From Eledone cirrhosa (taxonomy: Eukaryota), in contig OZ024747.1 in assembly GCA_964016885.1 (NCBI GenBank), positions 51,398,001-51,462,000 of the forward strand: DNA of 64,000 bases, written 5' to 3'. Below the pieces are notes generated by a model. The model made no database searches, was not told where the DNA came from, and saw only the letters and a program-made list of their open reading frames with translations. Position numbers and translations under genes: made by a program. Position 1 is the first letter of the stretch. Each line of letters starts with the position of its first letter. This document shows positions 1 through 64,000 of the stretch, one piece after another.

Positions 1-493
1 GTTTCTCTCTTTCCATTGTTATTCTCACTGTATAACATCCTGGGTAACGGAGTATATTTAATTGGGTGGTGGTTCGGCTTCTCTTTGTGAAACATTTAAC
101 AAACGCTACTCTATGTGGTTGCTCAACTTGCTACAAAGAGCGGCTAAACTTTCCTTTAATCCCACCTCACTTTCTTAAATAATGAAGGACACGTTAAATA
201 AAGTTTTACTAGACGAGTCATCATGTCTGAATAAGAGGGGATGATCAAGGCTTGGAATGTCCTTGGTCAAATATTGGCTTTATGAGAACAGATGTGGGGC
301 TAAAACCCAGCATCATCATCGTCAATAAAAACAGTATCACAAATATCATCATTAAAACTATCATCATCCTCATCATCAAAACATTAGTAGCGTGAACGAT
401 AATCGCATTATATCATGTCACTCGCCACTACCAGCACCACCCACCACCAATACCACCACCACCACCACCACCACAGCTTTTAACAACAGCAGC

Positions 494-524
<31 letters not shown>

Positions 525-1074
525 GCAACAAGAAAAACAACAGCAACACCAAAGCCATCACCACCAGGAACAACATTACCGCTGTCAGCGTCACCTCCAC
601 TACTATCAACATCATCGCTACGCCACCGCCATTATCACTACCCCCGTCCTCTTCGGCGTCACGTGACACTCATGTGACACTCATTTCATACAGCAGCAGC
701 AGCTGAGTTAATTTTTTAAAAACTCCCCACCGTAATAATAGCAAAATAAGTTTTAAAGTTTGATTTATGCGAGTGGGTGGTGAGGTATGTTTCTAGAGGG
801 CAAAGGCTGACCCCTGCACATTCAGGAGTGGGGCTTCAGCTAGACTAGGGCTTTATTAATGGACTCTAATTATATTGGAGGCCTTTGTTTGGTTGTGTCT
901 GTGTGTGTGCAAAGATGTGTATGTAAAAACGCAGCTGTTTGCGTGTGTAAAAATGTCGGTGTTTGTGTATGTAGCGTAGACGTGTGTGTATTTTTGTGTG
1001 TATGTGTGTGCATATGTAACTATATGTGTGTGGTGGTGACGACCTATGGCTGTGTGTGGGTTGTATAAATGTAT

Positions 1075-1620
<546 letters not shown>

Positions 1621-1669
1621 AAATATTAATTCAAAATATTAACAAAATAGATATTCTTGTGATCAAGTA

Positions 1670-1736
1670 TATTTTATTATACATATTTCAGAGGTACTGA
1701 GTTAACTTCAACAGTACGTCCTCATCAGATAAAATA
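1670..1736 (-). ncRNA. Minimal type I hammerhead ribozyme (family A)
   Basis: UAUUUUAU-CUGAUGA-GGAC GUACUG..CAGUAC CUCU-GAAA-UAUGUA-UA^AUAAAAUA, with an 8-bp stem I. Confidence 0.75.
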
Positions 1737-2519
1737 AGATGATGCATGACATACCCTGACATAGTAGATGGTTAAGATTCAGTCATGGTAGTGAACTCAT
1801 TGTAAAGCTCATTCTTTGATATATATGTACATATATATATATATATATATATTTGGCGCGTTATGGTCCATCTGGTTCCTTACCACATTTCCTTCGTTAT
1901 ATATATATATATATATGTCTGTGTATGTGTGTATCTATGTATATATTAGTATGAGTGCTTATTTGATGTATACATACATACATACACAAACATGTATACG
2001 TGTGTGTGTTTTTTCTATGATAACTCACCAACACTTTATATATTACTACTAATCATGTCTAACATTATCATAACACGAAACTCATCAGGGGTGGGTGTAG
2101 AGGCAATTACAGTGAGCCTATAACTGCACTGGAACGTTGTGAAAGGTAAAGTTGGCTTCGGCGGAATTTGAATTCAGACGGTAAAGCAAATCATTTGTTC
2201 GACGCTCTGGTTATTCTCCCAAATCACTCTTGTACGTCACCATTTGAGTGGGATACCCAGCAAGAGCTCCAGATTGCCCAATAACGGTTCGTCAGACAAT
2301 ACATACAGGTGGGAGGAGGGAGGGCGTGATCTGAAACGGATCCGATAGGAGGCCAATTACTCTGTCCACCAAGCATGTGTCATTGTACATTGAAGTGATC
2401 CAGCCCCCATGTAGCGATAGGAGACCCTATTAATAACTTTAGATTGATCTAAACAGATATGGGCCGCAACAACCCCTGGCTTACCCCTTCCTCTCTCTAT
2501 GATGTCAAGTATTGTCCTG

Positions 2520-3065
2520 GTCGGGATTGGCAAACTTTTTAGAGCGTTCGCAAATATGCTTTATGACATTTGTTTCCGATCGTTTAATTTTGAGTTCAAA
2601 CTCCACCGAGGTCAACTTTGCCTATCAGCGGGGTCGATAAAGTAAAGTACTAGCTAAATACCAGTATTTGGCATTTCATCTTATCGATTTCATCGACTCC
2701 CCACCCACGAATTACAGGCCTTGTACCTGGATTAGAAATCATTATTAAGCACCTGGGAACGGTAGAATGACAGAATCAGGCGCGCATTTACAGTATTTAC
2801 CTTCAGAAGGACAACGTTGCCTTTTATCCCATTGGCTGGGGGGGGGAGGGGGGGGGTTAAATAAAGTAGCAGTAAATTAGTGGGGTGAATTTAATCAACG
2901 TCTTCCCCCATAGCAGTAATTTACTGCTACTTTATTTCATCGACCGGGGGAGGATGATCAGCAAAGTTGACCTTTGTGGGATTTTCACTCAGAGAGTAAA
3001 GAGTAGGAACAAATAATATTAAGCATTTGTCCAACGCTCTAATTACTCAGCCAATCTACCGCCTT
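2520..3065. mobile_element. Older diverged SINE copies (two plus, one minus)
   Basis: GAGTTCAAACTCCACCGAGGTCAACTTTGCC..GGGGTCGATAAAGTAAAGTAC and an inverted copy at about 2915-3065. Confidence 0.65.
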
Positions 3066-3416
3066 TATTCTGCCAAATAATAATAATTAAATTTCAAATG
3101 TAGAATCATGTTGAATCTATTCTGTATTTAATTCGTTGTAATGATGTCAAAATGATTTTTATTTAATTTAATTTTATTTTATAATGTTATCTATTTTATA
3201 TGTAACCCGGCGCGATCCCCCTATCTTCCTGTATTCCACTGATACAATAAAATGATGGGTAATATTTCTCTTCGCAGCATTGCCGCCACAAAATATCGAA
3301 CTTGTCTTCACAATACATCACTCTTTTCATGCTCCACTGCAGGCATCCATTTTGTTTTGTGGCTTTTTTTCCTTCTTTTTGCTTATTTTATTTTCTATCT
3401 CCCCTCTATCTTTCTT

Positions 3417-3494
<78 letters not shown>

Positions 3495-3616
3495 TCCATC
3501 TTTCAATTGATTAAATCCTTACGCTACCATCAAACTCGAGATGTTCCCAACTCCCAGGTTTTTGCTTCACCGACTCAATCCAAAGGTCGGTAAGCAATAT
3601 ATATTATTACATATTG

Positions 3617-3802
3617 TGGTGTTGGATTATCGGTAGAGGGTCGGATGCCATGCTTTGACGCATAGAGTTACGGCCCTTGCCATTCTGAGTTCAAATCCCG
3701 CCGAGGTTAACTTTGACTTTCATCCTTATGAGGTCGATAAATTAAAGTACCAGTAATACTCTGGGTAATTGCTGGCCTTGTGCCAAAAGTAGAAACAATT
3801 AT
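3617..3802 (+). mobile_element. SINE, same family
   Basis: Same head, core and CTGGCCTTGTGCCAAAAGTAGAAACAATTATT tail. Confidence 0.85.
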
Positions 3803-3989
3803 TACACATTTCGAACAGAACCCCTCCACAACCACCACCACTTCTACAGCCACTAACACCAACCACCCCTACCACGACCATCAACCCCATCACCACAACA
3901 AATGTCACTGTGTTATATCCACCACTACCAATACAAAAGTAATCAATACCACATTATTCTACCCCTCCAAAGTACATCTTTTGATGTAC

Positions 3990-4560
3990 ATGAGGTACAT
4001 TTGGGACCGTTGACAAACATCTCGAAGGCTGAAGTCAGCAGAACGTTTCAAGAGCTCAAATGTAGCAAGGCCTCTTCGAGCCTTTAATAAAGAAGTTATT
4101 CTTTAATATAAATGCCAGGTGGCCTGGAATTTTGGGAATGAGGCCTAAGCAATGGTAATCGGGATTGGTAATCCCAATTTTCAAAAAGCGTGACAAGAAG
4201 GATCTCCTTGTTAAGCCTCCTCGATAAAAACTATTCTAAGCGCTTGGCTGCGTGATACAGTGATATTGTTGAGTTCAAGCACAGCCAACCAAATACACTG
4301 TGGTACATCTTTGAGAAATCATGCCAAGAGTTGTACACTTGTTTTGTAGAGCCAGAAAAAAGCATATAATCACGTTCCTCGAGTCCTGCTGTGGATGTTT
4401 CTGCATGAGTATGTGATCGATGGACAGCTACTTATTGCTCTGATGACTCTATATGAATGTCCGGACAAATGGTACTAAATCGAAACCATTCAATGTGGGA
4501 GTTGAACTCCGCCAAGAATGCGTGCTGTTGATGAACCTCATGAACAAGCACAGCCCGGCT
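3990..4560 (+). pseudogene. RTE-clade LINE reverse transcriptase relic
   Basis: Hand translation gives GLVIPIFKKRDKK, ISLLSLLDKNYSK and FNVGVELRQECVL. Confidence 0.7.
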
Positions 4561-5134
4561 GGGTGTGTTGTATCTCAGATATAATTCATGTTTGAAAGGT
4601 GAGATTACTAAAGCAACGTGAAATAAACTTGCTCAAGGACACAACGTTTCAATGGGAATCGACATGACGTCTTTACGATCATGTATTGAACACCCTAACT
4701 ACTAAGCTCCCCGTCTTCACACAATAACCACCAATACCACCAATACCTCTAAAACCACTACAATTAGCATCTCAATACTCTTGTCAAAACAATTTCATCC
4801 CCTAACCATTTTCACCGCAACCACGTATCTACCCTTTCTCTAAATATCTGCACCATATCATACCACTAACACAGCCATCATATCATCATACCAACTATTT
4901 GTTCTCTCAAACACACAAAAACTCTTTTTTTATCATTATTTTACTGCCCCTGTTACTATCTCTACCACCATATCCCTCTTTATATCTCTCGGCTTCTTCC
5001 ACCCACTATATAAAGGCCTCTCTTACACTCTTTCCATTTCCTACATTTCCTACACTATCTCACTTTCCTTCCCCCGTCTCTCTCTCCCTATATATATATA
5101 TATACCATACATATATGTATATATCACTTTCTAT

Positions 5135-5234
<100 letters not shown>

Positions 5235-5844
5235 TTTCTATTACGCTGCCTCCGTCTTTCTATCTTTACTTTCTCTCTTCCTCTCTTCCCCCCTCTCTTT
5301 ACTTTAGTTATTTCTCATGAGACCTTGAAATGTCTTCCTGCCGGGTGACACATGACAAATTTGTTATATTTTAGATTCGGTGGGTGAGGGGGGGGGCCTT
5401 TACCACCTCCCCCACCTTCGCTTCTTCCTTCTTCTTCTCTCCCACCATACCTATTACCATCACCATCACTATCATCATCTTTGACTATACATCTCTCACT
5501 TACTCGTCGTCCCACCATACCACCAACTCCCCCATCACTGCTATGTAAGTAGGGTGTTATGAATATTTCCCCATTCATTATCTCCCTCACACACAATTAT
5601 CATATCAATCCCCTTTCTCTAAACATTTGCAACAACAATAATAAGAATAAGAAAATGTATAAAACACATAAATAAAATAAAACACATAAATAAAATAAAA
5701 AGAATTAAAGAGTTGCGTGGAAAAAATAATATATATTAATATTATATGGTAATGATAAAATAATTATAATTATTTTATAATGTGGCATTAAAGAAAATAT
5801 TATTATCTGTATTAACAGGAGTAAGGAGATTTATTATTATTAAT

Positions 5845-6245
5845 AGTTCAGAAAAGCACCGGATAAAATGTTTCGCGCTATTTAGTCCCGATTCATCACG
5901 TTTGGACTTCAAATCCCACGGAAGTTAGCTTTCCCTTTCATTGTAAGGGGGCCGATATAATAAAGTACCAGTAATGTACTGGGGTCTATTTAATTATCAA
6001 CTTCCCCATCCGCCCATAAATATGACCTTGTGTTTAAATAAGAAGCCATTATAAGTAGTAAATAGAGCGGTAGATTCGTAGATTCATAAGACTGTCGGAC
6101 AAAACGTGTAGCGGTATTTAATCACTGCTCTTTAACCTTTCAGTTTTCTGGGTTCGTTAAAATAAAGTACCAGTAACGTACTAGGCGCGATTTCTGCTCT
6201 TTTCAAATTGCAGGCTTTTAGCCAATTTTCGGAAGAATCATTATT
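5845..6245 (+). mobile_element. Two older SINE copies
   Basis: TTCAAATCCCACGGAAGTTAGCTTTCCCTTTCA..AAAGTACCAGTAA cores. Confidence 0.6.
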
Positions 6246-6499
6246 AATAGAAATGCTGGGATGTGTGACTGACAAAACTGTTAGAGGGCCGGAATAGAAG
6301 TTTATATCGTTTAAAGTGCTGTGTTAAATTCTTACCCAACTCCGTTTGTTTATATGTTTCCTGGGTTGCATAATTACAAGGGGGCGCAGCAAGAGGTGCT
6401 GAACGATCTGAAGTCACTAAATCTTGATTAATTTCTAAAAGACACTAGCTTTATCTTCTAGTTAAGTGAAAGGTGTACGCTTCTGACGGCCAGGCCGGA

Positions 6500-7050
6500 T
6501 AAAGTGGGCGTCAGTGTTTTTCTGGAAATGCATTGACCTAGATATAAGCACATTTTTCCTACACCCTGATTATAGGTAAGTGGTCGCAAACGTGAGTAGC
6601 ACTGGAGCTGGTGGTACTTTTAAACTGGCGGTCGATTATGCCTCCATTGTATCTGGAAGGACATCTAAAAGATTTTCTATGAACATTTCATTTTGGCATG
6701 ACATCATAAAGGCACCCGAGGCATGTATGTGTGTTGGATATAAAAACCTCACACAGGCATTTCCAGTTTGCTCACAAGTTTCAACTTAAATTTGTGAAGA
6801 ATAATTTAGAACTTAGGTATATCTTGGCGAGACATCCAGATCCTACTTAGATTTTTTATTAGGATAAACGGAAGGTAGAGTATAAGTTGTCACAAGTAGC
6901 TGACTACACAGACGATGACAAACTCCTAATATCTATTTTCTGAAAAGATAACAATCAATATCCCGGCTAATGGAACGTTACTTGACAGAGAAAGATTAAC
7001 CTTTCCTGGGATTTAACTTAAAAGACATTTAAAGCAGAATCTGTAAGTTT
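6500..7050 (+). pseudogene. Very old LINE RT relic
   Basis: NLTQAF.., DYTDDDKL (YADD-like) and FLGFNL occur in the expected order. Confidence 0.35.
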
Positions 7051-7058
7051 TACTAAAG

Positions 7059-7353
7059 ACTAGACCACTCGTGACCCCTTGGGCCACGTTCACTTATAAT
7101 ATTTTTAAAAAATCATGTTCACTTAAAAATTATTTTTAAATAATTAAAATATACGCAGATATGTATATAATGTAAAATGAATCTGGAAGGCCCATATATA
7201 TACGTGTGTATATGGAAATATATAAATGTATGTGTGTGTGTGTATACATATATATATATATATATATATACATATATATGTATGTGTGTGTGTATATATG
7301 TATGTGGGTGTCTATGATCTATATACACTGGTCATATATATACACACACACAT

Positions 7354-7385
<32 letters not shown>

Positions 7386-7675
7386 GTATATACACACACA
7401 TAACAGCACCATAACATCTCTCTTTCGTTCTCCTTCTCTCTATCCTTCTCTCTCTCTATTTATGAAGGTACCCGGGAAAAACCGATACCCAGGAAAAAAA
7501 GATACTCGGGAACCCGTGCACCGATTTACGCGAAACTTGTTTTATTCCATTTGTATTCGCATTTCAGGGTCAACTACTTTCAAAGTATTTTCCGATTATG
7601 CGGCCTTTTGGCTGTATTACATTACAAACAAGTAAGCAAGAAAGCAAGCAATCACAGAATTTTAGTAGTATATAG
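7059..7675 (+). mobile_element. Non-autonomous Helitron/Helentron-like element with internal microsatellites
   Basis: Begins ACTAGACCACTCGTGAC and ends TAGTATATAG; homologous along its length to 56285-56730. The class is inferred from the terminal style. Confidence 0.55.
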
Positions 7676-8451
7676 GTGGGGCAATATAATGGTAAAAATT
7701 CTTACATGAAGAGGCAGCGAAATAGCAGAACATCGGATAGAATATTTTGCAATAATCGCTCCAACTGTCTGCATTGCTATTTCTAAACCCGCAAAGGTCA
7801 ACCTTGCCTTTCATCCTTTAGAGTTCGACAAAAATACCAGTTCAGTATAGAGGTCGATTTGTTCTCTACACCTTTCTCGCGTTGTCTATATCACTTTCTC
7901 TCTCTCTCTCACTCTCTTTCCCTCTCTCTCCTTCTCTAAAAGAAATATGTTGTACCCTGGCTCCACCAGGTTGAAAAGAAGAACAAGACTTGCTGTACGT
8001 CACTAGGTTTTGACAACAGCTCCATAAGAAGCTACGGGTTCATACATACATTTACTACTCATAGATTACCGGGAAAATGAAAAGTAGGATTTGAACAGCG
8101 TAGGTAAGTGTCCGTAACTAAAGACAGGAAGATATTTTTATCGACACTCTAAATTTTCTGGCATTCTCGGCATTCAAAACGGAACTCATCCACGAGCTAT
8201 AGAATAAAACACGTAACTAAATTATGAATTAAACTCAATTTTTTAACTGATATATAAGCTTTTAATTTAGTTTCAATTTAAAATATACATACAATGAACA
8301 AGGATCTCATATTTTCAGACACATATCTTTGTTGCAGTTGTGTGACTAACCGATCAACCTGCTCGTGAAGTAAATGACCATTGCATGGACGTGTATCCTT
8401 AACATAGTGTCTGGCAAAGCATTTTTCCTTTAGCTGAGTGAACTAGTCTTA

Positions 8452-8845
8452 GTCTAAAGTCTGTCTTAAGCCAGAAGGCTCATTTGGACGGTGCTTATCT
8501 CGGTTTCATGGCTTGAAGTGAGTGAGAGTACAAGACTTCCCTCTGGACAGGACACCAGTCCGTCGCAGGATAAATCCCCAGCTATTGCTGGTATCCATTT
8601 TTACTTGGGAGGCGTGAAATGAAATGTTTTGCTCAAGAACACATCACACAACCCAGGAATCGAACCCATGACATTATGATCGTAAGTCCAACACCCTTAC
8701 CTCTAGGCCACGTGCCTCCACTAGTGAACTAGAGCAATGTAAAATAAAGTGTTTTGCTCAAACGCACAACGCGCTGCCAGGAGTCGAATTCATGATCTTA
8801 CGATGGTGAGCCGAAAACCCGCAACCATCAAGCCTCAAGTTTTCA
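8452..8845 (-). mobile_element. tRNA-derived SINE with V-domain-like body, plus a second tRNA head
   Basis: Minus strand GTGGCCTAGAGGTAAG..GGTTCGATTCC head and CCTGCGACGGACTGGTGTCCTGTCCAG body. Confidence 0.65.
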
Positions 8846-9671
8846 CGGAGCCAGATCTACCCTTCTCAGGAAACACGTAGTAAGCATGGATCAACGTATC
8901 ATAAATGATATCACTGTTAGTCTTCTTTCCATCGGAGGACACAATGTAAATATATTACCACTATTCTTTTAATATTTCCATTCTTCTCTCATTCCTCTCA
9001 TGGACAAATGGTATTCTACCCTCGAGGGATTTCCAATCATTGCCTGAATTAATTTTACATTGATTTAAATTACCCAAGGAATAATAATACAAAAAAATAA
9101 TAACAGTAATAATAAAAGAAAATATATATTAAGGACACTAAGGATTGTTCTCTCTTGACAATATTCGTCGTTAAAATATGAAAACAACTCAACAATATTA
9201 CAGTACCTGGACGACTTCCGTGACGGCGAAATCACGCTGCATTTATTTCAAACCTTGTTTAATTCAAACTATGGCATATTTACATTAATTTTCTTGCATT
9301 CCAAAACCATTACATTCCACATCAACGAATTATTTGGTTATAGAACTAATTCGAACGTTCACCATCTCCTTTGCGGGGTCTTCCCTTCCATCTCTTCTTG
9401 CTACACTTACCCACCCCACCAGCTTTCGCGGCACACACCATTACAAATTGAATTTATTCAAGTAAAAAGTCCACACAAGACACTGTACTGTCCTCAAATC
9501 CACTTGTGTCACTCTCTCTATATCTCTCTCTTTCTACATCTCTCTCCATCACTGTCCCTCCCTCACCCCGCCTCCACCTCTGTTTCTCTCTCGCTCTCTC
9601 TTTTGGCCAACTATAGTCATTGAATGGACATAAATTGAATTTTTGGAATTAGGTCAAGATTCGATGTGTGT

Positions 9672-9751
<80 letters not shown>

Positions 9752-10087
9752 TGGGTTTGCACGTGTATGTCAATCTGTTAATGTGAGTATGCACACACCC
9801 GCATATATGTGACCGAAGGCTTATGAATGTTCAACTATACATATATGTATATATATATCTGTGTGTGTGTATTACACAAGCACACACACACATATATATA
9901 TGAAGGAGTGCTCATGTATAACTTAAAATTATAATCATTGGATATAAACGCATACCATATCATTAATAAGTGTAGGGACATTTTCATGCGCATGTGTACG
10001 GATAACTAGATGCTTATATGTGGTACATTTTATTTGTGCATGTATATGCGCTTCCATGAGTATTCCTGAATATATTTGACTGTATTA

Positions 10088-10154
<67 letters not shown>

Positions 10155-10395
10155 GCACACACACACACACATATATATGTAAAAGGTAAACAGAAAAAAC
10201 AACACAATCGGTGCAGTATATGGAAGGAATATATTAGGTTAAGGCTTGAAATAGCAGGAAGGGGGTCTTAACGTTTCGGTTTCGAACGCTAGTCGTTCAT
10301 CAGAATGAAGAATGAGAAATAAGAGAGATTGAAGGAACGGGTGGGTTGGGAATGGAAAAAAAGTCTTTAGATAAAAATAACATGTTGACATGTCT

Positions 10396-10509
<114 letters not shown>

Positions 10510-10596
10510 TACAAAATTATAAATTGGTCAAGGATGGAAATTATTTTTATTCATTCATTTCTACGCACTTTTCAATACAGCTAACTATCAGTGCAG

Positions 10597-11575
<979 letters not shown>

Positions 11576-11776
11576 AGAGAGAGATAATTTAATATATCAA
11601 CTAACATAAGCGCACAGATGCACGCCCATGCCAGCAAATACACAGGTTATGTCATAGTACCTAGGTGGTACAATGCAGGAGGATGCAGAACAATAATATA
11701 AAAGACGTAAAATAAGAAAATCTTTTTAAAAAAATTTTTTATTTTTTTATTTTTTTCCTTACTTACTTAAATTTTC

Positions 11777-11858
11777 ACTCCAACTAATTAGTTTCTGCAA
11801 TGGGATAAAGACAGTTACGTAATCTAACTGTCGAGAATTCATTGCGTCATCAGGGAGT
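11777..11858 (-). ncRNA. Type I hammerhead ribozyme
   Basis: Minus strand: ACUCC-CUGAUGA-C GCAAUG..GACAGUUA/UAACUGUC..CAUUGC A-GAAA-CUAAUUAG-UU^GGAGU. Stems I and II pair; stem III is the palindrome ACUAAUUAGU. Confidence 0.85.
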
Positions 11859-12340
11859 CTATTCTCAGCTAAGTCTCCAGGCAATGCGCGGACACTGGCG
11901 GCTCATATAAAAATAATAATAATTCGGTAGATGGAACAGCTAGCGAGGACTAAATTCCATGCACTGAAATCCTCACTGCTTCTAGTCAAATGGCCAATTC
12001 TAAAGAATCAATCACGTGACACAGAGGCTAGTCAGAAGCAATGGGATGGTAAGATGACTGACGCCTACTAACACCCTAAAAAAAAAAATTTTTTTAGAAG
12101 TGGTTTTGGCAGGTTTGCTCGACAAATCAGTGATTTGGAGATAAATATAGATAATTTAATATATCAACTAACATAAGCGCACAGATGCACGCCCATGCTA
12201 GCAAATACACAGGTTATGTCATAGTACCTAGGTGGTTCAATGCAGGAGGATGCAGAACAATAATATAAAAGACGTAAAATAAGAAAATCTTTTAAAAAAA
12301 ATTTTTTTTTTTTTTTTTTTCCTTACTTACTTAAATTTTC

Positions 12341-12422
12341 ACTCCAACTAATTAGTTTCTGCAATGGGATAAAGACAGTTACGTAATCTAACTGTCGAGA
12401 ATTCATTGCGTCATCAGGGAGT
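12341..12422 (-). ncRNA. Type I hammerhead ribozyme (second copy)
   Basis: Same sequence as 11777-11858, 564 bp away. Confidence 0.85.
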
Positions 12423-12485
12423 CTATTCTCAGCTAAGTCTCCAGGCAATGCGCGGACACTGGCGGCTCATATAAAAATAATAATA

Positions 12486-12516
<31 letters not shown>

Positions 12517-12556
12517 CGATATTAACAAATGGAAACTATATTTATAAAGCCATATT

Positions 12557-12621
12557 TATTTCATTATACATATTTCAAGGACACCAAGTTAAATTATGGT
12601 GTGCTTTCATCAGATAAAATA
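12557..12621 (-). ncRNA. Minimal hammerhead ribozyme (family A) in a (TA)n-flanked fragment (about 12517-12701)
   Basis: UAUUUUAU-CUGAUGA-AAGC ACACCA..UGGUGU CCUU-GAAA-UAUGUA-UA^AUGAAAUA. Confidence 0.8.
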
Positions 12622-12755
12622 TAATATAGAGCAGTTTTATAAATAAATATTGACATACCCTTAAAGAATGCGACCATTTCTGTTGGAAGCTCCCGGATAG
12701 TATATATATATATATCGAGCCCTCTTTGGATTTTAGTCTTCAAATTTATTATTAT

Positions 12756-12807
<52 letters not shown>

Positions 12808-14190
12808 AGAGAGAGAGAGACTAGTATAGTTGCTGTAAACATCGATATTGTTTATAGTAAAAACAACAATATTTTATTTAATTCTTTGTTTTCATCAACC
12901 TGTAAAAAGATTATTGAATTCTTGACATCGCAGTATTTCATTTTATATTCATTTAAATCAACTGCAACATTATCCTTCCATTTTTTCAAACCCTTCTCAA
13001 ACCTATGTCAAGTAAATTAAGATGACGTTTTTCTTCTTATATATCCGTCTTTCTTTGGACTGGTATTGACATTTTTGCTATTTTTTTTATTGTTGTTCTT
13101 GTCCGAAGAGAGATACATTGGTAAATATATTTCGATACCAATAGATTGACTTTCAGTCAGATAAGCAGAAGAATAGACATGCAAGTAGGTAGAGAGTTAG
13201 GTAGACAGAATGAGAGGTAAATAGACAGATATCTAGACAAATAGAATGCAGTGTATGAAAGATATGATTTAGTGTGTGAACTGTGTGGTCTAGTTTGAAG
13301 TGGTTACGAACCGTATAGTGTGATATGCAACCACTGCAGTGTATTGTGGAATATTATAATTATTTAAGACAACTCTGGTGTACCACCACTACGGCAGATT
13401 GAGGGCATGACTAGTTTGTGTGCGAGAGTGTATGAATTATATGGTTTATCCTGATGTAAAACCAGTAAATTGTGGGGTGATGTACGAAGAGTGTAATTTG
13501 AAACATTGTACAATGATCAGAATTCCAGTATATGACCACTATAGTGGAGAGAATTATGGACAGTGTACTGTAGAGAAGTGCATGACCAGTGGAAAGTAAT
13601 ATTTGAACAATGTAATGCCAAGTGTGTAGTGTGGTGTGCGTTGGTGATCACCTAGGGAAAACGTAGATCGTATTAAAACGGGTGTAAATGATGAAGACGT
13701 GTAAATACATATATGGAGGAAGCACGTGAAAATCTTCGATAACGAAGGCAAGAATGGTAGGAGGGTGGTGAAGAGTCGGTAAGGAGTTGAAGTGAGAGGG
13801 GAAAACACCATGGGAGGATGGTGGAAAGCCGGTAAACATTTGAGGCTACAGGAACGAAACCATAATTCACAGACTGCTAGAAATTTGGTAAACAAAATGT
13901 GTAAGACATTTTGTCGCTGTCCGAGCAGAATACTAAAAAGACATAATTGGGACTAAACAGACATATTTATGTGAGGGATCCATTTTCTCAATCATTCTAA
14001 CATAAATGCAAATTTAATTACATACGTTTCGTTGGTCAAACGTTTGACCTTTACAAAGAGAGTAGAGGAAGGGAGTTAAAAAAATCTCACTCCTCCAAAT
14101 AACGAGAACACAGTTCTAAGTACACACACACACATATATGCAAATACACACATGTGTATATATGTTTATGCGCGTGTGTATATAGCATAT

Positions 14191-14225
<35 letters not shown>

Positions 14226-16034
14226 TTGTGTGTGTGTGTCTATACATATATTATATGCATGTTTGTGTATAAATATCTATGTGTGTATGTATATATATAT
14301 ATGTGTGTGTGTGTGTGTATTCATGAATCTCTGCATACTCAAACAAACACACGTATACATATATACGCAAGAACAACAGCAACAACAACATTCATGAATC
14401 GAGGAGGGGAGACCCAAAATGTAATTATAAATTTGTGGAATGTCGTGAGTTAGTTTCTAGAATAAATATTAACTGCAATTATTGAGGCATGTTGATAGTG
14501 TTTTAACTTCACCCACGGGCAGCCAATGGGGGTATTGAGAAAAGTGAGAGAGGTTGAGAGAAGGGGAGTTGTAAATAAATGTCTAGAGGTCAATTTTAAT
14601 CCTTTGACATTCTTGTAAAATAAATAAAAATAATAATATACAAAACAAAAAGAAACAGTAGTTTAGAAACTACTTATTGTCATAGTTAATAATAATTTAC
14701 TCTAACATTGGTACGAGGTCATCAGTTTTGTTGGGAAAAGAGAAGCTAATCATATTACCTCCAATACTCAACTGGTACTTTATTTATCGACCACGGAAGG
14801 ATAACAGGCAAAGTTTACTACACTGGGATTTGAAAACTAAACGCAATAAGCCGGACAAAATGTTGAGGTATATAATCAGCTGCCTTACATACCTCAAAAT
14901 TCACAAAAATGTGTAGTCATTGAAAAATATATAAGAAATTGGGATGGAACTACAATTTATAGTAAATAATACAACAAATATATAGTAATAACACCTTTCC
15001 TTTAGAGGATGCTGGTGATATAGGGAAAACAAATGAAACTCTAACATTGCTATTGCCTTTGAAACAACTGCAAAGAGCTTTTTATTCCTTACACTGCGTA
15101 CTAATCTTAAATCTATAATCCCGCCCACATTTTAGCGAATTTAATAACTTTAAATAAACCTCACACATAATAACAAAAACGACAGCGGTAGTGTGAACTG
15201 GGATTTCTAATAATTTACAATTAATTATTTATTCAAATAGCACAAATGTTTCAAAATAAATTTGCATGATAGGATGCTGAACGGGTGCTAAAATCCACTA
15301 AGCTAAAAAGCCATTGACCACCAACATTATAAGCTTGTAGCTAGAAGTATGAATCAGCTTATGACTTAATAACCATTGGGAAAATAAGACTTGAAATGTG
15401 TGTGTCGCAGCACAAATGGCCATAATAGTCGATCTTACTTGAGAAAATCTGTTCTTTTTCATAGTATTCACCGCACTCATCAGGCATCCGATAGATGCGG
15501 GGTTCAATTCATTACAAATGCCTCTGTCCGCATTTCTCCGTTTTCCAATTCTTCAACGATTTTTTTTATTTAGATGAACTATTATTGTGATGAGATGGGT
15601 TGGGTCGCACGCACACACGCACACGCACACGCACACACACATATATATATATTTATATAATGGTATTATATAGACCAGGCAGAGATGAGTAAAGAGAATA
15701 TTTAGACAAGAGGAATGGTGGGAGAGACAGGAATGAATTAGATATAAAAATGATGGTTACTCGATCATTCCAGTAACAGAGCAATGAAGAATAGCCTAAA
15801 ATGACAAGAAGCCTTTCTGAAATTGTTAATCTAGAAACCAGTTTCGAATCCACGCCATTTCACCGAGAGAACCAATCTATTATAATAAATATTATAGTCT
15901 CCGCCGTTTCACATTTATGTTCTATCATTTCTTCTTTTTTTTTCTATTTCCTTCTTCATTTCTTTCACTTCCTTTTTTTCTTTCTTTCTTTATTTATTTA
16001 TTTTTTTGCTTGTTTTCTCTCTTTCTTTCCCTAC

Positions 16035-16104
<70 letters not shown>

Positions 16105-16349
16105 ATTTGCTTGTTTGTTTCTTTATAAATAGCTTTTTCCTTCTTTTATTTAGATGTTATTGGATGTATTTTATTGTTTTGTTGTGTTGTGTATGTCTGT
16201 ATGTAGGAGAGATTGTCGGAGTATTAAATGGGGATTGACGAGAACAAGATAACGATGTTGTTGTTGTTGTACAAATGGCGGACAGTTTTTACCGCCTGAA
16301 CGGGAAGCAGTTTATCATCGAAACCGACGAGCAATACATTTAGCTATAC

Positions 16350-16433
<84 letters not shown>

Positions 16434-16541
16434 TGTATATATATATATATATATATACTGTATATAGGAAAAAGTATGACCCCGACGGAAGAATATATAT
16501 GTATGTATTACGTATATATGTATGTACGTATGTATGTATAT

Positions 16542-17977
<1,436 letters not shown>

Positions 17978-18019
17978 TAAGGGTTGACGTCCCACCATAT
18001 TTATTAATGCCAGTACCGG

Positions 18020-18054
<35 letters not shown>

Positions 18055-18333
18055 AAATCATATATATATCGATATGTACATGGTAGGTAGCTAGGTAGTC
18101 TGTGGGTCGATATCTGTATAATATGAGGAGGAGGAAGGTACATAGTGGGCATACTCTACCTTTCAACTGTAATTCCCATTTCGGCATCAAGCTACAAAAC
18201 AACAACAGCAACAACAACAACGACTACAATGTCTAAAATAAAAATAGCACCAATACAGCGGACTCTATTTTTCATAAAAGACATTATTTACTACTAAATG
18301 ATCGAAATTTTGGAATGGTATTATTGTTCTACA

Positions 18334-18516
18334 GGATTGGCAGTATCGGAAGAGAGTTGGACGCCATGCTTTGCAGCACAGTTACGTCCCTTTACGGACT
18401 GAGTTCAAATCCCGCCGAGGTTAACTTTGCCTTTCATCCTTACGGGGTCGATAAAATAAAGTACCAGTAATGCACTGGGTAATTGCTGGCCTTGTGCCAA
18501 AAGTAGAAACAATTAT
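18334..18516 (+). mobile_element. SINE, same family, with TSD
   Basis: Flanked by TTATTGTTCTACAGGA on both sides. Confidence 0.88.
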
Positions 18517-18719
18517 TGTTCTACAGGAAAGAATATAATCACAAATATGTGTACGCACACAAATGTATACATACATAAACGCACGCTACACACACACACA
18601 CACGTGTACATAAAAACACACACAAATATGCAAGCACAAACACACGCATGCGCGCGTGTATGTGTGTGTGTGACTACCAGTGTTCTAGTCCTGTGGAAGC
18701 CATTTCTATATTCGATGTG

Positions 18720-19153
<434 letters not shown>

Positions 19154-19205
19154 ATATATATATATATATATGTTATACATATATATATACATATATTCCA
19201 TTTGT

Positions 19206-19236
<31 letters not shown>

Positions 19237-19368
19237 ATATATATATATTTAATTTGTTGGGATACAACAAGCAAAATATATTTATAACTGATATAAAGCA
19301 CTCAACAAATTATTGGAGTAAATATACAATATATTAATAAATGGAAACTATATTTATAAAACCATATT

Positions 19369-19434
19369 TATTTCATTATACATATTTCAAGGGCCACCAG
19401 AGCAAACTATAGTGCGCTTTCATCAGATAAAATA
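19369..19434 (-). ncRNA. Minimal hammerhead ribozyme (family A)
   Basis: UAUUUUAU-CUGAUGA-AAGCGCACUA..UGGUGGCCCUU-GAAA-UAUGUA-UA^AUGAAAUA. Confidence 0.78.
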
Positions 19435-20431
19435 TAATATAGGTTAATTTTATAAATAAATATTGACATACCCTTAAAAAATGCAACCATTCTGGTTGGA
19501 ATCTCCTGGATAGTGGATTTATTAGATTTATTGTTGGTTTAACATGCAAATTAGCGTTGGAAAGGTTTAAAAACAGTATATTTAAATTAAGCCGTTGGAA
19601 TATGGAAAAAAGAGAAAAGAAAGAGAAAAAAACGAAAAAAAGAAAGAGAGAAACCTGAGTATATTTTAGTGAGAGAGAATAGCGTAATTTTGAGAGAAGA
19701 GGCGAAGAAATAAATATAGCGTGGATGAATACCGTAAGATGGATAAATAATAATAATAACCAATAACAGATACTAATAAAGATGGATAAACAATAATAAA
19801 GCTAACTTGAAGAGTTTATCTAATGTTTAATTAATAAATATAATTAAATGTTTAATTAATAATTTATCAATTCAATCCGTAGTTTAAATGTTTAAATGTG
19901 TATGTTATATTATTAAAGTTGAGACCTATATATTATTATTAAAGAATATATATTATTAAAAAATTTGTAAGTTTACAATATCAGAATATTTCTAAGCTCA
20001 TGGAATTTCCGAGAGTTTACCGAAGAATAATCCCTTATTTGTAATAGCAGTAGAGCGTAAAGGAAATTGCTCGCGATTTATTAATAATTTAGATAGCTCT
20101 AAGGATTAAATGTCATAAAGTTAAATGTTATAAAGTTAAGATGTTAAAAAAATTTAATTATCCATCTTAATAGTGTAATTAGAGTATGAATTTTATGTTA
20201 TTTTATAGCAAGTTATAAATTCATAACTCCAACCTGTTATACAGTTATGACTGTTAAAAACATAAATTTGTTTGCTATAACGTGTTAACATTTAAAAATT
20301 CATTCATTGGAATATATCCAAAGCATAAACCATAAAAAATCTTTCATAAGTGTACATCTGTAGAATATATTTAAAGTATAAATTTCATATATATATCAAC
20401 ATTTTGACATACACATACATACACATACACA

Positions 20432-20463
<32 letters not shown>

Positions 20464-20630
20464 CATCAAGCATTTTAAAAATATATAAATACAAAATATA
20501 CAATATAAAATATGAAATATGAATTATTATTTAAATTATGAATTATGAATTTTTTGTACCCATCATAGGAATTTTCAGAAAAACCTTTCTTCATATCTTT
20601 CAGTACATTTATATATATTTATTCGATTTG

Positions 20631-20681
<51 letters not shown>

Positions 20682-20842
20682 AATATATATATATCCGTAT
20701 GTGAAAAGAGTACTCAACACAGAAGTAGAGTTTAAAGAACTATAGCAACAACAAGAACAAGAACTGCGCGAGGGAGACAATAACAACTCAGAATGAATAT
20801 TTTCTACTTGGATTCAGTTAAAAATGTAATATGGACAGTGCA

Positions 20843-20912
<70 letters not shown>

Positions 20913-21706
20913 ATAGTGAAGTTAACTAATATCATGTTGTCAGTGAAATATGTTTCTATATATATGTATATATTCAAATTATAAACATATGTGTTCATGG
21001 GTGTGTTGTCTATATATAAATGTATACACTCACTCACACAAATACACACATTCGTTTCAAGATTGTATAATGAATTTGTGAAATATATATATATATATGT
21101 GTGAGTGTGATTGTGAAGTATGTGTGCGCGTGAGTGCCTTCTATTAAAGGACAGTCATGCCTGCTGTTGCTGTGAAATATTTATGTACTATTTGTAAATC
21201 GTTATTTATGTGAAACTATCAACCTATAGAACCATCTTGAATATATCCTAACAGCAACGAAGAAGATAAATTTGTTGCTAAGTGAAAAAAAATTCAGACG
21301 TATGACATGTTGGCTTCGTTTTGGTACAGTCAACATCAACCACTTCTTTTACATGAAATATCATTCCAAATCTGGTAACGTTTCTCTGTAAAATTTTGAA
21401 ATTAATGTTGAAATATTGCACATGAGAGGTGAAAGCCTTTACGATATTTTTTGTTTATGAGAAACATTAAAAGGATTTAGTAAACAATGAAGGAAATATA
21501 TGGGGATATCTATTTGAAATGTATAGAAGGACGAGGAAGACTCAATCTTGCCAGGACTTGTTTTCTCATGTTAGCATGTGTCCGTACAGAAGAAAAACAA
21601 AGGCACTCTCGGGGCATATATATATGAGAACAGATATACATTGTCATATATATGTCACCAAGAACGTATTTGTATCAATTTATAGTTGTATGTCAATATC
21701 CATCCG

Positions 21707-21817
<111 letters not shown>

Positions 21818-22032
21818 CTCTCTCTGCCTGACACGTGGAACACCGCTGGTAAGATTTTTTGTAAATTTATAAACGAAAAACAGAACAAATTGTTTGAAAA
21901 AACATATAATTTTGTAGATTAACCACCAAGCTGAATTGTCAGCTGAGTGGTAATCCCATTGTTCGCCCCTTTAGGGGAGAACATTTAATTTAAAAATTGT
22001 TTTAAAATATCAAATTTTGCCAACTATAAGAC

Positions 22033-23953
22033 ATGAATAACACGAAGGGAACGCTGGAGAACGTCGACAGAGAAAAGAGAGAGAAAGAGGCAGATTTTAA
22101 CGTTATATCTGCTTCTGCTACTATGGACGTCGCCATAGATACGACTGTCAACAAAGGGAAAAAAATATTGCCACTTGAAGATTGTACAATTTCTACCGTC
22201 GAAGCAGAAAAAAAAAAGGAAAACACAGGAATTAAACCCATTAACATACATACACATGAAAAAAACATCAATAACTCCACAGATACATCTACACATAAAG
22301 TTTCACCTCATCAAGGAACTGAGATTTCCAACACCGAGGCTAACAACGATAACAACAACAGCACCCCCCCCCCCCAAAAAAAAAAATGTCATTCGCTGAA
22401 TCAGTGAACAAAAAACAAGATTTTATTTAATAAATCTTGACATCTCCAATGCAAGAGATATGCTCCAGCAAGGGAGAAAATGTGTAACTTTCGAAGAAAA
22501 GGGTGGGTTTAGAATTAACTTACCCCTTGAAATAAAAGAAGACACAGTTCGAAGATCAGTGATCTTTAGGACTGTGTCCAATACCACGAGAAAGCCGATA
22601 ATTGTTAGCCAAGGAGATATAGAAAATACCTTGAAAGAAATTCTAGCAAATATCGAATTTCTCCAACGAGGAAAACAGTACGGAAGTGTTTCCATACTGT
22701 TTAAAAGCGAGGCACTCGCCCCAAAACATTCTGTGACACCAATAGTATCAAAAGCATTCACCTTTTTCCCTACATACATGGGGAAAAGGACACAAAAAAT
22801 AAAAATAAAAAATATACCACAAAACATTAACATCTGGTGGATCTTGGCTGGCTTCGTAAAGCCAGAAAATGATATGATTCTTTCGATACGAAATTATATT
22901 CGACAAAGGTGGGTGGGTACTGATTTGGATATTCTATTGCAAATGAGGCCGGAGAGAATCTCCAAAATACCCGAAAGAGTCGTCATCGATGATAACAACA
23001 AAATAAACATTTCGGTAGAAGGATGAAAATGTCATTGCTTTCGCTGTGGTAGCACAGCACACCTAAAAGCCTCTTGTCCTTCACAAACACACCACAACAA
23101 CATCATTAAAAAAACACTATTACCAACACCAACACCAAAACAACCACCACCACAACAAGTACAACAGACGAAACGAGCAACCACACTAAAAACAAACAGC
23201 CACACAACCAACAACAACAGGAAAAACAGAGACAACACTCCTGAAGAACACAGCTCCATCCCATCCCACTCCATCAAACACTACCACAAACACACACACC
23301 GAAACACCACCACCACACAACATACCACTACCCCACACTCCTGACGATGATTATTCCTCGACGGATGAAGCTGCTTCTCCTTCTTTAAGTGAAGAAGAGG
23401 AAGAGCCGCGGAAATCTAAAAAACAAAAAAAGAGACACCACAAAACCCTCAAAACTCCAATCACCAACACCAACACACAACCACAGACGCAAACAACAAC
23501 GCAAACAACACCACAGTCAAACATCCCCCTACCAGCAAAACCAACAATAACACCACCCAAACACAAGCACCCACCATAAAAAGAAAACACCCGGACGAAC
23601 AACAAACTAAAACAACACAACAAAAACACAAACAACAAAACGCATACATCAACACAAACAACAGGAGTTTGATGGAGGTCATCTCCCAAAACCCCAAGGT
23701 GGAGACGGAGGGCAAAACTTTCGTCAAGGCAGAATCGACTCCACACCTTAAACTTATAAGGGTTTCTATGGAAACCTATAATGACCTAAAAATTAAATTT
23801 TCACAGGACGTGGGCAACCCCTGCCAGAAACCCATCAACTGCGTCCTGTTAAAATGTTTCCCCACCCCACCCAACACCCCATCCAGCACCCAAATGGAGA
23901 TTGAATGCGCCTTTCGTCCTTTTTCTCCAACTCTTCTTCACCAACATGGCTAG
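22033..23953 (+). pseudogene. Disrupted ORF1 of Tx1-like LINE
   Basis: YGSVSILF, FPTYMGKRTQKIKIK, LDILLQMRPERI and CFRCGSTAHLKASC match the intact ORF1; broken by stops and frameshifts. Confidence 0.88.
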
Positions 23954-26900
23954 TTTACGAGTTAGAAGCGTGAATGTGCGTGGCCTAGGGATGCCCTGGA
24001 AACAGGGCCAACTTTTAAACGACCTTAGGTCACACGGTATGGATGTGATAGCCATCACCGCGTCCAGGATCCACAACAGGCAGCAACTAACCCCCATCTT
24101 CGACGACTTTGAGATCTACGCATCTCTCTGTCAGCCAGAAGGTGGAGGGGCAGTGGCTGTCATGTTTCGTAAGAACCTGGACGTCGAAGTACAGCAAGTA
24201 CATTTGGACTCGGAGGGTAGACTGGTAGTCCTAGACGTGAACAGTATCGGAGGTGGAGCCTTCAGACTGGTGGCCGTTTATGCCCCAACCGGGCAATCGC
24301 AATCACAGCTAGACTTCTTTAAGCGTCTAGAGTCTTTTCTGGGAACATCTCGCTCCTTACGTATAGTGGGGGACTGGAATGGTAACCTAGATGCACGATG
24401 GGACTATGTGGGAGCATGTCCCAGTCGAGGGGGTGCAACAGCCTCAAAACTTTAATCGGCCAATTCCAACTGGCCGATAGTTATCGATTGGATTTCCCGA
24501 CTGCACCACAGGGGACGTGGGCAAACCGCAGCGGGACATCTAGATCGTATTTAGATAGGTGCTTCATTAGAGAAAGGGACAAGGAGATGTTAATCTGTCC
24601 ACGAATGCACATGGTTGCCTATTCAGATCACAAATTAGCCGTCTGCTTAGTCAACCGTGATAGAATACATAGACAAGGACCCGGATACTGGAAGCTGAAA
24701 GTGTCGTTCCCGGCACGTAAAGCTTACAGTGAACGGATAAGTAGACTAGTCAAGCAACAGTTAACGGGAGCCATCGTCAACAATAAATGGTGGTACTCGC
24801 TCAAGAAAGCAATTAGAATAGAATCGATAGGGTTTAGCAGAGAGTTAGCTTTAGAGAAAAACAAATTAGAAAGAGAACTAGTAGCCAAGGTAGAGGAGGC
24901 ACTTAGAAGTGGCAACGCGGCAAGGGTGTTAGCGTCGAGAACGACACTGGACCAGTTCTTCGATGCAAAACACGAAGGCTGCGTGGTCAGAAGCAAAACA
25001 CGTGCTCTAAGAAACGAAGGAGCGAAATCTGTCAGCTGGGCCCGAGTGGCGGAGGTGAAAAGTGGCAACGAGTCCACGATTCGGTCTTTGAAAGACCAAA
25101 AGGGACGCGTGCTGCTTGACTCCAAGCAAATGTGCGCGGCCTTTGAGCAGCACTTTGCGCGAGTGTTTGAGCAGAACGACGGTGAGCCGAATGGGGCAAT
25201 GGACTTTAGTTCCTACCTCAACGGCCTGCCGCGTCTCTCGAACACGGACGCCGAGTTCTGTGAAAGACCGATCACAGACACTGAGATACGGGACGCTCTG
25301 GGCCGCTGCGAGAAATGCAAGTCACCCGGTCTAGATGGTCTACCCTATTAGTTTTACATAGGCATGCCGGACTTGTTCTCTGGCGTCCTCGAAGCCGTCT
25401 ACTGCAATTGACAGCAGAACGGGGGAATTCCCAGTTCTGCAGGCAAGGGCCTAGTAACGCTGATCAGGAAAGACGAGAACAAGGGGACGAAATTAACAAC
25501 TTCAGGCCCATAACTCTGCTCAACACAGACTTAAATATTTTGGCCAAGGTGCTAGCGACGAGGTTGGCGCTTGTCGTCAAGAACCTGGTAGGGAAAGCCC
25601 AAACGTGTGCAATCCCGACCAGGTCCATACACGACAACCTCCACCTCATGCGATACATCATAGAGAGGGTGGGTAGTAAACCCGGCTTTGGTGTGGCTCT
25701 GATCAATTTAGATCAGTCTAAGGCATACGATAGGGTCGACCATTGATACTTGGAAGCGGTTCTCAAGGCGGCCGGTTTTGGTCCCGTTTTCAGAAGCTGG
25801 ATCGAGGCGATACACACCAGCATCTGCTCGAGGGTCAAGGTGAACGGCTACTTATTGGAGCCGTTCGCAATCACGCGTTCCATTCGTCAGGGGTGCCCTC
25901 TCTCCTCCATTCTGTATGTATTGACTCTAGAGCCACTACTGCGGAAATTGGAGCTGTTGCAGGGCATCCCTCTAGAACTGGGACTGCGCAAAGCGGCGTC
26001 AGCTTATGCCGACGACGTGATGGTAATGGTGTCGATCACCTCGGAAATCGGGGTGATCGGTAACTTACTGAAAGAATACGAAACGCTGATGGGAATAAAC
26101 GAAACCCGGACAGTCTGTCGGTTTGCAACTCATTACGTGGAGAGGCAAACCGATGACGTCCGACAGCGTCGTTGGACACTGGACGGACGGACCGATAAAA
26201 TTGCTCGGGGTCTGGTTCGGTCCAGACCTCCAGGTGGAGAAAAACTGGAATGAGGTCACGGCTAAGGTGTTTGCGCTCACCATGAAGTGGGCAGATTGCA
26301 AACTGTCCTTGAAAGGTCGAGCGGAGGTGGCGAACAGTTTCATAGCGTCCGTCATCTACTACCGCTTGACTGTCGTGCCTTGTCCCCGTGAACACCTCGC
26401 CAAGATGGAACGTATGCTCTTCTAGTTTCTGTGGAAGAAGCAGGCTCCGCTAGTGAGGAGATCCGTCTGCTGTCAGCACCCTTCCAACGGTGGGCGGGGA
26501 ATGCCGTGGCTGATGATGCGCAAATATGCGCTGAGGCTGCGGCATCTCCAGGTATTCCTCACCGACCCCCAACCGGTGTGGACACTGATTGTGAGACAGG
26601 CTTTCCCGCAGCTCGTCTCGCTGACGGAGCTGCAGTCTTGGGTCAAGAAAAGACCGAAAACGATGGGCGCCTGGCACATTGAATGCGCTCAGGCGCTCAC
26701 AGTCCTCTGGCAAGCGGGCACAGCAATCAGTGAGACTCCACTTCGACATTCTATAGAGGGATTCTACGTTACAAGGGCGACGACGTGCTCGGAGATACTC
26801 TGGGCGTCGAAGACGATGAGCTCACCAGTTTGTTTGGTAGGACTTTCCGCTCGGGACCTATGGACAACTTCCAGAGGTCCCTGGCTTGGCAGTGCTACCG

Positions 26901-27375
26901 AAGAGCTCTACCAGTTCGTGACAAGATCCACAGCCACAGACGCCCCGGCAGGGATCCTTCCAAGAGGACGTGTCCAAGATGCGCGCAGGACATTGAAACC
27001 GTCCTGCACACGATTGTACACTGCCCGGGCGTAACTAACCTGTGGAACTATGCAGAACAACTGCTGTCGCGTATGGGACAAATCCAGTTGACTGCCGAAT
27101 CCATAGTAAGGATCAAAGCGCCAGCCTCTTTCAAAAACGAAAGAGAGGCGGTTTTCTTCTGTACAGTGGCTATGGTGAAAGAAATTATATGGTGGACGAG
27201 ATTGAGAGGACTGAGGACAGATGCCTTTCTCTCCGGACAACAATTGATTCCCGTCTTTAGAAGGAGAATCAGACTGGTGAGAGAGGCACTGCACCCCAGT
27301 AAATTTACTGAAAGGTGGGTGAATGTGGCAAAAACGGCCCGGGTGATTGGGCCTTCTCTGTATATAAGCCTGTAG
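23946..27375 (+). pseudogene. Disrupted ORF2 (APE-RT) of Tx1-like LINE
   Basis: MASLRVRSVNVRG start, GDWNG, SDHKL, KSPGLDGLPY, RQGCPLS, YADD and CPRC are split over at least 7 ORFs. Confidence 0.92.
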
Positions 27376-27881
27376 GTTAAAGAATAGAGCAAAAGGAAGA
27401 AAGTAGCACTTGCACAACACGCTCCTGGAGTTGAGGGTTGTTCTGTCGACGGGGTATTAAACAACCCATTTGTGGCGCTTCCCCCTTATTGGGGATTTCG
27501 ATTGTTGTAATTGTTTGTTTTTATATTTTTACACGACTGTATGTAAAATCCCCGGCATGTCTTTGTATTGTCCCCTTTTCTTGTGCGCCCTTGTGGCAAA
27601 TAAATAAATCTATCTAGCTATCTTCTATCTATCTATCTATCTACTGTTTTCATGTATTAACATCAGTATAAAAATATAACACACTGCAAAGGCGGTCAAA
27701 GGTTTAAAGTAGAAAACACACAGTTACACACACGTATGTATATATGTATAAATATATGTGTGCTTGTGTGTATGTCAGTGAGTGTGAGTATGTCTGTGAG
27801 TGACTGTAAATAAATTTATACGTTTACATATAAATATACATATTAATATCTATACATAAATATGCTTATGTTTATATATAT

Positions 27882-27959
<78 letters not shown>

Positions 27960-28039
27960 ACGCACATACATACACACACACACGCACACACACACACACA
28001 CACACACGCACACACACACACAAACACACGCACGCACAC

Positions 28040-28115
<76 letters not shown>

Positions 28116-28382
28116 TCGGATTACGTGCATTTAAATAAGTTCGTATGTATGAGTTTATAAAGTTGCACTAGATGAACTGTCGAAACAGTTTTGAAGGCGT
28201 CAACGAAAAGTGAAAATATTTACGATCGTAGAATAAAATCTAAATTGGCATTCCAGGTATATCCTCTGCGCAGGTGTCCCATTCATTAGGTGTACAAGAG
28301 ATATTCGTTCACACACAATAAGGCACAGATGCACGCATACACACATACAGACAGACATACATACATACACCTGTAATCCGGC

Positions 28383-28446
<64 letters not shown>

Positions 28447-28525
28447 ATAATAATAAAATTGAAGACTAAAATCCAAAGAGGGCTCGATAAGGAAAATATA
28501 TATCAAATATATAAGAACCGTAGAG

Positions 28526-28584
<59 letters not shown>

Positions 28585-28678
28585 CATATATATGTATATA
28601 TACCTACCTACATATGTATGCATAATATATACATATACACACACATACACTCATGCACACACACATACACACACACAT

Positions 28679-28747
<69 letters not shown>

Positions 28748-29055
28748 ATAACAAGTTATCGTTATAGGTAATCCAGTTAGAGGTTGTGAGTACTCTGCGT
28801 CGTGGATAGTTTTAACGTACGGCCATGTTTGACTCAACAAGATGTTTCCATAGTCAGGCAGTGAGTTCGCGGAAATGTCTATGTAGGTTATACTTGGAGT
28901 AATAATAGTGAAAGAATGAAGAGTAACATGGCTGGCTGTACAACAATGGGCTTTGTTTCAGGTAATAACAATTGTTTCATTGATCAGGTGAGTCTAGAGT
29001 CCGCTAATCGCTCGAAATTCGGTCACTCGGTCTCCATTACATAATTTACCTCTGA

Positions 29056-29247
29056 AGGGCGGTGGATTGGCGGTATCAGTAGTGGGTCGGACGCCATGCT
29101 TTGACGTATAAAGTTACGGCCCTTGCCATTCTGAGTTCAAATCCCGCCGAGGTTAACTTTGCCTTTCATCCTTTACGGGGTCGATAAAATAAAGTACCAG
29201 TAATGCACTGGGTATTTGCTGGCCTTGTGCCAAAAGTAGAAACAATT
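29056..29247 (+). mobile_element. SINE, same family, with 12-bp TSD
   Basis: ATTTACCTCTGA (29044-29055) and ATTTACCTGTGA (29248-29259). Confidence 0.88.
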
Positions 29248-29812
29248 ATTTACCTGTGATCAAATCCTCAGGGTATTACACACAAATATCTATAAGGTTG
29301 TTCCAAAACATCCACATCAGTTCAGACTATAATAGTACCTTCTAATGCATCTTTCTCAGGATCTATAAACATTTAAAAGAAATTCCAGACTTGATATTAG
29401 GAGGAAGGTATATTTTTTCAGCTGCCATAAATATAATGTAAGATCGACGTCTGTGTGGAGAGTGTGTATGCGCGTGTGTATTTTTATACGTCCATATATA
29501 TACCCCCCCCCCCCACACACACACATATATATAAAATTATAAGTAAAATTATGAAAACTAACGAAGAGATGACAACGAACGAAAACAAGGCACAACGAAA
29601 AAAAAAGATCTATTGAAGTGGAAAACTTAATAAAAGTTTTTTTTAGGAAATAAAACTGCAAACAGAAGACAAACATCCTAGTTCTTCAGCTGTCGAGATG
29701 AATTTCCGCAGTTTAGACCCCTACCGATGATACTTCTGGTCCACTAGATGTCAAAGCGTCTGAGTAAAATGCAAGACAAAATAATAACTTATAACAATTA
29801 AGCCAGAGCAGT

Positions 29813-29845
<33 letters not shown>

Positions 29846-29858
29846 TATAGCTTAATTG

Positions 29859-29894
<36 letters not shown>

Positions 29895-29917
29895 GTTGTC
29901 GTTTTGGAAGCCTAAAT

Positions 29918-30440
29918 AATGCAGATGGGTAAATCTCCGGGTAACAGAATCCGGTAGTGAAGAGAGAGATGTAAGGGAATTTAGAATGAGATGTATAGTG
30001 TGTAGAGGAGAGTAGGAAAGAGGGTAAAAAATAAAAATAGTAACACGAGATAAAGTTACCTTGGGAGAGATTTAATTGTCCTTATATTTAGGATTCGCAT
30101 CCATCAACTGGGGGGTTTTCCGGGGGAGGGGAAATTATCTGTCGGAGAGGAACGGTACGTGGCCGCTGCTGTCCACATAAACAGCGGACAACAGCGGCCA
30201 CGTACCGTTCCTCTCCAACAGAACCCCCCCCCCCCCCGAAAACCCTCCAGTTGATGGGTGCGAATCCGAAATATAGGGACAATAAAATCTCTCCCAAGGT
30301 AATTCTATCTCGTGTTATTATTTTTATTTTTTACGCTCTTTCCTACGCTCCTCTACACACTATACATCACATTCTACATTCCCTTACATCTCTCTCTTCA
30401 CTACCGGATTCTGTTACCAGGAGATTTACCCATATGTATT
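29918..30440. repeat. Diverged fold-back repeat, ~255-bp arms, 11-nt loop
   Basis: 29918-30174 is the reverse complement of 30186-30440 with scattered mismatches; TA runs lie near both ends. Confidence 0.9.
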
Positions 30441-30589
30441 GTTGATATATATATGGGTACATATAAAGATAAATAGATCATAATTCCTTGTGGAGAAGTA
30501 GAAGCACCATTATACGGAGTGTCTAGGGATTTTTAAACCTGGCGGATTACAGCCCTCTCTGCGTCTGAAGACAGCCGATTTTTTTTTAT

Positions 30590-31670
30590 AGAGGAAGAAA
30601 CGACCCCAGTAATGGATTGGTAGTTTTCTTTTATCAACCTCGATAAAGGCAAAGTCGAACTTGGCGGGATTTGAACTGAGAACGCGCAGAGTGGTGGGAC
30701 GAATACCGTAAAACATTCTATGCTACGCCTCAACGACGCTGCCAACTCACCATCTACAGGTTCATATACTCGAATACAAATTTATTGTCTAGTTTAACAA
30801 AATAAATGAAACAAACAATTCAGAAAAGAAGGGCGAAGAAACGAACCTTGTATCAGGAATATATGAGAGAATATTCTATGGGGGGTGTTACTGTTGCTGT
30901 TGCTGGCTATGAGGGTGATGATGGTGATAATAATTGTTTCTACTTTAGGCACAAGGCCAGCAATTACCCAGTGCATTACTGGTACTTTATTTTATCGACC
31001 CCCGTAAGGATGAAAGCCAAAGTTAACCTCGACGGGATTTGAACTCAAACCGTAAAGGGACGTAACACCGCCCTTTACACATAATAATTGTTTCTACTTT
31101 AGGCACAAGGCCAGCAAATACCCAGTGCATTACTGGTACTTTATTTTATCGACCCCGTAAGGATGAAAGGCAAAGTTAACCTCGACGGGCTTTGAACTCA
31201 GATCGTAAAGGGACGTAACTATGCTGGAAAGCATGGCGTCCGACCCTCTACCGATACTGCCAATCCACCGCCCGTGATGGTGATAATAATGATGATGATG
31301 ATGATGATGATAATGATCATGATCATGATAAGTATTTTGATTATGATGATGATGATGAGGACGATGATGATGATGATGAGCACTTTGATTATGATGATAA
31401 TTGTTTCTACTTTTGGCACAAGGCCACCAAATACCTAGTATATTACTGGTACTTTAATTTATCGACCCCGTAAGGATGAAAGGCAAACATGATCATTATT
31501 ATCATCTCGGATGCCATGCTTTGACGCATAGAGTTACGGCCCTTGCCATTCTGAGTTCAAATCCCGCCGAGGTTAACTTTGCCTTTCATCCTCACGAGGT
31601 CGATAAAATAAAGTACCAGTAATGCACTGGGGGAAAAAATTGCTGGCCTTGTGCCAATAGTAGAAACAAA
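30590..31670. mobile_element. Cluster of 5 SINE copies (4 minus, 1 plus) in ATT/ATG microsatellite
   Basis: Copies at about 30590-30750, 30930-31070, 31082-31272, 31397-31490 (all minus) and 31507-31670 (plus). Confidence 0.85.
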
Positions 31671-31778
31671 ATATCATCATCTACATCATCATGGCAATGA
31701 TGATGTAGATGATGTTTATGGTGGTGGTGGTGGTGGTGGTGGTGATGGTGGGGACGACGATGGTTGAGATGATTCACG

Positions 31779-31851
<73 letters not shown>

Positions 31852-32283
31852 CTATGTCAGAGACGACGACGATGATGTCGACGCTAATCGTTTTAATGTA
31901 GAAAAGTTCTGGATATGTTTTATGTTACAAAACAAGGAAGATATTTTTGTTATATAAGAAATCGTTTGCGGTGGATATATTCCTGATGATACGTTGGTAG
32001 TGAAAAATACAGCTGAATAGCTTCTGGCCACCACAGATGGATAATTAAGAAGAGAAGATAAATAAAAAATAACATACACTAACAATGTAGACTGGCTCAT
32101 TCATACACACATAGACACACATATATGTATGTATACCTGCTTATACACAATCATACACGCACATAACCATACATACATAGAGGTATAGAAGTGTACAAGT
32201 GTACTAAAACGCACTCACTAAATATATGTATCTTCTCAAATATACGCATTCTTTTATCTTTCACTATGTATCTGTCTCTGTCT

Positions 32284-32332
<49 letters not shown>

Positions 32333-32353
32333 ATGTATGTATGTATATATATT

Positions 32354-32388
<35 letters not shown>

Positions 32389-32938
32389 AATGAAAAATAG
32401 CGTGCTGTGTTGTTGAGAATGTGATACATATGAAGTAAAAATTAGAAAGAGAAGCTGGGATTATTCTTCATCAGTGATCTACTAGCCATCATATATATAC
32501 ATAAACACCCACACACACATACACTCTCCCCCACTCACACACACACACACGAACACACACACACGCACGCATGTGTGTGTATTCTGAACGTAGGTGTATA
32601 TGTGTGTTCGTGTACGTATTTACGTTTCTTAAACCTATGTTGTTAATTCCCCTAACTTAACTCACAGTGCAAATATGTAGAGTGGACGTAAATAAGTGCG
32701 GAACACTTGTTTGGGAAATTTCCATTTGTTCTATTCATCTGTTGTTATGTTAAAACTTAGAGAAGTTTAGTGAAAGTATCATTTGGGAGTTTTCGACTTG
32801 ATTATGGACTAATCATGCCCGAAATATTATGCATTATAGTGCTACTACAAACCATATATATTGCCCCTAAGACTGGTGATGCATACTTATTCTTATATTA
32901 AATTAAGTATATATGTTTATTTCTCTCTCTCTCTCTTT

Positions 32939-32969
<31 letters not shown>

Positions 32970-33030
32970 CATTAATGTATATATACGTACATTATGTATT
33001 CGGACACTTATACACTCATAAACACACACA

Positions 33031-33087
<57 letters not shown>

Positions 33088-33187
33088 TGTCTGTGTGTGT
33101 GTGTGTGTGAGTGAGAAAGATATATCTATATTCCAAATTATCCCCAATCAATTGTTTATCTACCAGCCTCTTTTCCTCTCTCTCCCT

Positions 33188-33343
<156 letters not shown>

Positions 33344-35321
33344 ATATATATTTATCCATATATATATATCCATATATATATATTTATTTATATATATCCA
33401 TATATATATATATATTTATTTATATATATATATATCCATATATATATATATTTATTTTTATATATATATATATATATATCCATCTATCTAAATATATCTA
33501 TATCTATACATCAATCAATATTTCGATTTATTGATGAGTCTCTAGAAATATTTTGTTTTAATCTTCAGGGAATTATATATGTTAGATATTCCATTGTATT
33601 TTATAAACTTATCACTTTAAATATAATTCTATTTCAGTGGAGAATCGACATAGAGGTGAAATATTAATTTTCTATTTTTCTATACTTCTCTACCATCCAT
33701 TACTTCTTGTTTTCGTGTTGCTGGGGCTGGTGCTGGTGAGGGATTCGTTCTTATGTGAGTTTTCATCAACCAGAGGCGTCCCAACGCCGACATTCTAGTC
33801 TCTCATTTACAAAGTGGTAGTAAGAAGTGGTAAGAAACTCTCAGGAGAGCTGCAGAACAGAAGGTCTTCAGAGAACAAACCCCACTCAAACGAGTGCTTG
33901 GTTCCTTATCATCACCTTATCATTCGAATATGATAATGTGCTGACGCAGTTAACGTGTCATTGTCAACGATGTGGTACGAACTTTAGACTGTATTGTTAG
34001 TAGAACAATATCTTCCCAACTTAGCCAAATGTTACTCTGTAATTGATTCATCATACCGAAGACCCTTCAGTATATATATCTACGTCAATCACTTTAATTA
34101 TATATTAAATTGAAACCCACATTTTGAATGAAATAATGACATAATGACTGTTTTAAATTACCTCCCCTTTCTTCCACATCACACTGAATGTTGATTATAG
34201 TTTAATTTTTCTTTATTGTTTCTCCAACGTATTAATTTCAATTTCCTCAAGTAATTAATGCTAATTAACTATTATTATTGCAGATAATTAAGAGTGAAGT
34301 ATTTAAAACAAATATTTCCTGTTTCGGATATTTTTGAGTTATACTTTTATGGATTTGCACTCGTTAGCTTAAAAAAATGTGACAAAAAAAAAAAAAAAAA
34401 GAAATATATTCAGCTAGGTATTTTAACCTTTATATTAGAATTTCTAAAAATTTCATTTCTTGACGAAATATTTAAAAAAGTTATTTTAAAAAAATCCAAA
34501 CAATCAGCTTATTACTATTTCTTGTTCTTTATTGATTTTATGACCACATAAGCCAAAATAGAGCCAAGCGCCATTTTGGAATAATTCTGCGAGAGAAATT
34601 CTATATTTTACTCTTATGTTCAACTTTATATCTTTTGTACTTTTGTTAAATGGCCTGGATTAGAAGAAAAAGAATTGAATGGTGATGCTGGTGATGAACA
34701 TGATGATGACGATGATGGCGATGTTAATAATAATAATAACAACAACAACAATAACAACAACGATTGAATAAAATTAAATAAAAATAATAGTAGTAATGTG
34801 AAGAGAGACTCCTGGAAAGACAAAAAGAAACACATAAATAAACGAGACATTTGTACCAGTTGGTATAATGAGAAGCAATTTGCATAATTGCTAGTAATTT
34901 CGCTTTAAGTTGAACTAAAAAGAAATGTAGAACATTCAGTGCTGTTAGAAATGGTGGTGGTGGTAGTGGCGGCGGTAGTGGTGGTGACGGTGGTGGTGGT
35001 GACGGTGGGGGTGGTGACTGTGGTGGTGGTAACGGTGGTGGTGGTGACTGTGGTGGTGGTGACGGTGGTGGTGGTGGTCGTAGTGGTAGTGGTTGTGGTT
35101 GGTGGAATAAGTTCCATTGTAAAACTTATGAAGTACATTATATACATAGGGAATAAAATGGCGTTGGGTTAACCTCTAACGACAGAGGGCCGGGAGTACA
35201 GGGAGCTTTTAGCAGGAATTATAGCATTCCCACACTCCTCAATGTAATTGCAATGGAACTATCACACCCTCTTTCTTTCCTTCTTCTCCTTTCTCTCAGT
35301 ATATACATACATATATATATA

Positions 35322-35381
<60 letters not shown>

Positions 35382-35402
35382 TACATATATACATATATAC
35401 AG

Positions 35403-35479
<77 letters not shown>

Positions 35480-35506
35480 CATATATACATATATACATAT
35501 ATACGG

Positions 35507-35540
<34 letters not shown>

Positions 35541-35801
35541 GGAAAAAATGAAACGAAATTTCATTTCCCACTCTTAGTACGGCTGTTACTTAAATATAAG
35601 TATGTACACATACATACATATATGTATACAGACGTACAGTAGTATGTATATATATATACATACATGCACACACATATATATGTACGTATGGATTCACCGA
35701 ACATTTATTATAATGCTCGGTGTGTTTGTAAACAAACATCCCGTATTAAGCCGTAGTGTCTAGCAACCATTGTTGCTCGTTTGTTCAACACTGACAAAGG
35801 A

Positions 35802-35844
35802 ACGCTGTACTAGTTTCCAGCTTATTAGCTATCGTCAGCAACGT
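35802..35844 (-). ncRNA. Minimal hammerhead ribozyme
   Basis: ACGUUG-CUGACGA-U AGCU AAUA AGCU G-GAAA-CUAG-UA^CAGCGU, with palindromic stem III ACUAGU. Confidence 0.8.
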
Positions 35845-36134
35845 ATACCTTCCTGCCAGATTGTTGAACGTATATACTTCCCTTATGCATATTAACGGCT
35901 GAGTAGCCCACTGTACTGTACGTCTGTATATATATATATATGTATGTACGTGTACATACCTATATTTAAGTAACAGCCGTACTAAGAGTGGGAAATGAAA
36001 TTTCGTTTCATTTTTTCCGTTTATCGTTTTCGGTGCACCCGGCCGATTAACCCACTCGATATGCAAATTGGGCTACTCAGCCGTTAATATGCATAAGGTA
36101 AGTATATACGTTCAACAATCTGGCAGGAAGGTAT

Positions 36135-36177
36135 ACGTTGCTGACGATAGCTAATAAGCTTGAAACTTGTACAGCGT
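36135..36177 (+). ncRNA. Minimal hammerhead ribozyme (inverted partner)
   Basis: ACGUUG-CUGACGA-UAGCUAAUAAGCUU-GAAA-CUUG-UA^CAGCGU. Confidence 0.75.
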
Positions 36178-36470
36178 TCCTTTGTCAGTGTTAAACAAAC
36201 GAGCAACGATGGTTGCTAGACACTACGGCTTAATACGGGATGTTTGTTTACAAACACACCGAGCATTATAATAAATGTTCGGTGAATCCATACGTACATA
36301 TATATATATGTGTGCATGTATGTATATATATATACATGCTACTGTACGTCTGTATACATATATGTATCTACGTGTACATACTTATATTTAAGTAACAGCC
36401 GTACTAAGTGTGGGAAATGAAATTTCGTTTCATTTTTTCCGTTTATATATATATATATAATATATATATG

Positions 36471-36665
<195 letters not shown>

Positions 36666-36835
36666 GAAGACAAAGAGAGTGATGTGAATATTTTTGCCTC
36701 TGAACCGAGGAGTAACGCCATCTTTCTCCCTCCTCCCGCTCTCCTTCATCTTCTCCCCCCCCCCTCCATTCCACATAATCCTCATCGCCATCTTCATCAA
36801 CACAGAGTAGTGTTCTAAAGTCACTGCAGACTTCT

Positions 36836-36910
<75 letters not shown>

Positions 36911-37214
36911 GTGTGCGTGTGTGCGCGTGTGTGTGTGCGTGTGTGTTCGTGAGTGTGTGTGTGAGTGTTTGTGAATGTTCGTGAGTGTGTGTGAGTGTGT
37001 ATATGTGTGTCTCTATTTCCTAATACCACCAGCTGTATGCGATATCTAACGATGGAGTGCATCCTCAATTTGACACATGTAATTTCCTTCAGTTTATACG
37101 AGTTATGCTAGAACTATTAACACTTCGATCAATTATCACATGGCGGGGTAAATAACCATATACAGAACCAATGACAGAGATTATATATTGCACAATTTAG
37201 TGTGTTGTAGCTCC

Positions 37215-38090
37215 GTCGGTTACACCGAAGACTGTTTCAGTTGTTGAATCTTCAAAACAGCCTTCTCGTGAAATTATCAAGCAAATGCCTAAGCATGCAA
37301 CATACAGCAGGTCTTTGAGAAATAATGGGCGTACTGCCAAGAGGTATATGCTTGCTTCGTAAACCTCGAAAAGGCATGACACAGCATTTCATGGGACCTG
37401 CTGTGTAAGATTCTGTAAGAATATGGGAGCGACGTACAGCTTATTGTTTCCCTGAATTCTCAATACGAATACCCTAGTAGTTCTTTTTTTCTTTTTTTGG
37501 AGAGGTGCGTATAGTCACCTCTCCTGTTGATAATCTTCATGGACAGGAGTGACATGGGCAGGCGGGTTGGAAGTGATATCAAGACTGGTGGATGTAAGGT
37601 CAGTTGGAACTTGCAGACCACATAGTATTACTTAACTCGTCAGAAGGGAATCACCGACATACAATTGATAGGTTTAATTCTGAGTTCTGTAAAACTGGAT
37701 TGAAAACCTATGCAGCAAATTTGAGACACTCGTCCACTTAAAAATGCCTACGCACTGCACTTTAGGTGTGAGTGGAGTTCTACTGAAACAGGCGGAAAAA
37801 AAAGTTCAAGAATCTCGGGGCTGTGTTCACGCATAATGGACAGCAGGAGCCTGAATTAAGTGCAGAAATTACAGAAACTGGTGTAGTAATGCGCGAGTTC
37901 CAGCTCTCGGTAATCAGAAGTGAGGTAGGTGTAAATGCCAAAGTGGCTATCTTGAATTTGGTATTCATGTCAACCCTTATTTATGGCCAAGGATCTTGGG
38001 TAATGACGGAATGAATACGATTGCGAATACAAGCAGGAGAAATTGGGTTCCTCCGAAGGGTCTTTGGAGTAACGTTACTCCCTAGGTTGG
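37215..38090 (+). pseudogene. RTE-clade LINE reverse transcriptase relic
   Basis: ACFVNLEKA, SPLLLIIFMDR, KFKNLGAVFT and LIYGQGSWVMTE*IRLRIQAGEIGFLRRVFGVT. Confidence 0.78.
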
Positions 38091-38149
38091 CAGTGCTACC
38101 AGGAGGCACTGCCAGTTAGAAATAAAATCTACAGACACGCGATTGAAAG

Positions 38150-38495
38150 GCTTGAAGACCAACTTCGGCCAACTCCTTATCAACCTTTTCAAGTTCCAAT
38201 TGGAATGGAAGCACAAAGGGAACTCTTACCTACTCTGACAAAACACCTGTAGGCTGGGGAGTTTGGAGAGATGAGCCCGCCTATGGTGCTCTTGGAGATT
38301 AGGGTGGTTTAAGATTTGTAGGGTGCATGAGTCACACCTGTGTGCTACTCTCCCTAATTGGGGGATTTAATTGTTATTTATATTAATGCACTCTTTTTTT
38401 ACCTGATGTTTTGTAAACCCCAATGTTCCTGGCTTTTGTATTGTCCTACACGTTTAGGTACCTGTGGCTAATAAAGAAATTATTATTATTATTAT
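38150..38495 (+). mobile_element. 3' end of another Tx1-like LINE family ending in (TTA)n
   Basis: 3'UTR motifs TGTAAACCCC, TTTGTATTGTCC and CCTGTGGCTAATAAAGAAA are shared with the other copies, followed by (TTA)5. Confidence 0.6.
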
Positions 38496-38499
38496 TCAA

Positions 38500-39065
38500 G
38501 CAAATATTCTCTGACAATTATTAACAATTTTTTTCAATAGACTACGATTATTTTTGAATATTCTTTAACACTTTTCTAAAATTCTACTGAAGATTTTCAC
38601 AACAAAATTCCGAAACATCAAAATGTTTTCACCATATTTCACCAAAACTTTTCTTCAAAAGATTTTCAAATATTTTCTTTAGATGTTTACAAAGATTTAA
38701 AAAAAGTATCCTCAAAAATATTCCTCACAATCTTTGAAAAAAAAAAAAACCCAAAAAGCCTTTAATCTAAACATTCTTAAAAATTCATCTAAAAATTTTT
38801 GAAAACATTTTCAAAACTTGTAATACATTTTTTTTAGATCATTTTAACTAAAATATTTATTTCTGATTTTTTTTAAAGAATACTTTTGATGAAATTATTG
38901 GGAAAAGTTTTGAAAAATTTTAAGAAATATATTGATGAAAATATTTATGAAAGTTTTTGAAAAAGTTTGAAGAGAATGTTGATGAAAAGTTTTTAAAAAA
39001 ATTAATGATTTTTGAAAAATATGGAGAAAACTTTAGGGAAAATTTTAATGAATGTTTTTTTTTAG
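38500..39065. repeat. AT-rich degenerate fold-back low-complexity region
   Basis: Left half rich in TTTTC(A)AAAA and right half in TTTTGAAAA; TTTTCACCATATTT versus AAATATGGAGAAAA. Confidence 0.45.
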
Positions 39066-39305
39066 TTTATTTTACAAAGATTTTACACGTTTCATGGGTA
39101 ACTGGACAAATTTTACTTTCGCATAAACTGAACAATGTTTTAGTTCCCCATCATTATCACATCTCCATTATCTCCTCTATCATCATTTCGACTACGATGA
39201 CCTAAATAAAAATTAAATTGTTTCTCTTCAAATGTGCTTTCGATTAAAATAAATAAATAAAATGATTTACCGATAGAGTATTACAGAGCGAGCAAATGGT
39301 TTGAT

Positions 39306-39339
<34 letters not shown>

Positions 39340-39381
39340 CAATATATTAATAAATGGAAACTATATTTATAAAACCATAAT

Positions 39382-39437
39382 TATTTTATTATATATATTT
39401 CAAGGGCAACCAAGGTGCGCTTTCATCAGATAAAATA
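39382..39437 (-). ncRNA. Minimal hammerhead ribozyme (family A)
   Basis: UAUUUUAU-CUGAUGA-AAGCGCACCUUGGUUGCCCUU-GAAA-UAUAUA-UA^AUAAAAUA. Confidence 0.78.
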
Positions 39438-39670
39438 CAAAATTTGTTTTATAAATAGTGACATAGCCGTGGAAAACAACCTTGACGGTTGAAAATTCGC
39501 TGGATATATATATATATGTGTATGTGTGTGTGTATGTATGTGTGTGTGTGTGTGTGTTCTCAACTATCTTCCTGTGTTCGAGATTTTCTACATTTTATAA
39601 GCATTTCAACTTACTCGATACTCCAATATTTATTTACACACACACACACACACACACTCACACACACACT

Positions 39671-39759
<89 letters not shown>

Positions 39760-40278
39760 GTGTTATATTAAAAATACCGCCGTAGTTGGGATCGAATACC
39801 AATAAAAAACATAGGATATTCCTTTCTTTACAGTTAACCTTTGAAAATCCTTATAGTTTCGATCCATTTATGTTCATACTCATAACAAATGTTAAACCTA
39901 ATAACAAATATTTTGAAGATCCAAAACGGAGAAAGCAGGCTTTGCTAATTTTTGATAAATGTTATAAAGATCATTTTTATATACATACCAGTTGCGCATT
40001 TCGAAACTTTTTTTAGTCATTTTCCTTATATAACGTGATGTGTATGGAATGTCAACACTTTTTTTCACTATATGAATAAGGATGGATTTGAAACTGGATA
40101 TATATATATCAAACTATTTAAACGTAATGTTATTACTCTAAGGACATACCCTTATTGAGTTCTTTGCTACTCATTCCTTATTGTAGGTCGACTCTGCTTG
40201 GTCACAAACAAAGCTTCGATTTTATTAAGCTTCCACTTGTATATATATATATATATGAATAAGGATGGATTTGAAACT

Positions 40279-40325
<47 letters not shown>

Positions 40326-40547
40326 CAAGGATGTATTTGAAACTGGTTAGACCATTACTGATCAGATTAGTCGATACTTGGCGTAGTAGAATATGGTTAT
40401 ATTATAATGAGTCGTAACCCCGACACCCTAACTCTTGCAGCAACTAAGGGGAAAATTGATTAGATCGAACCAGTGCGTTACGTATACTTTATTTTATCGA
40501 CCCCAAGTGGATGAAAGAAAGGCATGAATCGCAAAGGGCGGTGTCTA

Positions 40548-43500
40548 TGTTCTGCATAATGGACGGCATGGACTTGCTTCTCCAGGTGCCGCGTTGGAAG
40601 CCCACCGAATTTTCAGGGTTAAGTTTTGCACTCGTCAAAGTTTCATATTCCTCCAATAAGTTGCTGACCACCTCGATTTCTGAGGTGTCCGACACCATTA
40701 CGGTGATGTCGTCCGCATAAGACGACACTGCCTTTCCGCGTCCCAGTTCGAACGAGATGCCATGCAACAGCTCCAGCTTCCGCAGTAAAGGCTCGAGAGT
40801 CAATACGTACAGAAGGGAGGAGAGAGGGTTTCCTTGACGGACCGATCGGGAGATATGAAACGGTTCCGAAAAGTGGCAATTAAATTTGACCACCGAGCAG
40901 ATGTCGCTGCGCATTGCAGCAATCCAGCTTCTGAAGACGGGGCCGAAGCCAGCTGCCTTGAGGACAGCCTCCAGGTACCAATGGTCGACCCTATGTAATG
41001 CTTTCGATTGATCTAGATTGATCAGAGCCCCACCGAAGCCAGGTTTACACACTACTCTCTCTATGATGTATCGCATCAGGTGGAGGTTGTCGTGTATGGA
41101 CCTGGTTGAGATTACACATGTTTGCGCCTCCCCTAACCAAATCCTCGACGACAAATGCCAACCTCTTCGCTAACATCTTGGCCAAAATCTTAAACTCTGT
41201 GTTGAATAGGGTTATGGGCCTGAAATTATCTAATGTGTCCCTTTTGTTCTCATCTTTCCTTATCATCGTCACTACGCCCCGACTCACAGAACTGGGAATA
41301 CTCCCGTTCTGCTTCCAGTTGCAGTAGAACGCTTCGAGAAGATCGGAGACTCAGTAATGGTCTTAGGGCAGATCATCCAAACCGAGTGATTTCTGCCTCG
41401 TGCAGCTGACAAGGGCATCCTGAATTTCGGCTAAAGTTATCTGCCTTTCGCAGCCCTCAGCGTCGGTTGTCGAGAGACGCAGCAAGCCGTTGATGTATGG
41501 ATTGAAATCCACTACGTTCTCTCACCCGCCACTCCCCTAAACAACCGAGCAAATTGCTGGCGAAAGGCATCACTCATCCGCCTGGAATCGCTCAGCTCGT
41601 GTCCGTCTCAGTCCGTCAAAGGTGGAATTGTAGTTTTATTACCACGATGCGCCTCTGTCACGTGGGCCCTTCAAACAGCTTTGGTTCGCTCGTTTCTCAG
41701 AGCACGCGCCTTAGCTCTGACAATGCAACCTTTGTGTTTCACTTTGAAGAAATGGTCTAATGCCATTCTCGCCGCTAACACCTCAGTTGCAATGGTACTA
41801 CAAATAGCCTCGTCTAACTTATCTACCAACTCCCCCTCCTTTCTATTTTCTCTAATACTATTTCTTTGATAAACCCTATCGATATTACTCTAATCCCTCT
41901 TTTGAGAGCCCCTCCCCCCCACCATCTGTTGTTAACGACTTCCCCTGTCAACTTTTGCTTAACTAAATTGCTGACCCGACCCCTGTAAGCCTTACGTACC
42001 GGAAAGATGCTCATCTTCCAGTAATCAGATCCTAACCCACGTGAATTATCTAGGTCGACCATTCAGATCACAAACTTGTGATCTGATTAGGCAGCATGTT
42101 TAAAGCCTACATTATTTCTATCTACTTTTCTAATGAAAATCCTGTCTATATACGATCTAGATGACCCTCTGCGGTTGGTCCAGGTCCACACTGGCGCATT
42201 AGGGAAATCTAGACAGTTGGAACTGGCTGATCAGATCCTTGAGGCTTTTGCACCCCCCTCTTATGTCAGCTTCTCCCACACAATCCCAGCGTGCGTCTAA
42301 GATGCCGTTCCAGTTCCCCGTTAACAATAAAGCGCGAGACGTACCCAGAAAGGCTTCTAGGCCCCGGTAGGGGCGTAGACAACCACCAGACTAAAGTCAC
42401 CACCTTTGCTATTGTTCACGTCTAGAACCACCAACTTACCGTTCGGGTCCCACAAAATTGACCTTATCTCGAGACCAGGCATTTCCTAAACGGCATTGTC
42501 ACCCCACTCCTCATTCCCTGCCGACTAACATATGCGAAGATCCGATAGTCGTTGAAAATAGGAGCTAGTTCATGCGTGTCAAGTCGTAAATCCTGGTCTC
42601 TCTGACGGCAATTACATCCATTTCTAGAGACCTGCGGTCGTTGACCAGGTGAACCTGATTCCAAGCTGACTCCAAGCTAGGCACATTTAAACTTCCTAGT
42701 CCTAATATGGGCATGTTGGCAGGCTAAAAAAGAGAGGAAAGGTTTATTTACCTCGCGGAGGTATTTGGAGGTTGGGTGGTTCAATCTTCATAGTTGGTGT
42801 GGGGTTTCTTTTTAGAACCCCTTTAAAAGTCCCGATGTGGGTTTAACGTTCGGGGTTCCCACGACCCGAGGCAAGCTGTCTTCATTTGTAGGAATCAGGA
42901 GACATTCGCACCAGAAATAAATCTACCGTTATGCGAAATGTTCTCGATTCAATAATCTCCGCCTCTGTTTGGATTTCTTCACTTCGTGCTACGATGGCCA
43001 TCAATTTCTCGTTGCCTCTTCTCACAAGTACGATATTTTTTTATGTTTTGTTGGTGCGGCTTTATTTGTTTGCGCTTGGGTGACTATGGTGTTGATTGTT
43101 TTGGTGATATTGTTTCGGGTGTGTCTGTGTTTCTTGTGGGTGCAGTGTCTGCAATTTCCGGTGTCTGTGTATGTATTTGCTCGTGTATGTTTAGGTTGTT
43201 TGCGTTTGAGGGATTGTGATAATTGTGATGGTGGTGGTGGTGTTGGGAAAGTGTTCTCGTGGACCGTGTCTGCATGTTTTGTTGTGGGCTTTTTCTTTGT
43301 GCTTTTTTTTTTTTTTTTTTTTTTGGCTTATTTGGATTTTCCTTCATCTTCACAACTGGAAGATAAGGGATCTGTGGATGTAAGTGTGTCTGTGTGCTTG
43401 TTTATGTTTTTGTTCATGTGTGTATTTTTTTTTTGGGGGGGGGGTAAGAGAGCCTTCCTGGTTTCTCCCGTGGGTGGCCAATGTTGGTAGTGGCGTTGAT

Positions 43501-43865
43501 GTTGTTGCTGGTGGTTTTGCCGGTGCTGGTGTTGGTGGTGGTCCTCGCCCGGTGTCGGCAGCAGTGAAGACATTCGACCCCCTTCCACCTTCCAGCAGTT
43601 AAAGGGAGAAGGCTCGCAAATGAAACAATGCGGCCTCACTCCCTAAGTCATTATATGTAACACCGTTCTCGATAAAAATTTCAAAACTCATAAAGTTTAA
43701 ATATTTGAGCCAAAAGACCCAAATATTATAAAGTCCCCCCTTCACAGCGCGCAGAAGGAAGCCTTATGACCCTTTGTAACAAAAAAAACAACAATTATTT
43801 GAATGCTAAAAATCGAAAAATCGCTAACTGACGCAGCTCGTAAAAACACGTCCTCTCCGTCCGAC
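40548..43865 (-). mobile_element. Decayed, 3'-truncated Tx1-like LINE with internally deleted ORF1
   Basis: Minus-strand RT fragments (FRPITLFN, DQSKALHRVDH, YADD), ORF2 ATG at 42714 (MPILGLGSLNV) and ORF1 remnant RPHCFICE. The 5' end abuts a short (TTA) SINE tail; the 3' end is cut off by a SINE. Confidence 0.88.
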
Positions 43866-43871
43866 AACCAA

Positions 43872-44283
43872 TAATAATTGTTTCTACTTTAGGCACAAGG
43901 CCAGCAAATACCCTGTGCATTACTGGTACTTTATTTTATCGACCCCGTAAGGATGAAAGGCAAAGTCAACCTCGGCGGGATTTGAACTCAGATCGTAAAT
44001 GGACGTAACTATGCTGGAAAGCAGGGCGTCCGACCCTCTACCGATACTGCCAATCCATAATAATAATAATGATTTCTTATATAGGCACAAGGTCAGCAAT
44101 CTTGGGAGAGAGGAAAGTCGATTAAATCGACCCCAGTGCGTGACTGGTACTTTATTTTATCGACCCCGTAAGGATGAAAGGCAAAGTTAACCTCGGCGGG
44201 ATTTGAACTCAGATCATAAAGGGCCGTAACTCTATGCTGCAAGGCATGGCGTCAGACCCTCTACCGATACTGCCAATCCACCA
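43872..44283 (-). mobile_element. Two tandem SINE copies
   Basis: 43872-44058 and about 44060-44283, each with head and core, separated by (AAT)n. Confidence 0.87.
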
Positions 44284-44640
44284 ATAATAATAATAATACC
44301 ACCACCACTTCTGCTATTACTCTGTACATGACAACAATAAACAGAAGTACATAAACAATGATATATGGGTGAAGTTAGACGATATTATTCTTTCTATAGT
44401 TGTTTAGAGGCCACACAATCTGGACTATACCACACACCTCCACCCCACCACCATACAGGAGCGTTACATCCGTTTGTCAACAATGATATCGGGCGCCTAG
44501 TTGCCCGGAAGTAGGAGATTAGCAACTCATTAAATGGTCCATCTAAAATACACAGACACACACTGCCGCACATACTGCCGCCGCACACATACTGAAAAAA
44601 TATCTGGCTATCTATTTATCTACATAAACACACCGATTTA

Positions 44641-44722
<82 letters not shown>

Positions 44723-45006
44723 TCATATAAATCCACACACCCACACACTCATATACATCCACACACCCACACACTCATATACATCCACACACCCACACAC
44801 TCATATATATATGTATATGTGTGTGTTTAGAATAATGAAATTATAACGAAAGGCGAAGAAAGGTACTTAATTAGTTTATTATTTTATGATCCTTTCAGAG
44901 GGTTTATTAAGCATGATAAATAGTTATATTGACTAATTGATGGCGGTTATGGCACCACATATTACTAATCTTGTTGTCCTAGATCCATCTTACCGTCTTC
45001 CTTAGA

Positions 45007-45044
<38 letters not shown>

Positions 45045-45076
45045 GCTTATAAAATTTTGTATATACATAACTACAA

Positions 45077-45140
<64 letters not shown>

Positions 45141-45172
45141 GCTTATTAAATTGTGTATATACATAACTACAA

Positions 45173-45214
<42 letters not shown>

Positions 45215-45268
45215 CGGCGATGAATTAGTTTTGCGAGGTTTTTTATATGAAATCGTGTGTCGAAACAA

Positions 45269-45398
45269 ATATTGTTATACTTGGGGGAGGGTCATATTTG
45301 TGTAGTATTGCCAGATTTAATAACAGAACACACTCACAGTGAGTGTGTTCTGTTATTAATTCTGGCAATACTACACAAATATGACCCTCCCCAAGTAT

Positions 45399-45406
<8 letters not shown>
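45269..45406. repeat. ~138-bp palindrome (centre 45338) abutting (TA)n
   Basis: ATATTGTTATACTTGGGGGAGGGTC...CACTCAC A GTGAGTG...GACCCTCCCCAAGTATAACAATAT. Confidence 0.9.
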
Positions 45407-45437
<31 letters not shown>

Positions 45438-45579
45438 TAAATCATCTACCACTCAACGGTAGGGTCTAAACCGCATGAAGAACTCAATGTAATCCGTATG
45501 TAGAAGATGTCGTGAAGCAAAGTTTAAAATACAAACATTTTTTTATCAACGATATAATTCAATTGGATACAGAGTCAAA

Positions 45580-45901
45580 ATAGAAATATTAAAACAATGA
45601 AATTAAACACAAAATTGTTAATTCATAGTAAAACACATTATTTTACGATCGTTTCTGGGGGGGGGGGTAGTCCACTGCATGTTCATTTAATTATTGATCT
45701 ATGTAAAACATATTACAATATATCATAGTGATAAAAGAATACATACGTCTTCACTACCCGCCGTCTTGAGAAATAAATTTAATCAGAAATAAATAGATCA
45801 ATAATTAAATGAACATGCAGACGACTACCCCCCAGAAACGATCGTAAAATAATGTGTTTTACTATGAATTAACAGTTTTGTGTTTAATTTCATTGTTTTA
45901 A

Positions 45902-45910
<9 letters not shown>
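45580..45910. repeat. Fold-back repeat with ~120-bp arms
   Basis: 45580-45702 is the reverse complement of 45793-45910; ends at (TA)n; includes the HHR 3' half GAAACGATCGTA. Confidence 0.88.
45638..45776 (-). ncRNA. Degenerate hammerhead with large stem II loop
   Basis: UUAUUU-CUCAAGA-CGGCGGGUAGU..ACUACCCCC-A-GAAA-CGAUCG-UA^AAAUAA, with a G5>C change in the core. Confidence 0.55.
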
Positions 45911-45951
<41 letters not shown>

Positions 45952-45998
45952 TGCGTGTGCGCGTGCGCGTGTGTTTGTGTGTGTGTGTGTGTGTGTGC

Positions 45999-46039
<41 letters not shown>

Positions 46040-46600
46040 AACGGTAAATAATGATGCAATTCAATTCAAGCACTCTACATACTTTTTCCACACAGGAAAG
46101 ACGGGATATATTTAGAATAAGAAATTGCGAAGTAGTTGCAGATGTTAAAGTCCTTTATTGATAATGCTGTGAGACATATTTCAATGACGACAGTGGCCAC
46201 GTGATTCCGCGTAACCAGTGCCATGATCTCATCAGGGAGCTTCATTACATAATCTACGACTTCGACTTCAGTTATACCATAACTTATATATATGTATGAG
46301 ATGAAAGAATGGTATTTAACTAATGTAATGGTACGCGATCGGGCCCACCCACAGCCCCGGCGGACAGAATGGAGAAGGCGTTTCCCAGGAGGACGGCAAG
46401 GGAGACGCGCTGGAAAAGCCACTCCAACTCGCGGGGCTCACACCTACGGCTGGCCAGCTCAGCGCCTATGGTGGTGAGTAAGGAGGTAGCCCTGGGGCAA
46501 GGTTACGTTTTCGAGCCAATGCAAATTAAAACGAAATGGGAACGAACAAAGATGATGTTTTTGAAGATTTCGCCCGTTCCCTTGTATATATATATATATG

Positions 46601-46897
46601 TAATATAAAACGAAAAATCAGTGATGCATCTGAACTCAATTTATTGTGTGTTACAATTGTTTCGCCGGCGGACAGCTCGAGACGCGATCATTGTGTGGAT
46701 CTGTCTGATTCTGGATCCGCAGGTTCGACGAACACGTCTAATGATTTCGGAGCAAATTCTCTCACCTGCGTCGAACCTGCGGACCAGAATCAGACAAATC
46801 CACGCAATGATCGCGTCTCGAGCTTTCCGTCGGCGAAACAATTGTAACACACAATAAATTGAGTTCAGATGCATCACTGATTTTTCGTTTTATATTA
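46601..46897. repeat. Fold-back repeat with ~130-bp arms
   Basis: 46601-46730 is the reverse complement of 46769-46897; contains GAAA-CAATTG-TA (HHR-like 3' half) but no CUGANGA. Confidence 0.9.
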
Positions 46898-47003
46898 TAT
46901 CATACTCTGTTGTGTAAGAACATAGAGTGCTCAACCGGCATATCGCCTATGGAAGCATCTTAGCTACAATCAGACACACACACAACACACGCACACTCAC
47001 ACG

Positions 47004-47061
<58 letters not shown>

Positions 47062-47068
<7 letters not shown>

Positions 47069-47501
47069 GCGAGGAAAGAATAGACAAAGAATTACCTATT
47101 TTTTTTCATAGTCCCTACTGCAGCTTCATCGACTGGTTTGCAGCACTGATACACCGGAGAAGTGCACCAACGCTGTGAGTATGTCGAATCATCAAGGGAC
47201 CCCTCATTTTGTGGACTGTTTCTTGACCGGATATTTCTCTGGAGGGAGAAATCGTCGCGTGGATGGAGGCAAAGGCTGGACATTGGACAGGTACCACATT
47301 TGCTAGAAATATCAGTTAGCATCCCCCTAATTAACTCTACCATAAGGGAGTTGGGTCAATAAAGTAATTAGATACACACATAGATATATAACTATGTGTG
47401 TATAATGTCCCGCCTTGACCAGTTTTACTCAATGACCGAGCGAGTTAAAATAATCATTTAATTAGAGCTATTCATAAAATTATAAATGCGAGGAAAGAAT
47501 A
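47062..47501 (-). mobile_element. 419-bp HHR-bearing monomer with 21-bp terminal redundancy
   Basis: TATAAATGCGAGGAAAGAATA at 47062-47082 and 47481-47501; (TA)n on the left and (CA)n on the right. Confidence 0.7.
47111..47200 (-). ncRNA. Degenerate hammerhead with long stem II
   Basis: GUCCC-UUGAUGA-U UCGAC..CAGCGUUGGUGCAC/GUGUAUCAGUGCUG..GUCGA U-GAAG-CUGCAG-UA^GGGAC. Two core substitutions; 14-bp helix held by G-U pairs. Confidence 0.65.
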
Positions 47502-47514
47502 AACACACACACAC

Positions 47515-47656
<142 letters not shown>

Positions 47657-48039
47657 ATAATAATAAATTTGAAGACTAAAATCCAAAGAGGGCTCGATAA
47701 GGATAAATATATATCAAATATATAAGAACCGTAGAGCAAACATTTATATATCATACTCTGTTATTTTAATATATATATATATATATATATAAATGTAATC
47801 TGAGTTTTTCGAATGTTAATAACATTCGATTCGTTTGCAATTATGCAAACAAGCCTCATTTTTATTCAGCCATGTAGACCGAAATTTATATATATATATA
47901 TATATATATGGAAAGTTATATTTAAAATTGTTGGGTTACAACTAGTAAATATTTATAACTGATATAAAAGCACTCGACAAATATTTGGAGTATATTTACA
48001 ATATTAAATAAATGGAAACTATATTTATAAAACCATATT

Positions 48040-48105
48040 TATTTCATTATATATATTTCGGGGATATCATATTAACAATATGCTATGCCTTCCTCAGACA
48101 AAATA
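48040..48105 (-). ncRNA. Hammerhead ribozyme (family A variant), left arm of a palindrome
   Basis: Mirror image of 48261-48326. Confidence 0.7.
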
Positions 48106-48260
48106 CAATATAAACTGTTTTATAGATAAATAGATTCGACATACCGTAACAACACCGACTTGCATTTGAAGAGGTTGAACTGGCAGTTCAACCTCTTCAA
48201 GTGCAAGTCGGTGTTGTTACGGTATGTCGAATCTATTTATCTATAAAACAGTTTATATTG

Positions 48261-48326
48261 TATTTTGTCTGAGGAAGGCATAGCATATTGTTAATATGAT
48301 ATCCCCGAAATATATATAATGAAATA
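48261..48326 (+). ncRNA. Hammerhead ribozyme (family A variant), right arm of a palindrome
   Basis: UAUUUUGU-CUGAGGA-AGGCAUAGCAUAUU..AAUAUGAUAUCCCC-GAAA-UAUAUA-UA^AUGAAAUA. Confidence 0.7.
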
Positions 48327-48363
48327 AATATGGTTTTATAAATATAGTTTCCATTTATTTAAT

Positions 48364-48446
<83 letters not shown>

Positions 48447-48537
48447 AGTGTAACTTGGAGTTACTTGGAGTCACCCGGGTGAGCACTCAATGTTTAGGTT
48501 CACTTCTGTGATGAGGTGTAGAGCTATACAGAGTGTA

Positions 48538-48726
48538 ATATATTGAAAAGATAACAAGGACAGTTGGTTACTCCTTCATTACATTTATTGGTAGGTGACG
48601 CGCCACTGATCAGCTCAAGGTTCGATCTATATCGATCTTACCCGAATCTATAATTGGCAGCTCAGCTCGACGGACCCTTTTATGAATGTAATGAAGGAGT
48701 AACCAATCGTCGTTGTTATCTTTTCA

Positions 48727-48732
<6 letters not shown>
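48538..48732. repeat. Small inverted-repeat element, ~48-bp arms (MITE-like or fold-back)
   Basis: ATATATTGAAAAGATAACAA..GGTTACTCCTTCATTACATT versus its reverse complement at 48685-48732. Confidence 0.75.
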
Positions 48733-48757
<25 letters not shown>

Positions 48758-48760
48758 CAT

Positions 48761-49175
<415 letters not shown>

Positions 49176-49261
49176 GTATACTCCAGTCCCACAAACTGTA
49201 GAGTGCTTCTTATCCGATATCTGCATTGCTTTATTGTACTACAATAAAACTCACCTCCTAC

Positions 49262-49293
<32 letters not shown>

Positions 49294-49314
49294 AAATATA
49301 GAGTGAAGATTCAT

Positions 49315-49640
49315 TGTTTAGTGGTTAGGGTATATAGCACATATCTGTAAGGTAATGGGTTCGATCCCTGATCTGGATCGTGCATTGTGTTCTTGCGTCA
49401 TCACTAATATAGGTTACTCTTGTCCAATTAGTAAGAGAAAATGTGTTGTACTTGGAATCCAAACTACCAGCATTGTTACACATTGTGTCATGCTGAATCT
49501 CCCTGAGCAGTACGTCGTGTAAACGTGTCTGCGGAATACTTAGTCACTTTCACACGAAACTATCAAGCATATTGTTCCGATGGTCAAAAAACTGGAACAC
49601 GTCGTCGAAATGTAGATTTGGTAACGAATGCCTGTGGTAA
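49315..49640 (+). mobile_element. Diverged tRNA-derived SINE
   Basis: TAGTGGTTAGG..GGGTTCGATCCC..CATTGTGTTCTTG head. Confidence 0.5.
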
Positions 49641-49689
49641 AGACTTTTTGTGATAACGAATTATACACATTGCATAGTGCAGTATATGT

Positions 49690-51955
49690 ACATATACAAA
49701 AATACATATGCACACACATATACATACACACATAGACATATACATACATGGACACATATATACATGGTCACACGTACATATATATACATGCACACACATA
49801 TACATACACACATACACATATACATACATGGACACATATATACATGGTCACACATACATATATACACATGCACACACATATACAGACACGGATACACATA
49901 TACACACATGGACACATTTATACATACACGGACACATATACACATACATGCACACATATATACATACATGGATACATATATACATACATGGATACATATA
50001 TACATACATGGATACATATATACATACATGCACACATATATACATACACGGACACATATATACATACACGGACACATGTATACATACATGCACACATATA
50101 TACATACACGGACACATGTATAAATACACGGACACATATGCATACATACACAGACACACATATACATACACGGACACACATATACATACACGGACACACA
50201 TATACATACACGGACACATGTATACATACACAGACACACATATACATACACGGACACACATATACATACATGGACACACATATACATACACAGACACACG
50301 TATACATACACAGACACACATATACATACACAGACACACATATACATACACATACACATGTATACATACACAGACACACATATACATACACGGACACACA
50401 TATACATACACGGACACACATATACATACACGGACACACATATACATACACGGACACACATATACATACACAGACACATGTATACATACACAGACCCACA
50501 TATACATACACAGACACACATATACATACACAGACACACATATACATACACGGACACACATATACATACACAGACACATATACATACACAGATACACATA
50601 TACATACACGGACACAGGTATACATACACAGACACACATATACATACACAGACACACATATACATACACGGAAACACATATACATACACAGACCCACATA
50701 TACATACACGGACACACATATACATACACGGACACACATACACATACACGGACACATGTATACACACACGGACACACATATACATACACAGACACATGTA
50801 TACACACACAGACACACATATACATATACGGACACACATATACATACACAGACACACATATACATGCACATACACATGTATACATACACAGACACACATA
50901 TACATACACAGACACACATATACATACACAGACACACATATACATACACAGACACACATATACATACACGGACACACATATACATACACAGACACACATA
51001 TACATACACGGACACACATATACATACAAGGACACACATATACATACACGGACACACATATACATACACAGACACACATATACACACACAGACACACATA
51101 TACATACACAGACACATGTATACATACACAGACCCACATATACATACACGGACACACATATACATACACGGACACACATATACATACACGGACACATGTA
51201 TACACACACAGACACACATATACATACACAGACACATGTATACATACACGGACACATGTATACATACACAGACCCACATATACATACACGGACACACATA
51301 TACATACACGGACACACATATACATACACGGACACACATATACATACACGGACACATGTATACACACATGGACACATGTATACATACACAGACACATGTA
51401 TACACACACAGACACACATATACATACACAGACACATGTATACATACACAGACCCACATATACATACACGGACACACATATACATACACGGACACACATA
51501 TACATACACGGACACATGTATACACACACAGACACACATATACATACACAGACACATGTATACATACACGGACACATGTATACATACACAGACCCACATA
51601 TACATACACGGACACACATATACATACACGGACACACATATACATACACGGACACACATATACATACACGGACACACATATACATACACGGACACACATA
51701 TACATACACAGACACATGTATACACACACAGACACACATATACATACACGGACACATGTATACACACACGGACACACATATACATACACAGACACATGTA
51801 TACACACACAGACACACATATACATACACGGACACACATATACACACATGGACACACATATACATACACGGACACATATATACACACATGGACACATGTA
51901 TACACACATGGACACATATATACACACATGGACACATGTATACATACATGCACAC
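49690..51955. repeat. 20-bp minisatellite (TACATACACGGACACACATA)n, about 110 units
   Basis: Directly visible 20-bp periodicity with variant units. Confidence 0.97.
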
Positions 51956-52277
51956 AGAATTTAATTTAAAAAATTCCCAATAAAAGATAGGAATGTAGGT
52001 CAAAAGTTTTAAGCTAGTTTCAGAAGAAACCTGTATAAGGAGCTGCACCTCGTATGCCGCTCTACTCAACCTACCTCCCACTCCACACATCTGCCATATA
52101 TCCTCATCCTCTGTACACACATCACCATCTTTACCCGATTAATTCACAAAGCACAACAATACCTCCCGCACAATACCTCCATTACATATCTCTCTCCCCT
52201 TCACTTCCCACCAATACTCCTTCACCGACAATTCAACCATCTCCACCGCCACACTACCACCGCAAATGCCGGTGCGT

Positions 52278-55200
52278 ACCACCACCACCACCACCACCAC
52301 CACCACCACCACCACAACTACGACCAAACCACCATTGCCACTAGACTACCTCCACCACCAACATTATCACCAGTACCATCACCACCACCACCACCACCAC
52401 AACTACGACCAAACCACCATTGCCACTAGACTACCTCCACCACCAACATTATCACCAGTACCATCACCACCACCACCACCACCACCACCACAACTACGAC
52501 CAAACCACCATTACCACTAGACCACCTCCACCACCAACATTATCACCACTACTACCACCACCACCACAACTACGACCAAACCACCATTACTACTAGACCA
52601 CCTCCACCACCAACACCACAACTACGACCAAACCACCATTACCACTAGACCACCTCCACCACCAACATTATCACCACTACCACCGCCACCAACACCACCA
52701 CCACCACAACTACGACCAAACCACCATTACCACTAGACCACCTCCACCACCAACATTATCACCACTACCACCACCACCACCACCATGACTACGACCAAAC
52801 TACCATTACCACTAGACCACCTCCACCACCAACATTATCACCACTACCACCACCACCACCACCACTACGACTACGACCAAACCACCATTACCACTAGACC
52901 ACCTACACCACCAACATTACCACCACCACCACCACCACCACCACCACCACAACTACGACCAAACCACCATTACACTAGACCACCTCCACCACCAACATTA
53001 TCACCACTACTACCACCACCACAACTACGACCAAACCACCATTACCACTAGACCACCTCCACCACCAACATTATCACCAGTACCATCACCACCACCACCA
53101 CCACCACCACCACAACTACGACCAAACCACCACTACCACTAGACCACCTCCACCACCAACATTATCGCCACCACCACCACAACTACGACCAAACCACCAC
53201 TACCACTAGACCACCTACACCACCAACATTATCACCATTACCACCACCACTACCACCCCTACGACTACGACCAAACCACCATTACCACTAGACCACCTCC
53301 ACCACCAACATTATCACCACTACCACCACCACCAACACCACCACCACCACAACTACGACCAAACCACCATTACCACTAGACCACCTCCACCACCAACATT
53401 ATCACCACTACCACCACCACCACCACTACCACCACCACTACGACCAAACCACCATTACCACTAGACCACCTCCACCACCAACATTATCACCACTAACACC
53501 ACCACCACCACTACGACCAAACCACCATTACCACTAGACCACCTCCACCACCAACATTATCACTACTACTACCACCACCACCACCACAACTACGACCAAA
53601 CCACCATTACACTAGACCACCTCCACCACCAACATTATCACCACTACTACCACCACCACAACTACGACCAAACCACCATTGACACTAGACAACCTCCACC
53701 ACCAACATTATCACCACCACCACCACCACCACCACTACCACCACCACCACAACTACGACCAAACCACCATTACCACTAGACCACCTCCACCACCAACATT
53801 ATCACCACTACTACCACCACCACCACAACTACGACCAAACCACCATTACTACTAGACCACCTCCACCACCAACACCACAACTACGACCAAACCACCATTA
53901 CCACTAGACCACCTCCACCACCAACATTATCACCACTACCACCGCCACCAACACCACCACCACCACAACTACGACCAAACCACCATTACCACTAGACCAC
54001 CTCCACCACCAACATTATCACCACTACCACCACCACCACCACCATGACTACGACCAAACTACCATTACCACTAGACCACCTCCACCACCAACATTATCAC
54101 CACTACCACCACCACCACCACCACTACGACTACGACCAAACCACCATTACCACTAGACCACCTACACCACCAACATTACCACCACCACCACCACCACCAC
54201 CACCACCACCACAACTACGACCAAACCACCATTACCACTAGACCACCTCCACCACCAACAATATCACCACTACCACCACCACCACCACTACCACCACCAC
54301 CACCACCACAACTACGACCAAGCCACCATTACCAATAGACCACCTCCACCACCAACATTATCACCACTACTACCACCACCACCACCACCACAACTACGAC
54401 CAAACCACCATTACCACTAGACAACCTCCACCACCAACATTATCACCACTACCACCACCACCACCACCACCACCACCACCACCACCACCACCACCACCAC
54501 CACCACCACCACCACCACCACCACCACAACTACGACCAAACCACCATTACTACTCGACCACCTCCACCACCAACATTATCACCACTACCACCACCACCAC
54601 CACCACAACTACGACCAAACCACCATTACTACTCGACCACCTCCACCACCAACATTATCACCACTACCACCACCACCACCACCACAACTACGACCAAACC
54701 ACCATTACCACTAGACCACCTCCACCCCCAACATTATCACCACTACCACCACCACCACCACCACCAAACAGGCACTACCAGCATGTTAAACCACTGCCAC
54801 CAGCATTATCAACACAACCACTGCCACCACCACCACCACCACCACCACCAGCACGGTAACCACTCCACCACTAGACCACCAACACCAGCATTATCACCAG
54901 CACCACTACCACCACCAGCACGTTAACCACTCCACCAGCAACAGCACCACCACCACCAGCAGGTTAACCCCTCCACCAGCAACAGCACCACCACCACCAC
55001 CACCAGCACCAGCACCACCACCACCAGCAGCAGCAGCACCACCACCAGCAGCAATACCACCTCCGCCGCCACCACAATCACCACCACCACCACCAGTACC
55101 ACCACCACCACCAACACCACCACCACCACCAGTACCACCACCACCAACACCACCACCACTACCAAACAAACAACACCACCACCACCACCATCAACACCAC

Positions 55201-55325
55201 CGCCACCACCACCACCGCCGCCGCCGCCACCAATACCACCACCACCACCATCAACATCAATACCACCACCACCACCACCAACTCCACCACCACCACCACC
55301 ACCACCACCACCACCACCACCACCA
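52278..55325. repeat. Compound minisatellite: ~55-bp core plus variable (ACC)n, grading into (ACC)n low complexity
   Basis: CAACTACGACCAAACCACCATTACCACTAGACCACCTCCACCACCAACATTATCACCACT repeated more than 30 times, to about 54760. Confidence 0.96.
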
Positions 55326-55797
55326 ACAAGCGACTTTACCTTCCCCCAAATTTCTGGCCTTGTCCCTATACAAGAAATCATTTATTTCGGGGTGATTAAA
55401 CAAATCACCATTAAAACACTTGTACCGATTCTTTCTTGATATCTCTTTGTCTCTTCCTCTCTATCGCATATTCTCTGTGCCCGGAAGATAGATATTAGCT
55501 CTGTTCAAACGTAAAGAGTCGATGGGCTTGACCATGTTTTAAATGCTCAAGAAATGCCGTCACAACGATGCCAGTGCGACACCATCAGGTGTTACGGGTC
55601 GATACATACACACACAAGAGCAGTATCCGTCAGAACAGCCAGGGTTTATATTAAACATATTTTATTTAATAATTCCTTGCAATCATTCATATCAACTATA
55701 ATGATTTCATATTTACCATAATATATCCATTGAATTACGATGATTTTGTTCTTTATATACTAGACCACCCGTGACACGTTGGGCCACGGGTGGTCTA

Positions 55798-55845
<48 letters not shown>

Positions 55846-55849
<4 letters not shown>

Positions 55850-56230
55850 ATAATAATAAGTTTGAAGACTAAAATCCAAAGAGGGCTCGATAAGGATAAA
55901 TATATATCAAATATATAAGAGCCGTAGAGCAAATATTAATTGAAATAACAGATTAAAGTTTAAGCAAAGAATCGCTGCTTTCACCCTTAACGGGATCTTC
56001 TGGAACTAAAAGAAGTCAATCTGTGAACGCAGAAGTAAATATTTCGAAAAACGTTGCAACCGAAGGAAGACAGGAAGACGATACTTTGGTTCGTGGAGAC
56101 GTCCCCTATACAAATAAGTAATGGTATAAAAAATAAAATATACTATGCTACCACATCAAGACGTAAATTATCCGCGTATTGTTCGTACTATCCGTTAGGG
56201 TATAATGTGGGGCTGTAATACAGGAAAGTT
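55846..56230 (-). mobile_element. Longest copy of a (TA)n-anchored repeat family (other copies 12713-12759, 28443-28530, 47653-47740)
   Basis: Shared end AGTAATAATAATAA..TTGAAGACTAAAATCCAAAGAGGGCTCGATA is joined to (TA)n; the other end is variably truncated. The far boundary is approximate. Confidence 0.7.
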
Positions 56231-56284
56231 TTATGCAATTTATGTTTATATATATACTCGTATATACTATGTTTATATATATAT

Positions 56285-56378
56285 ACTAAACCACCCGTGA
56301 CATGTTCACTTAAAAATAATTTTAGAATAATTAAAATATACACAGACATATATATAATGTAAAATGAAATTGGAAGGC

Positions 56379-56449
<71 letters not shown>

Positions 56450-56730
56450 CATATATGTGAGCGTATGTGAGCTATATATATACTGGTCACACATATATAT
56501 ATATATATATATACATTTTCTTTCTCTGTCTCCTCTTTCTCTCCCTCTCTCTTTATCAATGTACCCGGTAAAACCCCGTATCTCGGGACCAGTGTATCGA
56601 TTTACGCGAAACTTGTTTTATTCTATTCGTATACCCATTTCAAGCACAACTTCTTTTCAAAGTATTTCATACTATGTACCGTTTTGGCTGTATTATGTTA
56701 CAGACAAGCATACAATTTAATAGTATATAG
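56285..56730 (+). mobile_element. Second copy of the Helitron-like element
   Basis: Shares CATGTTCACTTAAAAAT, CGATTTACGCGAAACTTGTTTTATTC, TTTTGGCTGTATTA and the TAGTATATAG end with 7059-7675. Confidence 0.55.
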
Positions 56731-56745
56731 ATAGATATCTGTCTG

Positions 56746-56777
<32 letters not shown>

Positions 56778-56978
56778 GATAGAGTAAGACACGCTTCGCA
56801 TCGGCTCCGCTATTCCATCGGGATTTACCCTTGCTATTGTAAGTACCGGATAAATTTTTTAGTGCAACACATTTGGAACACTAACCCCTGTTATTTAGGG
56901 AAACATTTTTGCATTTACCCCCTTTTTAGGGGGTAAAATAAATATCTATTTTTGCCGAAAAATTTCTTTCTTGGCAGC

Positions 56979-58814
56979 ATGGCGGAAAAGATGGCAGACA
57001 TGTCTGCCATTAGCTCTGCCACGCCCCCCAAGTCTGAAGAACAAAAAATAATTACAACAAAATTAGACATTGAAACAAACAAACAAAATGAAAAAACAAA
57101 TGTTAAGGAAAATGAGCAAACAGAAAACAAACAAACAGAAAATAATACAAATAACGACAGGGCAACTTTCGCCCAGAAAACAAAGCAATCCATTACATAC
57201 ACACCAATTGACCTAACTGCCGCCAGAGAAAAACTGGCCGAAGCAAAGAAACATATTGTTTTGGGGGAAAACGGAATGTTTTCCATTAACTCCCCCCCAG
57301 AATTCAAGAAAGCCAGAGCAGAAAACACAGTTATATACAGAACTATACTAAACCAGTCAAGAAAGCCAGCACAGCCCAGCCAAATGGAAATAGAGTTAGT
57401 CCTAAAAGACTATATGAAGAATATTCTCTTCATACGAAAGGACCGACTCTATGGCAGCATTTCGGTCCTAACAAGAGACAAAGAAACGGCGGTTCAGCTT
57501 TCCCTAAGCCCACTCTCGTCGACAACATATAGCTTCTATCCCTCCTACATGGGTAGAAGAACTCAGAGAATAAAAGTAAAAACAATGCTGCCCACAATGG
57601 ACTTCTGGTGGGCTATTGCTGGCTTCATTGATATGGGCGAAGACACTATGCTGTCAATGGGGAAGGCAACTGGAGATGCGTTCCTGGGAATGGGCCTCGA
57701 CATACTAGTCCAAATGAGGCCCGAAAGAATAGCACAAATCCCGGATCGCATCTGGCTGGATGACCTTACCCCAATAGACATAATTGTAGAGGGGAGAAGA
57801 CCAGCATGCTATTTATGCATGGAAAGGGGACACGTTAAGGCTAACTGCCCGAAACGTATCCCCCAAAAAGGACTATTGCCCACACCCACCACAAACAGTA
57901 CACCAGCACCACCCACCTCCAAAAATACACTAATACCACACACAGCAAACAAAATACAGACACCACCAACCACAAACACAACACAAACATCACCACCACC
58001 AGCACCAAACACAAGCACGACACAAAAATCACCACCACCAACCACAACACAAACATCACCACCACCATTACCAACCACAAGCACGACACAAACATTACCA
58101 CCACCACCACCACAAAACCCATTCCAAACAAATAATAAAAAAAACAGTAACAAATCTACCCCTCCCGCAAAAAAAAAACAACCACACAACACGTCCCTCC
58201 CACCTAGCGCTGAAGAGTTTCCCCCAACTTCTGAAGAAGAAGGAGGAGAAGCCTTCAGACAAGTTAAAAGAAAAAAAAGAAAACACACACCCAGCACACC
58301 ACAAATAACCCACACACAAACACCAACTCCAATCAAAAACACCCCACCCTCAACAAACAAAAATAAATCTGCGCCTCCCCTCTCCGAAACATTGACAGCA
58401 TCACAAAAAAAGACGTTGCAATACACATATATAAATAAAGAAAACAAAAAACTGGTTAAATTAATAAACAATAACCCTATGGTGCAGACCGAAGGGCCAA
58501 ACTTTATCTCAACAGAGAACTTCACCCATTTAAAAATGATAAAGGTCCCTCTGGACCTTTATCGTTCCTTAAAAGAACAATTTAGACGGGACGTGAGCCC
58601 CCCCTGTTTAAAACCGTTGAATCGCGTCCTCTTGAAAGATTTCCCCATAACCGCCCCTCTCCCTGACACAACTCCAAATACCCCAACCCCACCACACACG
58701 TGTACCCCCACACCACCACAAAACATCCCTCCACCCAACACACCTGATGCCATGGAAATTACGCAACCCGGAGAGGTAAGTGCTTTTCTTTCTTCACTTT
58801 CAACACCAAAATAG
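56979..58814 (+). CDS. ORF1 (gag-like nucleic-acid-binding protein) of the Tx1-like LINE
   Basis: Open frame (ORF track 56952-58814; likely ATG at 56979 in GCAGCATGG). Contains VEGRRPACYLCMERGHVKANC (CX2CX4HX4C knuckle), a Pro/Thr-rich linker and a basic KRKKRK stretch. Confidence 0.9.
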   Translation: MAEKMADMSAISSATPPKSEEQKIITTKLDIETNKQNEKTNVKENEQTENKQTENNTNNDRATFAQKTKQSITYTPIDLTAAREKLAEAKKHIVLGENGMFSINSPPEFKKARAENTVIYRTILNQSRKPAQPSQMEIELVLKDYMKNILFIRKDRLYGSISVLTRDKETAVQLSLSPLSSTTYSFYPSYMGRRTQRIKVKTMLPTMDFWWAIAGFIDMGEDTMLSMGKATGDAFLGMGLDILVQMRPERIAQIPDRIWLDDLTPIDIIVEGRRPACYLCMERGHVKANCPKRIPQKGLLPTPTTNSTPAPPTSKNTLIPHTANKIQTPPTTNTTQTSPPPAPNTSTTQKSPPPTTTQTSPPPLPTTSTTQTLPPPPPQNPFQTNNKKNSNKSTPPAKKKQPHNTSLPPSAEEFPPTSEEEGGEAFRQVKRKKRKHTPSTPQITHTQTPTPIKNTPPSTNKNKSAPPLSETLTASQKKTLQYTYINKENKKLVKLINNNPMVQTEGPNFISTENFTHLKMIKVPLDLYRSLKEQFRRDVSPPCLKPLNRVLLKDFPITAPLPDTTPNTPTPPHTCTPTPPQNIPPPNTPDAMEITQPGEVSAFLSSLSTPK

Positions 58815-61800
58815 ATCAATTGAGAGTTGGCTGTTTGAACGCGCGTGGCCTGAGCTCAGCTTGGAAGCAAGCAAAGCTTCTAAGTGACCTCAGGTCACAA
58901 AGTATAGATGTGATGGTTGTTTGCGAGAGTCGGATCAGCAGCGTGAGACAGCTGGCGCCCGCCTTCGATGACTTTGAGATGCACGCATCTCTCTGTCAAC
59001 CCGGAGGCGGGGGGGGAGTTGCCGTACTGCTGGATAAACGTCTGACTCTCGACGTACAGATTGTTCACTCGGACCCGGGGGGTCGATTACTGGTGCTGGA
59101 CGTCGGAGGTGGTGAAGGCGGGGCTTTCAGACTGGTCGGTCTTTATGCTCCCTTCGGGGCGGAGAGAGCCGACTTCTTCCAACGTCTGGAGACTTTTCTA
59201 GGAACGTCGCGTTCCCTGCTTTTAGTGGGGGACTGGAATGGAATCCTAGATGCGCGTTGGGACTATGCAGGGGCATGTCCCGATAGAGGGGGGTGTAGCA
59301 GCCTCAAGGGGTTACTCGATCGATTCGACCTGGTCGATAGATTTCGACTAGATTGTCCAACTGCGCCAACCTGGACCTGGGCAAACCGCAGTGGACAATC
59401 TAGATCGTACCTAGATAGGTTTTTGGTTAGGAGTAAGGATAGGGACGTATTTAGTTGTCCAGAACTGATCATGGTTGGCTATTCAGATCACAAATTAGTG
59501 ACCTGCGTGGTCAACCTTGATAGAACGCATAGACAGGGTCCCGGTTACTGGAAGATGAACTTGTCCTTACCGACAAAGAAAGATTACAGAAACCGGATTA
59601 GTAGCTTAGTTAAGATGCGGTTGACGGGAGCGATCGTCAACAGCAGGTGGTGGGTATCTCTAAAGAGAGAGATTAGAGTAAGTTCGATAGGTTACAGTAA
59701 GGAACTAGCGGCGAATAGAAATAGGAGGGAAAGGGAGTTAACAGATAAACTAGAAGAGGCGATTAGGAGCGGAGACGTAGCCAGAGTGTTAGCGACGAGA
59801 ACGGCATTGAGCCAGTTCTTTGACGCGAAGCACGAAGGCTGCGTTGTCCGAAGTAAAATACGTGCTTTAGGAAACGAGGGGACCAAAGCTGTTAGCTGGG
59901 CCCGCGTGACAGAAGCCAAGAGTGGGATTAAATCCACCATTCGGTCTTTGCGAGACCAGGATGGACGGGTGATCCTTGAACCTGAGCGAATGTGCGAGAC
60001 CTTTCAAAGGCACTTTGCTCGACTGTTCGGAGGTGGCGGGGGGCCGGACGGGGATGTGGACTTCGGTCCATACCTCGACGGTCTACCGCGTCTTTCGAGC
60101 GGCGAAGCGGAGTGCTGCGAAGGGCCAATCACAGCCACTGAAATCGGGGAAGCGCTCAGCCAATGCAGCAGACGCAAATCCCCGGGTCTCGATGGTCTAC
60201 CATACGAACTTTATTTAGCTATGCCGGTCTTGTTCTCCGAACTCCTCGAGGCTGTCTATTGCAACTGGCAACAGAACGGGAGAATTCCCTGTTCTGTGAC
60301 CAAGGGCGTGGTCACGCTAGTGAGGAAGGACGAGAGCAAGGGGGACGACTTAAGTAACTTTAGGCCCATAACTCTGCTGAATGCAGAGTTACAGATTTTG
60401 GCCAAGGTGTTGACGAAGAGGTTGGCGCTTGTGGTGGGTGGTTTGGTGGGAGACGCGCAGACATGCGCTATCCCGTCCAGGTCCATTCACGACAACCTCC
60501 ACCTCATGCGATACATCATAGAGAGGGTTGGCTACGAACCCGGCTTTGGTGGGGCCCTGATCAACTTGGATCAATCTAAGGCGTTCGATAGGGTCGACCA
60601 TGGTTACCTGGATGCGGTGCTAGCGGCGGCGGGCTTCGGACCCGTTTTCAGGGGCTGGATTTCTGCCATGCACAGTGGCAACATCTACTCTAGGATTAAA
60701 GTAAACGGCTACCTCTCGGAGCCGTTTCAAATCACCCGATCCATCAGACAGGGGTGCCCCCTCTCCTCCCTTCTGTACGTATTGACTCTCGAGCCACTGC
60801 TGCGGAAGTTGGAGTTGCTGCGGGGCATACCCCTGGAACCGGGATTGCACAAAGCGGTCTCGGCCTATGCCGACGACGTAACAGTAATGGTGGCGGACGC
60901 CTCGGAAATCGGGGCGATCGCCACCCTACTGGAGGAATACGAAAGGCTGACGGGGGCTAAGCTGAACCAGGACAAGTCGGTCGGTTTGCAACTCGGAACG
61001 TGGAGGGGCAAACCGATGCCGTTGGACGGTGTCGTCGGGCGGTGGACGGAGGGCCCGGTGAAGCTGCTCGGGGTCTGGTTCGGACCGGACCTCCAGGTGG
61101 AGAAGAATTGGGGCGAGGTGACGAGCAGGGTGTTTGCGCTGACCCAGAAGTGGGCCAAGTGCAAACTATCACTGAAAGGTCGGGCGGAGGTGACGAACGC
61201 TTACATAGCGTCCGTCATCTACTACCGCCTGACCGTCGTGCCTTGCCCCAAGGAAAAGCTCACCATCATGGAACGCATGCTCTTCCAGTTCCTCTGGAAG
61301 AAGCGGCCTCCCATGGTGAGGAGATCCATCTGCTGCCAGCACCCTTCGAAAGGAGGGCTGGGTATGCCGTGGCTGTTGATGCGTAGGCACGCATTGAGGC
61401 TACGGCATCTACAGGTATTCCTCAACGGTCAGCCGGTGTGGGCCCCGTTTGTGAGGCGAGCCTTCCCACAGCTCGTCTCGCTCACCGAACTGCAATCCTG
61501 GGTGAAGCAAAGACCGAGAAAACTGGGCAACTGGCACACTGAGTGTGCCCAGGCGCTCACGGCTATCTGGCAAGCGGACCCGACTGTCAGTGGAGAATCC
61601 ACCTCGACATTCTATAGAGGGTTGGTGGCTAGCAGGGGCGACGACACCCTTGGAGAGTCGCTAGGCATGGAGGAGGACGAACTGGCCAGCCTGTTCGGTA
61701 GAACTTTCGGCCCGGGACCCATGGACAACTTCCAGAGGTCCCTAGCCTGGCAGTGTTACCGGGGGGCTCTGCCCGTTCGAGAAAAGCTCTACAGACACGG

Positions 61801-62248
61801 GCGCCCGGGCAGGGATCCCGCGAAAAAGATCTGTCCCAGATGCGTGCGCGACGAGGAAACCGTTGCGCATGCACTGGTACACTGCCCGGGCGTTGCCGAT
61901 CTGTGGGGCTACGTCGAACGACTGCTGTCGCGTGTGGCGCCGATTCGATTAACCGCCGAGTCTGTGGTGAACATCAAGCCGCCTCCTCCCTTCAGAAATG
62001 AAGCAGAGGCGGTCTTTCTGTGCGTAATAGCCATGATGAAAGAGGTTGTGTGGTGGACGCGCCTGAAAGGTCTGAGGTCGGGTGACTTTCTCTCCGGCCA
62101 TCACCTGGTTTACTTCTTCCGATACCACTTCGGAAGAAGAATCAGGATGGAGAGAGAAGTGCTTGGTCCCAGACAGTTTTATGAAAGGTGGGTGAAAGAA
62201 GCGAGAATGGCCCGTGTAAATGGGCCTTCTCTCTACATTGTTCTGTAG
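58811..62248 (+). CDS. ORF2 apurinic endonuclease - reverse transcriptase - C-terminal zinc finger
   Basis: 1142-aa uninterrupted frame. APE motifs LNARG, GDWN, SYLDR, SDH; RT motifs KSPGLDG, FRPITLLN, DQSKAFDRVDH, RQGCPLS, YADD, KLLG; C-terminal CPRC..EETVAHALVHC. The codon matching the ATG of sister copies is ATA (58811). Confidence 0.95.
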   Translation: MDQLRVGCLNARGLSSAWKQAKLLSDLRSQSIDVMVVCESRISSVRQLAPAFDDFEMHASLCQPGGGGGVAVLLDKRLTLDVQIVHSDPGGRLLVLDVGGGEGGAFRLVGLYAPFGAERADFFQRLETFLGTSRSLLLVGDWNGILDARWDYAGACPDRGGCSSLKGLLDRFDLVDRFRLDCPTAPTWTWANRSGQSRSYLDRFLVRSKDRDVFSCPELIMVGYSDHKLVTCVVNLDRTHRQGPGYWKMNLSLPTKKDYRNRISSLVKMRLTGAIVNSRWWVSLKREIRVSSIGYSKELAANRNRRERELTDKLEEAIRSGDVARVLATRTALSQFFDAKHEGCVVRSKIRALGNEGTKAVSWARVTEAKSGIKSTIRSLRDQDGRVILEPERMCETFQRHFARLFGGGGGPDGDVDFGPYLDGLPRLSSGEAECCEGPITATEIGEALSQCSRRKSPGLDGLPYELYLAMPVLFSELLEAVYCNWQQNGRIPCSVTKGVVTLVRKDESKGDDLSNFRPITLLNAELQILAKVLTKRLALVVGGLVGDAQTCAIPSRSIHDNLHLMRYIIERVGYEPGFGGALINLDQSKAFDRVDHGYLDAVLAAAGFGPVFRGWISAMHSGNIYSRIKVNGYLSEPFQITRSIRQGCPLSSLLYVLTLEPLLRKLELLRGIPLEPGLHKAVSAYADDVTVMVADASEIGAIATLLEEYERLTGAKLNQDKSVGLQLGTWRGKPMPLDGVVGRWTEGPVKLLGVWFGPDLQVEKNWGEVTSRVFALTQKWAKCKLSLKGRAEVTNAYIASVIYYRLTVVPCPKEKLTIMERMLFQFLWKKRPPMVRRSICCQHPSKGGLGMPWLLMRRHALRLRHLQVFLNGQPVWAPFVRRAFPQLVSLTELQSWVKQRPRKLGNWHTECAQALTAIWQADPTVSGESTSTFYRGLVASRGDDTLGESLGMEEDELASLFGRTFGPGPMDNFQRSLAWQCYRGALPVREKLYRHGRPGRDPAKKICPRCVRDEETVAHALVHCPGVADLWGYVERLLSRVAPIRLTAESVVNIKPPPPFRNEAEAVFLCVIAMMKEVVWWTRLKGLRSGDFLSGHHLVYFFRYHFGRRIRMEREVLGPRQFYERWVKEARMARVNGPSLYIVL

Positions 62249-62508
62249 GTGAAGAAGTGAAGAGGAAAGGGGGAGCGCCTCCTCTCTGGGCTTCCCCCGC
62301 GAAAAGAGTTGCACACTTTTCGGGGGTATGTGCAATCCCCAACACGCCCCCTCCCTTTTGAGGACTTTTTATTGTTATATTATTATTGTTATTCCTTTTT
62401 TCTTTACTCGATTTATGTAAACTCCCCCACTGTGTAAATGTCCCCTTCTTTTGTGCCCTCGTGGCAAATAAATAGAAATTTATCTATCTATCTATCTATC
62501 TATCTATA

Positions 62509-62567
<59 letters not shown>

Positions 62568-62577
62568 TACTCTCTCT

Positions 62578-62656
62578 TGAGGATGCCTTGTTATGTAAAC
62601 TCCCCCCATTGTACTTGTCCCACTTGTGATGCCCTGGCGGCAAATATAAAGAAAGT
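62578..62656 (+). mobile_element. Extremely 5'-truncated Tx1-like 3' end with 17-bp target-site duplication
   Basis: Resembles the 3'UTR of the adjacent LINE (TGTAAACTCCCCCC..GCCCTGGCGGC AAATATAAAGAAA). Flanked by TATCTATTACTCTCTCT at 62561-62577 and 62657-62673. Confidence 0.8.
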
Positions 62657-62725
62657 TATCTATTACTCTCTCTCTAACCATTTATCTAGCTATTTGTCCA
62701 ACTAATTACCTACCTACCTACCTAC

Positions 62726-62775
<50 letters not shown>

Positions 62776-62929
62776 ATCTATGTACCTATACCCAGTCGCT
62801 AGCTTACCTCAACAGACTAATGATTCATGATAAGTGTGTTCTATTACCATAGATAAATCAACATATCTGATATGGAAAGTTCATTACCTAAACCAGAAAC
62901 GTCCATCACAGATAAAAACTTCTATCACA

Positions 62930-63370
62930 AATGTAGAACTTCTATCAAAGATACAGAACTTGTAATAAATTTGTAGCCGGCGTTCTCGCTCTCTACTCCT
63001 CGCTTCCAAACAATATTGGGCCGACATCTTTTTCTTCGTTCTTCAACCAGCCAGGTAATAACCTGATCAGTGTGTTTTGTCTCAAGGATACTGTAGATAT
63101 ACCATAACAATCGAAGGTTTTCTCTGCAGAATGTTGTTGGAACAAGAGATTGCTGTGATCTGAGGCTGATCTCTTCATTCTACACAAAATCATTCAATTT
63201 GACAGTCAATATTTTACGTAGACATTTCATGTCGCAATCAATGCGTCTTTTCGTATTTAATGATACGTTTAAGGGAGATGTATCTAGAATGTTTAGCAGG
63301 CTGAGCAATGAATTAAAAGTGCCTTGCTTTTCCATTTTTAGTGTTGGCCTAGCAAACCAAAACGCCATAA
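62930..63370 (-). pseudogene. RTE-like LINE 3' relic
   Basis: KRRIDCDMKCLRKILTVKLNDFV and RRKRCRPNIVWKRGVE resemble an RTE RT C-terminus. Confidence 0.6.
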
Positions 63371-63577
63371 AACATCACTTACTTGTTGAAATACAATTGA
63401 ATTTGTCTATTGAAATATTATTAATTTTTTTTAAAAAAGGAAGCCATTTTATAATCCATTTGTTTTTCGTGTCATTTTAGATATATTTTACAATATTTTC
63501 ACTCCTGACTGAAGGGTTAGAATTTCATTTTCACTGAAAAATAGGTCAGCTTTATATACGTGTATATACAATCCATA

Positions 63578-63634
<57 letters not shown>

Positions 63635-63635
63635 G

Positions 63636-63678
<43 letters not shown>

Positions 63679-64000
63679 ATACACATACATATATGCATAT
63701 ATACATACAGATATTCATGTATTCATAGATACCCACAAATATATTCACGCATACATATACATATGCCTTCATACATAGATACTCTCGCTCGCACACACAC
63801 GCGCACGAACACACACACATATATATATATATATATAAATACACACATACATATATGCATATATACATACACATATTCATTTATTCATACATACGAACAC
63901 ATACATGTATTCATACAAACATACATATGTATGTAAATATGCACGTATACACAGACATACATTCACACATGCGTAAATATATGGAGACAAACACACACAC

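What the first reader, a model, noticed from the sequence alone, without database searches (positions are those of the whole stretch)
35537..36444. Inverted plus partial-tandem array of a 422-bp HHR monomer: footprint of a circular or tandem RNA template
Seen: on the plus strand the terminal ~110 bp (35915-36022) is followed by a whole 422-bp unit (36023-36444) ending in the same sequence. This is preceded by an inverted, truncated copy (35537-35910). Each full arm has a minimal HHR, there is no ORF, and (TA)n lies on both sides. Known: PLE insertions often show partial tandems and inverted 5' copies. Inference: a non-autonomous 422-nt retrozyme copied more than once around, with template switching or two-ended priming.
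Basis: partly seen in the sequence, partly recalled or inferred. Interest (0 to 1): 0.7.

Follow-up and report, generated by a model that had tools for sequence, protein, structure and literature searches.

The report
Two-armed hammerhead retrozyme insertion, Penelope footprint
This is one of several thousand genomic copies of a 422-base non-coding jumping repeat that carries a predicted self-cutting RNA motif; its back-to-back copies nearly always end at two different fixed points, which suggests a borrowed Penelope-type enzyme likely copies one RNA, probably a small circle, into both ends of a DNA cut.

Summary
Observation confirmed: inverted arm (unit 47-422), partial tandem (318-422) and full 422-bp unit in (TA)n; both long arms hold a type I hammerhead fold; no ORF. 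The unit is a young, abundant family (at least 7,175 units; 4,972 exact head-to-tail junctions), i.e. a non-LTR retrozyme, a known class already linked to Penelope-like elements (PLEs). Outer ends sit at unit 422 or 365 against (AT)n, like the two RT start sites and 'tail' of PLEs. In two-armed copies with both ends canonical, one arm ends at each site in 22 of 25 and, in a fresh sample, 18 of 20; arms share subfamily variants (38 of 48). Inner ends show no pile-up at the ribozyme cut (4 of 188, 4.9 expected), so a cut linear monomer is not the template. Circle versus uncut multimer stays open (about 55:35). This window's copy is an exception (422 at both ends). No RNA data, cleavage untested, partner PLE not found. 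The scan had already noted the same pattern for other repeats of this genome, including a 422-bp one. New member of a known kind.

The parts
35300..35536 (.). Left (TA)n target microsatellite
35537..35910 (-). Inverted arm, unit 422 to 47; outer end at the 422 start site
   Evidence: 364 of 374 identical to the unit
35802..35844 (-). Type I hammerhead fold of the inverted arm, palindromic helix III intact; predicted cut between 35808 and 35807
35911..35913 (.). Central junction: 3 extra bases giving a 5-nt direct duplication (35910-35919)
35914..36022 (+). Partial tandem unit 318-422 (pseudo-LTR-like), no hammerhead
   Evidence: 101 of 105 identical
36023..36444 (+). Full 422-nt unit; folds more stably than shuffles (z = -4.9)
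36135..36177 (+). Type I hammerhead fold of the full unit; predicted cut after 36171; helix III palindrome broken at 36168
36388..36444 (+). 57-nt 'tail' between the two inferred RT start sites (unit 365 = 36387, unit 422 = 36444); ends in a predicted 10-bp hairpin
36445..36646 (.). Right (TA)n target microsatellite

Best explanation
The locus is one two-armed insertion of a young, non-coding 422-nt hammerhead repeat (a non-LTR retrozyme) that was likely written into a cut (TA)n tract by a Penelope-type RT/GIY-YIG protein supplied in trans, each broken DNA end likely priming on the same RNA, most probably a monomer circle. Shown: the arms face outward, end at unit 422 or 365 against (AT)n, run across the unit junction and the ribozyme site without a preferred stop, and carry the same subfamily variants. 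Inferred: the two fixed ends are two RT start sites (as in the anole Poseidon element), the usual one-site-per-arm pairing reflects two coupled RT active sites on one RNA, the two cDNAs stop at random and are joined in the middle by end joining, and the hammerhead serves to cut tandem transcripts into monomers that are closed into circles. In this copy both arms start at 422, a minority outcome; with a single sense hammerhead per strand it would not yield a monomer circle on its own. Odds: PLE-type two-ended insertion about 85%; given that, circle about 55%, uncut multimer about 35%, other 10%.
For: Family: 7,175 exact 21-mer hits, control 0; 4,972 exact 422-to-1 junctions; 3,857 exact 422-(AT)n ends and 1,570 exact 365-(AT)n ends. 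Ends: of 119 arms, 62 end at 412-422, 40 at 355-370, 4 near 310, 13 elsewhere; AT run beside 58 of 62 and 37 of 40. Pairing: of 37 simple two-armed insertions 24 are 365+422, 3 are 422+422, 0 are 365+365, 10 have a non-canonical end; 22 of 25 without two duplicated copies, p = 6e-5. Fresh sample of 40 loci: 18 mixed, 2 are 365+365, 0 are 422+422, 4 non-canonical, 2 cut by the locus edge, 14 one-armed. One template: 38 of 48 derived-site comparisons shared between arms, shuffled mean 0.11, maximum 0.33. No stop at the cut: 3 of 122 and 1 of 66 inner ends within 145-155, expected 3.2 and 1.7. For a circle: L090 (9 segments over both arms, up to 6 shared variants, 1 private difference in all) and L185 (9 segments, 4 private); 21 of 80 position-ordered arms cross two or more cut sites. 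Hammerhead kept: 2 of 85 core positions differ in five diverged sister copies against 147 of 1,008 outside; U-G/G-U swap in helix I. RT + GIY-YIG frames of 938, 844 and 1,096 aa exist in the genome. Literature: two adjacent RT start sites define the PLE tail, both strands are cut and extended, dimer predicted (PMC11167929); tail often at one end only, inverted 5' copy (PMC8557442); circle-templated model proposed (PMC7229834).
Against: The window's own copy breaks the pairing rule (422+422) and its arms share no derived variant, so it is uninformative on a common template. 10 of 48 comparisons between arms disagree (e.g. L080, L006) and L186 mixes two haplotypes. Several multimers show alternating or higher-order units (L089, L094, L091-L092) or mosaics (L181, L183), so DNA-level expansion also makes tandems, and long arrays that could give uncut multimeric transcripts exist. 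L093 has one variant in 6 of 9 full units, not what one circle gives. In the anole element the hammerhead is dispensable and unprocessed RNA is the main substrate; 8 of 9 Xenopus retrozyme dimers did not cleave in vitro. Helix II here starts with a U-U juxtaposition instead of the usual G-C pair. No partner PLE with a homologous end was found (50 loci). The five sister copies and the helix I swap are related, so they count as few events.
Confidence: 0.62

Rival explanations
1. Same PLE-type two-ended priming, but on an uncut linear transcript of a tandem locus; the hammerhead is a passenger or acts later, and multimers come from master arrays or DNA-level expansion.
For: Explains fixed ends, pairing, shared haplotypes and lack of a stop at the cut equally well. 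Long arrays and higher-order repeats exist. Unprocessed RNA is the substrate in vitro for the anole element.
Against: Sampled long arrays are internally mixed and carry their own haplotype, whereas young dispersed multimers are uniform across both arms and differ between loci by fixed variants (L090, L185, L007, L020), which points to a one-unit bottleneck at each jump. The core stays conserved across sister families.
Confidence: 0.27
2. The mirror image arose at the DNA level (fold-back repair, breakage-fusion, or a MITE-like element with terminal inverted repeats), not by reverse transcription from both ends.
For: Three of 37 central junctions are perfect palindromes with 11-22-nt overlaps; the window's copy has identical outer ends flanked by TA, as a MITE would.
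Against: Most two-armed copies have two different outer ends; arm lengths and inner ends vary freely; many copies are one-armed or tandem (36 of 77 insertions one-armed); fold-back would not place a 365 end opposite a 422 end.
Confidence: 0.05
3. L1-style twin priming or SINE-like insertion of the ribozyme-cut linear monomer by a LINE.
For: A few copies have a short inverted piece with an internal outer end (L008, L009, L033, L070); LINE-type RT frames lie in the window.
Against: No outer end at 145-155 among 119 arms and no excess of inner ends there; no poly(A) and no visible target duplication; both arms start at fixed internal sites.
Confidence: 0.04
4. Assembly artefact in a low-complexity region.
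For: Flanked by long (TA)n; neighbouring copies are sometimes duplicated (L062, L075/L076).
Against: The three parts differ from each other at 3-4% of sites and the same architecture recurs at dozens of loci with distinct junctions.
Confidence: 0.02

Closest known systems
Metazoan non-LTR retrozymes (Cervera and de la Pena 2020, PMC7229834: passages and Discussion read; Li, Clavereau and Pollet, bioRxiv 10.64898/2026.07.22.740005: parts 1-3 of 5 read)
   Same: Non-coding, low-GC tandem units with one type I hammerhead each; monomers to long multimers; coexisting PLEs; strongly self-paired fold; U-U at the base of helix II as in one axolotl family.
   Different: 422 nt is slightly above the 170-400 nt quoted for invertebrate circles; circles and cleavage were shown there but are untested here; in the parts I read neither paper describes two-armed insertions or fixed paired ends; no homology to a PLE pseudo-LTR was found here, whereas 24 of 57 Xenopus families matched Repbase elements, mostly PLEs.
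Endonuclease-bearing Penelope-like elements (Craig et al. 2021, PMC8557442: passages read; Frangieh et al. 2024, PMC11167929: parts 1-2 of 4 read)
   Same: Partial tandem, inverted 5'-truncated copy, tail often at one end only, AT-rich or (TA)n targets, two RT start sites, hammerhead in the repeat.
   Different: No ORF; tail is 57 nt rather than 30-40; whole element repeats head to tail; the anole assay saw no strand difference in start site and did not test whether the two sites are paired within one event.
Non-autonomous Chlamys elements such as MRC1 (PMC8557442, passage read)
   Same: Non-coding PLE passengers with pseudo-LTRs and multicopy head-to-tail insertions.
   Different: Those share 3' similarity with an autonomous family and mostly lack hammerheads; here a hammerhead is present and no partner was identified.
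Hammerheads of PLE pseudo-LTRs (Cervera and de la Pena 2014, PMC4209133: passages read)
   Same: Short palindromic helix III predicted to need a dimer; pairs of motifs 100-700 bp apart on opposite strands were already noted in Schistosoma.
   Different: This motif has a 6-bp helix I and 4-bp helix II (canonical type) and lacks the G10.1-C11.1 pair.

Membership tests
Non-LTR retrozyme | Short non-coding unit in tandem repeats | tested here: met
   4,972 exact head-to-tail junctions; longest ATG frame 51 aa
Non-LTR retrozyme | One type I hammerhead motif per unit | tested here: met
   Core and three helices, 96.9% of cells paired in 8 copies; core conserved in sister copies; no Rfam hit
Non-LTR retrozyme | Two consecutive units with full hammerheads at the locus ('active' in the 2026 preprint) | tested here: not met
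   This copy has one hammerhead per strand; met at many other loci of the family
Non-LTR retrozyme | Self-cleavage of the RNA | not testable with these tools
   Needs an in vitro assay
Non-LTR retrozyme | Expression as monomer circular RNA | not testable with these tools
   No RNA holder listed
Non-LTR retrozyme | No LTR, PBS or PPT; mobile (dispersed young copies) | tested here: met
   Dispersed over many contigs, median 2.5% from the majority sequence over 206 segments; no LTR-like frame; PBS/PPT not searched separately
PLE-mobilised element | Partial tandem plus inverted 5'-truncated copy | tested here: met
   39 of 77 insertions two-armed
PLE-mobilised element | Optional tail from two fixed 3' ends | tested here: met
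   Ends at 365 and 422
PLE-mobilised element | AT-rich or microsatellite target | tested here: met
   AT run beside 95 of 102 canonical ends
PLE-mobilised element | Homology to the pseudo-LTR of an autonomous PLE of the same genome | tested here: inconclusive
   None in 50 GIY-YIG loci and 16 3' regions, a small part of 10,596 candidates
Autonomous PLE | RT plus GIY-YIG ORF continuous with the repeat | tested here: not met
   5 of 113 loci have a PLE protein hit, nearest 331 nt away, none continuous
MITE / DNA transposon | Matching terminal inverted repeats and fixed length | tested here: not met
   Ends differ in 40 of 45 canonical two-armed copies; lengths vary

The most novel reading that the evidence does not exclude
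Retrozyme circles are copied by a dimeric Penelope-type RT that loads once on a single RNA circle, starts at two sites 57 nt apart, and extends both ends of a cut (TA)n tract at the same time by rolling round the circle; the 365+422 pairing is the genomic record of that geometry and explains both the one-sided 'tail' and the inverted repeats of PLEs.
Probability: 0.4. Interest if true: 0.68.

Novelty: new member of a known kind. Interest (0 to 1): 0.38.

Why it matters
How PLEs make their tandem and inverted insertions, and whether retrozyme circles are their templates, are stated open questions (PMC8557442, PMC7229834, the 2026 preprint). A young family with thousands of copies, two exact start sites and a near-fixed pairing gives a ready substrate and a sharp prediction for an in vitro or cell assay. 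The locus itself is an ordinary, slightly atypical member, and the class and most of the footprint are already in print.

Tried and rejected
Rfam: nothing at gathering score; weak hits are TA-rich miRNA look-alikes. Expression: no RNA holder listed; four contig sets of unrecorded kind hold the unit or parts of it, which shows presence only; one laying attempt over the whole locus gave no result. Partner PLE: no similarity of the unit to 50 GIY-YIG loci beyond neighbouring retrozyme copies; 16 3' regions scored no better than shuffles; a hairpin like the tail hairpin near L137 belongs to a separate repeat beyond a (TA)n tract, not to the PLE. One Pfam family I asked for is not in the library. 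Central microhomology: 7 of 37 junctions overlap by 3 nt or more (6.8% expected by chance), 18 of 37 have extra or unaligned bases, so no strict rule. One search used a mis-registered structure string and is void; one search replaces it. The column conservation is biased by the search motif and not used. Target-site duplications could not be read inside (TA)n. In-register test of circle against linear multimer was not decisive (too few private variants; DNA-level expansion confounds). Literature searches for octopus or cephalopod retrozymes and for paired PLE ends listed no paper on this family or on the pairing; Repbase/Dfam and supplements were not seen and may hold it.

Full report
Observation. 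The three parts are present as described: 35537-35910 is the reverse complement of unit 47-422 (364 of 374 identical), 35914-36022 is unit 318-422 (101 of 105) and 36023-36444 is the full unit. (TA)n lies on both sides. Three extra bases at the centre give a 5-nt duplication. Hammerhead cores lie at +36141 and -35838; the longest ATG-started frame is 51 aa. The fold is helix I 6 bp, helix II 4 bp with U-U at its base, helix III 2 bp with a 2-nt loop that is palindromic in most copies (A at unit 146 in 146 of 157 segments) but not in the window's full unit. By the definitions in PMC4209133 (passages) this is the canonical metazoan type I form predicted to work as a dimer. In 8 aligned copies 96.9% of cells pair and one helix I pair swaps U-G to G-U in 3 (7 of 500 shuffles as high; one event). 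In five diverged sister copies 2 of 85 core positions differ against 147 of 1,008 positions outside the motif (related copies). Rfam does not detect it. Cleavage is untested.

Family. The genome is 3.0 Gb; the DNA search gave 597 candidates, of which 40 were scored, at 97-100% identity. A 21-mer has 7,175 exact matches, reversed control 0. Exact junction motifs: 422 followed by unit start 4,972, 422 followed by (AT)n 3,857, 365 followed by (AT)n 1,570; all are lower bounds. Median distance from the majority sequence is 2.5% over 206 segments.

Ends. I mapped 46 position-ordered loci on C1 (20 small overlapping loci replaced by larger stretches) and 27 of the 30 best-hit loci (3 repeats of one array dropped); 4 long-array loci were left out of the end counts. 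Of 119 arms with a readable outer end, 62 end at 412-422, 40 at 355-370, 4 near 310 and 13 elsewhere; AT runs abut 58 of 62 and 37 of 40. This matches the PLE 'tail', which in the anole Poseidon element is the stretch between two RT start sites (PMC11167929, parts 1-2 of 4). Of 37 simple head-to-head insertions, 24 pair 365 with 422, 3 are 422+422 (the window, and two whose left arm does not abut AT), none 365+365, 10 have a non-canonical end. Without two duplicated copies: 22 of 25, p = 6e-5 against independent choice. A fresh sample of 40 loci, picked by one canonical end, gave 18 mixed, 2 with 365+365 (one of them, L186, mixes two haplotypes and looks compound), 0 with 422+422, 4 non-canonical, 2 cut off and 14 one-armed. 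PMC8557442 (passages) already says the tail is often at one end only and that an inverted 5'-truncated copy is common.

Template. Arms of one insertion share subfamily variants in 38 of 48 comparisons over 37 insertions; shuffled pairs give 0.11 on average, at most 0.33. Inner ends are spread along the unit: 3 of 122 and 1 of 66 fall within 145-155, around the predicted cut after 149, against 3.2 and 1.7 expected, and no outer end falls there. So the ribozyme-cut linear monomer is not what is copied. 47 of 80 position-ordered arms cross the unit junction and 21 cross two or more cut sites. For a circle: L090 has 9 segments over both arms with up to 6 shared variants and 1 private difference in all, L185 9 segments with 4, while loci differ by fixed variants, as a one-unit bottleneck would give. 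Against: alternating and higher-order units in L089, L094, L091-L092 and mosaics in L181, L183 show DNA-level expansion; L093 is not uniform; long arrays could supply uncut multimeric RNA; the anole element uses unprocessed RNA in vitro; 8 of 9 Xenopus dimers did not cleave. I put circle at about 55% and uncut multimer at about 35%.

This copy. Both outer ends are at 422, a minority outcome. Its arms carry only private changes (3, 0 and 3), so a common template is neither shown nor excluded. It may record two starts at 422, or a canonical 422+365 insertion extended by a later one joined by homology; I cannot tell. With one sense hammerhead per strand it would not release a monomer by itself (inference).

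Partner. RT + GIY-YIG frames exist: of 10 frames scanned, 7 hit both families, 2 hit RT only in that scan and 1 hit nothing; three frames are 844-1,096 aa. No end homology with the unit was found in 50 loci or 16 3' regions, a small sample of 10,596 candidates. Expression could not be tested.

Comparison and verdict. It meets the sequence-level definition of a non-LTR retrozyme (PMC7229834, passages and Discussion) and the footprint of PLE mobilisation; the link between the two is the subject of bioRxiv 10.64898/2026.07.22.740005 (parts 1-3 of 5). Six searches listed no paper on this family or on paired start sites; supplements and repeat databases were not seen. I reached the two-site reading before opening the scan's notes (note); the notes then showed the same reading for other repeats of this genome, one of them 422 bp and probably this family; they are unchecked and not independent support. 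The label 'octopus-like' comes from those notes and my guess, not from a test. Verdict: real, correctly read, a new member of a known kind; the pairing rule is a useful, testable addition. Interest 0.38.

Noticed in passing
window 47884-48375: Near-perfect 385-bp palindrome (98.7%) with an outward-facing hammerhead-like motif on each arm (+48269, -48097); the left arm runs about 100 nt further than the right, the same one-sided tail pattern in an unrelated family.
   Followed up: partly
window -1728, -12613, -19426, -39429: Four related hammerhead-like motifs in (TA)n, kin of the 48-kb element; -19426 carries the long tail, -12613 and -39429 stop at the short end.
   Followed up: partly
window -10303: A further hammerhead-like motif of another family between (TA)n tracts.
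   Followed up: no
window 56937-62248: Two long frames (625 and 1,166 aa) that read like an intact L1/Tx1-type LINE (ORF1; APE-RT); decayed relatives at 22400-27375 and 40489-41169 (family label from recalled motifs, not scanned).
   Followed up: no
L137:7822-9882, L138:3090-3664, L149, L152, L166: Older sister families of the unit at 74-88% identity; L137 is a uniform tandem of about 487 nt with an expanded internal TA run.
   Followed up: partly
L091-L092 (C1, over 17 kb) and C28 loci L018, L019, L027, L028: The unit has become a satellite with higher-order repeats (4-unit period in part of L092).
   Followed up: partly
window 36061-36068: An octamer-type motif near the unit start (motif recalled from snRNA promoters, no call); one young subfamily has a change in it, so a promoter role is unsupported.
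   Followed up: no
L130, L131, L134, L140, L142: One autonomous-type PLE family has a compact hammerhead motif about 350-400 nt after its stop codon.
   Followed up: no
window 49712-51956 and 52278-55325: A 20-bp minisatellite (112 copies) next to a 3-kb (ACC)n-based array with 79-82-bp periods.
   Followed up: no
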